Source of the DNA: a bacterium
Lineage (GTDB): Bacteria; Muiribacteriota; UBA9980
Assembly (NCBI GenBank): GCA_029571125.1
Contig: JAKPTH010000501.1
Coordinates: forward strand, 1 to 55,615
Direction of reading: 5' to 3'
Length of the DNA stretch: 55,615 nt
Shown here: piece after piece, positions 1 through 55,615 of the stretch
Layout: each line of letters opens with the position of its first letter
Position numbering within the stretch: position 1 is the stretch's first letter
Notes under the pieces: model-generated
Databases searched by the model: none
The model's input: only the letters and a program-made list of their open reading frames with translations
Told to the model about the DNA's origin: nothing
Position numbers and translations under genes: made by a program

Positions 1-37
1 CCGCTTCGAGTAAACTTTTCATTGATACTACTGACAT
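1..37 (-). CDS. rpsB: 30S ribosomal protein S2, first 12 codons only (gene continues past the left edge)
   Basis: Reverse complement of 1-57 reads AAGGAGG-N10-ATG TCA GTA GTA TCA ATG AAA AGT TTA CTC GAA GCG = MSVVSMKSLLEA. This is the conserved S2 N-terminus (compare B. subtilis MSVISMKQLLEAGVHFGH). Too short to appear in the ORF track. Confidence 0.6.
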   Translation of the reverse strand, partial: MSVVSMKSLLEA

Positions 38-160
38 TTGAGTAACTCCTCCTTATGGTTTTATTCCGCCACGAACGTCTTTTTTTTGTAAAATCCGCCG
101 CCACATGATGTTTTCAGTGTAACGCCGGGCACCTTCACAAAAATCGGTTCGTGTGTGAAT

Positions 161-169
161 TGCTATAAT
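161..169 (+). promoter_or_regulatory. possible extended -10 promoter (TGcTATAAT) pointing toward the repeat/GC-island region
   Basis: TGCTATAAT at 161-169; no good -35. The only plausible plus-strand start signal upstream of the 206-627 elements. Confidence 0.25.
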
Positions 170-205
170 TTTATCACAAAATTAAACATTTTGCAAGATT
201 TTTTA

Positions 206-311
206 GGCATGAACCATATAAATTTTTTCGAAAACTCGTTTGAAAGTCATTTCGGAATTTTCATCGCTCGTGCTCCTGCTTCTTCATGAATGACAGCTCT
301 TAAATTTTTAT
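206..311. repeat. AT-rich, shortened paralogue of the 5' part of the 343-627 GC-rich element
   Basis: 220-275 aligns without gaps to 381-436 with 43/56 identities (AAATTTTTTCG...CTCGTT...CGCTCGTGCTC). 10 of the 13 mismatches are A/T here versus G/C in the downstream copy. GGCAT 206-210 matches GGCAG 366-370. Confidence 0.55.
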
Positions 312-342
312 TAAGAACAATTGAATTTTAAACTGGTTCTCT

Positions 343-627
343 TGTGTTTTAAGCGGGTAGTTTATGGCAGGGCGCCAGACAAATTTTTTCGGGGACTCGT
401 TCAAAAATCCCTCCGGGATTTTTGCCGCTCGTGCTCGGGCGCCGCACGCCGATGCCGTCCGTGGCGCGTGCGGCATTAGGGCTTCCGTGCCCCGACCTCT
501 CGCCCATCCATGACTCCAGATAAGCTTCTTGCCCGACAGACATGGATGTCTTAGTGCCGCCGATGCCATGGATGGCAAGGAGGCGGCCCTCAAAAATTTT
601 GTCTGGCCCCTGCTACACGCTTAAAAG
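343..627. ncRNA. candidate large structured RNA of unknown class (alternative: MITE-like inverted-repeat element)
   Basis: GC-rich island: row 421-480 is 44/60 G+C, versus 26/60 in 241-300 and 11/60 in 741-800. Closing helices are 347-360/613-626 (13 of 14 bp) and 368-393/587-612 (~25 bp with small bulges). Internal perfect hairpins are 403-411/415-423 and 441-449/466-474. Segment 504-512 has two alternative partners, 541-548 and 567-575. The overlapping ORFs have no recognisable protein features. Confidence 0.4.
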
Positions 628-706
628 CAACTTAAAAATAGGTTGATGAGCCTTATTGCTAATAATAAAACTTTATGCTGACTCACCGGCAGGCCATTAT
701 TGCTGC

Positions 707-734
707 GCAGACGCGCGCGTAAGCGCGTGTCTGC
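707..734. other. 12-bp GC-rich hairpin with GTAA (GNRA) tetraloop
   Basis: GCAGACGCGCGC-GTAA-GCGCGTGTCTGC (one G-T pair). It is followed on the plus strand by a long polypurine A-rich tract (735-815). There is no U-tract in either orientation, so it is not a canonical terminator. Confidence 0.4.
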
Positions 735-894
735 AAAAAAACAGAAATAGAAAAAGAAATTTTAGCAGTTAAGAAAAAATAAAGAAAATCAGAAAAAAAT
801 TGTAGCGGCATGAGAGAAAAGCGCATATGAATTAAAGCGTCGGCGGAAAAGCCGGCACAAACAGGCATAAAGCGTCAGGGAAATCGGGGGTTGG

Positions 895-986
895 AAGGGA
901 TTATAAGGGAAGGGAGGGGCCGTTGGCACCTCGCCTTCCCTTATCCAAAAATTTTGAATTAATTTTATCCGTACAAAATGAAAAGC
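895..986 (+). repeat. copy A of a ~90-nt conserved hairpin element (second copy at 20727-20820)
   Basis: AAGGGATTaTAAGgGAAGGGAGGGG stem (903-917 pairs with 929-944; 15 bp with one bulge), then CTTATCCAAAAA, then ACAAAATGAAAA 29 nt after the stem. Same order, spacing and orientation as copy B. Confidence 0.6.
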
Positions 987-1012
987 GGTTTAAATTTCAA
1001 ATCGTAAACAAT

Positions 1013-2074
1013 CTATCTTTTAACGACAACGCCGTAGTAGCTTCTGGTTGTCCAGATGGCATTGAAAGCTGCGGTGCCGTAGCGAAGTTGTTTTCCGGTC
1101 CAGGGGTCGTTGACGTAAACGTATCCGTCTTTTACGCCCGTGACTACCATGCAGTGGCCGTCGGCCATGCCGTAGCTGCGGGTATCGACGTAAACTATAA
1201 CGGGTATTCCGCTGGCCGTGGTGCTTTTAAGCCAATCTATATTTGCGCCGCCGCCGGCGAAGCTGCCGTTGAGGCCCAATTTTTTAGCCGCGTTGAGCAT
1301 ATCGTCGGAATAAGTAGTGCCTTTAGTGTCGGTATTGCAGAGTTTAGCCACTTCTTTTGTGCTGAGTTTTATGCCGTGATATTCAAGGACCATTGCAAGG
1401 CATGTAGGGGCGCAGTAATGCGTACCGTTAGGGCCGTTGGCCGGATCGAGCTGGGTGCGCAGCGGGACGTCGAGCAATTTTTCGCCTTTAGAGCCGCCTC
1501 CGAAAAGGCCGCTGAAAAAATCCAATATGCTGGCGAAAAAGCCTTTATTTTTAGCCAGGGAGCCGGTTTCGCGGAGTACGCGGTCGGTTACCAGCTCCGA
1601 ATTGGGGAGCGGATTATAGTTAGTCTGAGCGTTCTGATTGGAATTTGAATTATTTGCGTTATTCGAGCCGTTGTTGGAGTTATTTGCCGCAGAGTCAGTT
1701 TCGCGGTTGCGTGTATCGCGGGTATTAGATTCGGCGGGTTCGCTTCCCTGGTTCTGGTTTACCTGCGGCGAAGCGTTCTGCTGCTTGAGCATGGCATCGT
1801 ACTGTGATTTATAGTACATGTAAATTTGGAGTTTTTCATCGGATTCGCGGCCGCTTATTTTATCGTTGTTAAAATCGTTTATAGCCTGCATGCATTCTTT
1901 ATAAGACGCCTGCATCAGGGTTTGGGCTTCGGTAACTGTTCTGGGCTTTTTGAGTCCGAGCCGGTCCGCGTCTGTGTCTGTGAGCATATTTTGGGCGTAA
2001 ACGGCGAACGCGGCAAGAAAGAATGCGGCGGTCAATAACGATATAAAAATTTTATTTTTAGATTTATTCGACAT
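1013..2074 (-). CDS. secreted papain-fold cysteine peptidase, C39-like C-terminal domain
   Basis: ORF 1013..2083; start moved to ATG 2074 (AAGGGTG 6 nt upstream). Signal peptide KIFISLLTAAFFLAAFAVYA, an N/S/Q-rich low-complexity linker, then GTHYCAPTCLAMVLEYHG ... GHCMVVTG ... VNDPW (Cys/His/Asp order of C39-like peptidases). Confidence 0.6.
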   Translation of the reverse strand: MSNKSKNKIFISLLTAAFFLAAFAVYAQNMLTDTDADRLGLKKPRTVTEAQTLMQASYKECMQAINDFNNDKISGRESDEKLQIYMYYKSQYDAMLKQQNASPQVNQNQGSEPAESNTRDTRNRETDSAANNSNNGSNNANNSNSNQNAQTNYNPLPNSELVTDRVLRETGSLAKNKGFFASILDFFSGLFGGGSKGEKLLDVPLRTQLDPANGPNGTHYCAPTCLAMVLEYHGIKLSTKEVAKLCNTDTKGTTYSDDMLNAAKKLGLNGSFAGGGANIDWLKSTTASGIPVIVYVDTRSYGMADGHCMVVTGVKDGYVYVNDPWTGKQLRYGTAAFNAIWTTRSYYGVVVKR

Positions 2075-2118
2075 ACAAATCACCCTTTCATTTCAGCGTC
2101 ATAAAACGATTCACAATA

Positions 2119-2147
2119 ATTATAACCGCTAAAATGAGTTTTGTCAA
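2119..2147 (-). promoter_or_regulatory. sigma70-type promoter for the C39-like peptidase gene
   Basis: Minus strand reads TTGACA (2147-2142), a 17-nt spacer, then TATAAT (2124-2119). Perfect consensus, ~38-nt leader with SD. Confidence 0.6.
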
Positions 2148-2158
2148 CGGCCGGGTAA

Positions 2159-4051
2159 TTAATTAAAAATAACGCCTTCACCGCAAAATTCGTTCATAAG
2201 CAATTCGAAGCGGTCATACTGCAGCCCGGATATTTTTGATTTGCCTTTAAGGGAGTCCAGAAGTATTTTTTTATTTTCTCCTTCAAAAGCCGCCATTTCA
2301 AAAATAAAAGACTGTGCGCCGACGCCGGTCATATGGCATTTAGGGCATCCGCGTCCGTGATAAATTTTGCATGCGCGTTTTACGGATTCGTCGAAATCCT
2401 CTTCGCGGCAGAAATTACATATAAAATCGACGTTTTTAGCGGCCATTACGGTAAGTTTCGACGAAAAAATATCTTTAGCCTGATTCAATGAAGCTACTTT
2501 ATTTAAAACCGATTCGACCGAAGGCTCCTGCATGGTTAATATAACCAGGGCGCCTGTAGCCAGGGATTTTTGAACATGTTCGAACGACGAAACGTCGTGC
2601 ATGACGCTTGTGGCTATTATATCCGCGCCAAGATTTATAGCGGTTTCGTGAAGCATTTTAAGGCTCGGCTCGTTCACCTGCGAATATTCAACCTGCGCGA
2701 TATCGTTAAGCGGGCAAATAAGATCTTTTTCAATTGACACTATTTTTTTATCGAGGTTCATTTTTGAAAGTTCGTTGAGCAAAGTATAATAAAGTTTGGT
2801 AAGCCCGAAAGAATCGGGCGAAGTTAAAATTAAAAGGCCTGATTTCTGAACGAGCGCATCGCGGAGTCTGGCGCAATAATTTTTCTGGTGTTTAAAATAG
2901 CTTTCGAGCGGCCTGGGAAAATTATTTAGCGAAAGGATTTTCAGCACCATATTTTCGCCGAAAAGCGCGGGCACGGTAAGCGCGTTGACGAAAAGCTTAA
3001 GGCTGGAAAGGTTCAATGCAAAATTCGAAACCTGGAATATACGATCTTCCTGGTAATCGAGCTTTCCCAGGTATTTAATCTTGGCGACTATATAATCGTA
3101 ATTTTCCGGTTTTATAGAATGAGTTAAATTAAAAAAGCGGCCGTTGATTTTAATAAAAATTTTAATATGGTCGCCGAAGGCTTCGAAGTGTATTTCGCTG
3201 GCATTAGCGCGTGCCGAATCGTATAAAATTTCAAACAGCGGCCTGACGAGCGAATTTTTATTATCGGCGATAATATCGAGCACTTCCTGAGGGAAGTTTG
3301 AAGGCCTTTTAAACGATTTTACGCTCTTAAACTCCTCGAGCTGTTCGTTCACTTCTATTTCGCTGAATTCGTCTATAGGGACGCTTCGGGCGTTTTTAGG
3401 GCATATATTTTCGAGCGCCTTTAATATGGCGCTGAAAGAAGTTATGACGAAACTTATTTTATAAGACGCGAAAAAAGACGAGTTCAAAATGTCGCCTATA
3501 TTAGACGGATCGCATATAGCGAATTCGATTTCTTTATTTTTAGGCGAGTATTTAGTAATAATCGTCAGAAAGGTCGTAAAAAAGGAAGGATCGACGCCTT
3601 CCGGAATAATTTTTGCGGCTTCGAGCTTAGCCGGCGCTATGTAAGTTAAGTCGAAAGCCTTCGCCAGCGCGTGGGCGAAATTCTGTTCGGAAAGTATGCC
3701 TGAAGTTATAAGATATTTGCCGAGCTTTCTGAGATTTCCTTTTTTAATAAGGAAAACGCGGGTAAGCTCGTCGAAGGAAATAAATTTTTCTTCGACTAGG
3801 ACGGTCGGAAGGTCTTTATTCTTCATCTGTGATAAAATGATCGAGTAAAGGTCGCGGCGAGACAGTATATTATTTTCAAGCAATATTGTTCCCAGGCGCT
3901 TTTTTTGTGATGCGCAGGCTTTCATATAATTTTGAAGTTCGGCATCGGTCAGGTATTTTTTTTCGACCAGAATTTTACCGACAGTTTCATCGAACGAAGG
4001 TTCAAAAAACTTCGCCTTTTGTTTTTTTTCGCTTGAAGCCGTATTCGGCAT
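2159..4051 (-). CDS. GspE/PilB-family secretion-ATPase homologue with degenerate catalytic motifs (predicted pseudo-ATPase)
   Basis: N-terminal T2SSE_N/MshEN-like helices (RLGTILLENNILSRRDLYSIILSQ; KLGKYLITSGILSEQNFAHALAKA). In the C-terminal ATPase fold, Walker A reads LTSPDSFGLT (canonical TGPTGSGKT), the Asp box reads SIEKDLI, Walker B reads GADIIATSVMHD, and the His box reads TGALVILTMQEP. The tetracysteine motif CNFC...CPKC is retained. SD AAGGAGA; 26 nt downstream of the preceding gene. Confidence 0.7.
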   Translation of the reverse strand: MPNTASSEKKQKAKFFEPSFDETVGKILVEKKYLTDAELQNYMKACASQKKRLGTILLENNILSRRDLYSIILSQMKNKDLPTVLVEEKFISFDELTRVFLIKKGNLRKLGKYLITSGILSEQNFAHALAKAFDLTYIAPAKLEAAKIIPEGVDPSFFTTFLTIITKYSPKNKEIEFAICDPSNIGDILNSSFFASYKISFVITSFSAILKALENICPKNARSVPIDEFSEIEVNEQLEEFKSVKSFKRPSNFPQEVLDIIADNKNSLVRPLFEILYDSARANASEIHFEAFGDHIKIFIKINGRFFNLTHSIKPENYDYIVAKIKYLGKLDYQEDRIFQVSNFALNLSSLKLFVNALTVPALFGENMVLKILSLNNFPRPLESYFKHQKNYCARLRDALVQKSGLLILTSPDSFGLTKLYYTLLNELSKMNLDKKIVSIEKDLICPLNDIAQVEYSQVNEPSLKMLHETAINLGADIIATSVMHDVSSFEHVQKSLATGALVILTMQEPSVESVLNKVASLNQAKDIFSSKLTVMAAKNVDFICNFCREEDFDESVKRACKIYHGRGCPKCHMTGVGAQSFIFEMAAFEGENKKILLDSLKGKSKISGLQYDRFELLMNEFCGEGVIFN

Positions 4052-4077
4052 AGTCCGTCTCCTTTACTTATAAGGAT

Positions 4078-4677
4078 TTATTTCCGTTTAAATTTTTTGC
4101 CGGTATTTTCGCCATTTTCTTCGGTATTGTTTAAATCCGGATTTACATCGGCCGACGATTTGATATCGCGGCGCGTAGATTTTAATATAGAATCCAGCCA
4201 GTCGCAAACTTTTATTTTTTTGCCTTTAGATATTTCAACCAGGTTATCGGCTCCGGTTTTAGGCGAATATGAAACCAGTTTTTCGCGGAATTCGTCCAAT
4301 TCTTTGATCTGGGCAAGTTTCATCGCCCAGCGAAGGCGGATTTGATTGGCGAAGTTATTTGCGCTCAATTTTTCCGAATCGACGTAAAAGGATAATTTTG
4401 AATTTTGAATATAACTAATAAGATCGTCTGGTTTTATAATTGAAGCCGCGGAAGGCGAGCCTATTGAATACGAGTTGAATTCGATCTTTTGAATGCTGGA
4501 TTTCGGGACTGATATGCGTCCGAAGCCGGCTTCGACTTCGAAGGTGCCGCCTTTCAATGATACTATGTCGCCGGTAATACGGTCGCCATTGATAAATATA
4601 ATTTCTTCGGCCGCGTGGGAAAAAGAAAAGCCGGCGCCAAGCGCCAGAATGACCAGAGCAGTTTTTAATATTTTCAT
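4078..4677 (-). CDS. secreted protein of unknown function, first gene of the operon with the PilB-like pseudo-ATPase
   Basis: Signal peptide MKILKTALVILALGAGFSFSHA; SD AGGTGA; promoter immediately upstream. No recognisable catalytic motif. Confidence 0.55.
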   Translation of the reverse strand: MKILKTALVILALGAGFSFSHAAEEIIFINGDRITGDIVSLKGGTFEVEAGFGRISVPKSSIQKIEFNSYSIGSPSAASIIKPDDLISYIQNSKLSFYVDSEKLSANNFANQIRLRWAMKLAQIKELDEFREKLVSYSPKTGADNLVEISKGKKIKVCDWLDSILKSTRRDIKSSADVNPDLNNTEENGENTGKKFKRK

Positions 4678-4695
4678 TTAAATCACCTATTTAAG

Positions 4696-4725
4696 ATTAT
4701 AACACACCGGCTTAAAATAAGTCAA
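4696..4725 (-). promoter_or_regulatory. sigma70-type promoter for the 4677-2159 operon
   Basis: Minus strand reads TTGACT (4725-4720), an 18-nt spacer ending in TGT, then TATAAT (4701-4696). Confidence 0.5.
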
Positions 4726-4763
4726 GAGAATAGAGTACAGATAATAGAGAATAGAGTACAGAT
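4725..4763 (+). repeat. tandem direct repeat, 2 x 18 bp (AGAGAATAGAGTACAGAT) with 21-bp period, abutting the -35 box
   Basis: 4725-4742 and 4746-4763 are identical. A related copy, TAATAGAGAATAACATACA, lies at 8398-8416 upstream of the O-antigen-ligase-like gene. Confidence 0.6.
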
Positions 4764-4831
4764 GAGGACTTTTTTATTATTTAAGGTAAGTTTGTTATGT
4801 GGTTCGGCGCCTTTTAAAATGTCAAAAATCA

Positions 4832-4864
4832 TTAACTATTCACTGTTCTCTGTTAACTGTTAAC
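4832..4864 (+). repeat. 33-nt intergenic repeat, copy 1 (copy 2 at 10491-10523)
   Basis: TTAACTATTCACTGTTCTCTGTTAACTGTTAAC versus TTAACTATTCACTATTCACTCTACACTATTGAC: 25/33 identical, with the first 13 identical. Its reverse complement resembles the 18-mers at 4725-4763. Confidence 0.5.
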
Positions 4865-4873
4865 TTGAAAGAA

Positions 4874-4909
4874 AAAACCCCGACCGCATTAAATGTCAGC
4901 CGGGGTTTT
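4874..4909 (-). terminator. rho-independent terminator of the porin gene (usable in both directions)
   Basis: AAAACCCCG ... CGGGGTTTT stem flanked by A-run and T-run. A second hairpin, GGGTAGA-AGTATA-TCTACCC, lies at 4924-4943. Confidence 0.6.
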
Positions 4910-4975
4910 CTTTATATCGCGGGGGGTAGAAGTATATCTACCCTTATCCGCTTTAGTTTAGTGTTTTATGTTAAA

Positions 4976-6619
4976 TTAGAATTTAACATTGAGGTCTAAA
5001 CGAACCTGATCGTGGTCAGCAGGAGCACCAACGCCGAGAGCTGTGTAGTCAGCATCGTCGTCTTTGTATTTGGTTGTTCTGTAACGAAGTTTGAAAGCTG
5101 TGTTTTCTCTGTACTGGTAGGTACCGACTAACTGAACGGTGTTCTGATCGAAATTGCCAGAAGCGCCAACAGCGTTTTCCGTTTTAGCTTTTAAATCTTC
5201 ATACCAAACATCCATGTGTAATTTGTCGGTAGCCTTGTAGCCGAGGATTACGCCGGCGATTTTTGAATTATTGAATGAGTCAGCAACAGCTGCGCCAGCT
5301 TTTGACCATGTGTTGCCAGCAAGGCCGCAGTTAGCGTATACGTTGTTTCCGTAGTAAGCTGAATCGCTGTAGTCATCATTGATACCGAGAACTAAGAAGT
5401 CTTTCTGTCTTTCCTGATAGAGAGCTGTTAAGTCCCAACGGTTGTTGATTGTCCATTCAACGCCGAGTTTGAAAGCCTGGCCTTTCCAGTTGTTAGCAGC
5501 GTCGATATTGTTGATAACGTAGAGCGATTTGTCTTTTGCAGGTTTCTGTTCAAGGAATTCAGCGAAAGCAACAACGTGTTTGCCCATTTTGCCATCGAGG
5601 GTTAAACCGTACATATCGAGAGCCGAGTAAGCGTTGCCAGTACCGCTGATGCGGTCGTAAGCGCTGGATTTGGTGAAATAGTAAGCGCCGGCTGCAACTT
5701 GTTTCCAGGCGTGGTCAACTGTGAACAATTTGGCATCGAGGCCGTCATTGTTGCCACGAGCTGCGAAATTGTTACGAGTGTCGAGAGCTGCGAATGCGAA
5801 ATTAGTATTTTTGTGAGCTTTCTTTATTAAGAGACCGTCAACTTCGTTATCGAGAACGAGGCCTTTGCCTATTGTTAAGGTGAAACGGCCGGCTCTGAAG
5901 TTATCGATTAAGCGACCGCCGCCGAAATTTCTGACGTCGATGTAACCTAAGAAGAGGTCACGGTTCGTGTCAGCCGCGGTATCGTTGTTGAAACCAGTGT
6001 TAGGGTTGTTCTGGGTCGCGAAACCGTGAACTGTTGAGTCCTGTAACGATAAGAACGTAGAAACGTTATCGTCAACCTGACCTTTGATGTTCATGCGGAG
6101 TCTGTTTACGAATCTTGAATTACCAAGATCAGCAACGCCAGCGTTTAAGTCTTTGTATTTGTTGTCTTCGAAACGAACGCGGTCTTCGAGAGTAACTCTG
6201 AATTTGTTGAAGCCGTTCTTTTTGAGGGTGTCAACGTCTGTTTTCAGAGTGTCAACGTCGTTACGGATAACTTTTACTTCTTCTTCGAGAGCCTGAACTT
6301 TAACGCCGAGGAGCGCGAGTTCGTCTGCGAATTCGATTGTGAGTTTCTGTAAGGTTTCGAGGTCAGCGCCGCCGAATTTTTTGTCTATTAAACGAGCTAC
6401 TAAAAGAGCCATTTCGTATCTGGTCATAGCTTTTGCGCCTTTGAATTTGCCGTCAGCATAACCTTCGAGAAGGCCTTTTGCAGCGAGGCTGTTAACTGCT
6501 TCGTAAGCCCAATGTTTTTTCGGAACGTCCGAGAACGGACCTGCGAATGCAGCACCGATTGCTGTTGCCAAGAATACCACTACAACTACTAATAATAAAC
6601 CTTTTTTCATTATTTTCAA
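4976..6619 (-). CDS. SLH-domain outer-membrane porin (OmpM/Mep45-type OM-to-peptidoglycan tether)
   Basis: Signal peptide, then an SLH motif (FSDVPKKHWAYEAVNSLAAKGLLEGYADGKFKGAKAMTRYEMALLVARL). A coiled-coil follows (LEEEVKVIRNDVDTLKTDVDTLKK), then a long beta-rich region ending in ...RLDLNVKF with a terminal Phe typical of beta-barrel OMPs. SD AAGGGGGA. Confidence 0.75.
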   Translation of the reverse strand: MKIMKKGLLLVVVVVFLATAIGAAFAGPFSDVPKKHWAYEAVNSLAAKGLLEGYADGKFKGAKAMTRYEMALLVARLIDKKFGGADLETLQKLTIEFADELALLGVKVQALEEEVKVIRNDVDTLKTDVDTLKKNGFNKFRVTLEDRVRFEDNKYKDLNAGVADLGNSRFVNRLRMNIKGQVDDNVSTFLSLQDSTVHGFATQNNPNTGFNNDTAADTNRDLFLGYIDVRNFGGGRLIDNFRAGRFTLTIGKGLVLDNEVDGLLIKKAHKNTNFAFAALDTRNNFAARGNNDGLDAKLFTVDHAWKQVAAGAYYFTKSSAYDRISGTGNAYSALDMYGLTLDGKMGKHVVAFAEFLEQKPAKDKSLYVINNIDAANNWKGQAFKLGVEWTINNRWDLTALYQERQKDFLVLGINDDYSDSAYYGNNVYANCGLAGNTWSKAGAAVADSFNNSKIAGVILGYKATDKLHMDVWYEDLKAKTENAVGASGNFDQNTVQLVGTYQYRENTAFKLRYRTTKYKDDDADYTALGVGAPADHDQVRLDLNVKF

Positions 6620-6956
6620 ATCCCCCTTGTAAATTTTTGATTTTTTTTGGTTTAATCTGACCGAGATTAAATTAAACCTTTACTTCGTTCACCGAAGCTT
6701 CCGGGGGGCGCCTAAACTTTTTGCCTTTAAGTGTCCTTGTTACCTTTAACGCTACTTCGTTTAAACTTCCCGTCTACTTTTAGTTCACTTTTCAAGATTA
6801 GCCCACCCGCTTTCGCCGGCGAACCGTTTTTAACCCAACCGGTTTTTGCTAATAACAATACCGCACCCGTGCTATAGGATTTGTTTGTTTCACCTCCTCG
6901 TAATTCACGAACACGATATAATGTTGTCAATCAAAACCCGCAGTCAAATTAGTGCT

Positions 6957-6985
6957 ATTTTATCAGTAAAGTTTTTTTGTGTCAA
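6957..6985 (-). promoter_or_regulatory. sigma70-type promoter giving a ~330-nt 5' UTR for the porin gene
   Basis: Minus strand reads TTGACA (6985-6980), a 17-nt spacer, then TAAAAT (6962-6957). There is no plausible coding sequence between it and ATG 6619. Confidence 0.45.
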
Positions 6986-7087
6986 GCTTTTTTTATTTTG
7001 ACCGGTAACCATATCCTTCATTTCCCTTAAAATAAAATGATTTTCAAACATATTTTTTTGCGAATCCGGCAATCGCCATCATCACCT

Positions 7088-8371
7088 TCAGTTTTTTCTT
7101 TCGCCCAGCGCCATGCCTGTATAAAACCATAAAATACGGCTTATTTCATTGTTAAACATATTGTATTCGCTTAGCCCCATCACCAGAACCGCAGCAAAAG
7201 CGAGTGCGGTTCCCGCGGCGAAAGCTTTTTCGACAGCGCCTTCTTCTTTAATGCTATTGATTTTTTTAATAAGCCGGCCGGCTAAAACGTAAAGGCAAAG
7301 GCATATAAACGAGGCGAAACCCGCGAACCCGGTTTCGGCGTATATTTGAAGGTATAGATTATGAAGATGGCCGTAAACCATTTTTTTGCGTTCTTCGGGA
7401 GCCCATTCGACCCTTCTGACGTAATCGGAATAATTCTTTTCGACGCCGCCTATTCCGACGCCGGTTACGGGGTTATCTTTTATCATGGCGATTCCGGCGG
7501 CATATATAACTTCCCTGCCGCTGGAGTATCCGCCGAGCGTGCTCATTACGCGCGCATTGAGATCGTTTAAAAGGGCAAAGTTTTTAACCGGCGGGTAAAT
7601 GACGACCGCGGCGGCTAAAGCGGAAACAATCAACGCCGCCGCAAAAATCCTGTAATACCGGTTAAAAAGCAGAAGGGCGAATACGGCCAGAACCATTGCG
7701 GCCCAGGGGCCGCGCGAGTATGTAAGCAGAAGGGCGGCGGCGTTTGCGCATATAAGAGCAAGGAACAAGCCGCGTTTTTGAGGGCTTTCAAATGCGTCTT
7801 TCGCGCCCAAAATTATCGCCAGGGATATACACTGCATCATAACCAGGAACTCGCCGTAAGTTATGGGCACTTCGAAAAGGCCGCTATATTTGCTTGGCCA
7901 GTAAACGAAATCCTGAAAATAAACGATATCGGTAAGGCCGAAAGCGGTTGCAAGAATGGCGGTCAAGAGTAAAATAAAGTTGACCGACTGAAGCAGGGCC
8001 ATCATTTTTATTTTATCTACGAGCATAAAACCTTTTTCATAGGCCAGAAAAAAAGCCAGAAAAGCCATGACGTTTTTGATTTTTCCTATTCCGGCCAGGC
8101 CCAGGCCGCTTGTAAAAAGCCCCAGGATGTTAGCGGCGACGAACAGTAACATTATGGAATAAACCGGGCTATATTTGAATTTCGCCGCCGCGCCGCCGGA
8201 GAATCTTGAATATAAAAGAGCGGCGATTGCCGAATAAAGAGCGAAGTTCGACAAAAAAGTAGAAAAAGAAACGGTAATCAGAAACATAACTATGAAAAAA
8301 TATATTACGCTATCCGTTTTACCGCTTTCGGAGGGAATTATCGGTTCCATACAATTCGCACATTTGACCAT
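7088..8371 (-). CDS. O-antigen ligase / polymerase family (Wzy_C-like) integral membrane protein
   Basis: About 10 hydrophobic segments, LTYSRGPWAAMVLAV motif, and a large loop with HLHNLYLQIYAETG. SD GAGGA. Confidence 0.65.
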   Translation of the reverse strand: MVKCANCMEPIIPSESGKTDSVIYFFIVMFLITVSFSTFLSNFALYSAIAALLYSRFSGGAAAKFKYSPVYSIMLLFVAANILGLFTSGLGLAGIGKIKNVMAFLAFFLAYEKGFMLVDKIKMMALLQSVNFILLLTAILATAFGLTDIVYFQDFVYWPSKYSGLFEVPITYGEFLVMMQCISLAIILGAKDAFESPQKRGLFLALICANAAALLLTYSRGPWAAMVLAVFALLLFNRYYRIFAAALIVSALAAAVVIYPPVKNFALLNDLNARVMSTLGGYSSGREVIYAAGIAMIKDNPVTGVGIGGVEKNYSDYVRRVEWAPEERKKMVYGHLHNLYLQIYAETGFAGFASFICLCLYVLAGRLIKKINSIKEEGAVEKAFAAGTALAFAAVLVMGLSEYNMFNNEISRILWFYTGMALGERKN

Positions 8372-8458
8372 AATTTATTAATTTCCTCGGTATCGCTTAA
8401 TAGAGAATAACATACATTAAATGTATTAAAAAACGTCCGTGGTAATTCGCTAAGCATC

Positions 8459-10306
8459 TTATTTTTTTGATTTTACGAATTTTTCGATCTCCGCCATGAA
8501 AATTTTTCCATAGCGTCTGAGCTTATTCTGCCCCACGCCGCTGACTTCAAGAAATTCTTCCGCGGTGGAAGGCAGCAGACTGCACATGCCGTTCAGCGCA
8601 GCATCGGAAAAAATAAGATACGGAGGAACTCTCTGCTTATCGGCCAATTCGCGCCGCAGCGCTTTTAGTATATCGAAAAGTCGCATATCGCCCGCATTTT
8701 CGGCCGACGTTGGTTTGGCCGGCTGTTTGGCGGCGGCCCGTTTTTTTTCGGGTTTGCCTTTATTATGTTTTATCATTATGGTTTCTTCGTTTTCAAGCGC
8801 CGCGGCGCCTTTTTCGCTCAAAGAAATAGTGCGGTAGACGCTTTCGTCTATAGTTAAATAGCCTGAAGCCGCCATCGAAGATATGAGATCTTTAATGGCC
8901 GGAGCTGAAAATTCCTTTAACGCCCCGTAAGACGGGATCGCGTCGAAGCCGTATTCTGAGGCTCTCTCGAAATTTTCGCCGCGAAGCACTTCTGCGGTAA
9001 AAGAGCTTCCGAAGCGTTCACCCATATGTTTAACGCATGAAAGCACCTTTGCGGCCTGAACGGTCATGTCCGCGAGGCTGCCCGTGCTTATGCAATTGCC
9101 GCAGTTACCGCATCCGCATTCGCCGGGTTTTTCGCCAAAATATTTTAAAACGTAACTTCTAAGGCAAGAGCCGGTAGAGCAGTATTCGATCATCTGCGAA
9201 AGTTTTCTCAGCTCGTTGGTTTTATCAGTGCGCGGCGCGCCGGCGGCGTCTTTATCCCTGTCGCTGTTTTCGATCAGGAATTTATTCATTATTATGTCGG
9301 AGCCGGAAAACAGCAGCACGCATTCGGATTTTTCACCGTCGCGGCCCGCTCTGCCCGCTTCCTGATAATAGCTTTCTATATTTTTAGGCATATTATAATG
9401 CAGCACGAACCTGACGTTTGATTTATCTATACCCATTCCGAAAGCGTTAGTCGCGACGATGACGCCCGCCTGATCGTATATAAACTTTTCCTGCGCGGCT
9501 TTTCTTTCTTTCATTGGAAGTCCGGCATGGTATCTGACGGATTCTATTCCGGCGTTTTTAAGCTTTTCGTGAACGCTCTCCACCAGTTTTCTGGTTATGC
9601 AATATATAATACCGCTCTTTCCTGAATTTTTGCGAAGGTAATCGAGCATGAACTCGCATTTATCGGCCGGCCTGTCGACTTCGAAATAAAGGTTTTTACG
9701 GTCAAATCCAGTCACAACGGTTACCGGATCGTCGAGCTTAAGAAGTTTTACGATATCCTCTTTAACCAGCGGCGTCGCGGTGGCGGTAAAAGCCGACACG
9801 ACCGGCTTTTTTTTGAACATAGATATCATTTCGGCTATTTTAAGGTAGCTCGGACGGAAATCGTGGCCCCACTGAGATACGCAATGGGCCTCGTCTATAG
9901 TCACCATGCTCACGCGGATCTCGTTTAATATCTTTAAAAAGCTCGGGTTTTCAAGTCTTTCGGGGGCGACATAAATCAATTTATATGTCCCTTTTAAAGC
10001 CTCGCTTTCGATGCTTCTGTATTCGTTAACGGTAAGGGTGCTGTTTATAAAAGCGGCCGGCAATCCGGCCTGGCGAAGCGATTCGACCTGGTCTTTCATC
10101 AGGGATATGAGCGGCGATATGACTATAACAACGCCTCTGGCCATAAGCGCGGGGATCTGAAAGCATAGCGATTTGCCGGCGCCGGTCGGCATTATTCCCA
10201 GCGCGTCGCGGCCCGATATGATAGCCGAGATAAGCTCCGGCTGGCCGTCTCTAAATTGAGAATAGCCGAAATACTGGCGCAATAATTTAAGAGGATGTGT
10301 AAGCAT
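8459..10306 (-). CDS. recQ: ATP-dependent DNA helicase RecQ
   Basis: LRQYFGYSQFRDGQ, GAGKSLCFQIPAL (Walker A), DEAHCVSQWGHDFRPSY, a Zn-binding Cys cluster and a C-terminal HRDC-like region. Start moved from TTG 10327 to ATG 10306 because TTG 10327 lies inside the promoter spacer. Confidence 0.9.
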   Translation of the reverse strand: MLTHPLKLLRQYFGYSQFRDGQPELISAIISGRDALGIMPTGAGKSLCFQIPALMARGVVIVISPLISLMKDQVESLRQAGLPAAFINSTLTVNEYRSIESEALKGTYKLIYVAPERLENPSFLKILNEIRVSMVTIDEAHCVSQWGHDFRPSYLKIAEMISMFKKKPVVSAFTATATPLVKEDIVKLLKLDDPVTVVTGFDRKNLYFEVDRPADKCEFMLDYLRKNSGKSGIIYCITRKLVESVHEKLKNAGIESVRYHAGLPMKERKAAQEKFIYDQAGVIVATNAFGMGIDKSNVRFVLHYNMPKNIESYYQEAGRAGRDGEKSECVLLFSGSDIIMNKFLIENSDRDKDAAGAPRTDKTNELRKLSQMIEYCSTGSCLRSYVLKYFGEKPGECGCGNCGNCISTGSLADMTVQAAKVLSCVKHMGERFGSSFTAEVLRGENFERASEYGFDAIPSYGALKEFSAPAIKDLISSMAASGYLTIDESVYRTISLSEKGAAALENEETIMIKHNKGKPEKKRAAAKQPAKPTSAENAGDMRLFDILKALRRELADKQRVPPYLIFSDAALNGMCSLLPSTAEEFLEVSGVGQNKLRRYGKIFMAEIEKFVKSKK

Positions 10307-10317
10307 AATTCGGGGTG

Positions 10318-10346
10318 ATTGTATCAAAATAAGCGAAAAATGTCAA
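10318..10346 (-). promoter_or_regulatory. sigma70-type promoter for recQ, giving a ~5-nt SD-less leader
   Basis: Minus strand reads TTGACA (10346-10341), a 17-nt spacer, then TACAAT (10323-10318). ATG 10306 is 11 nt after the -10 box. Confidence 0.55.
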
Positions 10347-10467
10347 TAAAACCCCAAAAAAGTATAAATTAAAATTGGTTCTTTCTCGATTTGTGTGGGT
10401 AAAACTTTTTAATCAAGTTTAAAGTTCAGAGTGGAGAATTAAAGGATTTTTCATATTTTATTAATAA

Positions 10468-10484
10468 AGCTCGCAGGGCGAGCT
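10468..10484 (-). terminator. hairpin downstream of the GT2/GT4 operon
   Basis: AGCTCGC-AGG-GCGAGCT, followed on the minus strand by TTATTAATAAAAT (weak U-tract). Confidence 0.35.
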
Positions 10485-10490
10485 CCAACC

Positions 10491-10523
10491 TTAACTATTC
10501 ACTATTCACTCTACACTATTGAC
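10491..10523 (+). repeat. 33-nt intergenic repeat, copy 2 (copy 1 at 4832-4864)
   Basis: See 4832-4864. A partially inverted match, AGTTCAGAGTGGAGAATTAA, lies at 10423-10442. Confidence 0.5.
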
Positions 10524-10586
10524 TAATACCTACCCATATGAAATAAAAACAGCCTTAAAATTTTATAAAACCGTATGGCGTGCTTC

Positions 10587-11474
10587 TTATTTTTTAAGTT
10601 TCAGCCTGTAATATAAAGACAGCAGCTTTAAATAAAGCGGTTCGCCAATAATTTTTTTGAACCGGGCGCGCAACCCGGCCGCAGCCCATTCGCCAAGGGC
10701 CTTTACCAGGCTTCCCACTTCAACGCGCCTCAGATTGAGGGCCCTGACGATCCATTTAAATATCACGCCGTCGGCGTTGGAGCTCACGCCGCCGGTCCTG
10801 TAAACCGAAACCACCGCGTCTTTTATGCGCACGAATTTCGCGCCTTTATCAAGAAGTCGGAGCCATAAATCGTAATCCATGGAGTATTTAAGGCGTTCGT
10901 CGAACTTATTCTCCAAAAGCATTTTTCTGGGCATTATCACCGACTGATGGCAAAAAGAGCAGTCGTTCGAAAGATTTTCATGATCGGCCTGGCACATGTC
11001 GAAGCCGCCGACGCGGTTGATTACGACCGCGCCGCCGTAAATTATGGTATTTTCGTCGGGAACGTTTATTTTAATATAATTAGCGAGTTTTTCTATCGCC
11101 CTGTTATCGTAAAAATAATCGCTGGAATTCATCATTATGATATAGTCGCCTCCGGCGAGCGCCACGCCTTTGTTGAACGCTTCGCTTATGCCGGAATCTT
11201 TTTCACTGATCCAGCGGGAAATTCGATCTTCATAACGCTTTATTATGTCAACGGTTCCGTCGGTAGAGCCTCCGTCGACGATTATATATTCCGTATAAGG
11301 ATAGTTTTGCCCCAGAACGCTTTGAATGGTCTGCTCGACGTATTCCGCGCCGTTCATTACGACGGTAATTACGGTTACCGCGGGATATCCTTCGCCGCGG
11401 GACGTTTTTCTCAACAGTTCCGGACCGCGGGAGATTTTTCCGGTTTTATCGAAATTAGTATCGCCTTTATTCAT
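10587..11474 (-). CDS. family 2 glycosyltransferase
   Basis: VTVITVVMNGAEYVEQTIQSVLGQNYPYTEYIIVDGGSTDGT. Only 3 nt downstream of the preceding GT gene. Confidence 0.8.
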   Translation of the reverse strand: MNKGDTNFDKTGKISRGPELLRKTSRGEGYPAVTVITVVMNGAEYVEQTIQSVLGQNYPYTEYIIVDGGSTDGTVDIIKRYEDRISRWISEKDSGISEAFNKGVALAGGDYIIMMNSSDYFYDNRAIEKLANYIKINVPDENTIIYGGAVVINRVGGFDMCQADHENLSNDCSFCHQSVIMPRKMLLENKFDERLKYSMDYDLWLRLLDKGAKFVRIKDAVVSVYRTGGVSSNADGVIFKWIVRALNLRRVEVGSLVKALGEWAAAGLRARFKKIIGEPLYLKLLSLYYRLKLKK

Positions 11475-11477
11475 TGA

Positions 11478-12677
11478 TTATGCACACCCGCCAGACGCAG
11501 TTTTATTTTTTTTGACGGCCAGAGAAAGGACTATTTCCTGATATTTCCGGGCAAAATCAATCCTTCTGATCTCATGGAGCTTCAATTTTTCCGCCAGCGC
11601 GCCGTCGTCGTAAAAAGGCGGTTCGAGCCAGTATCCCGATAAAATTTCCGCCAGTTCACCGGCATCGGAAGGGTTAAAATATTTGCCTTTTGGCGGCGCC
11701 TGCTCGATATGCACTCCTATGTTAGATAAAATAACGTCTTTATCTATAGCTTTACACTCTTCGACGCTCGAGCTCCAGCCTTCGAAAAGGGAAGGATTAA
11801 TGACCGCCACGCAATGTCTCATCAGATAAAATACTTCCTCATATTCTATCAAACCCAGCATCATTATATTTTCAGTCAAACCGGCGGAATCTATATAGTT
11901 TTGTATTTCGCCGATATAGCCGGCATTGCGGTAATCTTTCAAAAGTCCGCTGAGGACTACTGCCGGCACCGGCTTTCCTGAATTTTTCAATATTTTAAGT
12001 GCCGCAAGGACCGTAAGATGGTTTTTATGTTTCCAGAACTGGTTAGGTATATAAAAATATTTGTCCGGCAAATTATATTCCGACTTAATTCTGGCGTAAC
12101 GGTCCGAATCGAAAGCCTTTACAGCTACATTTTGGGCAAAATTAAGCACTCTGCCTTTAGCGGCATATGCCGGAGCGAATTTCTTAAAATCGGCGAAAGC
12201 GTCAAGGCTGCTTAAAATAACGGCGTCTGATTTTTCGGCCAGTTCCATATAAGTTTTGTTTCTGTAAGCCAGGAGCCCAGGATCGAACATTTCCGGCAGA
12301 TGTATATGTTGAAAATCCGGTATCCAGCCTATTTTTATAAGTTCAGGCCCGGCTTCGGCATTAGAGGTGTGCGAAATCACGTTAATTTTATATTTTATAA
12401 GGGATTTTTCAAAAACCAGGTTCCTGTCGAAGGTTTTTTTCATGGCCCGGCCCAGGTAAGACAAAACGGACTTCGGCTCGAGGCATGAAAGGCCGTGATA
12501 TTCTATATCGAATCCCATTTTCGCTTTAATTTCGTCCGCCTGCGACGCCGCGGTAAAAACGACAGGCTCGATTTCACGGTCCGCAAGCTTACAGACGGCG
12601 CCGATGAGGCTTTTATAGTAGTTGAAGCCGCCGGTCCATGAGTTTATGTCTTTTATTATAAATGCGGTCCTGACCAT
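11478..12677 (-). CDS. GT-B fold glycosyltransferase (GT4/GT1 family)
   Basis: C-terminal EX7E motif (FEGWSSSVEE) and a two-Rossmann-fold length. Confidence 0.7.
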   Translation of the reverse strand: MVRTAFIIKDINSWTGGFNYYKSLIGAVCKLADREIEPVVFTAASQADEIKAKMGFDIEYHGLSCLEPKSVLSYLGRAMKKTFDRNLVFEKSLIKYKINVISHTSNAEAGPELIKIGWIPDFQHIHLPEMFDPGLLAYRNKTYMELAEKSDAVILSSLDAFADFKKFAPAYAAKGRVLNFAQNVAVKAFDSDRYARIKSEYNLPDKYFYIPNQFWKHKNHLTVLAALKILKNSGKPVPAVVLSGLLKDYRNAGYIGEIQNYIDSAGLTENIMMLGLIEYEEVFYLMRHCVAVINPSLFEGWSSSVEECKAIDKDVILSNIGVHIEQAPPKGKYFNPSDAGELAEILSGYWLEPPFYDDGALAEKLKLHEIRRIDFARKYQEIVLSLAVKKNKTASGGCA

Positions 12678-12832
12678 ATTTTTCCGGCCCTTTTCTGAAA
12701 AATAGAAATTCCGAGCGGTATAGCATAAATTTTATGATGCGGTTGCCGCTAAAACAAAACAGGCCGCACGGATCTTGATTATACACGATATCGGTTTATA
12801 AGTCAATGATTTGTGAATTCCTAAATATTAGA

Positions 12833-12861
12833 TTGAAATATTTTTGCCTTTATTATATAAT
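12833..12861 (+). promoter_or_regulatory. sigma70-type promoter for the VIT-vWA gene
   Basis: TTGAAA (12833-12838), a 17-nt spacer, then TATAAT (12856-12861). Confidence 0.5.
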
Positions 12862-12919
12862 GATTAAAAGTCCTTACTTGAATAACGCATCATTGAAACA
12901 TTAAAAGGAGTTGTTTTTT

Positions 12920-15214
12920 ATGACGAACGGGCTCCATGGTTTATTTTTGCTAACGCTTATAGCTTTTTTATGCATGTTTTCCACGGCTTACGCCGATGGG
13001 TTTATCATCGTGGATTATCCGCCAGACTTTCCGCCTCAAAGAAGGTTCGCCCGCGAGTTGACTCCTCCTTCCATCAAGTTTCACAAAGTTTCGGTAGAAA
13101 TCAACGAGCAGGTTTCAAAAACCGCCGTCGATCAGGTTTTTATCAATGAAGAAAACCAGGACCTCGAAGGCACTTATATTTTTCCGATTCCCGAAAGCGC
13201 CACCATATCAGATTTCGCAATGTTCATCGACGGCAAGCGTCAATCGGCGGAGCTTATGGATAAAGACAAGGCCCGGAACATTTACGAAGACATCGTAAGA
13301 AGAAAGCAGGATCCGGCGCTTCTGGAGTATATGGGCACCAATCTTTTCAAAGCCAGGGTTTATCCCGTTCCGGCGCGCGGCGAAAAGCGCATACAGCTCG
13401 AATATCAGCAGGTATTAAATCAGGACAGTAAAATAGTCAAATACGTCTATCCTTTAAACACGGAGAAATTCTCTTCAAAGCCTATTCAGACCGTTTCGGT
13501 CGCGGTAAATATCAAATCGAAATCAGGTATTAAAAACGTTTATTCGCCGTCGCATAAAATAGACGTTCAAAAGACTTCGGACAAAGAAGTAAAGGTATCC
13601 TTCGAAGAGTCAAACTCGAAACCCGACAAGGATTTTACTCTTTACTACACGGTTTCCGACGACGATCTCGGAATAAGCCTCATATCGCATAAGCAAGCTA
13701 AAGAAGACGGGTATTTTATGCTTTTAGCCTCTCCGAAAGTGGAGACCGAAAAGAAAGTCATACCCAAAGACATCTGCTTCGTCGTCGACACTTCAGGCTC
13801 CATGAGCGGCGACAAGCACAAGCAGGTCCAGAACGCTTTGAAGTTTTGCGTCAACAACCTCGAAGAAGAAGATAGGTTCAATATTATCAGTTTCGCCACG
13901 GAGCCTAAGCCTTATGAAAAAAACCTGGTAAACGCAAAGAAAGAAAATATAGAAGACGCGCTTAAATATATAGAAGGCATGAGGGCGATCGGCGGGACCA
14001 ATATCAACGAGGCGCTTTACAAGGCGCTTAAAATGGATTTCGCCAAAGACAAGCCTGCATTTATAGTATTTTTAACCGACGGAATGCCGACGGTCGATAT
14101 TACCGATCCTTTAGAAATACTTAAAAACGTCAAAAAAGAAAACGAACTTAAAATCAAGATCTTCTGTTTCGGCGTCGGCACAGATTTAAACACTACTCTG
14201 CTCGACAAGCTTGCCGTTGAAAACAACGGAGTAATCGAATATGTTACAGAAAACGAAGATATCGAATTAAAAGTATCGAATTTCTATACCAAAATAGCTT
14301 CGCCCGTGCTTACCGACGTGAGCGTCGATTTCGGCAAAATAAAGACCGACAACGCTTATCCGAGGGAAATACCGGATTTTTTCAAAGGCTCGCAGCTCGT
14401 TCTTATAGGGCGTTATCGCGAAGGCGGCGCCAGCGCCGCGACGATCAAGGGCAAAGTCCTTGGAACTGAAAAAAAGTATTCCAACGACGTTAATTTCGCC
14501 GAAAAGACCGACGACAACAACTTTCTGCCGCGCATATGGGCGCAGAGGCGCATCGGCTATCTGCTCGAAGAAATAAGGCTGCACGGCGAAAACAAGGAGC
14601 TCAAAGAAGAGATCGTCGAGCTGTCGAAAAAGCACGGCATAATGACGCCTTACACTTCGTTTTTAGTTCTTGAAGACGAAGCGCAGATAGGCGGTTCGCC
14701 CAACATAATGATAGAGCGCAGGCAGAGATTTTACGACGAAAAAGTTAAAGCCGGGGCGCAGGCGCCGGGAAGTTCGTTATCCGCATCGGAACGCGACGCA
14801 TTCGACAACGCCAACGTTTTCATGGCGCCGTCTTCGGAAAAATCTATGAAAGAAGATTCAGGAGCGAACGCCGTCCACATGAGCCGCGCCGTCAAAAAAA
14901 TACAGTCGAGCGACAGGGCGTTCGACTACAGCAAAATAGATCCCGAATCGATGCGCTACGTCGAGGACAAAACTTTCGTAAAGCGCGGCGACGAATGGCG
15001 TATTTCGACTTTCGACGAAAAGCGCGACGCCAAAAATATAGTAAACGTGAAGTTCGGTTCGAAATTATATTTCGCCCTGATCTCCAGGTATCCGCGTGCC
15101 GGTAAATACTGCGCTCTCGGGCACAACGTTTTGTTCGAACTCGAAGGAAAATTCGTCAAGATAAGCGGCGAAGGCGAAGAAAATTCTGAAAAGCTCGACG
15201 GGCTGCTTAAATAA
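12920..15214 (+). CDS. secreted VIT domain + von Willebrand factor A domain protein
   Basis: Start moved to ATG 12920 (AAAGGAG 9 nt upstream). Signal peptide LFLLTLIAFLCMFSTAYA. VIT-like N-terminus (VSVEINEQVSKTAVDQVFINE...GTYIFPIP...FKARVYPVPARGEKRIQLEYQ). MIDAS motif VVDTSGSMSGDK. Confidence 0.8.
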   Translation: MTNGLHGLFLLTLIAFLCMFSTAYADGFIIVDYPPDFPPQRRFARELTPPSIKFHKVSVEINEQVSKTAVDQVFINEENQDLEGTYIFPIPESATISDFAMFIDGKRQSAELMDKDKARNIYEDIVRRKQDPALLEYMGTNLFKARVYPVPARGEKRIQLEYQQVLNQDSKIVKYVYPLNTEKFSSKPIQTVSVAVNIKSKSGIKNVYSPSHKIDVQKTSDKEVKVSFEESNSKPDKDFTLYYTVSDDDLGISLISHKQAKEDGYFMLLASPKVETEKKVIPKDICFVVDTSGSMSGDKHKQVQNALKFCVNNLEEEDRFNIISFATEPKPYEKNLVNAKKENIEDALKYIEGMRAIGGTNINEALYKALKMDFAKDKPAFIVFLTDGMPTVDITDPLEILKNVKKENELKIKIFCFGVGTDLNTTLLDKLAVENNGVIEYVTENEDIELKVSNFYTKIASPVLTDVSVDFGKIKTDNAYPREIPDFFKGSQLVLIGRYREGGASAATIKGKVLGTEKKYSNDVNFAEKTDDNNFLPRIWAQRRIGYLLEEIRLHGENKELKEEIVELSKKHGIMTPYTSFLVLEDEAQIGGSPNIMIERRQRFYDEKVKAGAQAPGSSLSASERDAFDNANVFMAPSSEKSMKEDSGANAVHMSRAVKKIQSSDRAFDYSKIDPESMRYVEDKTFVKRGDEWRISTFDEKRDAKNIVNVKFGSKLYFALISRYPRAGKYCALGHNVLFELEGKFVKISGEGEENSEKLDGLLK

Positions 15215-15324
15215 AGAATCCTGGTAAATTCGTTTATTAACGGACGTAAAAAAATAAATATACGGTCAAGTTCGGTGCCATACAATAAATATCGCATCAT
15301 TTTCAATATCATCCGGAGGTAAAA

Positions 15325-15699
15325 ATGCGCGAAAACGAGTACAGTGCGGAAACAAAAAAAGCGATCGGCACGCTTCAAAATCTGACGGGCGTGGTTTTAC
15401 ACAACATAAACAATCTTCTGGCGCCGTTCAGCCTGAATATGGCTAAAGTCGAGATGTATCTGGAATGCGGAAAGATAGATCAGCTGAAAAAAGAGATGCC
15501 CGCTATGGTCTCGAACGCCGACATACATCTCAACGCTATCACGGAATCCCTTAGAATCCTGTTCGACACCGTATCTGCCGACAGGGAAAAAATAGAATTC
15601 TGGGACACGGTAGATATCAGGACCGAAGTGAAAAAGCGCGTCGAAAAGTTTCTAAAGTCAGAAGAGCAGGCTTCGAGCGCAAGCGAGAACAACAACTAA
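15325..15699 (+). CDS. small stand-alone protein with a histidine-kinase H-box-like (DHp) segment and no ATPase domain
   Basis: GVVLHNINNLLAPF resembles the HisKA H-box (AHDFNNLL); predicted all-helical, 124 aa; SD GGAGG. Confidence 0.4.
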   Translation: MRENEYSAETKKAIGTLQNLTGVVLHNINNLLAPFSLNMAKVEMYLECGKIDQLKKEMPAMVSNADIHLNAITESLRILFDTVSADREKIEFWDTVDIRTEVKKRVEKFLKSEEQASSASENNN

Positions 15700-15734
15700 A
15701 AACTCCGCTGTAACCGCAAAAACTAAAATAAAAA

Positions 15735-15772
15735 AAGGCTGTTCGAATATTTTTGAAACAGCCTTTTTTTTA
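15735..15772. terminator. bidirectional rho-independent terminator between convergent genes
   Basis: AAAAAAAGGCTGTT-CGAATATTTTTGA-AACAGCCTTTTTTTT. Confidence 0.75.
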
Positions 15773-15818
15773 TAACTTTTCCTATCCTATTTTATAAGCT
15801 TCGCCAGCCGGCGGAAGT

Positions 15819-16835
15819 TTATCTGCTTCGCAAATGTTTGAATTTAGTATCTTCCCTGAAATCGCAATCGACGCAGTCGTCTTTTATGGGCACGTAGCTC
15901 TGGTTAGCCGCGCGTCCTGAAGCCGGAGCCAGATATAAAACCTGGTTATGGCCGAGCATATCACCAATGGTAGCTTCCACTTCGACCAGGCGGGCGGTCT
16001 GGTCTTTAGTCTGGCAGGGCGTCGCGAAAATTATCTTGTAATAAGTTTTAAAGCTCTGCACTATTTGTTTAAAGAGGCGTGAAAGTTCGTAAGGCGAAGG
16101 CGCGTAGTAGTATGTGCCTTCGGTTTCGTTAGCGAGCGCGGAAAGTATATTTTCATTAAAATCTTTTCCGATTCCGATTACATATATGGGCACTTCGACC
16201 TGTTTAGCGTGCGCCAGGACTTCTTCAAGAGTATGTCTGGAAAAAGGTTTTGAGCCGGAATAGCTTTCGTCCTTGCCGTCGGTGAAAAGAACGATGGCTT
16301 TTTTGCCTTCCACGATCGCGCATTTATTGATGGCGGTAAAAAGGCTGTCGTATAAAAGCGTGCCGCCGCGGGCGCGCATCTGAAACACCGCGTTTGAAAG
16401 GGCGTATTTATCGTTAGTAAAGTCCTGTAAAACGGAAGTTTTATTATTGAAAGTCAGTATCGAGCATTTATCGGTCGGATCGAGGCCTTTGATAAATGTG
16501 AACGCGGCGCGCTGAAGTTCGGCCATATCTTTTTTCATGGAAGCGGAGTTATCCAGGCATAAAACGATGTGCATATTCTTGAGCGACGATTCAACCACGA
16601 ACGAATCGAGTTTAAAGCGGTTTTCGGCTACGGCAAAGTTGGATTCGGTAAGGTTTCTGTAATATGCGCCGTCGCGGTCGGTAACCGTTACATAAGCCTG
16701 TATTACGGGAAATTTAGAAGCGTCGAGCGATTTGATATTGAGATCGAGCTTCAGGTCTTCGCGCGCGAAAGCCGGATTAATCGTTAAAACGGTCAAGAAA
16801 ACTACAATTGTAAGTAAAATGATTTTTTTAGACAT
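15819..16835 (-). CDS. secreted von Willebrand factor A domain protein
   Basis: Signal peptide IILLTIVVFLTVLTINPAFA; MIDAS motif LCLDNSASMKKD; FTDGKD; SD AAGGAGA. Confidence 0.75.
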   Translation of the reverse strand: MSKKIILLTIVVFLTVLTINPAFAREDLKLDLNIKSLDASKFPVIQAYVTVTDRDGAYYRNLTESNFAVAENRFKLDSFVVESSLKNMHIVLCLDNSASMKKDMAELQRAAFTFIKGLDPTDKCSILTFNNKTSVLQDFTNDKYALSNAVFQMRARGGTLLYDSLFTAINKCAIVEGKKAIVLFTDGKDESYSGSKPFSRHTLEEVLAHAKQVEVPIYVIGIGKDFNENILSALANETEGTYYYAPSPYELSRLFKQIVQSFKTYYKIIFATPCQTKDQTARLVEVEATIGDMLGHNQVLYLAPASGRAANQSYVPIKDDCVDCDFREDTKFKHLRSR

Positions 16836-16995
16836 TAATTTTCTCCTTAGTGAAATAGTTTATTATTAAAAATTTACTGACTATATTATAAAACCTTAAG
16901 ACATGATATCGGCAAAAAAATTGAAGCGTTTAATTTAAAGTTAAACAACACATGAAATGAGTTTTATGTAAAAATGCGGTATTTGTCCACATATA

Positions 16996-17025
16996 TTGAC
17001 AAACCTGGCATTTTTAAATTATAAT
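16996..17025 (+). promoter_or_regulatory. sigma70-type promoter for the CHAP-like gene pair
   Basis: TTGACA (16996-17001), an 18-nt spacer, then TATAAT (17020-17025). Confidence 0.55.
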
Positions 17026-17088
17026 TTTAATGATAGATATTTTTTATTCCGGCATTACTTATCAAATCTATAAATCGAGGTGTTGCCT

Positions 17089-17724
17089 ATGTTACGGTCC
17101 CGTATATGTCTTTTTTTGATCGCCTTATCGATAATTATTTTTCCGCTCGGCTACCTTTCGGCCCAAAACTCGGTCGAAGACCTGAGCCGCAACATCAATG
17201 CCGACGGCATCTCTACCTCTCCCGGTAGCGGCGCCCGCTCGTCTACAACGCCGAACGGCGGCGGCGCGGCTGGAAACGCGGCTTCCGAACAGCAGAACAG
17301 CGGCGCAATGGGAAACGCGGCTTCCGGCGTCAGCATTAAAAATGTGCTCGATACCGCGAGACTTTACGTTAATAACCGCAATTTCCACACTCCCGCCAGC
17401 TGGCGGATCACGCAGCAGGGCAACGTCGCCTGCGCTTACTTCGTATCTTATGTTCTGAAAAAAGCCGGCGTGATCTCGGAGATCGAATATTACGCCCCGA
17501 CGCTCGTCAAGAAACTACTCGCCACCGGAAAATTTGAAAAGGTAAGGGTTCCGCCCTTCAAATCCGGCGATATAATCACATGGTGGGGAGAGGGCCACAT
17601 AGGTTTTGTCGCCGAGGACGGCCGCTCCATCGATAATTCCTCCAGCGCCGGATGCCCTAAAACGCGCTCTATTGAAACTCTCGGTCCCGCAGACCGCTAC
17701 GCGCTAAGGCCGAAATACCAATAA
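17089..17724 (+). CDS. secreted CHAP / NlpC-P60 superfamily (papain-fold) protein, probable cell-wall amidase/peptidase
   Basis: Start moved to ATG 17089 (GAGG 8 nt upstream). Signal peptide, a G/A/S/N low-complexity linker, then QGNVACAYFVSYVL (Cys) ... GDIITWWGEGHIGFV (His) ... IDNSS. Confidence 0.55.
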   Translation: MLRSRICLFLIALSIIIFPLGYLSAQNSVEDLSRNINADGISTSPGSGARSSTTPNGGGAAGNAASEQQNSGAMGNAASGVSIKNVLDTARLYVNNRNFHTPASWRITQQGNVACAYFVSYVLKKAGVISEIEYYAPTLVKKLLATGKFEKVRVPPFKSGDIITWWGEGHIGFVAEDGRSIDNSSSAGCPKTRSIETLGPADRYALRPKYQ

Positions 17725-17755
17725 AGCATTATTTTTATATAATAAGGGTGGTCTT

Positions 17756-18475
17756 ATGAAAAATATCTTACTTCTTATATTTGTCTTTATTATTCTTGGC
17801 GCGAACGCCGCGTATGCCCAGTCTGATTTCGACTTCAACAAGGTAAAAAAGGACGGCGACCTCTTCGAGGAACGCTCTATAGATCTCGACCGCGACGGCA
17901 CGCCAGAAAAAGTGGCGCTCATCGCATACGGCATAAAATCGGATAGCGAAGAGATAATCAGCTACTGCGGCCAGCTTGTCGTAATGAAAAATAACGGCGG
18001 CAAAACGGAAACTATCTGGTCGGGGCCTAAATACAAAGAAGAAGAAATATTCAACAAAAACGAGTTCCGCTTCGTATTCGCCGGCTTCGGCCTGGAGCCG
18101 ATAGAAGCGCTGGGCGATATTTTCGGCGACAGCTCCGCGGTCCTTCTCTCGCCGCGCGCGCAGTCGGACGTAAGGCCTTCCACCTACAGGGTTTATGCCT
18201 GGAAGAACGGCGCCTTCTCATTCGTAAGATCGCAGGCCCTGCTGCGCGACGAAAAAGACGGCGACAAATTTAACTGGAAAGACGCGCCAGAAGGCGAGAT
18301 CGAAAAACGCGCCTGGATCGGAAAGTTCAATAAGATAAACGCTCCCGGAGAGTCCGAGGCCGAAATATGGGCCTATGAAAAGGGCAAGGTCATGATCGGA
18401 AAAGCTGTTTTAAAAGCAACGCCGGACGGCTTCGGCGTAACAAAATGGATCGAGCCTCTAAAAGCGGTCGAGTAG
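17756..18475 (+). CDS. secreted protein of unknown function, co-transcribed with the CHAP-like gene
   Basis: Signal peptide ILLLIFVFIILGANAAYA; SD AAGGGTGG; 31-nt gap to the upstream gene. Confidence 0.55.
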   Translation: MKNILLLIFVFIILGANAAYAQSDFDFNKVKKDGDLFEERSIDLDRDGTPEKVALIAYGIKSDSEEIISYCGQLVVMKNNGGKTETIWSGPKYKEEEIFNKNEFRFVFAGFGLEPIEALGDIFGDSSAVLLSPRAQSDVRPSTYRVYAWKNGAFSFVRSQALLRDEKDGDKFNWKDAPEGEIEKRAWIGKFNKINAPGESEAEIWAYEKGKVMIGKAVLKATPDGFGVTKWIEPLKAVE

Positions 18476-18542
18476 GGACCGTGACGATCCATTATGAGAT
18501 AATGAATTTTTAGTTGAAGACGCATCGCCTTCGGGTTCCGGT

Positions 18543-19655
18543 CTATTTCAGCCCCCTGAAGATCAAGGTTAATTGTTCAACTGTCCGGCGCCATTCCTGC
18601 CGGATGGGCTTGATCATATCGGCTCTCTTTCTGGCGATCTCGAGAGACGCCGGTTTCGAGGTAGAGTACATGTAGTGGCTATATGCGATGAAACCGTCGG
18701 CCAGAACATAAGATCCTCCGTAGTTCGGCGGCAGGTTCCACCAGGATTGGACTTTAGGCGGAGCGACGGACAGGTCGGGTATTTTCTGGAAAGGGCGGAC
18801 CAGCCTGGCTCCGGGAAGATCGGCGAAGCGCAGGGCGCGATGTCCGATCTCGGTGCAGTACAATTTCACGGGGGGTATCGCCATATCAACCTTTACGTTT
18901 CCCGCCCGGTCGCGAACTATGCCGCGCTCTATCTCATCCACACGAAAAGCCGGGTCGTATTCGGTTCTGAGGATGACGTGATATGCGAGATACTTGCGGA
19001 TAAGTGCGCGGCGGGAGTCGTCGATATTTTGCGGCCGAAGCAGTATGAGAGCCTTCGTGCAGGCGTTTTGCGCCGGAAACATCATATAATCGCGAAATTC
19101 CATGGCCATTATACGCAAACCCTTCGCCTCGAGAAGAAACTCCGGGGCCACTACATATAAACCGTTTGGATCTATAAACGCATCCTTTTGCCAGAGTTCG
19201 ACTACCCTCTTCGGGTTCAGTGCGAGACTGCGTTTTCCCATGCGGTAAATCGCCGGAGCGCGCATTCTGACGTCCAGAGCCCTGACCTCGGCCGCTCCCG
19301 CGATAAGGTCGGCCCCGGTGATCACCATTCCGGCATGGACGTATTTCATATCGGGAACAACAGCTCCAAAAACAGCATGAAACTGGGGAAAAGCCTGATT
19401 GTTCTCGATGACGATGTCGCCGGTGCGGGCAAGGCGGGTAACCAGATCGAGATCGAAAGGCATAACGGGCGGGTCCTGCATCGGATTGATTATAGTGTCG
19501 CCGATGCGCTGGATCGGACCTGTCACGAACATCTCGAGCATCGTTTCCTCCTCGGAGGATGCGGCCAGAGCGTTAAAGCAGGCCTGCGCACAGAAAAACG
19601 AAACAAGCGTCAGAACGATCGAAAACAGTATAGCGCCGCGTGAGCGATTTGTCAT
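18543..19655 (-). CDS. secreted protein with permuted papain-like (YaeF/YiiX, C92-like) motif order
   Basis: Signal peptide AILFSIVLTLVSFFCAQACFNALA. TGDIVIEN...KYVHAGMVITG (His first), then KLYCTEIGHRAL (Cys later). SD AAGGAG. Confidence 0.4.
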   Translation of the reverse strand: MTNRSRGAILFSIVLTLVSFFCAQACFNALAASSEEETMLEMFVTGPIQRIGDTIINPMQDPPVMPFDLDLVTRLARTGDIVIENNQAFPQFHAVFGAVVPDMKYVHAGMVITGADLIAGAAEVRALDVRMRAPAIYRMGKRSLALNPKRVVELWQKDAFIDPNGLYVVAPEFLLEAKGLRIMAMEFRDYMMFPAQNACTKALILLRPQNIDDSRRALIRKYLAYHVILRTEYDPAFRVDEIERGIVRDRAGNVKVDMAIPPVKLYCTEIGHRALRFADLPGARLVRPFQKIPDLSVAPPKVQSWWNLPPNYGGSYVLADGFIAYSHYMYSTSKPASLEIARKRADMIKPIRQEWRRTVEQLTLIFRGLK

Positions 19656-19907
19656 TTTATCACTCCTTGATTTTAAGCCTCAAAACTGAATATTCTCATA
19701 AAATCGTTTTACTTCATTATATTATATCAAAAAAAAACGTATTAATAAATATAAACCCTCACATTGTCGCATTTATACTACAAATAAAGGCGATTGGCCG
19801 TTGACACTACGACGTCGATTTGATAGCATGTATTTACCGGCGAATATTTCAGTGCCGTGACAGGCCATTATTCAAAACTATACCGGCATAGAGAAAGTGA
19901 GTGTATT

Positions 19908-20705
19908 GTGAAAAAAACTACGGCGTTATTCCTTTGTATTCTGTCCGTTATTATATCGGTATTACCCTCGGCGGCTGAAGCCTTCGAAAATTCGCGGTTC
20001 AAGTCAGAAACTCTTTTTAGCGGCCGCGACTACAAGCGTCTTTCGTTAGCCGAACAAGAAAAATTCGAAACGGCATATAGAAAAGCAGCAGAACCTCTTT
20101 CACCGGCGCGCCTTATCGACCCAGAAGTTACTCGCGCAAATATATTCGAGTGTTATAGCTGTCTGGCCGAAGAAAAAAATCTCCAAATTATAATGCGCGA
20201 ATGCTTTTCAGCTGGAGCAGGACTGACCGTTTGGGCGCGCCATAAAAAAGGCTCATCTTACAACATATCCGCAGTAATAACGGTCCCGGCCGAAAATCAA
20301 GATTTCATAAATATTCTCACAAAAAAACATTCGGCTAAAAAACTCGGCAAGGCTTCACTGCGAATTAAAATCAGCTGCGGAGCCGATTCCGGTCATACCG
20401 CCAATCTCGAGTCAGAATCGACTATCATTCTTGATTATAAGGAATGCAACGCCGTCGTCTGGTCAATAAAAGACATTCACATGGGATATGAAACCGGCCT
20501 CGAAACTGTTTTAAAAAAATACTTTCCCGAATGCCTTGAAAAGACTTCTATAATAGATCCCGAAGGAGTTTCCGAAAATTCTCGCATTCTGGTAGCGCCC
20601 AGGCTGACCATAGATATGAGAGCAGTGAATGACGAAGGGCATAATCATGACGATTCTCTTTATTATGGCGAGCTGAAGTTCGATACAATCAAATACGAAA
20701 AATAA
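19908..20705 (+). CDS. secreted protein of unknown function
   Basis: ORF 19857..20705; start moved to GTG 19908 so the product begins VKKTTALFLCILSVIISVLPSAAEA (signal peptide). Confidence 0.45.
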   Translation: MKKTTALFLCILSVIISVLPSAAEAFENSRFKSETLFSGRDYKRLSLAEQEKFETAYRKAAEPLSPARLIDPEVTRANIFECYSCLAEEKNLQIIMRECFSAGAGLTVWARHKKGSSYNISAVITVPAENQDFINILTKKHSAKKLGKASLRIKISCGADSGHTANLESESTIILDYKECNAVVWSIKDIHMGYETGLETVLKKYFPECLEKTSIIDPEGVSENSRILVAPRLTIDMRAVNDEGHNHDDSLYYGELKFDTIKYEK

Positions 20706-20726
20706 AGCAAGACGAACCATGAGCTA

Positions 20727-20820
20727 AAAGGGATTTTAAGAGAAGGGAGGGGGGTTTTTGCCCCTCTCTTCTCTTATCCAAAAAAATATTTTATTTTTTT
20801 ATACACACAAAATGAAAAAG
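20727..20820 (+). repeat. copy B of the ~90-nt conserved hairpin element (copy A at 895-986)
   Basis: AAGGGATTtTAAGaGAAGGGAGGGG; stem 20737-20752 pairs with 20761-20776 (16 bp, one G-T). Then CTTATCCAAAAA, then ACAAAATGAAAA 31 nt after the stem. The stem change G->A is matched by C->T in the partner arm. Confidence 0.6.
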
Positions 20821-20842
20821 AGCCTATTTTGTCATTAAATGC

Positions 20843-20871
20843 TTTACAATTAAAAACCGCTATTGTATAAT
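20843..20871 (+). promoter_or_regulatory. sigma70-type promoter placing the TSS on the pepM start codon (leaderless)
   Basis: TTTACA (20843-20848), a 17-nt spacer, then TATAAT (20866-20871). ATG 20879 starts 7 nt after the -10 box, with no SD. Confidence 0.55.
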
Positions 20872-20878
20872 TACGATT

Positions 20879-22474
20879 ATGGAAAAAACTCTTGCGCTTA
20901 AAAATTTAATAACTTCTCCGGGGCTCGAATTCATTATGGAAGCCCATAACGGGATATCGTCAAAAATAGTTGAAGAGGCCGGATTCAAGGGTATCTGGGC
21001 GAGCAGCCTTTCTATTTCGGCGTCGCTCGGAGTGCGCGACAACAACGAAGCGTCGTGGACGCAGATACTCGAAATACTGGATTTTATGAATGATTCGGTC
21101 GAAATACCCATTTTATTCGACGGCGATACGGGTTACGGCAATTTCAATAACGTGCGGCGGCTCGTAAAAAAGCTCGAACAGATAAATATCGCCGGGATAT
21201 GCATCGAAGATAAAATTTTTCCAAAAACCAATTCATTCATAAGAAGCGAAACGCAGCCGTTAGCCTCCATAGAGGAATTTTGCGGCAAAATCAAGGCCGC
21301 GTGCGATGTGAGGCGCGACAAAAACTTCACGGTCGTGGCCCGCACCGAGGCGTTTATAGCCGGATACGGCCTGGAGGAAGCGCTTAAGCGCGCCGAAGCA
21401 TACAGGGAAGCCGGGGCGGACGCCATACTGGTCCACAGCAAAAAATCCAACCCTTCCGATATAGAAGCGTTTATGAAAAACTGGGGCGAAAAGCTGCCAG
21501 TTATAATAGTGCCGACCAAATATTACTCGACCCCGACCGAAGTTTTTAAAGATTTAAAGATAAGCCTTATAATATGGGCAAACCATATGATCCGCTCCGC
21601 CGTTACAAATATGCAGAAAATCGCCGCGCGAGTTTATTCGGACAAAAGCCTTATCAACGTAGAAGACCAGATAGCTTCGGTGGCGGAGCTTTTTAGATTA
21701 CAGGGCGACGAAGAGCTGCGCGAGGCCGAAAAAAAATATCTTCCGGCCGCGGGCAAAAACTTCAACGCCGTGGTTCTCGCCGCAAGCCGCGGCAATCTTG
21801 GAGAATTGACCGAATCCATTCCTAAAACGCTCATACACATAGACGGAAAGCCTATACTTTTCAATATAATAGACAACTTCAACCAGACCGGTATAAAAGA
21901 TATAACGGTGGTGCGCGGCTTTGCAAAAGACAAAATAAAAGCTCAAAACGTCAATTTTATTGATAACGATGAATACGGCAGCACCAGCGAGCTCTATTCG
22001 CTTTACCTCGCGCTCGGCGTAATTCGTGAAAACACCATAATTTGCTATGGCGATATAGTTTTTAAAAGCTATATTTTAAACGAATTGATCAACGACCCCG
22101 GCGGCATAACTATAGTGGCGGACGCCGATTACGAATACGACGGCACTCCCCGCTTCGACTATGTCAAAACAAGCGCGGCATATTCGAAAAAACTGTATTC
22201 GCAGAGCGTAAATTTTATAAAAATGTCGCCTGAGCTTCCAAAAGAAGAAATCGGCGGAGAATTTATAGGACTTATCAAAGTGAGCGGAGAAGGCGCAGCC
22301 GCAATGCGCGAATGCATAAAATCAATGAGCCGCAGTGAAAATTTCAAGAAGCTTGGAATGCAGGACCTCCTCGATGAACTTGCAAAAAGAATGCCCGTCC
22401 TTGTTAAGTTTATAAAAGGTTCGTGGTTGAACGTAAATAACGTAATAGATCTGCAGAAAAGCGTAAATTTGTAA
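20879..22474 (+). CDS. pepM: phosphoenolpyruvate phosphomutase fused to a LicC/PntC-like nucleotidyltransferase domain
   Basis: The N-terminal ~290 aa carry [34 protein letters not shown] and the PepM signature EDKX5NS ([12 protein letters not shown]). The C-terminal ~240 aa carry [32 protein letters not shown] (NTP-transferase G-loop). Confidence 0.85.
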
Positions 22475-22532
22475 ATTTTAAATAATTACTTTAATTTAAT
22501 TTCGCCCAAAAGGCAAGCCGGGAAATTCGATT

Positions 22533-23699
22533 ATGATAAACACACCGCAATTCGGCGGCGCTCTTAAAAATGAGGGGTTCAACTTTTTCAGCGGAGTGCC
22601 GTGCTCATACCTTAAATATTTCATAAATTACGCCCTTAACGAATGCGACTATGTTATGGCCGCAAATGAGGGCGACGCCGCGGCCATTTGCGCCGGAGCT
22701 TATATGGGAGGGCGCCTGCCCGTTTTTATCTGCCAGAATTCAGGTCTCACTAACGCGGTTTCGCCGCTCACATCGCTCAATTATATATTCAGGATACCGC
22801 TTCTAGGCTTCGTAAGCCTGAGGGGCGCAAGCGGCTGCCCCGACGAGCCGCAGCACGAGCTTATGGGTGAAATAACCGGCGGGCTTCTCGATTTAATGAA
22901 AATAAAATGGGATTATCTTTCCGGCGAAGAAACTTTGTGGCGTAAGCAGCTTTTAAACGCCGCCGAAACAGTTAAAAGCGGCGAAACGTATTTTTTCGTG
23001 GTTAAAAAAAATACTTTCGGCGAAGTGAAATTAAAAGAAAAAAGGCGGCCTGCCGCAAATCTATCAAAAAATATATTGATCGGCCAAACCGGCGCGGTTT
23101 GTGAAGATAATAAAGACGAAACCCTTTATGCCGCAAGAATAGAAGCCATAAAAACAATCGCCGGGCGCTGCGGGCCCGAAACCGTATTGATAGCCGCCAC
23201 CGGCATGACGGGCCGCGAGCTTTACGACCTTGGCGACAGGGTCAATAATTTTTATATGGTAGGCTCGATGGGTTGCGCCGGCTCTATAGGATTGGGCCTG
23301 GCCCTTTGCCGGCCCGAACGGAAAATAGCCGTCATAGACGGCGACGGCGCGCTTCTGATGAGAATGGGGTCTATGGCCACAGCGGGATATTACTCGCCGG
23401 CCAATATGCTTCACGTGCTTTTAGACAACCGTTCGCACGCTTCTACCGGCGGGCAGTTCACCGTTTCGCCGTCGGTGGATTTTGCTGCCGCGGCGCATAG
23501 CTGCGGATATAAACGCTCGATCGCCGCGGAAAATCTTGAAGCTCTCGCGAAGTATATCGAAGAATGGAAACGCTCTCCAGAACTTACTTTCATACATTTA
23601 AGAATAAGCGAAAGCATCGCCGCGGAAGCGGGCCGGCCCGCCATAAAGCCTTTTGAAGTAAAAGAACGGCTCATGAAATTTCTTTCCGGCGGATTTTAA
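22533..23699 (+). CDS. ppd: phosphonopyruvate decarboxylase (ThDP-dependent)
   Basis: ThDP motif IDGDGALLMRMGSMAT...LLDN; size and position directly after pepM. Confidence 0.8.
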   Translation: MINTPQFGGALKNEGFNFFSGVPCSYLKYFINYALNECDYVMAANEGDAAAICAGAYMGGRLPVFICQNSGLTNAVSPLTSLNYIFRIPLLGFVSLRGASGCPDEPQHELMGEITGGLLDLMKIKWDYLSGEETLWRKQLLNAAETVKSGETYFFVVKKNTFGEVKLKEKRRPAANLSKNILIGQTGAVCEDNKDETLYAARIEAIKTIAGRCGPETVLIAATGMTGRELYDLGDRVNNFYMVGSMGCAGSIGLGLALCRPERKIAVIDGDGALLMRMGSMATAGYYSPANMLHVLLDNRSHASTGGQFTVSPSVDFAAAAHSCGYKRSIAAENLEALAKYIEEWKRSPELTFIHLRISESIAAEAGRPAIKPFEVKERLMKFLSGGF

Positions 23700-23700
23700 A

Positions 23701-24393
23701 ATGAAAATAGCTTTAATTTCAGATATACATTCAAATCTGGAAGCGCTGCTGGCCGTCGTAAAAAGCGCAAAAGAAGCCGGCGCGCAATCTTTTTTCTGCC
23801 TCGGCGATATAGTCGGCTACGGCGCTAACCCGAACGAGTGTATCGAATTATTATCGTCGCTGGACATATCGGGAACAGTCCTCGGCAATCACGATATAGC
23901 TTCGCTGAACAAAGATTTTTCCAGGTTCGGCACCGAACACGGCGCGCACGCTATAAAATGGACGGCCGATAATTTAAAACCGGCCTCGCGGGCTTTTTTA
24001 GAAAAATATATGAACGCGCCTAATTTTTATCCCGGATTAGATTTTGCCGCCTTTCACGGCGGACCGCAAAACCCTTATTGGCAATATATTTTTCCCGACC
24101 GGCCGGCGGCGGAAATCGCCGGAAATTTTTCGCAAGTCGATTATAAAACTATATTCGTAGGGCATTCCCATCTTCAATTCCGCTTCATAAGCGGAGAAAA
24201 AAATATATACAATCCCGGAAGCGTTGGTCAGCCCAGAAACGGCGACCCGCGCGCTCATTATATGATATTCGATTCGGAAAGTAAAAGATGCATGTTCTTA
24301 ACGGCAGAATACGATATTTCGGCCGCAGCCGAAAAGATTAAAAAGGCGGGATTGAGCTTATTTCTGGCTCAAAGACTATTTCTTGGAATTTAA
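23701..24393 (+). CDS. calcineurin-like metallophosphoesterase (YfcE/MJ0936-type)
   Basis: DIHSN, GDIVGYG, GNHD and GHSH motifs. The start codon lies 1 nt after the ppd stop. The 3' end overlaps the convergent GT9 gene by 18 nt. Confidence 0.8.
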   Translation: MKIALISDIHSNLEALLAVVKSAKEAGAQSFFCLGDIVGYGANPNECIELLSSLDISGTVLGNHDIASLNKDFSRFGTEHGAHAIKWTADNLKPASRAFLEKYMNAPNFYPGLDFAAFHGGPQNPYWQYIFPDRPAAEIAGNFSQVDYKTIFVGHSHLQFRFISGEKNIYNPGSVGQPRNGDPRAHYMIFDSESKRCMFLTAEYDISAAAEKIKKAGLSLFLAQRLFLGI

Positions 24394-25503
24394 GACGGAT
24401 TGCAGCTTTTCTATTATATCGTCAGTTTCGATTGAATCCATGCAGTTATAATATGTGCAGGCCGATTTAATACATTTTACGCAGGAACCGCCGTTGACGA
24501 TATTGCTTTTTTCGCTCGAAACCGATTTCGGCATTATAACTTCTGCGCCGACGGGCTTATACGGCCCCCATCTGACCGGCGTGCAGACGAATATAGGGCA
24601 GAACAGCGCGACGACCGGTTTGCGAAGGGCCACGGCGGCATGCAATATTCCGGTAGACGGCGCGATAACGGCGTCGGCCGAGGCTATCATCGCGAAAGAG
24701 TTTTTCAAAACGCCGCCGCTATTAAAAACTTCGCTTTTGTAATATAAAGGCGTGAATGAAAGACTGGATAAAAAATCTTCTTTAAGCTCTTCTTCCGCAG
24801 GCCCCGTGGACAGAAAAATTTCAAATCCTTTACAGTAAAGTTTTTCCATTAATTCCGCATATAACGCCCGGCTCATATTAAGCGCGGACCCGCCCGAACC
24901 CGGGTGTATCATAATAAGCTTCCTGCCGCTTTTTTTGAAAGATTCATAGCTCGTATCGCGTTGCCGCAAAATCATTTCGTTAAGATAATTTTTAGCGAAC
25001 GACTCGCTTTCCTTATCTAAGTAAAGCTCCGACGGCGGATTTTCGAACCCGGCTTCGAGTGGCCGCCTTATAAGATCCAGGTTATATTCGGCTTCGTTAG
25101 CTTTACACAGGGAACGTTTCTGGCCGACGCGGCATGTCGATAAGAATTGATAAATCTTCGACGCCGGCGAAACGCGCGCCGGAATCCCCGCCAGAAACGC
25201 CGTAAGCGCGGCCCTGGCAGTCAGATGCAAAATGAAACATACGTCGTACTTCCGGCCCGAAATATTTTTAACGAGCTCGAAAAATTTTGATGAAAACATT
25301 CCGTAACCGGAAGGATCGTCAGTTATGACTTCGTTTATATTGGGGTTGCCGCTAAAAACAGGCGCAGTATAAGGAGTGGTAAGCACGTCTATGACGGCGT
25401 TTTTATTTACGGCCTTAATAGCCGAAAACACCGGCGTAGATAAAATACAATCGCCGAGCCGGTCCGTCCTTATAACGAGCGCCTTATTTAAATTAAAATT
25501 CAC
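24376..25503 (-). CDS. family 9 glycosyltransferase (LPS heptosyltransferase-like)
   Basis: IRTDRLGDCILSTPVF N-terminal motif, HPGSGG, GILHAAVAL, and a C-terminal Cys cluster CVKC..C..C. GTG start. Confidence 0.75.
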   Translation of the reverse strand: MNFNLNKALVIRTDRLGDCILSTPVFSAIKAVNKNAVIDVLTTPYTAPVFSGNPNINEVITDDPSGYGMFSSKFFELVKNISGRKYDVCFILHLTARAALTAFLAGIPARVSPASKIYQFLSTCRVGQKRSLCKANEAEYNLDLIRRPLEAGFENPPSELYLDKESESFAKNYLNEMILRQRDTSYESFKKSGRKLIMIHPGSGGSALNMSRALYAELMEKLYCKGFEIFLSTGPAEEELKEDFLSSLSFTPLYYKSEVFNSGGVLKNSFAMIASADAVIAPSTGILHAAVALRKPVVALFCPIFVCTPVRWGPYKPVGAEVIMPKSVSSEKSNIVNGGSCVKCIKSACTYYNCMDSIETDDIIEKLQSVLNSKK

Positions 25504-25525
25504 GGTAAATATTAACTTTTATTAA

Positions 25526-25783
25526 TTATAGTGTAAAAGCCATTTTTTCGACCTTAACCCCTTCGATCGCGGTCAGGTCTTTTTGAAGTTTGTCCCATTC
25601 TTTTTTATCACCGGTGAGTTCGAGCACTATCAGGCCGTTGCGGGCGCATTTATTGTCGCCGGCTTCATGCAGTCCGAGGCGGGTTTTTATCGAGCATCCG
25701 TATTTTGTAAGAGCTTCCTGAATTTTTACGGCGTCTTTAACTCTGTCCGGTATTAAAATTCCTAAAATTCTCAATTCGTTCAT
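25526..25783 (-). CDS. small ACT-like protein resembling the TM1266 family (annotated elsewhere as iron-only hydrogenase system regulator)
   Basis: 85 aa. ILGILIPDR..AV.KIQEALTKYGCSIKTRLGLHE...LIVLEL.GD...KLQKDLTAIEGVKV recalls TM1266-type sequences. SD AGGAGG. Confidence 0.4.
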   Translation of the reverse strand: MNELRILGILIPDRVKDAVKIQEALTKYGCSIKTRLGLHEAGDNKCARNGLIVLELTGDKKEWDKLQKDLTAIEGVKVEKMAFTL

Positions 25784-26079
25784 TTCGTCCTCCTGATAAA
25801 TAAAACTCGTTCAGTCATAAATTTGAAGCGTTTTAATAATATCAAACATTTAAAATATTGTCAATTCATAAATTAGCTTTTAATTTCAAGATTTATTAAG
25901 GGTTTTCAACCAAAAATAATTTGCAATCACGATTTTTATTTTTCAGCCGATATTCATATAAGCCAATAGTATATATTCGAGGCATTTTTTCAAATAACCT
26001 GAAAAACCTCAAATAATTGTATTTACAGTTATTTTAAGCAGTGTATTAATAATATATAAACCGGGAGAGTAAGGATATC

Positions 26080-29000
26080 ATGAAACAAAATATCAAAAGC
26101 CAGACGCGATCGGCAGCGCTTTCGTTAGCTTTAATGCTCATAGTTATTTTCACGCAGGGATGCGTAAGCGGAGGTGGCGGATTTAATAACTCGGGCGGAA
26201 CGCCGCCCGTAACCGTTAATTATAACACTACGGTTTCAGGTTATCTTTACGACGATTCGATTTCGTCGCCGGCGCTTTACGCGGGCCTTGCTGCTTCGCG
26301 ATCGGTCATAATAGTGGCCGAAAAGAAACAATATACCGTGCCGACGGACGGCGCCGGCTTCTTCAAAGCCGATATAGAACTTTTAAACGCTTCGTCGACC
26401 GTTATAATTAAATTTCAGAAAAAAGACAAAACGGTCGTTTCCGGCGAATACATCTTTGAAAAAGGCGGAGTTTACTGTCTGAACGCCTTGATAGAAGGCG
26501 GAACCAGACTTAAAGTAAACGGGGACAAGCTATTTACATTTTCAAAAGTAGAGCATCCCGACAACTTGAAAATTGAAATTAAAAAAGTCCTCGACGAAAG
26601 GCAGAAAACCGCGACGGCCGTTACCCGCGTAACGGGCCGCGTCGTGGTAACCGCGCTTCTCGGCGGGGAAAATAATCCGCCGGCCGGCGTCATAAACACG
26701 GAAGAAGCGCCTTCGATTCCGATAGCCGGCGTTTTAGCGTCGCTTTCAAGCGGCCAGAGCGCCGCGACCGATTCCAACGGATACTTTAATATCGCATGCG
26801 ATTTAAAAGCCGGAAATTATTCTATATCGTTTAAAAAAATCGGCTACCCTGATAAAATAGTTAATTTTACGGTTGAAGCCAAAGATTACTCTCTCGCGTC
26901 CGTTAATTTCTTCGCCGAAATGGAGTCCGGCCTCAAATCTCTTACGTTAAGCAAGCAAAACGATAATATGAGCGAAAATTCAACCTATAACCTTTCAACG
27001 GTAAAAGCCATAGCGTCTTATTCCGATGGAGCCACCCGCGAGGTAGCCGTTACATGGACGGCTTCCGAAGGCGGCATAAATAATTCCATATTCACGCCGC
27101 CGGCTGGCAAAAAAGGACTGGTAGTCTTAACCGCTAAATATGTCGAAGGCGCTAAATCACAGACCGCCGTCCTCACCATATCGGTCAACGCGCTTTTAAA
27201 CTCGCTCACCTTGAGCAAATATTCAGAAACAATAGAAGCGAACGTGCCTTATGATTTAAGAACGGTTAAAACATTCGCCTCTTATTCCGACGGCACCACG
27301 CGCGAAGTCGGCGTCAACTGGCAGACGGACCGCGGAAGCGTTTCAGGATTTAATTACATACCGCCGGCCGGCTATCTCGGCGAAGTAATTTTTACGGCTT
27401 CGTACACAGAAATGCAGATAACTAAAAAAGCGTCATTTAACTTAAGAATATCTCGCGTAGTTAAAACGCTCACTTTAAGCAAGACATACGATGAAACTAC
27501 AGTCGGATCGGTTTATAAACTGGCTGAAATAACTGCCAGCGTTAATTATTCGGATAAAACATCCCGCGTAATAACTCCGGTATGGTCTTATAACGGCTTA
27601 GTGCTCGACGAACAGCGCGCATTTTTAGCGCCCGCCATACCGCAAAATATAACACTGACCGCGTCACACTCAGAAGACGGAATAAGCGCAACGGCGGTAA
27701 TCGATTTAAAGGTCAAACCGTTAATCACGGCGTTATCGAAATATATTGGCGTGCCTGGCGAAAAAATCACCATAACCGGTCTTGGTTTCGGAACTACTCG
27801 CGGCGACAGCCTAGTTAAATTCAACGACAAATATGCCTCTGATTTAGATATAGAATCATGGTCGAATACGCAAATTACATTAAAAGTTCCGGCAGACAGT
27901 ATACCCGGCCCGATCGCGGTCATAGTTAATCATATACAGAGCGACGGCGTTAATTTCGACGTAAGTCATATTGTTTCGATAACTCCGTCAACCGGAACCG
28001 CACAGACGATGGTAACAATCACAGGTAAGGGATTCGGTTCATCGCAAGGCGCTAATAAATTAAAATTCGGTGATATAGACACCACTGACATAATTTCGTG
28101 GTCCAACACAAAAATAGTGGCGCGTGTTCCTGCTAATGCACAATACGGCAAAGTATTCGTTGAAATTAATGGGCTGCGTACGAACGGCATTTCATTTGGC
28201 CTGACTTCGATATTTGCGATATCACCGGCAATAGTAAAACCCGGCGACACTATTACAATTACGGGCGCCGGATTCGGCGAAACGCAGGGAATGGCTGGCA
28301 GCGTTAAATTCAACGACACGAGCGCTTCATATATTAAAAAATGGTCAGACACGCATATCGAAACAATTGTTCCGCAGGACGTTAAATCAGGCTATTTAAC
28401 GGTCACGGCGGGCGGAATAACGAGCAACCGGTTTAAATACGATATGACATCTATATCGGGACTCGTTCCGGCGTTTGGATTCGCTGGCGATTGGGTCGAA
28501 ATTATGGGCGCTGGATTCGGCGATTCACAGATCGGTTCGTCGATAACTTTTAACGGCATGCCGGCATCCGTAATAGATAGTTGGTATAACGACATTATCA
28601 AAGTAAAAGTGCCTGCCGGCGCGGCAACGGGCAAAGTAAAAGTAAAAATAAATAATATCGAATATATCAGTGATAATAATTTTGAACTCACTTCGATATC
28701 TTCTATAAACCCTCATTACGGACCTGCCGGCACGGTCGTCGATATATACGGAACCGGGTTCGGCGAGGCGCGTGTCGGGCGCATCATTAAAATAGGCGCC
28801 ACAGAAATTAATGCAATCACATCATGGACGAATAATAAAATAACCGTAATAATTCCGGCTACGGCGATTTCTGGTACGATTAAGTTAATTTCCGGCGCAT
28901 CGGAAACTAACGCCGGCAACATATTCAACGTTACTAATATAGTATCCATAACGCCCGTGCGGGGCGTAATAGGCACGATCGTGACTATAAACGGATCTAA

Positions 29001-32000
29001 CTTTGGCGACACGCAGGGCACGGTTAAATTCGGGGCGACAGCCGCATCAGAAATAATATCATGGACGAATTCTAAAATAATAGTAAAAGTACCGGCAGAT
29101 GCGGTTTCCGGAAGTGTTTCGATAACATCTACCGGCGGCGCGGTTCATAACGGCTTCAATTTTGAAGTGGTTAATATAACACAGATAACACCTTCAGCAG
29201 GCACTTACGGCGATGAAATAACTATTTCGGGATCCGGGTTCGGCGTGACGCCCGCCATCGGTAATATCGTTAAAATAGGCACAATAAGCGTTTCTGAAAT
29301 TAAATCATGGTCGGATAGAGAAATTAAATTTATCGTGCCAGATAAATCGGTCAGCGCAAAAACGTCTGTCACGGTCAACGGCATTACGACTAACGGAGTC
29401 GATTTCAAAGTCATCGCTATTTCATCGTTATCACAAAATTACGGTCCTATCGGCATGCCTATTACAATTAAAGGTTCGGGATTCGGAGGCGCTCAAACTG
29501 TTAATAATTCGGTTAAATTCAGCGGCGCCGCCATTGCCGAAATCGATATAATCAAGTGGAGCGATACTGAAATTATCGCTAGAATACCGGCTTCGGCGGC
29601 AGCCGGCAGCGGTTCAATTCATATTTCATCGAACGGCGTTGCCAGCAATTCGGTAACTTTTGAAGTGACGCATATTAATTCGGTCAATCCGGTTCAGGGC
29701 ACCGCGGGTACTCAATTAATCATTTACGGCACCGGATTCGGCCCGTTGCGCGGATCTAATAATGTCATATTTAACTCGGCGAGCGCCGCCTCTATAGTTT
29801 CATGGGTAAACGATAAAATTACCGTGGCGGTTCCGGCTAATTCCGTTTCAGGCTTGCTCGAAGTGGTTATATCCGGCGTTAAAAGTAATTCTAAAGCTGT
29901 AAGCATTATTTCGATTAATTCACTATCAGCGATACGCGGCGCGGTTAATACTCAAATATCGGTAAACGGTACCGGCTTCGGCGGCACAAAGGGCGCAAAT
30001 AAAATATTAATAAATAATATCGAAATGCCCGTAGCTGGAGGTCTATGGACCGACAGCATGGTGCGTGTAACGATACCCGATAACGCCGTGTCAGGGTCAA
30101 TAAAAGCTGTCATTAATGATTTCGAAACTAACGCAATGCCGTTCGAAGTAGTGCGCTTTACGGTCGATGCTCCGATAGCGCCTGCATACGGCCCAACCGG
30201 CACGCTAGTTACGATCAACGGCTCAGGATTCGGCGCGACCAAAGGATCTGTCGCATTCAACGGCATCGGTGCGGCTTTAATCAATGAATGGAAAGATAAT
30301 AAAATAACCGCGACAATTCCAGCCGGTTCATCGTCCGGGCCTGTAACGGTTACTAGCGGCGACATAACATTATCATCGTCTCAGGCGTCTTTCAAGTTAA
30401 CTAAAATAAATTCCATAACACCATCCTACGGCCCGATCGGATCTACAATTAAACTCAACGGCGAAGGTTTCGGCGCAACGCAGGCCGGTAATTTAATTAA
30501 ATTCAACGGCGCAACGGCTTCAACGGCAGATATAGTATCGTGGAACGATAACTTTGTCGAGGTAAAAGTGCCGCATGGCGCTTCAAGCGGCGGCGTCAAA
30601 GTAAATATATGGGGTATCGATTCTGCGGCCTTTGATTTCACCGTCACCAATATAGCCAGTTTAGTGCCCGCGTACGGCCCAATCGGAACGCCGGTCACGA
30701 TCAACGGCGCAGGGTTCGGCGCGATCGCCGGAACCGTTAAATTCAATACTGCGACGGCTATCGTCGCGCCAGGCAACTGGAGCGATACCGCGATATTAAC
30801 CAGCGTTCCTGACGAAGCCCAATCCGGCGCCGTGAGCGTTAGCATATCCGGTATTTTAAATACCTGGACAGGGTTTAAAGTTACTAAAATCACCGCCATA
30901 GACCGTGAATTCGGGCCGGTCGGATTAAAAGTGACGATTAGCGGCGAAGGGTTCGGACCCGCCAGAGGCGGTAACGGCGTTTATTTCAACTCGCTGCCGG
31001 CGGCGGCTGAAGATTATTTTCTGTGGTCGGATGATTCGATAATCGTTAAAGTGCCGGCTGGAGCATCGAGCGGTAATATCAAAGTTAAGATCGGCGATTT
31101 ATATAGTAACGATAAAAGCTTTAAAGTATCGACGATAACCTCGCTCCTGCCTGATTATGGGCCTGCCGGAACAGTCGTCGATATCAACGGCACTGCTTTC
31201 GGCGCCACGCAGGGAACGGGACGCGTTCTTTACGGCGGTGTGAGCCTCGCGTCGGGCGATATATATTCATGGAGCGATACAAAAATAAGGGTTAAAGTGC
31301 CGGCCGGATCCGCCAGCAGCGCTTTTACCATCGAAGTAAACGGCAAGGCCACCAATCAATATAATTTTTTCATCACTAAAATCGACTCGATCGATAAGCT
31401 GAAAGTAACCGCCGGCGAGGTCATTAAAATTTACGGCTCCGGCTTCGGACCGGTTAAAGGCAACACCAGAGTGCTTTTTGACGCGCTAAATTCGGCGGCC
31501 GTCGAAGCGGTCGTCAATCAGGGCAACTGGAACAGGAATACCGTCGAGGTAATAGTTCCTTACGGCGCGGTGTCGGGTAATTTGCGCGTGGAAATGAACG
31601 GAATTACATCGCAAGCTTATGCATACCAGGCGCTTAATATTTCTTCGCTCACGCCGTTTGCCGGCACGGCGGGCCAGGAAGTGACCATAACCGGCTCGGG
31701 TTTCGGAGCGTTCCAGGCGGCCGGCGACACGGTCAAATTTGGCACCACTCCGGTCGAATCTAACGATTACCTCGGCTGGACCGATACGCAGATAAGGGTC
31801 AAGGTGCCGCCATTTGCCGAAAGCGGCGGCGTTACGGTGACCGCTGGCGGCATTACAAGCAACGGTTATCTATTCAATATAGTAAAGATCAGTTCGATCG
31901 CACCCAATCCGCTGAATACCGGGATCGATATAACCGTTTCCGGCAGCGGTTTCGGCACGACGCCTTCGGCCGTAAGCGTTAAATTCAACGATATCACCGC

Positions 32001-33288
32001 CGGCATCGTATCAGAATTATCCAATACTTCATTCAAAGTAAAAGTGCCCGCAAATACGGTCAACGGCAATCTCAGAGTGACGGTCAACGGCATAACGAGT
32101 AATGAAATTTCGTATAAACTGCTTAAAGTAACTACAGTAACGCCGGCATTCGCCAAACGCGGCGATGAAATAACTATAACCGGCGAAGGTTTCGGAGCGT
32201 CACAGGGCGTTAACAGCGTTAAGATAGGCGCATTTGATCTAACCGTATCTGTTTGGAGCGATACCGAAATTCGCGGCAATGTAGCCGCCGGAACACTTCC
32301 GGGCTATTTACGCATCGTGGTCAATAACGTCGAAAGTAATAAAGTATGGTTTGAAACCCAACTTAACTATAACTACATTTCTCAATTCGGCGGAACGGGC
32401 GCCGGCGATTCGCAGTTCAACGCCGCGGCGGACATAGCGCTCGATAGCGCTGGTAATATCTGGGCCGCCGACGCCAATAACCATCGCGTGCAAAAATTTA
32501 ATTCGGCCGGCACTCTTCTCGGCTGGATCGGGCGGGACAATACCGGCGGCTCTGGCTGGCACAACCCGCTTTCAGGTAAAACTTCAGTAAGCGGTTCCGG
32601 CAATTCAGAATTCGACACGGTGACGGGAGTCGCGGTCGATTCCACTAATAACCTGTACGTTGTCGATTCAGGCAATAAAAAAATCAAAAAATTCGATTCA
32701 AACGGAGGTTATATTAAAACATTCGAAACCCAGGCGTTGAGCATTGCGACCTTCTCGTCACCGTCAAAATTAGCCGTAGATATAGATTCTAATGTATATG
32801 TATCCGATTCGGTCACCAATAAAATCTTACGGTTTACATCTGACGGCAGTTTTGAAGTTGAATTCGGCGGGGCCGGCAACGGCAGCGGCCTGTTCAACGG
32901 CATATCGGGCATCGCAATATCCGCCGATAAAAAAATATTTATCGCCGATACCAATAACCATCGCGTACAGGTATTCGACGCTAACGGCATTTTCGTAACT
33001 TCCTGGGGCGGCTACGGAACCGGCAACGGCAAATTCAACGCCCCGGCAGGCATAACGGTCGACGGTGCGTCCAATGTATATGTGGCAGATACTTTCAATA
33101 ACCGTATACAAAAATTCACGCCGACGGGCGACTATATTCTAAGTTTAGGCGCTTCCGGCGCGGGCAATGGTCAGTTCAACAGGCCTTCGGGCATAGCGGT
33201 CAATATAGTACCGAGCACTTCGGCCGACACGATTTTCATCGCCGATAAAAATAATAACCGCGTGCAAAAATTTTTCAGGGAAAATTGA
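26080..33288 (+). CDS. giant (2402 aa) secreted/possibly lipidated surface protein: CarboxypepD_reg-like + 3 Big_2-like + 19 IPT/TIG + 6-bladed NHL propeller
   Basis: Single uninterrupted ORF. Signal peptide ending LIVIFTQGC (possible lipobox). SD TAAGGA. Domain evidence is given in the three sub-features. Confidence 0.9.
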   Translation: MKQNIKSQTRSAALSLALMLIVIFTQGCVSGGGGFNNSGGTPPVTVNYNTTVSGYLYDDSISSPALYAGLAASRSVIIVAEKKQYTVPTDGAGFFKADIELLNASSTVIIKFQKKDKTVVSGEYIFEKGGVYCLNALIEGGTRLKVNGDKLFTFSKVEHPDNLKIEIKKVLDERQKTATAVTRVTGRVVVTALLGGENNPPAGVINTEEAPSIPIAGVLASLSSGQSAATDSNGYFNIACDLKAGNYSISFKKIGYPDKIVNFTVEAKDYSLASVNFFAEMESGLKSLTLSKQNDNMSENSTYNLSTVKAIASYSDGATREVAVTWTASEGGINNSIFTPPAGKKGLVVLTAKYVEGAKSQTAVLTISVNALLNSLTLSKYSETIEANVPYDLRTVKTFASYSDGTTREVGVNWQTDRGSVSGFNYIPPAGYLGEVIFTASYTEMQITKKASFNLRISRVVKTLTLSKTYDETTVGSVYKLAEITASVNYSDKTSRVITPVWSYNGLVLDEQRAFLAPAIPQNITLTASHSEDGISATAVIDLKVKPLITALSKYIGVPGEKITITGLGFGTTRGDSLVKFNDKYASDLDIESWSNTQITLKVPADSIPGPIAVIVNHIQSDGVNFDVSHIVSITPSTGTAQTMVTITGKGFGSSQGANKLKFGDIDTTDIISWSNTKIVARVPANAQYGKVFVEINGLRTNGISFGLTSIFAISPAIVKPGDTITITGAGFGETQGMAGSVKFNDTSASYIKKWSDTHIETIVPQDVKSGYLTVTAGGITSNRFKYDMTSISGLVPAFGFAGDWVEIMGAGFGDSQIGSSITFNGMPASVIDSWYNDIIKVKVPAGAATGKVKVKINNIEYISDNNFELTSISSINPHYGPAGTVVDIYGTGFGEARVGRIIKIGATEINAITSWTNNKITVIIPATAISGTIKLISGASETNAGNIFNVTNIVSITPVRGVIGTIVTINGSNFGDTQGTVKFGATAASEIISWTNSKIIVKVPADAVSGSVSITSTGGAVHNGFNFEVVNITQITPSAGTYGDEITISGSGFGVTPAIGNIVKIGTISVSEIKSWSDREIKFIVPDKSVSAKTSVTVNGITTNGVDFKVIAISSLSQNYGPIGMPITIKGSGFGGAQTVNNSVKFSGAAIAEIDIIKWSDTEIIARIPASAAAGSGSIHISSNGVASNSVTFEVTHINSVNPVQGTAGTQLIIYGTGFGPLRGSNNVIFNSASAASIVSWVNDKITVAVPANSVSGLLEVVISGVKSNSKAVSIISINSLSAIRGAVNTQISVNGTGFGGTKGANKILINNIEMPVAGGLWTDSMVRVTIPDNAVSGSIKAVINDFETNAMPFEVVRFTVDAPIAPAYGPTGTLVTINGSGFGATKGSVAFNGIGAALINEWKDNKITATIPAGSSSGPVTVTSGDITLSSSQASFKLTKINSITPSYGPIGSTIKLNGEGFGATQAGNLIKFNGATASTADIVSWNDNFVEVKVPHGASSGGVKVNIWGIDSAAFDFTVTNIASLVPAYGPIGTPVTINGAGFGAIAGTVKFNTATAIVAPGNWSDTAILTSVPDEAQSGAVSVSISGILNTWTGFKVTKITAIDREFGPVGLKVTISGEGFGPARGGNGVYFNSLPAAAEDYFLWSDDSIIVKVPAGASSGNIKVKIGDLYSNDKSFKVSTITSLLPDYGPAGTVVDINGTAFGATQGTGRVLYGGVSLASGDIYSWSDTKIRVKVPAGSASSAFTIEVNGKATNQYNFFITKIDSIDKLKVTAGEVIKIYGSGFGPVKGNTRVLFDALNSAAVEAVVNQGNWNRNTVEVIVPYGAVSGNLRVEMNGITSQAYAYQALNISSLTPFAGTAGQEVTITGSGFGAFQAAGDTVKFGTTPVESNDYLGWTDTQIRVKVPPFAESGGVTVTAGGITSNGYLFNIVKISSIAPNPLNTGIDITVSGSGFGTTPSAVSVKFNDITAGIVSELSNTSFKVKVPANTVNGNLRVTVNGITSNEISYKLLKVTTVTPAFAKRGDEITITGEGFGASQGVNSVKIGAFDLTVSVWSDTEIRGNVAAGTLPGYLRIVVNNVESNKVWFETQLNYNYISQFGGTGAGDSQFNAAADIALDSAGNIWAADANNHRVQKFNSAGTLLGWIGRDNTGGSGWHNPLSGKTSVSGSGNSEFDTVTGVAVDSTNNLYVVDSGNKKIKKFDSNGGYIKTFETQALSIATFSSPSKLAVDIDSNVYVSDSVTNKILRFTSDGSFEVEFGGAGNGSGLFNGISGIAISADKKIFIADTNNHRVQVFDANGIFVTSWGGYGTGNGKFNAPAGITVDGASNVYVADTFNNRIQKFTPTGDYILSLGASGAGNGQFNRPSGIAVNIVPSTSADTIFIADKNNNRVQKFFREN
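26923..27717 (+). repeat. 3 tandem Big_2-like Ig repeats (~87 aa each) within the giant CDS
   Basis: Recurring L(K/N/K)(S/T)LTLSK...Y.L..V.A.ASYSDG.TREV.V.W... pattern. Confidence 0.6.
27721..32358 (+). repeat. 19 tandem IPT/TIG repeats (~81 aa / ~244 nt each) within the giant CDS
   Basis: Nineteen occurrences of I.SI.P..G..G..VTI.G.GFG..QG...V.F......I.SW.D..I...VP..A.SG.V.V...G..SN...F.V. I counted the G(F/N/A)FG-type motifs one by one. The copies are diverged at the DNA level. Confidence 0.8.
32371..33285 (+). repeat. 6 NHL repeats (beta-propeller) at the C-terminus of the giant CDS
   Basis: ADANNHRVQKFNSAG, VDSGNKKIKKFDSNG, SDSVTNKILRFTSDG, ADTNNHRVQVFDANG, ADTFNNRIQKFTPTG, ADKNNNRVQKFFREN. 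Confidence 0.8.
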
Positions 33289-33301
33289 AATATAGATTAA
33301 A

Positions 33302-33342
33302 AAGGAAAGGAGAAAAGGTTGACAACCTTTTCTCCTTTCCTT
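33302..33342 (+). terminator. perfect 19-bp hairpin after the giant gene (no U-tract)
   Basis: AAGGAAAGGAGAAAAGGTT-GAC-AACCTTTTCTCCTTTCCTT. It has a purine-rich 5' arm like the 903 and 20737 hairpins. It is followed by AAATCGG, so it may act as a stabiliser or Rho-assisted stop rather than a canonical terminator. Confidence 0.45.
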
Positions 33343-33402
33343 AAATCGGCGAGCGCCGAATCGGAAATAAAATTCAAAAGTAAATAAATTTATTCGGCTT
33401 CC

Positions 33403-33432
33403 TTCACAAATTTATTAAAAAATTACTATACT
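33403..33432 (+). promoter_or_regulatory. sigma70-type promoter placing the TSS at or next to ATG 33437 (leaderless)
   Basis: TTCACA (33403-33408), an 18-nt spacer, then TATACT (33427-33432). ATG starts 4 nt after the -10 box, with no SD. Confidence 0.4.
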
Positions 33433-33436
33433 TACC

Positions 33437-34795
33437 ATGAGTAAGTTTTTATTTTTATTGCGTACCTTTTTATGTCATGGAGAAAAATTTAATTACAGGG
33501 AGGTACACGCAATGCTTTTTTTGCTTTCGTGTCTATTGAAGTCATGTCTTTCATTCCTGACTCTGGCGACCTTATTTTCCGATTTTAAGGCCGATTCCAT
33601 TCTGGTCGTTTTCATATCGGCGCAAATTATAACGCTGGATTATTTCATATTTTTAAATAATGAAATACCTTACTTCAACTTTTCTTTCTTTAAAGACCTG
33701 AATTTATTCACTTTTAAAAGAAAATTCGCGGCTATAAGTTCAGCCTGCCTCATGATCGGTTCGATGTGCTTTTTCGTTTCGCCTCTTTATTCGAGCGAAA
33801 ACATCTGTATTCCAGAGTTAAAAGACCTTAAACAATATACCGCCGACACTAACTTCATGAGCTTTGAAGGGTATATAGTTTCGCACTTTAAAATCAGGTA
33901 CGGCAAAGATATTTCAAGAGGAGAAGCCCGTAAGATAGTTAAAGAATACTTTAAAAAGAAATCAAAATTTCAAACATTAGATAACAGTCAGGTAATTTCA
34001 GGCATTAATTCAGTTAAAGCCGATATAAATCCGGCTTTAATCGAAAAATGGCGCAACAACGAAGATAAATGCAGAAATATACTGACTTCGTTAAAAAATA
34101 TGGAAAGCGGCGGCGCGCAAAGTTTAAAAACTCAAAAAACTACTCCAGCCCTTGCAGTGAAAGAAACGGCCAAGCCCAAAACGGATTGCCCGGGCAAAGA
34201 CATAAAAATTAAAACCGTTCACTCCGGCATAGCGGTTGACAAAACCAGCCCCGAAAAACTCGAAAAGGCTCAAACGCCTTCTGAACCTGTAGAAATAACC
34301 GGCGACGAAGGCTCGTTTTTCAATTCAAAAAGAGTCGTCCTTCTTCCTTTTAAAGTCGCTGACGGCGGATGCGAGGCGCTGGATACGGTTTCGTATTTTA
34401 CGGCGAAATGTCTCCAAGAAAAAGGATACGAAGTTATAAGCGGCGCTGATATCTCCGGCGTATGCTTCAACCTCGACGACCTTGACAATTCGAAAATAAG
34501 GGAAATAGCGCAAAAGTTCGACGCGAATTTCATTATAACAGGCGATATTTTAAAGTATAAAAAATATATAAAAAGTCAAACAACCATCAACAGAGCATTT
34601 CTAGAAACACAAAACATGATTGAAATAGAAATTAATACTAAAATACATAACGCTTCCAGCGAAAAATGTTTCAGCGATTCCGAAAAAGCAAAGTGCAAGT
34701 CTCAGGCGTTCGAAACCCTTGACGACACACACGAAACAATGTTTTTTACAGTTAAAGCTTTAGTCTATAAGTTATATTCAAAGTTCAAACTATAA
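33437..34795 (+). CDS. membrane protein of unknown function; C-terminal region resembles the TolB-N/LpoB/CsgG-like alpha-beta module
   Basis: Hydrophobic N-terminal third. The C-terminus KRVVLLPFKVADGG...LQEKGYEVISG...KFDANFIITGDILKY fits the pattern 'vavlpF...g..l...L...G..vv.....ad.vitG.i'. The start is uncertain, but a candidate leaderless promoter supports 33437. Confidence 0.4.
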   Translation: MSKFLFLLRTFLCHGEKFNYREVHAMLFLLSCLLKSCLSFLTLATLFSDFKADSILVVFISAQIITLDYFIFLNNEIPYFNFSFFKDLNLFTFKRKFAAISSACLMIGSMCFFVSPLYSSENICIPELKDLKQYTADTNFMSFEGYIVSHFKIRYGKDISRGEARKIVKEYFKKKSKFQTLDNSQVISGINSVKADINPALIEKWRNNEDKCRNILTSLKNMESGGAQSLKTQKTTPALAVKETAKPKTDCPGKDIKIKTVHSGIAVDKTSPEKLEKAQTPSEPVEITGDEGSFFNSKRVVLLPFKVADGGCEALDTVSYFTAKCLQEKGYEVISGADISGVCFNLDDLDNSKIREIAQKFDANFIITGDILKYKKYIKSQTTINRAFLETQNMIEIEINTKIHNASSEKCFSDSEKAKCKSQAFETLDDTHETMFFTVKALVYKLYSKFKL

Positions 34796-35002
34796 TTTTT
34801 TAATATTCTGGGCGTTTACTTTTGACGCGATTAACGTTAACACCGCCTCATAAGAGTCACCAGTCCGATATCGCCGCTAATAGCGGCTTTATCGAGACTG
34901 CGTTTCAGATTTCCAGGTACAATATCGCAAATTTCGGCCTTATACCAAAAGCTAATATTAATAGATTAAAGATAGTTTCAAAAAACTTTTTGTTATTTGC
35001 TA

Positions 35003-35031
35003 TTGACTTAGCCACCTTGAAAATATATAAT
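35003..35031 (+). promoter_or_regulatory. sigma70-type promoter for the 35068 gene
   Basis: TTGACT (35003-35008), a 17-nt spacer, then TATAAT (35026-35031); SD AAGAGGA follows. Confidence 0.55.
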
Positions 35032-35067
35032 AATGGAAATTTTTCGAATTAAAAGAGGATAAATTAA

Positions 35068-35937
35068 ATGCTTAAATTCATCATGCGTCTTTCTATTATT
35101 TCCATTTTTGCCGCAAGTAATTTATGCACGGCTTTCGCCGGCGGCACCGACGAAAACATACTTACCATAAAAAACGCAGCGGAATCAAGAAACGCCGTCA
35201 GCCCTCATTCTCTTCGCGAGCGCGAACCGGAAAAAAAATACTACTGCTCTAAAATTATAAGCCGCACTTTCGCAAAACTCGAAAAAGCCAATTCCGACAT
35301 TTACGGCCTCGAAACTACCGTAAAAGGCATAGCGCCGGCCATAGGCCATTTCACCAACTGGAACGACCGCATAACGGGCTACAGCGGCCTGATTTTCGGA
35401 AAAAAAATAAATAAAACATGGGACTACAACCTGGTATTCACTTTCGGACGCGGCTCGATAGACACACACAATTCGGCGGTTATACAAACGGCCGATCCTC
35501 AATTCGCTCCCCTCAACGGCGCCGGATTGAATGCAAATTTCCGCCAGGAATACGTATCTAAAACGATAGGTTTCGGCCCTAAATACAATAAAAAATTCAG
35601 AAACTTCGATCTTGGCGCGTCCGCGGTTATCGATTTCATCGATTTCAATTCTTACACCGATTACGCCCTTAACGCTCCCGGTTTCAGCAGGATAGTATCG
35701 GCCCATTTCAAAGCCCGCAAATTTTACGCGGCGTTCAGCCTTTCGCTCGAAAAGCGCATTAGAAGAAACACTAAAATCGTTCTTTTTATGGAATACGTGC
35801 CATCATGTAAACTTACAGGCGAAGCTATCGGCGACGACACGGTTAACGGCGCGTACACGAAAGCGGTAATCCCGGCCGAAATAGATATTTCAAGCAAAAA
35901 ACCGCACATAGGCTTAATGCTTACCCGGCTTTTTTAA
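35068..35937 (+). CDS. predicted small outer-membrane beta-barrel protein
   Basis: Signal peptide LSIISIFAASNLCTAFA, alternating-hydrophobicity strands, and a C-terminus ...GLMLTRLF with terminal Phe. Confidence 0.45.
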   Translation: MLKFIMRLSIISIFAASNLCTAFAGGTDENILTIKNAAESRNAVSPHSLREREPEKKYYCSKIISRTFAKLEKANSDIYGLETTVKGIAPAIGHFTNWNDRITGYSGLIFGKKINKTWDYNLVFTFGRGSIDTHNSAVIQTADPQFAPLNGAGLNANFRQEYVSKTIGFGPKYNKKFRNFDLGASAVIDFIDFNSYTDYALNAPGFSRIVSAHFKARKFYAAFSLSLEKRIRRNTKIVLFMEYVPSCKLTGEAIGDDTVNGAYTKAVIPAEIDISSKKPHIGLMLTRLF

Positions 35938-35971
35938 ACTTAATTTATAAAGAAAATTTTAAAAAATATAT

Positions 35972-36328
35972 ATGAATTCACTTTTACGCAGTTTTAAATA
36001 CGCTTTCAGAGGAATATTTACGGGCCTCGCGAGCGGGCGCAACCAAAAAATCCACGCTCTGGCGGCGTTTTTTGCAATATCCGCGGCCCTTTATTGCGGG
36101 CTGTCCGGAACCGAATATTGCGTGCTCGCGCTCACCATATCGGCGGTTTTTTCCGCCGAGCTTTTTAATTCGGCCATAGAAGAGCTTTGCGATGAAATAT
36201 GCAAAGGCGAACGCCGTCCTTCTATAGAGCGCATAAAAGACATGAGCGCGGCGGCCGTTTTAGTAACCGCCATAGCGTCGCTTTTTGTGGCTTTTTTTCT
36301 TTTCGCCGCGCCTTTGCTAAAAAAATAA
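35972..36328 (+). CDS. dgkA: diacylglycerol kinase / undecaprenol kinase family (DgkA)
   Basis: 118 aa, 3 TM segments, FKYAFRGI, N.KIH, SAELFNSAIEELCD (E..N.AIE..D motif). Confidence 0.8.
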   Translation: MNSLLRSFKYAFRGIFTGLASGRNQKIHALAAFFAISAALYCGLSGTEYCVLALTISAVFSAELFNSAIEELCDEICKGERRPSIERIKDMSAAAVLVTAIASLFVAFFLFAAPLLKK

Positions 36329-36345
36329 AACTACAGGAAGTTAAT

Positions 36346-37437
36346 ATGACTAATTACTCGGGAATTCAAAAATTATTAGTTTTTTTACTTTTATTCTTCA
36401 GCGCCGGAGCGTCTCTTGGTATAGTCACTCTGCTGGGGCCGGTCGCGTACGCCACTAAAATTCTTAGAGAATACAAAACCGACCCTGATATCGAAAAAAT
36501 AATCGTAAATTCGATGATACTTATATTGATTTTAACTTCGGGAATAGTTTCCGCCATAATTTCAAACTTTTATTTACGCTGGGGGTATAATAAGAAATTA
36601 ATTGTTTTACTGACGCTTTCAGCCGTTTTTTTCTCCGCGCCCATGATTTTATTTTTAAATCCTTCTTCGCTAAGGCCCTTTATGCCCGCTGAAACCACAC
36701 TCGCAAATTTCGTATTCGGCCCTTATCCCGATATGGATATATTAAAAAAAATAAGACGCGATAATTACAGCGCCGTTATATCGCTGCTGCACCCCGCGGT
36801 TTTACCTTTCGAACCGGAATTGCTTAAACGCGAAGAAGAAAACTGCGCGAAACTCGGAATAAAATTAATAAAAGCGCCCATGCTTCCATGGATTTCAGAA
36901 AATAAAGAATCGCTCGAAATAATATCGCAGCTGGCCGAAAACAAAACCGGAAAATACTACATACACTGTTATCTCGGACGCGACAGGGTGTTTATGGCAA
37001 AAAGAATAATCGAAAAACAGAATAAAGCGGCCGAAATTACCGCCGTTTCAACCAAAAGAAATATAGATTCGGTAAAAGCTTTTGGAAGAGGGGAAATATA
37101 TAAGTTTACTGGCGAAATTTATCTCACACCGTATCCTACAGATGAAGAATTCACGTCTTTTGTGCTCAACGGCAATTTTAAAACCATAGTGTCTTTACTG
37201 AATATTAACGATAAAGAAGACGCGGCGCTCATAGGCCGCGAAAAGGAAACCGTAAAACTATCGCCCGTAGAGTTTCATAATATTTCAATTCCCGCAGACT
37301 GTGATGAAAAATCCTTATATACCGCGGCGGCCGAAAAAATACATGAATCAGCAAAACCTGTTTTAGTGCATGGTTTCAAGACCGATTCAATGAGGGAAAA
37401 ACTCATGATCGAAGAATTGAACAAACGCATTAAATAA
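36346..37437 (+). CDS. membrane-anchored tandem CX5R phosphatase-fold protein (first domain intact, second degenerate)
   Basis: ORF-track start 36199 overlaps dgkA out of frame, so I use ATG 36346 (MTNYSGIQKLLVFLLLFF). About 4 TM segments, then YYIHCYLGRDRVF (HCX5R P-loop). The second copy reads PVLVHGFKTDSM, where Cys and Arg are lost. Confidence 0.6.
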   Translation: MTNYSGIQKLLVFLLLFFSAGASLGIVTLLGPVAYATKILREYKTDPDIEKIIVNSMILILILTSGIVSAIISNFYLRWGYNKKLIVLLTLSAVFFSAPMILFLNPSSLRPFMPAETTLANFVFGPYPDMDILKKIRRDNYSAVISLLHPAVLPFEPELLKREEENCAKLGIKLIKAPMLPWISENKESLEIISQLAENKTGKYYIHCYLGRDRVFMAKRIIEKQNKAAEITAVSTKRNIDSVKAFGRGEIYKFTGEIYLTPYPTDEEFTSFVLNGNFKTIVSLLNINDKEDAALIGREKETVKLSPVEFHNISIPADCDEKSLYTAAAEKIHESAKPVLVHGFKTDSMREKLMIEELNKRIK

Positions 37438-37457
37438 TGGTTTAAAATTCGATAAGC

Positions 37458-37823
37458 TTAGCGGCCGGCCTTTAGCTCTTTTTTTACTTCATTCCATTCA
37501 GACTCGGCTTTTTCTAAGTAAGGGCCATAAAGCCCGACGTCGTTTTCGCAGCAATCTTCGATTTTTACGGCTATCTCCGCCAGTATTTCAAAACACATGT
37601 TCAGCGAGGTGCCTTTCAGCTTATGGGCGCTCATTTTTATTTTTTCGACATTTTTTTCGGCGATATATTTTTTTATATTTTGAATATCCTGCGGAATTTG
37701 TATAAACGAATATGCTATAAGCTCTTCATATAGCGAAGTGTTGCCGAGAAGTTTCTCGGTAAAAGCGTTTTTATTGAAATGCTCGCTGCCGGCATTGTTT
37801 TTAATATTTACAAACTCCTGCAT
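37458..37823 (-). CDS. stand-alone histidine phosphotransfer (HPt) protein
   Basis: SAHKLKGTSLNMCF (HxxKG motif) in a ~120-aa helical protein. Confidence 0.75.
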   Translation of the reverse strand: MQEFVNIKNNAGSEHFNKNAFTEKLLGNTSLYEELIAYSFIQIPQDIQNIKKYIAEKNVEKIKMSAHKLKGTSLNMCFEILAEIAVKIEDCCENDVGLYGPYLEKAESEWNEVKKELKAGR

Positions 37824-37829
37824 ACCGAC

Positions 37830-37858
37830 ATTTTATCAAAAAGGCAGAGCTTTGTCAA
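37830..37858 (-). promoter_or_regulatory. sigma70-type promoter placing the TSS on the HPt start codon (leaderless)
   Basis: Minus strand reads TTGACA (37858-37853), a 17-nt spacer, then TAAAAT (37835-37830). ATG 37823 starts 6 nt after the -10 box, with no SD. Confidence 0.6.
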
Positions 37859-37945
37859 TAAATAAGACGGCCCCGGTAAAATAACCGGTAACCCGGATTT
37901 CAAGAAAATCGTATACCCGGGTTTTAATCAAGCTGAAAATGCTTA

Positions 37946-37974
37946 TTGACACAACAATGTTTATCTGCTATAAT
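37946..37974 (+). promoter_or_regulatory. perfect-consensus sigma70 promoter giving a 0-2-nt leader for the DnaB-like gene
   Basis: TTGACA (37946-37951), a 17-nt spacer, then TATAAT (37969-37974). ATG 37983 starts 8 nt after the -10 box, with no SD. Confidence 0.6.
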
Positions 37975-37982
37975 TTTATGAT

Positions 37983-39638
37983 ATGATTAAAGAACCTCAA
38001 GGCGCATTAAACGAGCCGCCGGCCGCGGCGCAACTTCAAATTTCCGCATGCGAAGACCTGTTCAAGATAGAGATCGAATTCTTGAAATCGTTCGCGCATA
38101 ATCCCGATTTTGCGGGGCTATACGCATTAAACCTCAATTTAATGCCGTCTAATTTTCAGTCGTCTTTAAAAACCAGGTTTATTTATTCGGCATTACTGTC
38201 CCTGTATAACGAAAACCGTACGATTAATTTTCAAAACGCTCAACTATACATGAAAGACCAGCTGCATCAGCAGCAATCTCATTTTGAAATCGCGGGCGCG
38301 CTATGCGAAGATATCTTTAACCTGACCGGCAAAGCCGGCGAATGCCCTATAGAAACAGACGTCAAAGCGCTCATTTATAAAATCAAAGAAAACAGCCTCA
38401 GAAACGAGTCTAAAAAGCTGCTCGCCAGCTCTATGAATAAGCTCAATAACGACAGGGGCGATTACGTTAACACTATCAAAAAATGCGCCGAATCCATAAA
38501 CACTCTGCTTGAAAATTCTAATCTTTCAGGTGAATGCAGTTACGCGCCCGACGCGGTCCAGACAAATATAGACCTCGAAATCGCAACCGCAAAAAACAAC
38601 CGCCCGTTCTGCGGCCTCGACACCGGTTTCGAGCTTCTCAACCAGGCCATAAACGGCATAGAAAACGAAATGTATCTAATCGGCGCGGCCAGCGCTATGG
38701 GTAAAACAACTTTCGCCACGCAGCTTTCATTTCAAATACTTAAAAATAATCCCGACGCGAACCTTATCTTCTTTTCGCTCGACCAGTCGCAAAAAGACAT
38801 ACTGGTCAAATTCATATCAGAAGCTTCCGGCGTGCCCGTCAAATATATAAAATGCTCCAATCCCCGCAACGAAAGCCTCGATATAAAGAAAAAAGAAGGC
38901 ATTTCCTTCGTAACATCGCTTACTAAAAGAATGCGCATAGTGGACGAAAGCCATGGCGAAATAACTATAAAGGATTTCAAGAATATCATCAGAAAGCATA
39001 AGCTCGAATTTCCCGGCAAGCCCCTGGCCGTCGTGGCAGACACCATTTCAGCTATAAGGCCTATGGCGCGTTATAACGATAAAGCCAACGAAATCAGCGA
39101 CATACTTTCCGAAATAAAAACCCTCGTGCGAACCGAAGAATTCTCTCTGGTGGCCACTTTCAATCTTGACGGCGGCGCCGAAATAAAAAGGCCCAAACGC
39201 GAAGACCTGGCCCGGATGCCCGCTTTCATTTACCAGCCTTACGTCACCATGACTCTATACAGCGATTTCATATTCAATTTCGAAACCCCTTTGCTCGAGT
39301 GGGAATGGGGAAGCTCCGATCTCATGGTGCCTATCGTAGAACTCGAAATAATCAAAAATAAAATGAGCGGAAACAAGGGCCGCATATTTTACCGCTACCT
39401 CGACTCACTTGCGTCGTTTCGGGAATGCGTCGAGCTCGAAAACGAAAACTATAACGCTATGATAGAAAACATAGAACATTTCGAGCATAAAAGAGGGAAC
39501 CAGCCCATCGCGCCCATAGCCCCTCCTCCGCCCCCTGTGCGCAATATACGCAGCGAAGGCAAAAGCGGCACCGCCGAAAATGATTCGAACGCCAGAAATA
39601 AATTAAAAGACGCGGATAAAAACGAAGACATAGTCTGA
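37983..39638 (+). CDS. divergent DnaB-family (RecA-fold) helicase-like protein with a Pro-rich basic tail
   Basis: LDTGFELLNQAINGIENEMYLIGAASAMGKTTFATQLSF (DnaB C-domain entry plus Walker A), LAVVADT (Walker B-like), ELEIIKNKMSGNKGRIFY (compare KQRNGPTG). The SG.IEQDAD region is not conserved. The tail reads PIAPIAPPPPPVRNIRSEGK. Confidence 0.55.
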   Translation: MIKEPQGALNEPPAAAQLQISACEDLFKIEIEFLKSFAHNPDFAGLYALNLNLMPSNFQSSLKTRFIYSALLSLYNENRTINFQNAQLYMKDQLHQQQSHFEIAGALCEDIFNLTGKAGECPIETDVKALIYKIKENSLRNESKKLLASSMNKLNNDRGDYVNTIKKCAESINTLLENSNLSGECSYAPDAVQTNIDLEIATAKNNRPFCGLDTGFELLNQAINGIENEMYLIGAASAMGKTTFATQLSFQILKNNPDANLIFFSLDQSQKDILVKFISEASGVPVKYIKCSNPRNESLDIKKKEGISFVTSLTKRMRIVDESHGEITIKDFKNIIRKHKLEFPGKPLAVVADTISAIRPMARYNDKANEISDILSEIKTLVRTEEFSLVATFNLDGGAEIKRPKREDLARMPAFIYQPYVTMTLYSDFIFNFETPLLEWEWGSSDLMVPIVELEIIKNKMSGNKGRIFYRYLDSLASFRECVELENENYNAMIENIEHFEHKRGNQPIAPIAPPPPPVRNIRSEGKSGTAENDSNARNKLKDADKNEDIV

Positions 39639-39725
39639 TTAACAAATAATTATAATTATTTTAATAAAATTTTAGTGGATTTTTATTTTAAATTATGATA
39701 TTATTGACTTAACTTTAATTGAATA

Positions 39726-39751
39726 TTCCGGACCGGTTAATTTCCGGACCG
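39726..39751 (+). promoter_or_regulatory. direct repeat 2 x TTCCGGACCG (16-bp period) upstream of the ferredoxin gene; candidate operator
   Basis: 39726-39735 and 39742-39751 are identical. Each contains the palindrome TCCGGA. They lie 43-68 nt upstream of ATG 39794. Confidence 0.35.
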
Positions 39752-39793
39752 CCGTATTAATTAAAGATTTTTTTAACGATAATGGAGGAAAAT

Positions 39794-39958
39794 ATGGCAT
39801 TAAAAATTAACGAAGATTGCACCGGCTGCGGAGTATGCGTAGATATCGCTCCCGACACGTTCAAAATAGGCGACGACGGTCTCGCTAAAGTTATCGGCAA
39901 CGGCCCTAAAGCTCAAGAAGCAGTAGACAGCTGCCCTGTCGGCGCTATCTCGATGTAA
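39794..39958 (+). CDS. small single-cluster [4Fe-4S]/[3Fe-4S] ferredoxin (54 aa), absent from the ORF track
   Basis: Translation by hand: MALKINEDCTGCGVCVDIAPDTFKIGDDGLAKVIGNGPKAQEAVDSCPVGAISM. It carries CxxCxxC...CP and SD GGAGG 5 nt upstream, and is followed by a terminator. Confidence 0.8.
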   Translation: MALKINEDCTGCGVCVDIAPDTFKIGDDGLAKVIGNGPKAQEAVDSCPVGAISM

Positions 39959-39986
39959 TCCGGCAATTAAAGATTTTTTTATATAT

Positions 39987-40044
39987 TCAACTCATCCGAC
40001 AAGTCATAGCTGGCTATTATTTTTCGGATGAGTTGATTTTATTT
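39987..40044 (+). terminator. rho-independent terminator after the ferredoxin gene
   Basis: TCAACTCATCCGA (39987-39999) pairs with TCGGATGAGTTGA (40024-40036), followed by TTTTATTT. Confidence 0.65.
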
Positions 40045-40049
40045 ATCGA

Positions 40050-41147
40050 ATGATTAAAAGTGAAATGAAACCTTCAAAAATACTCATAATAAGGCTTTCC
40101 GCCGCAGGCGATATAATACTGACGTTTCCGGCGTGTATTTTTCTTATAAAAAATTTCCCGGAAGCCAAAATAGATTGGGCGGTAGACGAAAGGTTTTCAG
40201 ATCTGCCCGGCCTGGTAGCGGGCGTTAATAAGAAAATAATATTTCCCGGCAAAACATTAAAAAATAAAAACCTTTCCGCCGCCGAAAAAATAAAGGCGGC
40301 CTGGAATTTTATAAAGGAAATCAGGCGCGAAAATTACGATCTGGTTATCGATTTTCAGGGGCTTTTCAAAAGCGGCCTTATTTCGTTTTTGTCCGGCGCA
40401 AAAGTCAGGGCGGCGCTCGCTCCCGGCGGGCACGATTCGCGCGAATTCAATCACTGGTTGAATAATAAAATTATCAAAATAGATAGCGATAACCCTATAA
40501 GTTCTAAAATACTTTATAGATCTTTAAATTTGGCGGCCAGAGCGGCCGGCGCCGTTTCGCCTGAAAATTTCACCATGGAAAAGCTCGTGGTTCCGCCCGC
40601 GGGCAGGGCTGAAATAGGCTCTTTTTTCGAAACGATCCGCCATAAAAGCAAAAACGGCAAAATAATAGCGTTAAATCCTTTCACTAACTGGCCCACAAAA
40701 ACATGGCCCGCCGAAAAATGGATGGAACTTATAAGGGAATTTCGCCGCGAAGATAAGCTTAAAAACTTCGCGGCAGTAATTTTATGGGGCCCGGCCGAAA
40801 AAGAGACCGCCGAAAAAATCGCGGCCTCCGATGAACTTACATTCATCTCTCCGCCCACCTCGCTCGTTGAAGTGTTCAGCGTTTTAGAACGCTGCGATGC
40901 CGTCGTTTCCGGCGATTCTTTCGCGCTGCACGCCGCATTCGTTTTAAATAAGCCCGTTGCGGCCCTTTTCGGCGCTTCCGACCCGGCCAGGTGCGCGCCG
41001 TTCGGTGAAAAAACCGTTCTGGCGACGCAAAAACTCGAATGCCAGCACTGCTTTAAAAGAACATGCCCGCTCGGGTCCTGCGACTGCATTAAAAACCTTC
41101 AAGCTGTCGATGTTTTAAAAGCCATACTCAGCCTCGATATCGCTTAG
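40050..41147 (+). CDS. family 9 glycosyltransferase (LPS heptosyltransferase-like), second copy
   Basis: ILIIRLSAAGDIILTFPA, GDSFALHAA, C-terminal CQHC..C....C.C cluster. Confidence 0.75.
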   Translation: MIKSEMKPSKILIIRLSAAGDIILTFPACIFLIKNFPEAKIDWAVDERFSDLPGLVAGVNKKIIFPGKTLKNKNLSAAEKIKAAWNFIKEIRRENYDLVIDFQGLFKSGLISFLSGAKVRAALAPGGHDSREFNHWLNNKIIKIDSDNPISSKILYRSLNLAARAAGAVSPENFTMEKLVVPPAGRAEIGSFFETIRHKSKNGKIIALNPFTNWPTKTWPAEKWMELIREFRREDKLKNFAAVILWGPAEKETAEKIAASDELTFISPPTSLVEVFSVLERCDAVVSGDSFALHAAFVLNKPVAALFGASDPARCAPFGEKTVLATQKLECQHCFKRTCPLGSCDCIKNLQAVDVLKAILSLDIA

Positions 41148-41393
41148 CTTCGTTCATTCGAAATTGCCGTCCTATTATTCTCAAAAAAGCTTATCGATTA
41201 AACTTTTAAAGATGCGTTTCATGAAAAAATTGTGAAAAAAATCTTGACTATACATGATTAAAAGTGTATCATTAGAAAGCTTACTTATTATTTTTAAACC
41301 GTTATTTATCGTTATCGAACGTTTTCTTTTTCGTCTTTTCATATTTTGTTGAATGATAATTTATTTTCAGCGTTCGGGCCTGGACCCGGACAC

Positions 41394-41429
41394 GCCATAA
41401 TTTATGGCTTTTCGAATTTTTCATTTTTT
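41394..41429 (+). terminator. terminator-like hairpin inside the leader of the MgtE_N/CBS gene (possible attenuator)
   Basis: GCCATA-ATT-TATGGC followed by TTTTCGAATTTTTCATTTTTT, 20 nt before the AGGAGG SD. The stem is only 6 bp. Confidence 0.3.
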
Positions 41430-41448
41430 CGCTTTCAGGAGGTGTGTA

Positions 41449-42801
41449 ATGGCTGACGGCAGAACCGCGACGGTTGAACAGATAAAAAAAAGCCCCGTGC
41501 TGAAGGATTTCAACACATTTTTCCTTTCCGAGATCCTGAACGTGAAAGTCTACGATAACGGCGACAAATTTATCGGCTACATAGACGATATCGCCATAGA
41601 CGCGTCAGAAAACATACGCCACCCTTACGTTTCCGCGTTTATCGTCAGGCGCGGCGAAAATATTACAGCTTACGAATATTCTTCTTTCGTAGAATACCGT
41701 TACGACTATTTCGAGCTGGCTCCTTTGCCCGTCGTGCTGCCGCTAAAGCTTACCGAAGAAGGCGAATACGAAAGCGACACCGAAATACTTTTAAAACGCG
41801 ACATACTAGACAAGCAAATAGTCGATACGTCCGGAATGCGCCTGGTGCGGGTCAACGATATAAAACTCACCTTCGTTAAAAACGGAATAGTCACCATAGG
41901 GGCCGATATAGGCCCTACCGGCCTCATGCGCCGGCTCAGCCTCAGCCGCATATATAAAGCCGTTGCCGCGCTTTTTAATAAAAAAATACCCGACCAGATA
42001 ATATCATGGCAGTTCGTCGAACCTATAGGCACCACGCATAAAAATAAAATTAAGCTGGTCGTTCCTTACGCAAAACTTTCGCTGCTTCATCCGGCCGACA
42101 TCGCCGATATCATCGAAGAACTATCGGTACAGGAAAGCGCCGAAATATTGAAGTCCCTCGACGAAGAAACTGCGGCTGAAACACTCGCGGAAATTGAAGA
42201 GCAGGACCTGCAGATATCGCTTATAGAATCGCTCGGCACCGAAAAAGCCGCCGATATATTAGATATGATGCCTCCCGACGAAGCGGCCGACATACTCGGC
42301 GACCTTTCGGAAAAGCAGGCCGAAGAAATCCTTTCCGACATGAACTCCCAGGGCGCCGAAGAAGTCCGCGAGCTTATGAGCCACGACGAAGATACCGCGG
42401 GCGGCCTTATGACCACCGAATATATTTCGTTCCCCGAAACGTTCAACGTGGAGCAGGCACTTTCGGAATACAGGCTCATAGCGCCTAATATAGAAATGGC
42501 CTATTATCTTTACATAGAAGAAAAGGGCGGCTACCTCAAAGGCGTAACAACCCTGAAAGACCTCGTAGTGGCTAGACCTTACCAGAAACTAACCGAAATC
42601 ATGAACCGCAAAGTTTCGTTTTGCCTTTTAAACGAGCATAAAAAAGACGTGGCTGAAAAGATCGCCCGTTACAACCTGCTCGCAATCCCTGTGGTAGACG
42701 AAAACGACGTCATGAAAGGCATAATAACTTTCGACGACGTCATGGACACCATAATAGAAATCAACGAAGAGCTTCCGCACTTCTTAAAAGGCTCTGAATA
42801 A
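41449..42801 (+). CDS. soluble PRC-barrel x2 + MgtE_N + CBS-pair protein (MgtE cytoplasmic module without the membrane domain)
   Basis: Start moved to ATG 41449 (AGGAGG 6 nt upstream). LHPADIADIIEEL...ETLAEIEE...AADILDMMPPDEAADILGDLSEKQAEEIL (MgtE N-domain acidic helices), then two CBS motifs. The ORF stops at ...PHFLKGSE with no TM segment. Confidence 0.7.
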   Translation: MADGRTATVEQIKKSPVLKDFNTFFLSEILNVKVYDNGDKFIGYIDDIAIDASENIRHPYVSAFIVRRGENITAYEYSSFVEYRYDYFELAPLPVVLPLKLTEEGEYESDTEILLKRDILDKQIVDTSGMRLVRVNDIKLTFVKNGIVTIGADIGPTGLMRRLSLSRIYKAVAALFNKKIPDQIISWQFVEPIGTTHKNKIKLVVPYAKLSLLHPADIADIIEELSVQESAEILKSLDEETAAETLAEIEEQDLQISLIESLGTEKAADILDMMPPDEAADILGDLSEKQAEEILSDMNSQGAEEVRELMSHDEDTAGGLMTTEYISFPETFNVEQALSEYRLIAPNIEMAYYLYIEEKGGYLKGVTTLKDLVVARPYQKLTEIMNRKVSFCLLNEHKKDVAEKIARYNLLAIPVVDENDVMKGIITFDDVMDTIIEINEELPHFLKGSE

Positions 42802-42809
42802 GGTTTAAC

Positions 42810-44105
42810 ATGCTTAATAAATTGAAACACAAATGGAAACAGATACTTATATTCCTCTCGCTCGTCGGCCCCGGCATAATAACCGGCAACGTAGATAACG
42901 ACGCGGGCGGCATCGCCACGTATTCCATCGCGGGCGCCCATTACGGCTACGCCATGCTATGGACGCTGATTCCGGTCACGATACTTCTCATATATACCCT
43001 CAACGCGAGCTACCGCATGGGAGTGGCCACAGGGCAGGGCCTCGGCGATCTCATCCGCGAAAAGTTCAGGGTAAAAGGCGCGTTCATACTGCTTTTCCTG
43101 GTTTTTTTCGCCAACCTCGGCACCACTACATCTGAATTTGCAGGCATTTACAGCAGCATACAGATCATGGGCATAAATTTTTCAAACGATTTCCCGCCGC
43201 TTCAAAGCAAGGCGTTTTTGACTATTCTCACTTACCTGTTAACCGTATTGATGGCAGTTTTTGTATGGACGATAGTCGTGAAGGGCACTTATAAAATGGT
43301 CGAACGCGTCTTTATTTTTTCTTGTTTTTTCTACCTTTCATACGTTTTTTCGGCTTTTTACGCCAAACCCGAGTGGAGCGAAGTGTGGCGCGGCTTTTTC
43401 ATCCCGACCATAAAATACGAAAGCGAGTATATATTCGATCTCATAGGCGTCATAGGAACCACCATCACGCCGTGGATGAATTTTTACATGCACGCCACCA
43501 TGCTCGAAAAAGGCATCACCGCTAAAAGTTACTATATAAGCAAATGGGACGTTGTGATAGGCAGCATCATGACCGACATAGTAGCCTTTTTCATGATAGT
43601 CGCCTGCGGCGCTACGCTTTTTCAGAAGCATATCAGGGTGGAATCAATCTACGATATAGGCCAGTCGCTCATTCCGATAGCCGGAAGCTACTCGTCGCTT
43701 CTTTTCGCGGCCGGGCTTTTTAACGCGTCGGTCCTCGCGTCGGCCGTTCTCCCGCTCGCTACGGCCTATGCCATATGTGAAACTTTCGGATGGGAAATAG
43801 GCATAGAAAAAAGTTTCAACGAAGCCAAGATGTTCTATTCGATATTCACTTTCATGATAGTAATCGGATGCTCGCTCGTTTTAATACCCGGCATGCCGCT
43901 TTTATTCATCATGCGCCTCTCACAGGTCGCAAACGGAATCCTTCTGCCCATTTTTCTTTTTTACTTAATCACGATCGCTTCCGATAAAAAAACCATGGGC
44001 GAATTCGTATTCTCGAAATTCGAAAAAAGCTTCGGATGGTTCTCCACTGTGATTTTGACGATTTTGAGCGTCATGCTCGTGTACCAGTCGCTCGCCGGCA
44101 ACTGA
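42810..44105 (+). CDS. NRAMP/SLC11-family transporter with non-canonical metal-site motifs (NRMT-like)
   Basis: GPGIITGNVDNDAGGIATYS has DAGG where canonical NRAMPs have DPGN. GVIGTTITPWMNFYMH has GTTITPW where canonical NRAMPs have GA(T/I)VMPH. About 11 TM segments. The start is 8 nt after the stop of the MgtE_N/CBS gene. Confidence 0.75.
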   Translation: MLNKLKHKWKQILIFLSLVGPGIITGNVDNDAGGIATYSIAGAHYGYAMLWTLIPVTILLIYTLNASYRMGVATGQGLGDLIREKFRVKGAFILLFLVFFANLGTTTSEFAGIYSSIQIMGINFSNDFPPLQSKAFLTILTYLLTVLMAVFVWTIVVKGTYKMVERVFIFSCFFYLSYVFSAFYAKPEWSEVWRGFFIPTIKYESEYIFDLIGVIGTTITPWMNFYMHATMLEKGITAKSYYISKWDVVIGSIMTDIVAFFMIVACGATLFQKHIRVESIYDIGQSLIPIAGSYSSLLFAAGLFNASVLASAVLPLATAYAICETFGWEIGIEKSFNEAKMFYSIFTFMIVIGCSLVLIPGMPLLFIMRLSQVANGILLPIFLFYLITIASDKKTMGEFVFSKFEKSFGWFSTVILTILSVMLVYQSLAGN

Positions 44106-44132
44106 TAAGCGCCGGCGCCGCTCGCGTATGGT

Positions 44133-45008
44133 CTATTTCATCCACATTTCCGGCACTTTATAGCATTCGCCGCCGGCCGGCTTATTGCCGCCCGCATAGT
44201 CCTGCGCTTCTTTTTCCGAAGTGAAGTATTTAAATTTTTTAAAAAAGGCCATGCCTTCTTCCGATTTCATATAGTCTATAAATTTTTGAGCGAGCGCCGG
44301 TTCTTTAGCGCACGTGGTCACCGCGACCGAAAGATAGCTCAGCCGCGATATTTCTTCGGTTTTCAATTTTACGGTTTCGATTTTTTCAGGGTTCCAGTGT
44401 TCGAATACGCTCCATCCGATGACCGCGTCGGCCGACCCCATAACGATTGCGTTAGCGACCTTTTCACAGCTTTCAACATAAGTCAGCAGCTTGTTTTTAA
44501 ATTCGGCCTTTTCTCCGGCGGAAAAGTTTTTTTCCGCGAGCTCCACTCCGAATACGCCGAGGCATACGTTTTCAGGGTTGGCTATAACGGCCCTTACGTC
44601 TTTTCTTAAAAGGTCTTTCAATCCGTATATTTTTTTGGGGTTGCCGCGCGCCACGTTCAGCGACGGAACCAGATAAACGATTTTAGCCTCGCTGGTTTCG
44701 ACTATTAACTTTTCGGCGCCGGCTTTGACTATGAAATCAACCGAACCCGGAAAATAAATATCGCCTTTTTTAGATAATTTAAGCTGCGAAAGCAGAACGC
44801 CTGAACCGCCGTAGATAACGTCGGTCTTAACGCCCGTCTTTTTCGAAAAAGCCGCCGCGAGTTCTTCGAACGGCGGCTTGGAAGCGACGCCGGCATAGAT
44901 CAAAAGCGATCCGCCGCCGTCTCCGGCCAGAGAATAATTATAATCGAATACTGGAAAAATAAGGGAAATGCATGCCAGAGCAATAAATAAAAAACGCCCA
45001 ACTAACAT
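44133..45008 (-). CDS. ModA/TupA-like periplasmic oxyanion (molybdate/tungstate)-binding protein
   Basis: Start moved to ATG 45008 (GGAGG 6 nt upstream). Signal/anchor FLFIALACISLIFPV; VIYGGSGVLLSQLKLSKKGDIYFPGS. No permease or ATPase gene is adjacent. Confidence 0.6.
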   Translation of the reverse strand: MLVGRFLFIALACISLIFPVFDYNYSLAGDGGGSLLIYAGVASKPPFEELAAAFSKKTGVKTDVIYGGSGVLLSQLKLSKKGDIYFPGSVDFIVKAGAEKLIVETSEAKIVYLVPSLNVARGNPKKIYGLKDLLRKDVRAVIANPENVCLGVFGVELAEKNFSAGEKAEFKNKLLTYVESCEKVANAIVMGSADAVIGWSVFEHWNPEKIETVKLKTEEISRLSYLSVAVTTCAKEPALAQKFIDYMKSEEGMAFFKKFKYFTSEKEAQDYAGGNKPAGGECYKVPEMWMK

Positions 45009-45126
45009 ATAACGCCTCCAAAAATTTTTAATCGTTACACGAATAGTTGTATCATTTTTTATTTTAATTGTCAATAGCTAATTTTAAAAAAGATTTCATT
45101 ATGTTAATTTTACATTAATAAAAAAA

Positions 45127-45960
45127 TCACATTTTGCTTCTTAAATAAACGAGTTGATCGAAATAATTGACGTTTTTATTATTGTCGCTGATGATAAAGC
45201 GGAACCATACACCTATGGCCCTGCTGATATCGGTAAACCCCACTTCGGAGCCGTTGTATTTGCCTTTATAAGTAGCTTTAGCGATCATTTCGTCTTTTTT
45301 ATCGAGCGTAACCGCGTCGTCGAGCATTACGTTCATGTAATAATTGTTATCTATAACGAAAAATTTGCTTTCTCTTTTAACCACGCCGACACCTACGACT
45401 GGAAATTCGCTTTCTTTTAAAACGCCTATGGTATTGGCGGTTAAATTGTCCGCAAAACTCTTTAAAAGTATTCTATCTTCGGCGCCGCCGCCGGCCTTCG
45501 CGCCCGGCCCGGGATCCGCGTCGGCCTGGCTTCTGGCAAGGGTCAGGGCCTTAATTTGCTTTCCGTTGACGTTCTGATCGGTAAAATAAAAGCTGTATGT
45601 GATATAATCGTAATCTATCGTATCGCTCGTAAGCGGATCGGCGCCCGCTTTAACTTCTTTGACATGCTTGAGCGTCATGGTAACCGCGTCTGCCGTTTCT
45701 TCGAAATTAGTTACCGCCGAGGAGCTTCTGACGTCGAACTCGAAACGCTGAAGCGCAAGCCGCGCCTCCCTGAGGTTATCGCCTTTCTGAAATAAATTTT
45801 CGGCCTGGCGGCGGCTGTGAAATACGAATTCATTGAAAACCAGGAACAGAAGCGAAAAAATCGCCACGCCTACCATAATTTCGACTATGGTAAAAGCTTT
45901 GCGGCCCGAATTTGCGGCGGCGGAATATTTTTTATCCGCGTTTTTATATAAATAATTCAT
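45127..45960 (-). CDS. pseudopilin / type IV pilin-like protein with prepilin N-terminal motif
   Basis: GRKA-FTIVEIMVGVAIFSLLFLV: Glu at +5 and a hydrophobic helix. The -1 residue is Ala rather than Gly, and the leader is 22 aa. Confidence 0.65.
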   Translation of the reverse strand: MNYLYKNADKKYSAAANSGRKAFTIVEIMVGVAIFSLLFLVFNEFVFHSRRQAENLFQKGDNLREARLALQRFEFDVRSSSAVTNFEETADAVTMTLKHVKEVKAGADPLTSDTIDYDYITYSFYFTDQNVNGKQIKALTLARSQADADPGPGAKAGGGAEDRILLKSFADNLTANTIGVLKESEFPVVGVGVVKRESKFFVIDNNYYMNVMLDDAVTLDKKDEMIAKATYKGKYNGSEVGFTDISRAIGVWFRFIISDNNKNVNYFDQLVYLRSKM

Positions 45961-46020
45961 ATTCTACCTCTAAATATATAAATACCAGCCGGATGCTTCA
46001 AGCCCGGCGTTCGACGGAAT

Positions 46021-46635
46021 TTAAGGTTTGGTTACTATAGTGAAAACTTTAAATTCATATTCTTTGTCGGGTTTATCGGGCTCGACCCACTTGACGGTCA
46101 CGTTGATCTGTATCCGCGACATCATTTTTTCGTACTCCGGCCTTTCCTTGGGATTAGCCACCGGCGGCGGAGGCGAAGCGCTGTCGAATACCATTTCGGG
46201 AAATTTCATCTTTGGAAAGCTTTTTACGGGGTAAAACGCCACCGCTATATCTATTTTATGTTTTGGGTATCCCGGAATCATTCCATAGTCTATGGTTTTT
46301 GTATATTCGTTCCAGTTGGTGCCGATCCCGCCGGGGCTAGCCTCGATAATCAGCCACTGCAAGGAATCATAGCCGCTGTAAACGGTTTTCGGAAACGGCG
46401 GAACTTCCACCATGGAAGAGCCGTGCTTTAGCTGCTCGCTCATAGAAAGCGCCAGCGAAGAGGCTTTTATAGCGCTCAAGCTCTTGACGTTGGCTTTGGT
46501 GGAATACATTAAAATATTTATAAACGGAACTACCGCAATAACGAATATCGCAAACGATATTATTATTTCGGTCAGCGAAAGCCCTCTATTTCGTATGGAA
46601 AATCCGTTTTTCGTAAATTCGTTCGACATCAGCAT
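46021..46635 (-). CDS. pseudopilin / type IV pilin-like protein
   Basis: RNRG-LSLTEIIISFAIFVIAVVPF (canonical Gly -1, Glu +5); SD GAGG. Confidence 0.7.
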   Translation of the reverse strand: MLMSNEFTKNGFSIRNRGLSLTEIIISFAIFVIAVVPFINILMYSTKANVKSLSAIKASSLALSMSEQLKHGSSMVEVPPFPKTVYSGYDSLQWLIIEASPGGIGTNWNEYTKTIDYGMIPGYPKHKIDIAVAFYPVKSFPKMKFPEMVFDSASPPPPVANPKERPEYEKMMSRIQINVTVKWVEPDKPDKEYEFKVFTIVTKP

Positions 46636-46675
46636 AAAAACGCCTCGTTATATAATAAATTTCGTCAAAACTTAA

Positions 46676-47284
46676 TTAATTCGCCGCGGCCAGCTTATTT
46701 TGCAGTTCCAGCTTCACCTTCATGATTTCGCTTTTCGTGCCGGGGTCGTTATCCAGGCCTTCGCATGTTTCTACATATCTTAAAAGCGCCTTGATGAAAG
46801 TTTTTTCATTTCCGCCGATCATACCCAGCATTGCCAGTTTCTGATAAATCTTAAGTTTCATTATTTGATTATCGGGTTCCGCCTTGAGGGCCGCCAGTAA
46901 AGAATCTGCCGCGCGGTCGAAATTGCCGGAAATCATGAACTTCTCAGCCAGAATATACATTTTGCTGGCTTTGCCGGAAGTGGCGCGGACATATTTATTG
47001 TTCATTTCGACGTATTGCTGTGCGCTCTTGCGGCTTTCTTCAGAAGCCTTTCTGGCGGCCACGAACAACTGGTCATACTCCGACGAAGGGTCGAATGACT
47101 GCACGTTGAAAGCGCCGCGCGAAGCGCTTTTACGCACCTGCTCCAGCTCCTCTTCGAGCTTGAGTTTTTTAGAATACTGAGTAGCCTTGGTGGAGGTGCT
47201 TTTTAAAATAAACCTCACGCCGGGTATCACTATGGTAAATATAAATATGACCACGCATAAAGCTATGATAGCCTTGCTTTTCAT
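46676..47284 (-). CDS. membrane-anchored coiled-coil/TPR-like protein in the pseudopilin operon
   Basis: N-terminal TM segment AIIALCVVIFIFTIVIPGV and a TPR-like GNFDRAADSLLAALKAEPDNQ. Confidence 0.5.
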   Translation of the reverse strand: MKSKAIIALCVVIFIFTIVIPGVRFILKSTSTKATQYSKKLKLEEELEQVRKSASRGAFNVQSFDPSSEYDQLFVAARKASEESRKSAQQYVEMNNKYVRATSGKASKMYILAEKFMISGNFDRAADSLLAALKAEPDNQIMKLKIYQKLAMLGMIGGNEKTFIKALLRYVETCEGLDNDPGTKSEIMKVKLELQNKLAAAN

Positions 47285-47337
47285 TTTACCCTTCTTTTAA
47301 AACAATATAAATTGCCGGCCTGTTACGAAAAAATCTT

Positions 47338-49707
47338 CTATTCCCTTTGCTGGATGTAATTATCGGACCTGCTCACGTTATAATTGATGGTGCAGTATTT
47401 TTTGTCGAAATTCTCCTTGTTTTTATCGATCCATTTCTGGAACGGATTGATGATGAGCTTATCAGGATAGTAGTTCTTTTTGTCTTCGTCTTCCCAGTTT
47501 ATTTCCTGGCATGTGAGGTTTCCGAAAATCCCTATGAAGCTGTCGTCGGTGCCGCTAAAAAGCTTGAAGCCGGCCTTTCTACTCTTCATATCTATCATCA
47601 TGCCCTTTTTGCCGTAAAGATACGCGTCGATCCTGACGTACGGTTTGGCCGAAAAATAACTCTGGAAACCGCTGAATAAGCCGCTGTAATATTTCTGGTC
47701 GTACGGATGCGGCGAAAAAATTATCTTTCCGCTTACGCCGAAATCGCTCGCCGCGGCGTCTTTTGTGCCGAGAGCTATAAGCTGGAGGCAGTTGTTGGCG
47801 CCCCTTAAAATATCGTACTGCCTTTCGCTGCCTGGATCGAAAACGCCGTCGTCCGGGTGGCGCAGTATCTGGCCGCCTATAATTATGTTTCCGGTAGCCA
47901 CGATAGCCCCGCGGCCTTTGTAGTAGCCTTCTATCAGCACGTCGCCGTCAACGAAATAAACGCCGTCTATATTTATGGCATATTTAGAGTGCTGCGTGGC
48001 CGCCTCGAATATATTTTTGGACGTGGAAAAATTATACCACGGAAGCTCTTTCACGCACTGGTCGGAGGAGTCGGCCCAGCCCCAGAAAGGCCGCCATACT
48101 ACTTTTTTATATTCCTTTTCGGTCGTAAAAAAAGCCACGTCGCCCGTGAATTTTTTATTTTCAAAAAATTTTTCGTTTGTCGCCGCGTCGAACAATCGCG
48201 GTATTTTCTCGCCTTTCACCGATGCGTCTTTTGTAAAATCTACGGTTTCGGCTATTATATTATGCCTCGCCGCTATTTTTTTGTATGTGTTTTCATCGTA
48301 TAAATACGCGAGCTGGCCGTTATTTCCTATAATATCGCCAGGAACGACGTTGGAGGTAAATTCTGAAAAATCGTAAGGCTCGTCCTGCGGATCAACCCCC
48401 GAAAAGCTCGAAAACCAGCCCTGCTTCATAACCCCGTATCTTCTTTTAACGTCGCCGTAAATCCAGTTATGAACGGTGCTCGAGTTATTGGGTATGCCGA
48501 ACAGGTTGTTGAAACCGCTGGTGACGAAATTAAAAGCCTGAGCGCTCCAGCCTATGGGCGGAAAATGCCCGGTTAAATCGACGTTGCCGCGGCTGCCGCC
48601 GGTGGAAGCTATGATACCGCCAAGCGCTTCGCCCACGGCGGCTCCGAATCCGGTAGGAAAATCCACTTCGCAAAGGCGCCAGTTGCTTTTATTAATGGCT
48701 TCATAAACCGCTCCGAGAATGTTTTCTGAAGTGGCGTTAGCGCCGAGAGGAATGTGCGCTATCCCCGTATGCTGAACGTATTTAAACATCGGCGAATCCG
48801 TATGCTCGAAAAGTTTTTCATCCACTTCTTTGGAATGCATTTTTATGATCATGCTAAGCTGGCCCAGTGAATCCATCATGCTTTTAAAAACGGGGTTCAT
48901 GATCCCTGAGAGGTTCGAAAAATCGCTCCTGGTTTCGTTAAGTTCGACGACGAGCTTGCGGCCGAATATTATGGCTTTGGTTTTGTTATAAGGCGGCAGC
49001 CATTCCACGCCGTTATTAATTACCAGATATTGCGGAACGTACTTAGACGACCAGGTGGGAGTGATAGTGGCGTCGCCGTCCCATCTTCTGGCCTTTATAA
49101 CCTGCTCGTTGTTATCTTCGTTTACCGCGAAAGCGTATCTGGCCATAACCGAAAGATCGCGGTACAATTCGACCTGTTTCTGGACCGTCACGGCCCGTTT
49201 TGCTCCGCGATACTCGCCCTGGCATGTTATGCTCATTATACCGAGCGCGAGGTTGTCGTCCACTTTTTTCTGAAGGTCGAATTTGACTTTTATATGATTT
49301 ATTTTAGCTTCGGGTATCGAAGCTTGTATGCTCGTTTCTATATTGGCCGTCTTGAGTTCGCCCGAAGCAACCCATGAATCGTTAGGATTGTCTTCGGGAA
49401 TGGGATAATCTGCGAAACTGGCGAATGCGCCGAATTTTTTATTGATATCCATGGTCGAATCAGACGAAAGCGGCTGTATGTAATCTGAATATTTGTGGTC
49501 TTTTATAACGTAAAGCGCGTGCTCCACTCCGGTTTCCGCCACGAAATGCGCCACGCTCGCGTCGAGATAATTAAACGACGACGACGATTCCTGCCGCATC
49601 ATCATTATAACTGTATAGCCCAGAAGGAACAAAACCGCCACCATAAAAAGAACGTATGCGAGAGCGAAACCCTTAGCCGGTTTTGATTTTTTTATATATG
49701 CGAGCAT
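47338..49707 (-). CDS. large (789 aa) PilX_N/GspK-like minor pseudopilin, probable tip/adhesin subunit
   Basis: KPAKG-FALAYVLFMVAVLFLLGYTV (PilX/GspK-type N-terminus lacking Glu +5), followed by ~740 aa with no recognised motif. Confidence 0.5.
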   Translation of the reverse strand: MLAYIKKSKPAKGFALAYVLFMVAVLFLLGYTVIMMMRQESSSSFNYLDASVAHFVAETGVEHALYVIKDHKYSDYIQPLSSDSTMDINKKFGAFASFADYPIPEDNPNDSWVASGELKTANIETSIQASIPEAKINHIKVKFDLQKKVDDNLALGIMSITCQGEYRGAKRAVTVQKQVELYRDLSVMARYAFAVNEDNNEQVIKARRWDGDATITPTWSSKYVPQYLVINNGVEWLPPYNKTKAIIFGRKLVVELNETRSDFSNLSGIMNPVFKSMMDSLGQLSMIIKMHSKEVDEKLFEHTDSPMFKYVQHTGIAHIPLGANATSENILGAVYEAINKSNWRLCEVDFPTGFGAAVGEALGGIIASTGGSRGNVDLTGHFPPIGWSAQAFNFVTSGFNNLFGIPNNSSTVHNWIYGDVKRRYGVMKQGWFSSFSGVDPQDEPYDFSEFTSNVVPGDIIGNNGQLAYLYDENTYKKIAARHNIIAETVDFTKDASVKGEKIPRLFDAATNEKFFENKKFTGDVAFFTTEKEYKKVVWRPFWGWADSSDQCVKELPWYNFSTSKNIFEAATQHSKYAINIDGVYFVDGDVLIEGYYKGRGAIVATGNIIIGGQILRHPDDGVFDPGSERQYDILRGANNCLQLIALGTKDAAASDFGVSGKIIFSPHPYDQKYYSGLFSGFQSYFSAKPYVRIDAYLYGKKGMMIDMKSRKAGFKLFSGTDDSFIGIFGNLTCQEINWEDEDKKNYYPDKLIINPFQKWIDKNKENFDKKYCTINYNVSRSDNYIQQRE

Positions 49708-49873
49708 AAATCACCTCTTCGTTCGTGGATAAAACTATTATATCATATATTAATTTTAACAAATAGGCCGGCATAAGTCAAGGGCGCGCGCTTAAAAATA
49801 CGGCCAATTAATTTATCAGAAGGGCATTTCGAACATTTTATTTTTTTCGAATATTACAAATTTTAAATATAGT

Positions 49874-49904
49874 AAAACAGGCCGTCCATTGGCCGGCCTG
49901 TTTT
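49874..49904 (-). terminator. rho-independent terminator (bidirectional architecture)
   Basis: AAAACAGGCCG-TCCATTGGC-CGGCCTGTTTT; 11-bp stem with A/T runs on both sides. Confidence 0.7.
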
Positions 49905-49944
49905 AGCGTGTAAATTGTACCTTGATTTTTTTTGAACCGCTTAT

Positions 49945-51819
49945 TTAAAATTTAAGCTGCGTCTCTATATTTATAGAATCCACCGCTTTTCCGGATTCGT
50001 TTAATATGTGCCTGAGCTCATAGCACATGCTCGATGAATCGGAAATGTCGAAACGCGCCTTCAGGCCATAAATTGCATCGCTGACTCTCGAATTTGAATA
50101 ATATAAATTCTTGCGGTCGTAATTCGCCGAAAGCTTCAGTTTATTATAATCGAGGCCGGTGTAATCGATTCCGAGCGAAAGGTGCGGCCTCAAGAAGGGC
50201 GAGTAATCTTTTTCATAAGACACCCTGAACGTATAAGCGTCGTTGAATTTAGCCTTGAATTCATTGAACCAGCCCGAATAACGCTCGCCGTTGTCGCGCA
50301 TTCTCATAAGGGAGCGGCCTTTGTAATGGCGTTCCATCTCATAGAGGGTATCGAAATAATTAGGAATGTAATTCGAACCCATCACGCGGAATTCCGTTTT
50401 AAAAGTGAAGTCGGCCATTTCAGCCAGCACGCCCGTGTGCATGCCTGTTCCGAAATTCCTTATTTTAGCGATTTCCTCATAAATTTTAAATTTAGAGTTG
50501 TATCTGGACGAAAGAGGTATGCCGACGTGCAAGGAGCCGACCGTTACGTTTTCGTTATGAAAACCGGTATTTACTTTATTGTCTGAAACTATCTGAGCGC
50601 CGACCTGCACGTGGTCGTGAGGCATTATTTCAAATGACGCGGCATAAATTCCGGGCGAGGCGATGTCGTCGACAAAAAGTTTTATATAATCTTCATAGCC
50701 GGTATCGTAAGTCGCGACTGCCCCTAGTTTTTTATCCAGAAGAGGATAGCGGAGGCTGCCGCAGTAATTTCTAAAAATAGCCCCCGAGCCGAGAGTGAGA
50801 TCGTCTATCATTTCCACGCGGGCCGAAAGGCCTTCGCCCGGCTTGCCGTAATATATATAATAAATTTTACGGATAAAATCGTCGGCGCTGTCCCAGTCGG
50901 TCTTTCTAAGGTTATTATTTTCGTCGAAATAAAAAGTCAGATCATACGCGAAGCTGAGATCGTTATATGAAAAACGCGGAATAGCGCCTATTTTAGACCA
51001 CATTTTGCGCGCGCCGGTATCGGGGTTCTCGAGCACGTTCGCGCCGAGATTTAAATACAGGCCCGGAAACCATTTGAGGCGGGTTTCGCTGTTGCCGAGA
51101 TATTTGGAAAAGAAGCCGCTCGCTTTTTCCCCGGCGGATTTATTTTCAGCCTTGCCCGATGGATCGGCTTCGGATTTTGTCCTGGAATTTCTGGCGAGGC
51201 TTATATCGCCGTCCGAATAACGAGGCGGTCTTACGGTTGAAGACGAAGTTTTGCGTTTGGAAGAATTATTATTAGAAGCGGCTTTTGCTTCCGCTTTAAA
51301 ATAACTTTCATCGCCGTCCGAGCTTATAACCACGTTTGAAGATAAAGCCGGAGTTTTTGAAACCGCGGCGGAAGATTTTTTCTTATTCGCATTCGCGGCG
51401 GATTTTTGCGAAAGCTCGTTGTATCTGGATTCGTAATAATTGTTAGAACTTAACGCCATGGCTTTAAGGGGCGCCGGTTTGACTTCGGCGGCGTTATTTT
51501 TCAAGGATTGCGCCGGGGAGGCGACGGATGTTTCAACACTTGCCGCGGGGGCTTTTGCCGCCGCCTGCTTCGCGCTTTTTTTAGAGACGGGTTTCGCCTT
51601 CTCTTTAACGGCCGCGCCTGCGGACGGTTTAGGCTGCGCCTTTTTAGCCGCCGGCCTGGCCGCATTCGCCGCGTTTTTAGAAGAATATCCTTTTTTCTTT
51701 TTGCCCAGAGGCGCGGCCCCCGCGTCGGATGCGGCAAGAAGAGCCGCGCCTATAAAGGCTATAAGCGCCGATATGGTTAAAAACTTTAAAAAGTTTTTAT
51801 TATCAGTGGTTTTTATCAT
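49945..51819 (-). CDS. secreted protein with K/A/S-rich low-complexity N-terminal third and a predicted C-terminal beta-barrel (OMP of unknown family)
   Basis: Signal peptide FLTISALIAFIGAALLAASDAGA, ~190 aa rich in K/A/S, then a beta-rich region ending ...NIETQLKF (terminal Phe). SD ACGGAG. Confidence 0.5.
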   Translation of the reverse strand: MIKTTDNKNFLKFLTISALIAFIGAALLAASDAGAAPLGKKKKGYSSKNAANAARPAAKKAQPKPSAGAAVKEKAKPVSKKSAKQAAAKAPAASVETSVASPAQSLKNNAAEVKPAPLKAMALSSNNYYESRYNELSQKSAANANKKKSSAAVSKTPALSSNVVISSDGDESYFKAEAKAASNNNSSKRKTSSSTVRPPRYSDGDISLARNSRTKSEADPSGKAENKSAGEKASGFFSKYLGNSETRLKWFPGLYLNLGANVLENPDTGARKMWSKIGAIPRFSYNDLSFAYDLTFYFDENNNLRKTDWDSADDFIRKIYYIYYGKPGEGLSARVEMIDDLTLGSGAIFRNYCGSLRYPLLDKKLGAVATYDTGYEDYIKLFVDDIASPGIYAASFEIMPHDHVQVGAQIVSDNKVNTGFHNENVTVGSLHVGIPLSSRYNSKFKIYEEIAKIRNFGTGMHTGVLAEMADFTFKTEFRVMGSNYIPNYFDTLYEMERHYKGRSLMRMRDNGERYSGWFNEFKAKFNDAYTFRVSYEKDYSPFLRPHLSLGIDYTGLDYNKLKLSANYDRKNLYYSNSRVSDAIYGLKARFDISDSSSMCYELRHILNESGKAVDSINIETQLKF

Positions 51820-51941
51820 TTTACAACGCTCCGTATCATAAAATTTTAGAAAACGCTCCGCGGTTTCATATCGCGAATCAGCATAACAATGCTTTATGCG
51901 TCTTTATGGATATCGGAACTAAAATGATAAAGTTTAGAAAA

Positions 51942-52802
51942 TTAGCGTAAAATATTCCATTTAGGTGTCATGTATCTGGTTTCTTTGAGTTCTTTAAACC
52001 TGGCCTCTTCGTTCTTTGAAAGGCCGCACGCGTGAAGCGGCATGGAGAATTTTTCGCCGAACCCTTTTCCGAGCGCTTCCGCCAATTTTGAAAAATCCGT
52101 CTGAGGGCCGCAATGCAGTTCGTCCATGGAGCAAACCGACTCTTTCAGCTTTTTAGAATTATCGTCGATCATTTCTTCGTCCATAAATTTAAGCGTATCC
52201 GGCGGCGTCATGCATAGATAATGAAGTTTCGGGTCGAATTCGAAAAATATCGTGCCGTGCTGTAAAAAGCAGCTGGCTGTTTTATTCTGGGCGGAGCCGC
52301 AGAATTTTTTATTATTGACCTTTATTTCTAGAAATGAAGGCGAATCGAAACAAATCGCGCTGGAAGGTTTTTCGGCGGCCTCTCCCCTGTTTCTCACCGA
52401 CGGGTGCAGCTCGCCTTCTATGGACAATTTCGACAGGCCGCATAAAATAGCATCGGCTACGTATTTATAATTTTCAAGCACCGAATCGGTATAAAAACCC
52501 GAGCTTTTATGAATTATAACCGAATAAGTAAGGTCTTTATGGTGAAGGACTGCCCGGCCGCCCGTTATGCGCCTGACGGTTTCAAAACCGTTTTGCTTTA
52601 TAAAATCGTTATTCAATGTGGAGTTTTTTTGAAAATAACCAAAAGTCACGGCCGCGGGCGCAAATGAATAAAATCTCAGCGTTATTGGATATTCGGGCGT
52701 TTCGGCCGACTCATATTCTTTGAATACGGCTTCGTCGAGCGCCATCTGTTCAGCGCCGCAGGCGTTGGTAAACTCGGGTTTGTCGATCAGCCTTATTTTC
52801 AT
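51942..52802 (-). CDS. lipoate-protein ligase / octanoyltransferase family (BPL_LplA_LipB domain)
   Basis: RRITGGRAVLHHKDLTYSV and KKFCGSAQ (catalytic Lys context). Confidence 0.7.
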   Translation of the reverse strand: MKIRLIDKPEFTNACGAEQMALDEAVFKEYESAETPEYPITLRFYSFAPAAVTFGYFQKNSTLNNDFIKQNGFETVRRITGGRAVLHHKDLTYSVIIHKSSGFYTDSVLENYKYVADAILCGLSKLSIEGELHPSVRNRGEAAEKPSSAICFDSPSFLEIKVNNKKFCGSAQNKTASCFLQHGTIFFEFDPKLHYLCMTPPDTLKFMDEEMIDDNSKKLKESVCSMDELHCGPQTDFSKLAEALGKGFGEKFSMPLHACGLSKNEEARFKELKETRYMTPKWNILR

Positions 52803-52893
52803 TATGAAAAAAAATCCTCCATATTTTTTGATATATTATAATAATCGGTTAAAAAATAAAAATTGATTAATAAAATATATTTACGCGGAGCGC

Positions 52894-54840
52894 TTAAAAA
52901 ATATCTTTATACGAAACTCCGTGCAGGCCAGAGGATTGGCCCATATAAAGTTTATGCCATAATTCGAGGATGAAAAGATTGAAGAGCTGATACGAAAAAT
53001 TTTGCATTCCGCTCTGATTGGTTTCGATCATGTGTTTAACGTAAGCGGCGTTAAGAAAATTTTTAACGAAAGAATTTTTCCCGGTGAGCGCGCGGCTTAA
53101 AAGCTCGCGGAGATCGCCTTTGAACCATTTATCCAGAGGCGGAGTGAAACCGGTCTTGGGCCTGTGAAGAATATAAAGCGGCAGGGTATCCTGCATCATA
53201 ACTTTTAATATATTTTTCAAAGACAGGTTTTTTATTTTATAATCGACGGGCATTTTCATCGCGAGTTCGACTACTTTATAATCCAGAAACGGGCTGCGGT
53301 TTTCTACTGAATTCGCTATGCCCATCCTTTCGTTTTTAACTATTACGCTTCCTTGAAGGTAATATTTAAAATCGCTGAAAAGAACTGCCGATAACCAATT
53401 TTCAAAATTGCCCTCGTTAAAATCCGTTTCGTATTTTTTTTCCGAAGCGAGTATGGCGGTTTTATTTTTTTCGAATTGCCCGACGACGGCCCTCAAACTT
53501 TCGCCGGAAAAATACGAAGCGAATGAAAGATGCCTGTAATTAGGATCGTAAGCGCAGTATTCCATAAATCTTTTAAGCTTTCTGACGCCGTTTTCAAAAA
53601 AATTATTAGTTGACGAGGGGAATAATTTCATCGCTTTTTCAAAAAAGTTTTTTCTGAGCAGCTTCGGCACCCTGGTATAAACGCCGGCGATCGTTTCCCA
53701 CAGGTATCTTTCATGGCCGCCGAAAAGCTCGTCGGCCCCTTCGCCGTTGAGTATAACCCGGGCGTGGTTTGAAACGACCCTGGCCGACTGGTAGGCCGGC
53801 AAAATCGAAGGGTCGCAGAGAGGTTCGTCGAAATAAGAGACTATATCGGGTAAAAGCTCTATCTCTCTGGACTTGATATTAAAAGCGTGATGGACCGTGT
53901 CGAACATTTCGGCCACTCTGGCGGCGAATTTAAGGTCGGACTGGCCGTCTTCGTCGAAACCGATCGTAAAGCTTTTAATTCTTATCGAAGATATCTTGCT
54001 CATCAGGGCCACTATAATGGAAGAATTGATGCCTCCCGAAAGGTAAGCGCCCATATCCACGTCGGCGTTCATGCGGTCTTTAACGGCGTTTTTAATGGTC
54101 GAGAGCAGTTCATTGGCGAATGCCCCGGCGCTGCGGCCGTATTCGGGCGAATAACGGGCCTGCCAGTAAACCTGTTCATATTTTTCGCCGCCGCTCGAAT
54201 AAACCGCCACGTGGGCCGGCATGAATTTATTTATCTTCTGAAATATCGTGGCGGGCGCGCTGATATGACCGTATATAAGGTATTCGTAAAGCGCTTCTTC
54301 CGAAAGCGACTTAAGTTCGGGCTTAACGGCGAGAATCGCTTTTATTTCCGATGCGAAATATAAAAAATTATCGTCTATAGCCGTAAACAAAGGTTTTACG
54401 CCGCAGCGGTCGCGTGTGAGCAAAAGCCTTTTTTCCTTCTGGTCGTAAACGGCCACGCTGAACATTCCGTTCATTTGAGAAGCGAAATCGGCGCCGTACG
54501 ATTCGTAGAGGTGAACGATCGCTTCGGTGTCGGAAGACGTTTTAAATTTATGGCCGCGCGATTCGAGGTCTTTCCAGATGTGAGCGTAATTATATATTTC
54601 GCCGTCGAAAGAAACCCAGATATCGTCGTCTTCATTCGAAGCCGGCTGTTTTCCGCCTGCCACGTCTATAATGGCCAGTCTTTTGTGGCCTAAAATACAA
54701 TTGGCGTCAGGGCTCGAATATATTCCGGCGCCGTCAGGCCCTCTATGGGCAAGCGTATCCATCATACGCTCCACCCGCCATGCGGCGTTTTTAAGACGGC
54801 CCGCCCCGCTCATATCGAATATTCCGCATATACCGCACAT
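52894..54840 (-). CDS. asnB: asparagine synthase (glutamine-hydrolysing) family
   Basis: Start moved to ATG 54840 so the mature N-terminus is MCGICGIF (Ntn Cys2). PP-loop SGGINSS. Confidence 0.85.
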   Translation of the reverse strand: MCGICGIFDMSGAGRLKNAAWRVERMMDTLAHRGPDGAGIYSSPDANCILGHKRLAIIDVAGGKQPASNEDDDIWVSFDGEIYNYAHIWKDLESRGHKFKTSSDTEAIVHLYESYGADFASQMNGMFSVAVYDQKEKRLLLTRDRCGVKPLFTAIDDNFLYFASEIKAILAVKPELKSLSEEALYEYLIYGHISAPATIFQKINKFMPAHVAVYSSGGEKYEQVYWQARYSPEYGRSAGAFANELLSTIKNAVKDRMNADVDMGAYLSGGINSSIIVALMSKISSIRIKSFTIGFDEDGQSDLKFAARVAEMFDTVHHAFNIKSREIELLPDIVSYFDEPLCDPSILPAYQSARVVSNHARVILNGEGADELFGGHERYLWETIAGVYTRVPKLLRKNFFEKAMKLFPSSTNNFFENGVRKLKRFMEYCAYDPNYRHLSFASYFSGESLRAVVGQFEKNKTAILASEKKYETDFNEGNFENWLSAVLFSDFKYYLQGSVIVKNERMGIANSVENRSPFLDYKVVELAMKMPVDYKIKNLSLKNILKVMMQDTLPLYILHRPKTGFTPPLDKWFKGDLRELLSRALTGKNSFVKNFLNAAYVKHMIETNQSGMQNFSYQLFNLFILELWHKLYMGQSSGLHGVSYKDIF

Positions 54841-54883
54841 TTTAATAATTCCTTGCCGCGGTCCGCTCGGTTTTTTTAGCATT

Positions 54884-54939
54884 TATCCGGCGCCAAACAG
54901 GCGCGCGAACCGCTTCTTTTTTATCCGCGCACAGGCGCG
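54884..54939. repeat. two related GC hairpins (TATCCG-GCGCC...GGCGC / TATCCG-CGC...GCG) upstream of asnB
   Basis: 54884-54905 TATCCGGCGCCAAACAGGCGCG and 54922-54939 TATCCGCGCACAGGCGCG. Each folds into a 5-bp GC stem. Confidence 0.4.
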
Positions 54940-54991
54940 TAAAAATAGTATAGATAATTTAAGGGCAATTGTCAAGAATAATTATCGCCTC

Positions 54992-55020
54992 TTGACAAAA
55001 AGTTATGCGTATGGTATAAT
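54992..55020 (+). promoter_or_regulatory. sigma70-type promoter with extended -10 for the 55062 gene
   Basis: TTGACA (54992-54997), a 17-nt spacer ending in TGG, then TATAAT (55015-55020). Confidence 0.6.
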
Positions 55021-55061
55021 TAATGCGTAAGATTAAATTTCACATAAAAAGGCGGTAACTT

Positions 55062-55523
55062 ATGAAACAAGCCCGTACGACAAACCTTTTCAAACTATCA
55101 TTTTCAATGGCAATAATTCTTTCCGTCGGTTTATTTTTAAGCGGCGCGGCAGGCGCGGCGCAGCTTGTAACCTATCTGGCCCCGCAATATCAGGACGTTC
55201 CGTTCAAGGCGGAATCCGCATTTTTTTCCGCCGCTCCCATGATGGATCCAAAAAGCAAAAAGCCAGTAATGATAGAAGTAAGCGACAATTTTGAAAAACT
55301 CGAAGTTCCCATGTTAAAGGGATTTAAAATATCGCCGTTCGAAGGCGGGCAAGGCGCTCCCGAAATAATCAACTACCTTAAAAACTCCCCCGAAATGACA
55401 GATTCCGCCAAACTCCGCGTTATAGCGCGCATGAAAAAGCTCGCGCTTATATTAAATCAGGCGATCAGGCGCGCGCCGAATTTTATAAAAAACAGGTTTC
55501 AGCCCCTCTGGTTTTATTCATAA
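55062..55523 (+). CDS. secreted protein of unknown function
   Basis: Signal peptide FSMAIILSVGLFLSGAAGAAQ; SD AAAGG. Confidence 0.5.
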   Translation: MKQARTTNLFKLSFSMAIILSVGLFLSGAAGAAQLVTYLAPQYQDVPFKAESAFFSAAPMMDPKSKKPVMIEVSDNFEKLEVPMLKGFKISPFEGGQGAPEIINYLKNSPEMTDSAKLRVIARMKKLALILNQAIRRAPNFIKNRFQPLWFYS

Positions 55524-55570
55524 ATCTCAATATGGGAACCGGCCCCGCATGCGCTCCGGTGCCCCTTCAT

Positions 55571-55615
55571 TTAGACCTCAAAGACGGCGGCAAATTTTTC
55601 TTCAACACCGCCATT
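55571..55615 (-). CDS. 3' end (14 codons) of an unidentified minus-strand gene entering from the right edge
   Basis: The reverse complement reads ...NGGVEEKFAAVFEV-TAA, followed by a GC hairpin (55534-55560 region). Too short to identify. Confidence 0.25.
   Translation of the reverse strand, partial: NGGVEEKFAAVFEV

Follow-up and report, generated by a model that had tools for sequence, protein, structure and literature searches.

The window (the whole 55,615-nt stretch of DNA that was analysed) begins next to rpsB (start at 37), which is followed by a gene at 1013-2083 (-) for a C39-like peptidase, a protein with no record in an exact look-up. The 975 bp between the two genes are, as the earlier note had it, free of credible coding sequence: the ORFs there are short, overlapping and not conserved. 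A 15-codon ORF (676-723), considered as a type I toxin-like small conserved ORF, was dropped as it is not conserved among the copies described below. The interval holds a GC-rich island at 343-627 (57.5% G+C vs 45.0% for the window), which belongs to a larger, modular block. The parts of this block, where H is the structured module and TIR a terminal inverted repeat, are:

205-281 (+): decayed, truncated older copy of the left half of H, beginning exactly at the end of the match to relatives

282-334 (+): AT-rich leader linker, CAGCTCTTAAAWTTTTATT...TTTTAAAC, conserved between copies in their multiple alignment

335-362 (+): left TIR of the H element, GGTTCTCTTGTGTTTTAAGCGGGTAGTT, aligning to the reverse complement of 613-631 and to the family TIR consensus GGYTCTTTTTCATTT..GGGTA

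365-615 (+): H core, a long closing helix (365-393 with 587-615) around a three-way junction, from the covariance model, RNAalifold and pair counts

402-424 (+): invariant hairpin of the H core, CAAAAATCCC-TCC-GGGATTTTTG (inverted repeat I14)

437-497 (+): optional insertion I1, two GC-rich hairpins (GCCGCACGC/GCGTGCGGC and GGGC..GCCC), in a subset of copies of both lineages

513-585 (+): optional insertion I2 with CATGGATG repeats, taking the place of the right arms of the apical helices

613-631 (+): right TIR of the H element, CTACACGCTTAAAAGCAAC

632-951 (+): composite tail, with a GC hairpin (707-734), an A-rich tract of variable length (~735-800) then a G-rich terminal hairpin (903-944) with an A-run after it, supported by inverted repeats I11 and I12

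959-988 (+): outer right TIR, motif M (TTTTATCCGTACAAAATGAAAAGCGG), the reverse complement of the family left-end consensus; the same motif ends solo H in GWC2-type genomes

The decayed left half of H is recognised from a direct repeat (214-275 vs 375-436, 76%) and is overlain by a weak covariance-model match (194-320, E=0.003). The last 8-mer of the leader, TTTAAACT (327-334), flanks the H element, and TTTAAACAAG-like sequence precedes all H copies of the window/ADurb lineage. The left TIR includes the left arm of the outer helix (347-360, TTTTAAGCGGGTAG) and the right TIR its right arm (613-626, CTACACGCTTAAAA); the right TIR is followed by TTAAAAAT (consensus TTAAACAA) and the outer right TIR by TTTAAATT (989-996). 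Insertion I1, which is present in L015, L017, L032, L040 and L041 and missing from the 144-nt short form of H, includes a compensatory C-G to A-U change (GCCGCACGC vs GCAGCACGC with GCGTGCGGC vs GCGTGCTGC). Insertion I2 is common only to a minority of copies, those of the L012/L049, L063, L064, L061 and L068 type. Because of I1 and I2, the window copy is GC-rich and 285 nt long compared to the usual ~145 nt; this atypical make-up also accounts for its score of 130 bits (covariance-model match at 339-630, E 8e-31), where typical copies reach ~215 bits. The tail is conserved in ~21 copies, and compensatory changes in its terminal hairpin are visible in the alignment.

The folding of 343-627 is real and far above chance level. 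On the + strand the MFE is -142.6 kcal/mol, compared to -100.4 +/- 5.0 for dinucleotide shuffles (z -8.5, 0/200), and on the - strand it is -135.5 (z -6.9 vs shuffles). Every helix, hairpin and segment described earlier for the island was found in place, including those at 368-393, 587-612, 403-423, 441-449/466-474, 504-512, 541-548 and 567-575. Independent repeat finding recovered the outer helix as inverted repeat I7 (347-360/613-626, 93%), the second closing helix as 371-394/587-610 (83%), the perfect hairpin as I14 (402-411/415-424) and a further pairing as I15 (505-515/538-548). The row G+C counts of the earlier note (44/60, 26/60 and 11/60) are exact on recount; its premise of an AT-rich genome is wrong, the window being 45% G+C. 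The island itself was correctly seen, with natural boundaries that are wider than drawn: the H element spans 335-631 and the composite ~282-988. The arrangement of CCATCCATG and CATGGATG(G), taken at first as switch-like, is no feature of the family, as it lies in the minority insertion I2; the apical hairpin seems to have been duplicated in inverted orientation to give it, and each CATGGATG lies within its own small palindrome (AGACATGGATGTCT and GCCATGGATGGC). No described RNA family matches the island: Rfam 15 at gathering thresholds gave no match in the whole window, and at E<=10 only noise overlapped 343-627 (MIR918, 16 bits vs a threshold of 268). ARAGORN found neither tRNA nor tmRNA.

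The block is an insertion upstream of rpsB. On the contigs that carry homologues of the C39-like peptidase (~75% identity), rpsB follows after just ~170-190 bp. In five related contigs (L001/2/3, L005 and L009), in which window 1-204 is 88-90% identical, position 204 joins position ~1011, and 205-1010 is thus missing from the orthologous site; L009 has an unrelated 185-nt insert there. A copy of the element occupies the same rpsB site in contig MWBZ01000049 of the MAG ADurb.Bin243 (L008, 96% identical), with a core that is 122 nt shorter than in the window and another upstream module. The orthologous copy in L008/L036 is without I1 and without I2, and whole modules differ between the window and ADurb.Bin243. 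Among metagenome contigs of the sampled population, filled and empty alleles were not seen, only length polymorphisms; A-rich tracts differ in length between contigs that are otherwise identical. The 75%-identity relatives yielded no H in ~100 kb of their sequence.

Copies of H are numerous in related genomes. A degenerate 23-base pattern, derived from the direct repeat in the window and run on a species-representative genome collection, matched 31 loci (~38 sites), 27 in ADurb.Bin243 and four in Candidatus Wallbacteria GWC2_49_35. A second pattern added 54 metagenome loci from anaerobic digesters and activated sludge; metagenome contig L043 is identical to the window. With the H model, cmsearch gave 93 matches at E<1e-14, ~36 of them in ADurb.Bin243, the sister MAG, which has at least 36 copies of H. 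Many family matches are located at contig ends, and the genes that neighbour H copies are diverse and unrelated among themselves. Scans of a viral collection with the H core and with the tail gave no matches, and literature on Wallbacteria repeats and on the H hairpin sequence offered nothing relevant.

Alignments of the copies define five modules: H itself (usually 144 nt, GGGCAGG to CTGCTA), the AT-rich leader, an optional X (AGTGNAT heptamer repeats, then a small hairpin), the ~320-nt tail and the terminal motif M. The H module occurs solo, in tandem, truncated or within a composite, and simple members of the family are 178-227 bp with only short, non-conserved ORFs. Within one MAG, paralogous H copies share 81-97% identity (mean 89%); no two of them are the same, and they thus reflect no recent burst. 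Between the ADurb and GWC2 lineages H is 84-91% identical, while the flanks of the two lineages do not align. The family looks like an old one that has been retained, or made more uniform by recombination.

Read on the opposite strand, motif M (TTTTACCCACAnAAAATGAAAAAGAGCC) matches the conserved 5' flank of H (GGCTCTTTTTCATTT..TGGGTA); thus, the elements have terminal inverted repeats. These are ~26 bp long with the consensus GGYTCTTTTTCATTTnnnTGGGTA, and their ungapped identity is 18/28 in L051, L067 and L013. Motif M is also found in the window at ~20797-20826 and 10377-10404. The outer helix of the island (347-360/613-626) consists of the terminal repeats of the H element itself. Directly outside the inverted ends of four clean members lie AT-rich target-site duplications (TSDs) of 8 bp:

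X-type element of the window, 10377-10554 (-), 178 bp: TTAAAATT / TTAAAATT, 8/8

X-type element of L021, 4577-4766, 190 bp: GTTAATTT / ATTAATTT, 7/8

solo H of L051, 5997-6223, 227 bp: CCTTTTTA / CTTTTTTA, 7/8

solo H of L067, 1526-1751, 226 bp: AGTAAGTT / AGTAATTT, 7/8

For 8-mers displaced outward from the same ends, the mean match is 2.3/8 and 0/330 reach 7. Five of ten curated elements have no duplication (2-4 of 8), and their ends are degenerate or truncated. The window copy at rpsB has a 7/8 match (327-334 vs 989-996), which is weak evidence, as the leader, conserved between copies, itself contains the left 8-mer. This composite is without an outer left end; in its place stands the decayed left half of H (205-281), with its start exactly where native sequence ends. 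In the ADurb/window lineage, TTAAACAA-like sequence lies on both sides of every H. The simplest reading of these flanks is that H inserted once into a larger member of its own family and that all composites probably inherited this one nested arrangement. The 3' end (...TATCAAAAAA) had been viewed as the sharp boundary of the element, and truncated 'H stubs' upstream of X as signs of rolling-circle or retro-type copying; this view was dropped once M proved to be the inverted left end and the TSDs emerged.

The island is very probably a copy of a previously undescribed MITE family of a Wallbacteria-like lineage, and the family itself can with good confidence be classed, on its ends and duplications, as a non-autonomous transposon of the TIR/TSD type. 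The alternative reading of the earlier note, a non-autonomous element with ~45-bp imperfect TIRs, is thus essentially right: the outer helix corresponds to the TIRs, and family members have 8-bp TSDs. The same note expected a MITE to appear in many copies with TSDs and to show no covariation. Copies and TSDs are both present, and by that measure the MITE reading wins; the covariation described below is present as well. Its leading proposal, a novel structured ncRNA, holds for the structure (no Rfam match, and covariation in 77 distinct copies) and fails for a single housekeeping-type gene (at least 36 copies in one MAG, and an empty site in relatives), surviving only as the possibility that the core of the MITE is a selected RNA module. 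The H element (335-631) is nested in a larger composite assembled from modules of its own family, namely the leader, the tail and, at 959-988, the outer right end; the older truncated copy (205-281) adjoins the composite, and the optional insertions I1 and I2 are carried at the apex. In the proposed scheme, a DDE transposase acting in trans would recognise the terminal repeats and move the copies, and mosaic arrays would arise by nested insertion and recombination between copies.

The ends of the family are GGCTCTTTTT, GGTTCTTTTT or GGTTCCTTTT and start with GGCTCTT, GGTTCTT or GGTTCC. IS6-family ends (GGCTCTGTTGCAAA, with an 8-bp duplication) also look similar to them. An enzyme of the predicted ISL3 type is preferred as the mover of the family, at about an even chance by analogy, because the repeats start with GGCTCTT/GGTTCTT and the duplication is 8 bp; the likeness to ISL3 is limited to the first ~7 terminal bases and the duplication length. 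Published ISL3 elements (ISArsp7 and ISPst2) have inverted repeats that start with GGCTCTT (GGCTCTTCGCGG...) and 8-bp direct repeats (CCTTTGCC, TTTTTAAA and CAAAAAAG) (PMC6305408, table 3). A Microcystis MITE with ends GGCTCTTCG and 8-nt direct repeats was attributed to ISL3 on those two features (PMC11448079). In the ~0.6 Mb of sequence examined, there is no autonomous element or transposase with matching ends, and no two family ends spaced by 0.7-3.5 kb make a credible frame for an autonomous IS. No recurrent protein or transposase was found beside the copies, and both BLAST of the TIR consensus against plasmids and a literature search for GGCTCTTTTT-type inverted repeats returned only noise.

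The fold of the H core is conserved in the family. A MAFFT alignment of 18 distinct short-form copies is almost gap-free; from it RNAalifold derived a consensus with 51 pairs, and compensatory double changes affect 11 of these. The covariance model built from this alignment gathered 93 copies, of which 77 are distinct, from both lineages. In the 77 distinct copies, 97.1% of cells are paired (89.4% when shuffled), 25/51 pairs have changed on both sides (12.4 in shuffles) and the covariation score is 0.146 vs 0.051 (0/500), these values being read from an alignment made by the covariance model, from copies that form subfamilies and against shuffle tests that ignore phylogeny. A control in which pairing partners are slid by 1-3 columns, so that relatedness is preserved, gave scores of <=0.03 and 35.8-57.2% paired. 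Several pairs occur as three Watson-Crick types in similar numbers (AU25/UA23/GC22 and GC30/CG15/UA9); the first of these (pair 65/85) closes the hairpin at 402-424. The loops of H are highly conserved, and compensatory changes are present in 13/31 pairs of the internal helices 2-6. While covariation in the long closing helix could reflect co-evolution of the extended inverted ends, a DDE transposase should not need helices 2-6. The covariation points to selection on the H fold, possibly as RNA. Such a covarying inner three-way-junction fold is unusual for a MITE.

The strand and setting of the copies bear on a role in RNA. G-U pairs exceed A-C mismatches on the window + strand by 87:21 (39:20 when one terminal pair is left out, and 12:6 for the internal helices), a modest hint that the + strand is the folded one. 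In GWC2-type genomes, 8/9 solo H point the same way as the nearest upstream gene (one-sided binomial P ~0.02), and the seven closest model matches begin between 11 nt inside the upstream ORF call and 34 nt past it (the model has a 27-nt 5' flank); in L025 and L067, H lies behind a terminator, at 84-85 nt. This arrangement places solo H of GWC2-type genomes in the predicted 3' UTR, in sense orientation. The composites of the ADurb lineage follow no orientation rule, the 5' neighbour being divergent in 14/20, and the window H is antisense to both neighbouring genes. The organism uses canonical sigma-70 promoters (TTGACA-17-TACAAT, 10346-10318 (-)) as well as U-tract terminators; within the unit, no convincing conserved promoter or terminator of these canonical kinds was found. 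The terminal hairpin of the tail was rejected as an intrinsic terminator, since no U-tract follows it on either strand, though these genomes have canonical terminators.

The best guess is that selection would act on the RNA when the element is co-transcribed, for example where a stable structure in the 3' UTR would shield the upstream transcript or bring it to its end. Selection of this kind on the core is the preferred explanation of the covariation, albeit a tentative one that falls somewhat short of an even chance. A more ambitious and rather doubtful proposal is that the MITE serves as a vehicle for a selected multi-helix RNA module with a three-way junction, conserved loops and optional I1. 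Candidate roles of the module would be, for example, a 3'-UTR stabiliser, a terminator or a protein-binding element. Transposition would spread H to many transcription units, and selection per copy or per lineage would maintain it. This proposal would explain the covarying fold, the conservation of H between lineages to the same degree as within a genome, and the sense copies just past stop codons.

Some of the same observations would suit a family of trans-acting structured ncRNA genes, each with its own promoter and terminator and copied by duplication, for which the inverted ends and direct repeats would be incidental. Strong covariation, conserved loops and optional peripheral domains are features of real structured RNAs; H is ~85-90% identical across two lineages with non-aligning flanks; and GU exceeds AC on one strand. 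Gene status is nonetheless improbable in light of the independent members with differing 8-bp duplications directly outside inverted ends, the empty orthologous site in relatives, the common truncated, nested and tandem copies, and an orthologue in the sister MAG that differs by 122 nt of apex. Nor does such a gene family fit the antisense position of the window H relative to both flanking genes or the missing conserved sigma-70 promoter and U-tract terminator in an organism that uses canonical ones.

A transposon with TIRs and TSDs, the preferred reading, also accounts for the ends better than a single-stranded DNA hairpin element moved by an HUH (Y1) enzyme, either of the REPIN/BIME type with a RAYT or as an IS200/IS605-derived PATE. 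The fold would then be an ssDNA recognition structure, and hairpins kept by compensatory change (as in REPINs), GGTAG/CTAC motifs at the foot of the outer helix and a subterminal tail hairpin followed by TATCAA are in line with this. Such elements are without TSDs and without TIRs; the H family has both, and the TSDs argue so strongly against an HUH enzyme that this origin is very improbable. The left and right ends have no similar hairpins in direct orientation, and a phmmer search, a weak test, found no IS200/RAYT-like ORF in H-flanking loci.

It is slightly less probable still that the family is an inert, decaying repeat in which conservation of structure is an artefact of subfamily relatedness and a model-fitted alignment. 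The reliance on the covariance model for alignment, the existence of subfamilies and the neglect of phylogeny by the shuffles would all favour an artefact; the slid-partner controls keep relatedness and yet fall far from the observed score and paired fraction, three Watson-Crick types are about equally frequent at several pairs, and the MAFFT-only alignment of 18 ungapped copies already has the 11 compensatory pairs. Least probable of all is an RNA-mediated SINE-like retroelement, with a ~650-nt transcript and A-rich 3' end reverse-transcribed in trans: 5' truncation and template switching would explain truncated left parts of H joined variably to X, and the 3' boundary is constant (...CCCTTATCAAAAAA) with variable 5' extents, chimeric junctions at differing points and tail-only fragments (window 20728-20826 and L017 2157-2422), but fixed-length 8-bp duplications and inverted ends suit a DDE transposon, fragments that are internal or have lost their 3' end occur as often as those cut at the 5' end, a reverse transcriptase was not seen and is not known, and the promoter would not travel with the transcript.

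As a MITE family, the H elements resemble several known systems in part. The ISL3-derived MITEs (e.g., of Microcystis aeruginosa, PMC11448079) are likewise non-coding and multi-copy, with simple forms of 180-230 bp, TIRs beginning GGCTCTT/GGTTCTT and an 8-bp AT-rich TSD. By contrast, the H-family repeats diverge from the published ISL3 examples after their first 7 bases, the search for a cognate ISL3 transposase with matching ends came up empty, and the H family has a conserved covarying inner fold and nested composites of 650-800 bp. The Correia elements, MITEs of Neisseria, are similarly interspersed and intergenic, often near gene ends, with inverted ends and TSDs, and form long hairpins when co-transcribed with neighbouring genes, as is predicted for the H family; they differ in having a TA duplication and a simple hairpin, where H has 8-bp duplications and a three-way junction with optional domains. 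The BOX elements of Streptococcus pneumoniae and BIME/NIME are intergenic, strongly folded by prediction and modular with variable number and order of modules, as are the H, X, leader, tail and M modules here; unlike the H family, they have no demonstrated transposon ends of the TIR and TSD kind. REPINs are also old, slowly evolving hairpin repeats with stems kept by compensatory mutation (compare the 81-97% identity of H paralogues), but are ~100 nt long, without TSDs or inverted transposon ends, and tied to a RAYT gene, none of which applies to H. Orphan structured RNA motifs that occur in many copies and are tied to mobile elements (e.g., HEARO / IscB omega-RNA) share with H covariation-supported folds and tens of copies per genome, many without an adjacent ORF; H differs in having no Rfam match, no nuclease ORF and no sharp guide-adjacent boundary.

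For the organism, the island is mobile-element DNA and not a new housekeeping RNA, which removes a false lead and accounts for the breaks in assemblies of these genomes at such sites. The terminal repeats, the 8-bp duplication and the covariance model are usable signatures of the family, in a candidate phylum for which, as far as literature searches show, no mobile elements have so far been described. If the fold acts as RNA in host 3' ends, the family would offer a clear example from nature of a transposon distributing a structured regulatory RNA module.

The window carries, besides the copy of the non-coding MITE family in the block at 205-1010 upstream of rpsB, a second and complete member, a solo fragment, two promoter-type sites and two ORFs that require comment:

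196-168, - strand: TG-extended promoter-like site (TTGCAA-17-TAAAAT) inside the rpsB upstream region
923-1648, + strand: listed ORF of 241 aa; the conserved gene for the C39 peptidase (1013-2083, - strand) runs antisense to it
10346-10318, - strand: sigma-70 promoter of canonical form (TTGACA-17 nt-TACAAT), preceding the gene at 8459-10327
10377-10554, - strand: complete family member of the X type, 178 bp
20728-20826, + strand: solo family fragment, G-rich terminal hairpin plus right-end motif M
26080-33288, + strand: very long ORF of 2402 aa

The element at 10377-10554 consists, in order, of a left inverted end, the X module (AGTGNAT heptamer repeats and a small hairpin) and the right end M, and is bounded by a perfect 8-bp TSD (TTAAAATT, at 10369-10376 and 10555-10562). 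It differs in type from the copy upstream of rpsB. The gene that precedes the solo fragment ends at 20705, its stop codon lying about 25 nt before the start of the fragment, and the gene starting at 20879 lies downstream. The terminal hairpin of the fragment shows compensatory changes (GGG>GAG / CCC>CTC).

In all tails (632-951 in the rpsB-upstream copy), the 5' arm of the terminal hairpin (886-925, + strand) is a G-tract run, GGGG-TT-GG-AA-GGG-ATTTTAA-GGG-AA-GGG-A-GGGG, which matches a G-quadruplex motif and includes several SD-like words (GGAGG/AAGGG); the loop of the invariant hairpin of the core module H is CCUCC. The A-rich tract of the tail (about 735-800) is composed of repeated AAAAAACAGAA-like units and differs in length between comparison contigs that are otherwise 100% identical (L012 versus L049 and L018 versus L082; 37-39 nt and 13-15 nt), a variation that reflects either replication slippage or assembly instability. 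The start of the 241-aa ORF falls within the repeat tail, and this ORF is almost certainly spurious.

The rpsB upstream region (42-204, - strand) shows 88-90% identity to its counterpart in relatives that share only about 75% identity in the neighbouring protein, and it gives a sub-threshold Rfam match to the rpsB leader (RF01815), scoring 20.5 bits (E 0.15) where the gathering score is 40. The MITE block starts at 205, immediately upstream of the -35 box of the promoter-like site. In L009, a related genome, an unrelated AT-rich insert of 185 nt (1140-1325) occupies the same position between the C39-peptidase gene and rpsB, which suggests that this intergenic site is an insertion hot spot.

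The textbook promoter at 10346-10318 lies about 30 nt downstream of the 10377-10554 element. It shows that E. coli-like promoters are in use in this uncultivated lineage and provides a yardstick for promoter claims at other sites of the window.

Follow-up and report, generated by a model that had tools for sequence, protein, structure and literature searches.

The 55,615-nucleotide stretch of bacterial DNA analysed here (hereafter the window) carries on its minus strand, at positions 2159-4051, an ATG-initiated open reading frame of 630 amino acids that codes for a PilB/GspE-fold pseudo-ATPase, as judged from the reading frame itself, Pfam T2SSE, an AF2 model, Foldseek and dN/dS. Most probably this protein acts not as a motor but as a regulator or adaptor without enzymatic activity, because catalysis has been lost and yet the gene is strongly conserved and keeps a constant place behind the gene of an exported protein. 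The reading that we hold, with somewhat better than even confidence, is that it represents a lineage-specific dead paralogue of the motor ATPases of type IV filaments, which has been kept as a binding protein or adaptor.

Residues 264-598 match Pfam T2SSE (PF00437) with an E-value of 1.4e-29 and 103 bits (cut-off 24.9), and phmmer aligns the protein to Geobacter PilB 6olj at E 1e-27. The AF2 model (pLDDT 80.5) retains the PilB fold, with a Foldseek TMt of 0.77 to Geobacter PilB 5tsh and of 0.73-0.79 over the structures compared (Geobacter PilB 5tsh/6olj, Vibrio EpsE 1p9r and GspE 4pht). By these profile, alignment and model scores the homology to PilB/GspE is well above chance level, in agreement with the earlier proposal, made from the letters of the DNA, of a PilB/GspE homologue with alignable fold segments. 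The domain order is also that of PilB, GspE and EpsE, namely N1D/GSPII, N2D and a RecA-like C-terminal domain (CTD) with a tetracysteine zinc subdomain, but the identity is only about 17-22%, and the protein stays below the NCBIfam equivalog cut-offs for PilB (TIGR02538; 143 bits against 676) and GspE (TIGR02533; 104 bits against 630). The N2D-like domain was delimited by alignment to PilB and by MAFFT at residues 263-380 (2912-3265, minus strand). A divergent alpha/beta region at residues 133-215 (3407-3655, minus strand) aligns to the N1D of PilB, and its predicted strands (163-169, 174-179 and 198-203) and flanking helices in the model are compatible with a GSPII C-subdomain. The T2SSE_N/GSPII profile (PF05157), present in all active homologues compared, gave no match to the pseudo-ATPase at E up to 1. 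Pfam also gives weak DUF4388 and treble-clef matches in the protein, which lie under the cut-offs.

The positions of the catalytic motifs were set by the phmmer alignment to PilB and by a MAFFT alignment with 20 active homologues, and in both the replaced strings fall exactly opposite GPTGSGKT, (T)xEDPxE, DPDIIMxGEIRD and TGHLVxSTLHTN. On the minus strand, the Walker A equivalent is TSPDSFGLT (residues 410-418; 2798-2824), in which the Lys and the GxxGxGK[ST] signature are lost; the Asp box, canonically TxEDPxE, reads SIEKDLI (residues 439-445; 2717-2737); the Walker B equivalent is GADIIATSVMHD (residues 475-486; 2594-2629), where the canonical string is DPDIIMxGEIRD and the catalytic Glu is lost; and the His-box equivalent, placed by the PilB alignment, is TGALVILTMQEP (residues 499-510; 2522-2557), with both His lost. 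The sequence-only reading had held that every ATPase motif is replaced, and all the strings that it quoted are found at these residues. Beyond its list, the arginine finger of N2D is lost as well, EDRIFQVSNF standing in place of RxPQDGR (residues 335-344; 3020-3049, minus strand; MAFFT). The catalytic motifs are gone in 12/12 orthologues, none of the 12 has a canonical Walker A, and that site is variable across the family. The tetracysteine zinc motif CNFC (545-548)...CPKC (569-572), at 2336-2419 on the minus strand, is intact as had been claimed, and its C545, C548, C569 and C572 are invariant across 32 aligned sequences that comprise family members and active homologues. On the evidence of these alignments, the pseudo-ATPase derives from a secretion/pilus ATPase and is no longer catalytic.

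At the N-terminus, a skeleton scan found four 24-residue MshEN-type motif skeletons that start at residues 23, 52, 80 and 109 and form two tandem 53-residue four-helix units (24+5+24; residues 23-75 and 80-132), in accord with the helices predicted in the AF2 model. Unit 1 (3827-3985, minus strand; skeleton scan, NCBIfam NF053729 and key-position table) consists of the degenerate motif TVGKILVEKKYLTDAELQNYMKAC, the spacer ASQKK and the near-canonical motif RLGTILLENNILSRRDLYSIILSQ (residues 52-75). Unit 2 (3656-3814, minus strand; MshE alignment and NF053729) consists of the degenerate motif DLPTVLVEEKFISFDELTRVFLIK with Pro at the Gly position, the spacer KGNLR and the motif KLGKYLITSGILSEQNFAHALAKA (residues 109-132), and its region aligns to Vibrio cholerae MshE 5htl (residues 79-140 against MshE 8-69). 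In each unit it is the first motif that is degenerate (TVG..K..C in unit 1 and DLP..K..K in unit 2). The four motifs match 5, 9, 6 and 8 of 11 key positions, where the bona fide MshEN domains of the same genome match 9-11, and none of the four fits the strict pattern RLGxx(L/V/I)(L/V/I)xxG(L/V/I)(L/V/I)xxxxLxxxLxxQ or the relaxed pattern (Wang et al. 2016). The resemblance of two N-terminal strings to the MshEN motif, suggested earlier, is thus borne out for the 24+5+24 skeleton and the near-canonical motif and not for the published patterns. Profile comparison was similarly divided: NF053729 (cut-off 38) gives 64.4 bits for the whole protein while the units singly score 38.1 and 33.9, compared with 57-76 bits for five bona fide MshEN domains of the same genome.

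The genome encodes, off this contig, at least six intact paralogues with Walker A, His box and four Cys, together with many platform and secretin genes. The best-scoring active relatives are PilB/GspE-like ATPases of 616-630 amino acids that have this tandem module at the N-terminus as well (P0037, P0039, P0049 and C648, the last from the same genome), and relatives of this type keep GPTGSGKT, EDP, DPDKIMVGEIRD and TGHLV. Over the N-terminal 120 residues, the alignment to P0037 is free of gaps (31% identity), and the half-degenerate pattern of the four motifs recurs there; P0037 differs in keeping its catalytic motifs. By this alignment the pattern is not a trait gained by the pseudo-enzyme, and since an active ATPase has it, the N-terminal module probably arose before catalysis was lost. 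P0037 groups with C648, which lies in a GspF-GspE-PilMNO-like cluster. In the tree the pseudo-ATPase family is monophyletic, with a stem of 3.2 substitutions per site that is too long for a placement among PilB/GspE, and its link to the P0037/C648 subfamily comes from HMM score rank and the N-terminal alignment only. One of the three genera (g2) gave no clear full-length orthologue of the C648 type; the matches obtained there at the threshold applied were at the level of the CTD only.

The gene is single-copy in 9/9 genomes of one GTDB family of Wallbacteria-like sludge bacteria and is absent from 78 other genomes of the phylum (0/78). Purifying selection acts on the whole gene (dN/dS 0.06-0.09), and the constraint is highest on the N-terminal four-helix-bundle module (0.02-0.05) and N2D (0.03-0.06) and lowest on the ex-catalytic CTD core (0.13-0.20); unit 2 is almost invariant within the family. 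Every orthologue, including those with as little as 45% identity, has an unbroken reading frame, and near-identical DNA occurs in about 20 independent sludge or bioreactor runs from about 10 studies. RNA contigs from metatranscriptomes cover the gene at a depth of about 3-9, at which DNA carry-over is possible. The gene appears to be transcribed at a low level and is retained by selection.

Directly upstream of the pseudo-ATPase, in 9/9 family genomes and in all metagenome loci, lies the gene of a predicted exported protein of 199 amino acids (4078-4677, minus strand; adjacency, Pfam DUF5329 and AF2), with a signal peptide, a beta-barrel (residues 23-67), a DUF5329-like alpha/beta domain (residues 83-169) and a basic disordered tail. 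It scores 26.3 bits against Pfam DUF5329 (PF17263), just under the cut-off of 27, and 4/5 orthologues match at E up to 0.1. A profile search with this partner returned 20 proteins only, all from the same clade, and a fold search with its AF2 model (pLDDT 65) gave only weak Sm/Hfq-like matches to the 45-residue beta-barrel (E about 4e-3). The two genes are separated by a 26-nt spacer with an AAGGAG ribosome-binding site (4052-4077, minus strand), and a metatranscriptome contig (3725-4130) crosses their junction. A sigma-70-type promoter, TTGACT-18-TATAAT with an extended -10 TG (4696-4725, minus strand; 11/12 match), drives both genes, is preceded by the terminator hairpin of a porin gene and tandem 18-mers, and is conserved in L013. 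Partner and pseudo-ATPase are thus a bicistronic unit with its own promoter, as expected from the prior suggestion that the gene is co-transcribed with that of a small secreted protein. The porin, an OmpM-type SLH protein, lies just upstream of the module in 3/4 lineages; the linkage is lost in L018, and a toxin-antitoxin pair intervenes in L015. Co-transcription of the porin with the module was rejected, since a terminator and a promoter separate them. A downstream C39-like peptidase was likewise rejected as a part of the module, having its own perfect promoter and being confined to genus g1, where Wzy_C and glycosyltransferase genes are also found near the module. A scan of the whole contig gave no other T2SSE, T2SSF or secretin match, which accords with the previous remark that active PilB/PilT, PilC and secretin are missing from it, and the pseudo-ATPase gene is an orphan relative to T4P/T2SS genes, none of which adjoins the module in any lineage. 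A pseudopilin operon had also been proposed at 45127-49707; the N-methylation motif is present in the ORF at 45127-45960 and in none of the rest.

Several other explanations of the gene have to be weighed. Decay into a pseudogene, or an error of assembly, has nothing but the motif loss in its favour and is refuted by the conservation data, namely the intact frame, a dN/dS below 0.1, presence in every genome of the family, recurrence in independent runs and RNA coverage, so that we give it almost no weight. Hardly more probable is an NTPase that still works with a non-canonical active site: the P-loop region keeps its length without indels, and most family members have a Lys or Arg two residues past the lost Walker Lys, but three members carry Q or S there, the protein has lost its glycine-rich loop along with both acids of the Asp box, the Glu of Walker B, the two His and the arginine finger, and the former core evolves fastest of all parts. 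An envelope role unrelated to type IV filaments, in which the pseudo-ATPase would serve as a chaperone or targeting factor for the DUF5329-like protein or act in outer-membrane/porin biology, appears unlikely. Its strict adjacency and co-distribution with the partner, the porin upstream and the Wzy_C and glycosyltransferase genes of genus g1 would all suit such a role; however, the porin link is broken or interrupted in two loci, porin and module have separate transcription signals, the best-conserved parts of the protein are those common to real motors, and literature searches gave no precedent.

The alternative with the strongest case, which we still consider doubtful, is a dedicated c-di-GMP receptor, in line with the earlier idea of a regulator that may bind a nucleotide second messenger; its MshEN-like module would bind the ligand while the dead ATPase body would relay the signal. 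This alternative is compatible with the adaptor reading. The N-terminal domain of V. cholerae MshE (MshEN, 5htl) is a high-affinity c-di-GMP receptor (PMC5013675), and the pseudo-ATPase shares with it the 24+5+24 four-helix bundle, here present twice, with one near-canonical motif per unit. NF053729 is matched by 11/11 family members, the genome has about 14 GGDEF matches, and unit 1 of the contig protein keeps Gly at motif position 3 twice (G25 and G54) and has hydrophobic residues at all six hydrophobic contacts. Loss of the Arg or Gln lowers binding less than 5-fold in MshE, where Gly at motif position 3 is essential (G11L and G40I abolish binding). Against this stand the mismatch of all motifs to the strict and relaxed patterns, the borderline scores of the single units, the degenerate first motifs and the variation of contact positions in the first motif of unit 1 across the family (A or S replaces G25 in other genera, and M43 changes to K, R or I); in unit 2, position 3 holds G111 in one motif but the invariant P82 in the other. 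The conserved residues of the family are mostly surface positions outside the motifs. The GSPII-A domain of Thermus thermophilus PilF, which combines a good motif with a degenerate one, does not bind c-di-GMP, and its binding was not rescued when only the consensus was restored (PMC11731258, PMC12002112). From these features, c-di-GMP binding by the pseudo-ATPase seems less likely than not to us, and MshEN-like strings alone do not justify reading such binding into a protein.

As for the adaptor that we favour, the N-terminal module, N2D and the zinc subdomain of real motors face the inner-membrane platform or neighbouring subunits. Because the parts that were kept are these, we propose that the pseudo-ATPase would need no ATP and would act as an adaptor or "motor mimic", docking on a platform, or mixing or competing with one of the at least six active paralogues, such that a pilus or secretion machine would be modulated, possibly when unit 1 has bound a nucleotide ligand. 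The exported partner would be produced in a constant proportion to the pseudo-ATPase and would serve the same process, either as a component in the periplasm or as its cargo. Several observations count against a motor mimic: no T4P/T2SS gene is a neighbour, the partner is topologically apart from a cytoplasmic pseudo-ATPase since it is predicted to be exported, C648-type orthologues are unclear in one genus, the stem is long and the RNA support is thin. A still more specific proposal, to which we assign a small chance as a whole, is that the module represents a new lineage-specific control device for type IV-filament machines, whose motor mimic would take the place of the motor on a pilus or secretion platform or poison its hexamer, whose tandem MshEN bundles, each a half-site, would be receptors for a guanine nucleotide besides or instead of c-di-GMP, and whose partner would be a periplasmic arm or cargo.

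Known systems offer partial parallels. PilF GSPII-A sets a precedent for a half-degenerate MshEN-like domain whose role would be structural or in docking rather than in binding, PilF has several consecutive GSPII modules, as in the tandem arrangement here, and the N-domain of Xanthomonas campestris XpsE is cited as a degenerate MshEN (PMC12943098). The PilF and XpsE domains, however, sit on active ATPases, whereas in the pseudo-ATPase two bare 53-residue bundles, joined directly by a 4-residue linker, precede a single C-subdomain on a dead ATPase. Myxococcus xanthus PilB, which also signals in exopolysaccharide regulation (PMC5544727), is a precedent for a PilB-type protein with a regulatory output apart from pilus powering, although it is an active motor whose nucleotide state is the signal, while the CTD of the pseudo-ATPase has no nucleotide site. 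Unlike PilB/GspE genes, that of the pseudo-ATPase has no platform, pilin or secretin nearby and is paired with an exported DUF5329-like protein.

Literature searches gave no description of catalytically dead PilB/GspE paralogues. Public databases name the protein "ATPase, T2SS/T4P/T4SS family" or "type II secretion system protein E", and for this reason genome-based counts of secretion/pilus motors are too high in these genomes. The family also provides a natural experiment, in which drift affects the catalytic core but spares the tandem bundle of the N-terminus, N2D and the zinc site, a pattern that points to the surfaces of PilB-type motors used for docking rather than catalysis. At least four other dead-looking PilB-like representatives occur among the best 150 database matches, and if the control-device proposal were true, pseudo-motors might be a general, unrecognised class of regulators.

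The pseudo-ATPase gene, at 2159–4051 on the minus strand, encodes from an ATG start a 630-aa protein that public databases name as an ATPase. Pfam T2SSE matches residues 264–598 (E 1.4e-29), and the nearest solved structures are Geobacter PilB (6olj/5tsg, E 1e-27), Vibrio EpsE/GspE and Thermus PilF. Motifs were placed by a residue-by-residue phmmer alignment to PilB and a MAFFT alignment with 20 active GspE/PilB homologues, and their coordinates were checked by translation. In both, the replaced-motif strings reported by an earlier sequence-only reading fall exactly opposite the canonical motifs: LTSPDSFGLT stands for the Walker A VTGPTGSGKT, SIEKDLI for the Asp box TxEDPxE, GADIIATSVMHD for the Walker B DPDIIMxGEIRD and TGALVILTMQEP for the His box TGHLVLSTLHTN. 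An additional loss concerns the arginine finger of N2D, where EDRIFQVSNF replaces ExRxPQDGR. The tetracysteine motif is intact as that reading stated, with C545, C548, C569 and C572 invariant in 32/32 aligned sequences. The HMM alignment and structure model it had proposed as checks agree with the assignment, the former through the T2SSE match and the latter through an AlphaFold2 model (pLDDT 80.5) that superposes on the PilB, EpsE and PilF cores with TM 0.73–0.79.

A search of 5.8 billion proteins returned 11 orthologues at 95% down to 45% identity, one of them labelled as coming from a Candidatus Wallbacteria MAG; beneath them identity falls, across a gap, to the roughly 22% of ordinary GspE/PilB. 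All 12 family sequences lack every catalytic motif, and the P-loop equivalent itself varies from SPDSFGLT to GIDEMKQL; a cryptic NTPase is a very unlikely reading. Among whole genomes, the gene is single-copy in 9/9 species representatives of one GTDB family of three genera and absent from the other 78 genomes of the phylum. Overall dN/dS is 0.06–0.09 (Nei-Gojobori), with 0.02–0.05 in residues 23–132, 0.03–0.06 in N2D and 0.13–0.20 in the former catalytic core. Constraint falls on the N-terminal tandem bundle, N2D and the zinc site. About 10 studies, with about 20 sludge or bioreactor runs between them, contain near-identical DNA. The lost motifs could be read as those of a pseudogene, but the orthologues, the distribution, the low dN/dS, the fold and the presence in samples all counter this, and the protein is a functional, non-catalytic PilB/GspE derivative.

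The N-terminus had been described as MshEN-like, which holds for its architecture and not for its motifs in the strict sense. Scanned with the hydrophobic skeleton of the 24-residue MshEN motif, the protein yields exactly four copies (residues 23, 52, 80 and 109), which form two 53-residue units (unit 1, residues 23–75; unit 2, 80–132), each with the canonical 5-residue spacer and joined by a 4-residue linker; none of the four matches the strict or relaxed search patterns of Wang et al. 2016. Eight helices are predicted across the module in the model, V. cholerae MshE (5htl) aligning to residues 79–140 and PilF to 41–141. In each unit motif one is degenerate (TVG..K..C in unit 1, DLP..K..K in unit 2) and motif two near-canonical (RLG..N..Q and KLG..G..A, respectively). 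The NCBIfam MshE-related model scores 64.4 bits on the whole protein against a cut-off of 38, and 38.1 and 33.9 bits on units 1 and 2; five other MshEN domains of the same genome score 57–76 bits.

The organism has c-di-GMP signalling, judging from about 14 GGDEF matches in the genome, and the pseudo-ATPase could be a dedicated c-di-GMP receptor. In published mutagenesis of MshE, binding is abolished when the position-3 Gly of either motif is replaced, drops more than 10-fold with replacement of any conserved hydrophobic residue, and drops less than 5-fold when Arg9 or Gln32 is lost. By this yardstick unit 1 of the window protein would be borderline compatible with binding, its contact positions varying in other genera, and binding by unit 2, with an invariant Pro at the Gly position, appears unlikely. 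The PilF GSPII-A domain, which likewise pairs a good motif with a degenerate one, fails to bind c-di-GMP, and a return to the consensus by itself did not rescue binding. We regard c-di-GMP binding by the pseudo-ATPase as doubtful. Many invariant module residues lie at non-motif surface positions (E59, N60, N61, S64, R65, R66, D67, K77, K79, E88, K89, S92, E95, T97, R98, K103, K104 and R108), a pattern no less expected of a surface that contacts another protein than of a nucleotide pocket.

Among 1.84 billion representatives searched, the best matches outside the family (P0037, P0039, P0049 and P0058) are active ATPases by their motifs, including GPTGSGKT. P0037 aligns without gaps to residues 20–139 (37/120 identical), and its motifs alternate between degenerate and good in the same way, so the pseudo-ATPase probably inherited its tandem module, which from such comparisons is probably ancestral, rather than evolving it after catalysis was lost. 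A quick ML tree groups P0037, P0039 and P0049 with an ATPase of the genome itself, encoded on contig C648 within a GspF-GspE-PilMNO-like cluster; members of the pseudo-ATPase family form one clade (support 100), whose stem of 3.2 substitutions per site is too long for its sister group to be placed. The order at C648:312–10885 is an RNase II/R-like gene, a GspF-like platform gene, the active tandem-bundle ATPase (the nearest active relative in the genome), three PilM/N/O-like genes and a Cas3-like helicase.

The sole constant neighbour is the 199-aa partner (4078–4677, minus strand), immediately upstream in every metagenome locus and in 9/9 family genomes, save where a 77-aa DUF2283 gene intervenes in some loci of genus g1 (L013:7675–7908, and genome G084 by spacing). 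At L015:5325–7351 an AAA_14 gene and a ParD/ParE toxin-antitoxin pair are inserted between porin and partner; the L013 and L015 insertions are lineage-specific, the porin-partner-pseudo-ATPase neighbourhood being otherwise conserved. No strong partner homologue was found elsewhere in the phylum, nor any outside the clade in a big protein collection (20/20 members from the same clade). Predicted features of the partner are a Sec-type signal peptide, a small beta-barrel, an alpha/beta domain resembling DUF5329 (26.3 bits; cut-off 27) and a disordered tail of basic character. Its N-terminal five-stranded barrel (residues 23–67, model pLDDT only 65) weakly matches Hfq/Sm in Foldseek (E about 4e-3, 43 columns, rmsd 1.0 Å), the small-barrel fold being common, and NCBIfam's model for the N-terminal domain of Leptospira LA_0442/LA_0875 is also matched weakly (26.7 bits; cut-off 43).

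Between the porin terminator and the partner gene lies a promoter close to consensus (TTGACT-18-TATAAT with TG), which L013 also keeps. The partner-to-pseudo-ATPase spacing is 26 nt, with an AAGGAG ribosome-binding site, and a 406-nt metatranscriptome contig (3725–4130) bridges the junction. The co-transcription with a small secreted protein proposed earlier is thereby supported, and the pseudo-ATPase is expressed as a bicistron with a partner of predicted export. Metatranscriptome contigs cover parts of its gene at low depth and the neighbouring porin at 110–200x, contig depth being a poor expression measure and DNA carry-over possible.

The contig holds no other T2SSE, T2SSF or secretin gene, in agreement with the sequence-only reading, which saw no active PilB/PilT, PilC or secretin in the window. 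Elsewhere in the genome, the intact-paralogue search it suggested finds at least six intact PilB/GspE-type ATPases, alongside about ten platform genes and five secretins. We infer that the pseudo-ATPase serves one of the cell's type IV-filament machines as an adaptor or "motor mimic" that works without ATP, perhaps under ligand control. A role in the envelope that has nothing to do with type IV filaments is a less likely alternative. The predicted export of the partner argues against a direct cytoplasmic complex of the two proteins. Dead PilB/GspE paralogues are not described in the full-text literature searched, whose coverage was partial. Of the top 150 matches, at least four others also lack all catalytic motifs: in a pattern search P0054, P0122, P0169 and P0177 (partly P0168), all of PilB/GspE length, show neither Walker A nor Asp box, Walker B or His box, and they are unrelated dead PilB-like lineages. 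What is distinctive here is the inherited half-degenerate tandem module together with an obligatory partner of predicted export.

At 45127–51819 (minus strand), in the supposed pseudopilin operon, only the 277-aa ORF (45127–45960) carries the motif for N-terminal methylation (E 1.6e-4), and Pfam matches none of the 204-, 202-, 789- and 624-aa ORFs upstream of it. Next to the -35 box of the module promoter, and abutting it, an 18-mer (TCTGTACTCTATTCTCT-like, 21-bp period; 4726–4765, minus strand) occurs twice in tandem; L013 keeps both boxes and only a partial single copy. The repeat is a candidate operator, one that the genus as a whole does not conserve. Single ~2-kb contigs from two activated-sludge RNA runs (depth 112–202, about 96% identity) cover the OmpM-type SLH porin gene (4899–6940, minus strand) and end at a terminator hairpin near 4900 and in a long 5' leader to about 6940. 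A secreted C39-like peptidase (1013–2083), with a signal peptide and an Asn/Ser-rich low-complexity linker, was rejected as part of the module: it is linked in genus g1 only, and it is a separate transcription unit because the 75-nt gap after the pseudo-ATPase stop holds its own 12/12 sigma-70 consensus promoter (TTGACA-17-TATAAT, 2119–2147, minus strand).

Follow-up and report, generated by a model that had tools for sequence, protein, structure and literature searches.

Operons that pair an MgtE-like gene with an NRAMP-related transporter gene have been described as "mgtE-nramp operons" by Shin et al. 2014, who reported that this adjacency is typical of the NrmT clade and proposed a "cytoplasmic feedback regulation of transport" by the MgtE-like partner, with a cytoplasmic metal buffer or chaperone as a second option (PMC4072509). 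In that study, the NRMTs Ca_c0685 and Ca_c3329 were active without a partner in B. subtilis complementation, the A. capsulatum Acp2976/Acp2977 pair acted mainly as a Mn2+ transporter, and co-expression of Acp2976 with Acp2977, the only published test of the partner, left rescue, which was scored at low Mg2+, unchanged (PMC4072509). This test is a weak one, because improved rescue is not what one would predict from an inhibitor. Purified EleNRMT also transports in proteoliposomes without a partner, as an uncoupled electrogenic carrier that is not coupled to protons and that requires T224 for Mg2+ transport (PMC8806188). CorA and MgtE Mg2+ channels carry cytoplasmic Mg2+ sensors against overload whereas NRMTs, which constitute a fourth bacterial Mg2+ uptake route, have none (general knowledge and PMC8806188). 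Since the work on EleNRMT depicts NRMTs as uncoupled, electrogenic, and devoid of a cytoplasmic domain, how cells relying on them avoid Mg2+ overload is a question. In the literature searched on NRMT, SLC11, MgtE-like, CBS, and PRC-barrel proteins, we found nothing on the partner beyond Shin et al. 2014 and no report of a physical interaction between such a partner and an NRMT, and the partner is not discussed in the eLife 2022, eLife 2023, and Cellier 2022 papers.

The DNA analyzed here (a stretch of 55,615 nt, hereafter "the window") carries a two-gene locus that is a new, Candidatus Wallbacteria-like example of this known system. A preliminary description of the locus had implied that the combination was novel; it is not new, as both the operons and the same feedback role were published in 2014 (PMC4072509). 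The locus is laid out as follows:

41244..41272, + strand: sigma-70-like promoter candidate (TTGACT, 17 nt spacer, TATCAT), with 10/12 consensus matches, the best in the region
41273..41448, + strand: AT-rich 5' leader of ~176 nt, with an AGGAGG Shine-Dalgarno sequence 7 nt before the ATG at 41449 (read from the sequence)
41449..42801, + strand: gene 1, encoding a soluble 450-aa protein with a PRC tandem, an MgtE_N domain, and a CBS pair (profile, structure, hydropathy, and assembly comparison)
42802..42809, + strand: spacer of 8 nt between the gene 1 stop and the gene 2 ATG (read from the sequence)
42810..44105, + strand: gene 2, encoding a 431-aa NRMT-type SLC11/NRAMP transporter (PF01566, 5.4e-82; EleNRMT 7qia, 2e-92)

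The promoter candidate is a consensus match only, and the number of such sites in the region was not above that in shuffled sequences. Neither an M-box nor any other Rfam family matched the leader, at the gathering threshold or at E<=10, and the z-score of its predicted fold (-1.42) was not significant. The open reading frame of gene 1 extends over 41404-42801, and the start at 41449 is preferred because of the AGGAGG located 7 nt upstream and because gene callers return 450 aa in independent assemblies. Gene 2 begins 8 nt after gene 1, as first described, and no MgtE pore sequence was found downstream of gene 1. Among relatives, gene 1 / NRMT pairs are separated by a median gap of ~15 nt, and 15/59 overlap by 4 nt (ATGA).

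Within gene 1, the following segments were delineated:

41512..41733, + strand: first PRC-barrel-like beta domain, residues 22-95 (Pfam PRC at 22-55, 28.2 bits; AF2 strands 23-90, pLDDT 83-93)
41782..41913, + strand: second beta segment, residues 112-155 (AF2 beta segment; conserved block; second PRC stretch in relatives)
42085..42393, + strand: MgtE N domain, residues 213-315 (MgtE_N, 2.4e-26), which holds E244, D277, and D281
42427..42771, + strand: CBS pair, residues 327-441 (Pfam, 2yvy alignment, AF2, fold search), which holds D430, D433, and N409

The preliminary description had presented gene 1 as a soluble protein with an MgtE N domain and a CBS pair but no membrane domain, and this holds. 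Pfam identified MgtE_N at residues 213-315 and CBS at residues 382-435 (8.6e-13), the strings ADIADIIEEL and PPDEAADILGDLSEKQAEEIL are both present, and the cytosolic domain of T. thermophilus MgtE (2yvy) aligned to residues 210-436 (3e-34), including the N domain and both CBS motifs. A fold search with the gene 1 model ranked MgtE structures first; nucleotide-bound CBS proteins and ATP-bound MgtE were also among the matches. The Pfam scan returned no match to PF01769, i.e. the MgtE pore, and the TIGR00400 mgtE match was limited to profile positions 26-257 of 450, at 173 bits (cutoff 232.75). Averaged over 19 residues, Kyte-Doolittle hydropathy peaked at 1.03, hence gene 1 contains no transmembrane segment. 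Taken together, the lack of a pore match, the partial TIGR00400 match, and the lack of a hydrophobic segment indicate that gene 1, judged by its sequence, is not an MgtE transporter but a homologue of the cytoplasmic module without the five-helix pore domain.

About 200 of the 450 residues form a conserved, putative PRC tandem. Only the first of the two PRC-barrel-like segments originally proposed is recognized by Pfam (residues 22-55, 28.2 bits against a cutoff of 21.2, covering profile positions 2-35 only), and the second (112-155) is not matched by Pfam PRC alone in the window protein but is modelled by AF2 as a beta segment, and two PRC stretches do score in relatives. This second segment holds the most conserved N-terminal block of the family (RDILDKQIVDxxGxxxVRVNDxxL ... 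D.G..G..RR) and the invariant columns R117-R162, and its mean identity between family and window protein (0.49) is the highest among the folded domains.

The frameshift or assembly error named at the outset as a possible refutation can be excluded: one public contig matches the window without a single difference over the two genes, and two other assemblies preserve both reading frames, gene 1 differing there by 36 nt and 1 aa and gene 2 by 3 nt and 0 aa. Gene 1 is thus under purifying selection (36 nt differences for 1 aa). Homologues of gene 1 are numerous (6010 matches, the top ones 416-455 aa long), and its N-terminal region by itself matches 1046 representative clusters.

Several of the residues through which MgtE binds Mg2+ are kept in gene 1. 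Based on the 2yvy alignment and the published sites, E244, D277, and D281 correspond to E59 (Mg7), D91 (Mg4), and D95 (Mg6) of T. thermophilus MgtE (PMC5882242), while D430 and D433 correspond to D247 and D250, and N409 to D226, a Mg5 ligand. Across 60 family members, the E244 position is D/E in 59/60, D277 is D in 56/60, D281 is D in 59/60, D430 is conserved in 57/60, and D433 is D/E in 55/60, so that 55-59 of 60 members have an acidic residue at the equivalents of E59, D91, D95, D247, and D250; at position 409, N occurs in 47 members and D in 9. Outside of the plug helix, 5/6 cytoplasmic ligand positions of MgtE are therefore conserved in the family, the exception being D226, replaced by Asn. 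At the plug-helix sites E258 and D259, the window protein has EE and most family members have R/K. This pattern of retained ligand residues supports a retained sensing function in gene 1.

Two short motifs define the putative metal site of gene 2:

42900..42911, + strand: TM1 metal-site motif D31-A-G-G34, where canonical NRAMPs have D-P-G-N (alignment and motif search)
43455..43475, + strand: TM6 motif G216-T-T-I-T-P-W222, in which T217 corresponds to EleNRMT T224 and T220 to A227, and W222 takes the place of the first TM6b His

Gene 2 had been read as an 11-TM NRAMP-family protein with NRMT-like features, and database comparisons bear this out. It matches PF01566, aligns over its whole length with the 11-TM EleNRMT, and is much closer to the latter (7qia, E=2e-92, 314 bits) than to the best MntH (DraNramp, 3.8e-21). 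The substitutions originally noted are all present, i.e. Asn to Gly34, Ala to Thr217, and Met to Thr220, within NDAGGI at residue 30 and GTTITPWM at residue 216. Residues D31, G34, E109, T217, T220, W222, and Q372 correspond to EleNRMT D55, G58, E133, T224, A227, W229, and Q379, respectively. Alignments further indicate that proton-pathway residues are lost, with W222 at the first TM6b His and T106 at the TM3 Asp of DraNramp (which we take to be D131 in native numbering), and that the helix-3 E109 is kept. Among 60 NRMTs with a partner, D is found in 59/60 and G34 in 60/60 at the TM1 site, T217 is invariant, and the T220 position, which is that of the canonical soft-ligand Met, is T in 32, A in 23, and S in 5. 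Gene 2 is thus an NRMT by sequence, lacking a cytoplasmic domain of its own, and would be predicted to act as a uniporter of Mg2+ (and Mn2+) without proton coupling; from EleNRMT it would be expected to be monomeric, with 11 TM, and uncoupled from protons. Its Mg2+ specificity is not certain, given that the A. capsulatum member of the clade mainly moved Mn2+.

We then examined the linkage of the two families from both sides, co-occurrence having been suggested as a check in the preliminary description. Among 80 genome loci retrieved with gene 1, 4 had no room for a neighbour, and a same-strand NRMT was located directly downstream in 66 of the 76 informative ones. Conversely, in 80 metagenome loci retrieved with the NRMT, a gene-1 homologue was found upstream in 61, downstream in 5, and not at all in 10, with 4 loci too short to tell; the two are thus adjacent in 66/76 informative loci, 61/76 with the upstream layout seen in the window. 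Three of the 5 downstream-placed homologues are convergent with the NRMT, which implies that the linkage outlasts rearrangement and is independent of gene order. Paired loci range over many bacterial phyla and some archaea, and intact partners are all NRMT-type, never canonical MntH, with motifs mostly of the form D-A-G/S-G and G-T-T-I-(A/T/S)-P-(W/Y). This two-way conserved linkage strongly supports a functional two-gene unit. The identities within the two families were also compared by mirror-tree for 60 pairs (r = 0.56), but this correlation was set aside as evidence, because neighbours inherited together correlate in any case.

A partner was missing within the flanks of 10/76 gene-1 loci and 10/76 NRMT loci (~13% of each family). 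Unrelated genes flank the 10 orphan gene-1 homologues, save in L070, where the homologue continues into an MgtE pore; no alternative transporter recurs, and about half of the NRMT-like orphans have DPGG rather than DAGG in TM1. An M-box riboswitch precedes the operon in 7/37 related loci, which ties the two-gene unit to Mg2+. No M-box was found in the 10 partnerless and 5 rearranged NRMT loci, and a pattern of "either protein sensor or RNA sensor" was not supported, partnerless NRMT loci being also without M-box. Apparent fusions of the sensor and NRAMP genes (long ORFs in L074, L012, and others) were likewise discarded as stop-to-stop read-through in high-GC DNA.

In some relatives, the module is found on other membrane domains. 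In L070, P0137, and P0154, the PRC+MgtE_N+CBS arrangement is covalently joined to a true MgtE pore, and it is therefore a bona fide transporter-gating module, while in a 614-aa relative from Collinsella it is fused to an unrecognised 5-helix membrane domain. The latter protein was also considered as a full MgtE, which was rejected: its C-terminal 185 aa have no Pfam MgtE match (E<=10) and no BLASTP similarity to the L070 pore.

The window locus belongs to the mgtE-like / nrmT operons already published, and on balance we favor, with modest confidence, a reading in which gene 1 is a soluble Mg2+ sensor that restrains the NRMT in trans. Gene 1 would be a free-standing MgtE cytoplasmic gating module, preceded by a PRC tandem, that senses a divalent cation, most likely Mg2+. 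At high cytoplasmic Mg2+, ions would bridge the N domain (E244, D277, D281) and the CBS pair (D430, D433), as in MgtE, and the resulting compact module would dock on the cytoplasmic face of the NRMT and restrain uptake; at low Mg2+, the module would open and free the transporter. Such trans-regulation is plausible; we infer that gene 1 binds metal and contacts the NRMT, that it inhibits when Mg2+ is high, and that the PRC tandem or the C-terminal tail serves in docking. A broader version, in which PRC-tandem + MgtE_N + CBS is a portable Mg2+-sensing gate, acting covalently on MgtE pores and the Collinsella anchor and non-covalently on NRMT, with PRC-2 (R117-R162) and a usually basic C-terminal tail as docking surfaces, is possible but more doubtful.

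Other explanations have to be weighed against this trans-acting sensor. The two genes could be co-regulated yet independent, gene 1 belonging to the same Mg2+/metal regulon but serving another target, or acting as a metal buffer or chaperone, without contacting the NRMT. The activity of NRMTs on their own, the lack of effect in the Acp2976/Acp2977 co-expression, the ~13% of each family unpaired nearby, and the occurrence of the module on other membrane domains would all fit this scenario. It would however leave unexplained a very tight linkage that spans many phyla and some archaea, includes translational overlap in 15/59 pairs, survives gene-order changes, and always involves an NRMT-type partner, never a canonical MntH. 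The MgtE module is also, in its only characterised setting, a gate and not a chaperone (PMC5882242). We thus consider independence unlikely. A decaying mgtE, truncated by frameshift, assembly error, or pseudogenization and by chance beside an NRAMP gene, has in its favor only that gene 1 looks superficially like the N-terminal 260 residues of MgtE; it is refuted by the same 450-aa ORF in other assemblies (36 nt differences, 1 aa change), the thousands of homologues of equal length, the 1046 clusters matched by the N-terminal region, and the presence of the next gene 8 nt past the stop with no MgtE pore downstream, and its probability is negligible.

A closer variant of the preferred trans-acting sensor is that gene 1 does regulate the NRMT but responds to a signal other than cytoplasmic Mg2+, namely Mn2+, adenine nucleotides at the CBS pair, or a ligand of the PRC tandem. 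CBS pairs commonly bind nucleotides, MgtE itself binds ATP (PDB 5x9g/5x9h), and nucleotide-bound CBS proteins were among the fold matches; the A. capsulatum partner NRMT acted as a Mn2+ transporter, the conserved PRC-2 block has no known ligand, and, relative to MgtE, Asn takes the place of D226 and the plug sites have been lost. Against this, 5/6 Mg2+ ligand positions at the MgtE N/CBS interface are conserved, an M-box, i.e. a Mg2+ riboswitch, is found on 7/37 related operons, and the Mg2+-critical T217 is invariant in partner NRMTs, which makes a different signal improbable.

With regard to the known system, the elements added here are the conserved tandem PRC-barrel N-terminus, the relatives in which the module is joined to an MgtE pore or to a membrane domain of unrecognised type, and the two-way linkage counts, and the value of the locus itself is that of one more clean example, without a riboswitch layer, rather than a discovery. 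If true, a detachable MgtE-type sensor would answer the Mg2+ overload question and show one gating module at work on two unrelated membrane folds. A portable gate, if true, would provide the first trans-acting cytoplasmic metal-feedback subunit for a LeuT-fold/SLC11 transporter, and would imply that the NRMT in every published biochemical study lacked its regulatory subunit.

Separate cytoplasmic ligand-sensing subunits that are encoded beside a transporter and dock on its cytoplasmic face are exemplified by the KtrA/TrkA RCK rings on KtrB/TrkH. The analogy is one of working mode only, the folds and ligands of these systems being unrelated to those of gene 1 and NRMT. Much closer are the operons of Shin et al. 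2014 (the Ca_c0685 operon and Acp2976-Acp2977), which, like the window, have a homologue of the MgtE N-terminal cytoplasmic region upstream of, and on the same strand as, an NrmT-clade gene. These operons carry an M-box on a subset, frequent but not universal (re-found in 7/37), whereas the window operon has none; their partner is called a "small protein", with no mention of a PRC-barrel, whereas gene 1 has a PRC tandem; the TM6 Met position is Thr in gene 2, not Ala; and the window operon is from a Candidatus Wallbacteria-like genome, gene 1 being 91% identical to the GWC2_49_35 protein. EleNRMT (PDB 7QIA; PMC8806188) shares with gene 2 the D/G/T site, the helix-3 Glu, the Trp replacing the TM6b His, and the helix-10 Gln, but has A227 where gene 2 has Thr220, and was studied alone, without discussion of a partner (PMC8806188). 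The MgtE gating domain (T. thermophilus 2YVY/2YVX; PMC5882242) resembles gene 1 in its N domain and CBS pair and in the ligands of Mg4, Mg6, Mg7, and half of Mg5, whereas the gene 1 family has no pore, an extra N-terminal PRC tandem, and, in most members, no plug-helix acidic sites. Finally, MgtE gating acts on its own pore, whereas gene 1 would act non-covalently on an unrelated LeuT-fold carrier.

Two ORFs on the same strand together occupy 41449-44105:

41449-42801 (+): gene 1, 450 aa, soluble protein with PRC-barrel, MgtE_N and CBS domains
42810-44105 (+): gene 2, 431 aa, NRMT-type NRAMP transporter, starting 8 nt beyond the stop codon of gene 1

The preliminary description, in which a stand-alone MgtE-type Mg2+ sensor would regulate the adjoining NRMT (NRAMP-related Mg2+ transporter) in trans, was correct on domains, spacing and NRMT residues. 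The long ORF of gene 1 has its first ATG at 41404; the ATG at 41449 has AGGAGG 7 nt ahead, and gene callers predict a product of 450 aa in public assemblies that carry this locus. Pfam assigned PRC (residues 22-55), MgtE_N (213-315; 2.4e-26) and CBS (382-435) domains. Residues 210-436 align with the T. thermophilus MgtE cytosolic domain (3e-34), the NCBIfam mgtE equivalog matches cytoplasmic positions 26-257 of 450 only, scoring below cutoff, and MgtE structures ranked top in Foldseek. The AF2 model (46 homologues; mean pLDDT 78.4) displays beta-rich segments at 23-90 and 112-153 along with a pair of linker helices; residues 207-312 form the helical N domain and 327-441 the CBS pair. Of the two PRC-barrel-like segments originally described, the first is the Pfam match, while the second was missed by Pfam in the window protein alone, though it was detected in relatives; R117-R162, covering this second segment together with the Arg-rich helix after it, is as conserved as the MgtE_N domain within the soluble family. 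Gene 1 has no membrane segment, as first proposed, since the Kyte-Doolittle mean stays at or below 1.03 over every 19-residue span.

That gene 1 might be a pseudogene is excluded, and a frameshifted mgtE is ruled out by recurrence across assemblies and purifying selection. An NRMT protein identical to gene 2 occurs with the same neighbors on at least eight public contigs, one of which (L081) matches the window exactly over both genes, and the nearest named relative is from Candidatus Wallbacteria (91% identity). Compared to two other assemblies (L082 and L083), gene 1 shows 36 nt differences with one amino acid changed, which, along with this recurrence, indicates that it is intact and under purifying selection. 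Gene 2 shows only 3 nt differences and no amino acid change, and this twelve-fold step in divergence across an 8-nt spacer may represent a recombination breakpoint.

Gene 2 is an Nramp-family protein (5.4e-82) far nearer to Eggerthella lenta EleNRMT (2e-92), a structurally characterised Mg2+ transporter (PMC8806188), than to any MntH (~4e-21).

Metal-site residues of gene 2 and their EleNRMT counterparts
D31: D55
G34: G58
E109: E133
T217: T224
T220: A227
W222: W229
Q372: Q379

The paper on EleNRMT, which leaves a partner gene unmentioned, describes a monomeric carrier with 11 TM segments that is uncoupled from protons and has no domains outside the membrane (PMC8806188).

We quantified the association of the two genes in both directions. 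Searching one genome per species returned 80 gene-1 loci across Chloroflexota, Dormibacterota, Nitrospirota, Deltaproteobacteria, Firmicutes, Acidobacteriota, Armatimonadota, Coriobacteriia and Methanobacteriaceae, 66 of which have a same-strand NRAMP homologue directly after the gene-1 homologue (66/76 once four loci without room downstream are set aside). All intact partners carry NRMT-type motifs, mostly D-A-G/S-G and G-T-T-I-(A/T/S)-P-(W/Y), the GTTITPWM of gene 2 being the second commonest TM6 form, and the 59 complete pairs have a median gap of ~15 nt, with a 4-nt overlap in 15. Conversely, among 80 NRMT loci from a metagenome scan, a gene-1 homologue lies upstream in 61 and downstream in five, convergent in L101, L122 and L128 and on the same strand in L151 and L163; with three of five on the opposite strand, linkage therefore survives rearrangement. 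Four loci were too short and ten had no gene-1 homologue within the flanks. About half of these orphan NRMTs read DPGG instead of DAGG in TM1, and sensor-less NRMT-like genes (L120, L130, L136, L159, L161) often read N-D-P-G-G, sharing the Pro of canonical NRAMPs but with Asn replaced by Gly. One locus (L130) carries NRMT-like genes in tandem, one DAGG and one DPGG.

The cytoplasmic Mg2+ ligands of MgtE, defined by mutagenesis and NMR (PMC5882242), were mapped to gene 1 through the T. thermophilus MgtE alignment, and their conservation was counted in 60 members of the family.

MgtE ligands, gene 1 equivalents and family conservation
E59 (Mg7): E244; D/E in 59/60
D91 (Mg4): D277; D in 56/60
D95 (Mg6): D281; D in 59/60
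D226 (Mg5): N409; N in 47/60, D in 9/60
D247 (Mg4): D430; D in 57/60
D250 (Mg5): D433; D/E in 55/60
E258, D259 (Mg2, Mg3; plug helix): E440/E441; Arg/Lys in most of 60

Judged from this alignment, the N/CBS clamp sites look retained in the gene-1 family, and the pore-coupling sites appear not to be. An M-box riboswitch precedes the gene-1 homologue in 4/17 and 3/20 related loci (two sets); none was found in the window, where the leader fold showed no significant structure. Just 5' of the gene 1 ribosome-binding site, 41393-41435 holds a small AU-rich hairpin, GCCAUAAUUUAUGGC, then a U-rich tract, too weak to be called a terminator or attenuator.

Residues 1-205 of gene 1 matched 1046 representative clusters (E<=1e-3), comprising soluble proteins of ~400-450 aa, a ~595-656-aa class (15 of the best 150 matches), and short forms or fragments. 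Longer forms include:

L070, 3711-5534, Nitrospira MAG: PRC-MgtE with a genuine pore domain
L071 (3164-5008), L078 (3995-5839) and L079, Collinsella: PRC, MgtE_N, CBS and a hydrophobic C-terminal part

L070 and the proteins P0137 and P0154 (~600-656 aa) are full-length MgtEs (N-terminal PRC region, MgtE_N, CBS, PF01769 pore), a subfamily for which no mention was found in searchable literature; no NRAMP gene lies downstream of L070. The Collinsella-type variant (600-622 aa; also P0139, P0171, P0206) ends in a hydrophobic part of ~185 aa with about five hydrophobic helices, which has no Pfam MgtE match or BLASTP similarity to an MgtE pore; in Collinsella, 8 nt separate it from the NRMT gene downstream. 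This variant could represent a sensor anchored in the membrane.

Elsewhere in the window, a ModA-like periplasmic binding protein gene (44133-45074, -; SBP_bac_11, TIGR01256 slightly under cutoff) converges on gene 2, 27 nt from the NRMT stop, with no adjoining permease or ATPase genes. Four consecutive genes at 45127-49707 (-; 277, 204, 202 and 789 aa) have no Pfam matches on record, nor has the 789-aa protein on a fresh scan; two have prepilin-like N-termini (FTIVEIMVGVAIF, LSLTEIIISFAIF), and the run may be a divergent pseudopilin cluster, far from a T2SSE-type ATPase gene at 2159-4051. The 2402-aa product of 26080-33288 (+), probably a giant surface protein, has 15 IPT/TIG repeats and, at its C-terminus, NHL beta-propeller repeats. 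An atypical DnaB-like helicase of 551 aa (37983-39638, +) has DnaB_C helicase (residues 211-411) as its sole domain and a C-terminal tail that is charged and rich in Pro.

Taken together, domains, ligand residues, linkage, selection and riboswitch association give partial support to the proposed two-component Mg2+ system, for which we infer binding to the NRMT, which way control runs and where gene 1 docks. Gene 1 would regulate the NRMT from the cytoplasm in response to Mg2+, most likely as hypothesized by Shin et al. 2014 (PMC4072509), who speculated on "cytoplasmic feedback regulation of transport" or a chaperone role for the MgtE fragment. A rival reading is that gene 1 acts independently of the NRMT within the same regulon: NrmT is functional without its partner, and co-expression of the A. 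capsulatum pair gave no better rescue (PMC4072509). This negative result is weak counter-evidence to regulation of the NRMT, since an inhibitor that works at high Mg2+ would leave growth rescue no better. Alternatively, gene 1 may regulate in response to another ligand (Mn2+, a nucleotide or a PRC-barrel ligand); A. capsulatum NrmT chiefly transported Mn2+ (PMC4072509). Trans-gating, if true, would be a mechanism of real interest to transport biologists.

The preliminary description took the combination to be probably uncharacterised; in fact, Shin et al. 2014 reported that most NrmT-clade genes adjoin a homologue of the MgtE N-terminal cytoplasmic domain, and coined "mgtE-nramp operons", many under M-box control (PMC4072509). 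We found no later work on the NRMT partner, nor any paper joining PRC-barrel, MgtE and CBS. The locus is hence a further example, from a Wallbacteria-like genome, of the system described in 2014, to which this analysis adds the conserved PRC-barrel-like tandem, the occurrence of the module in three membrane contexts, and a quantified two-way linkage.
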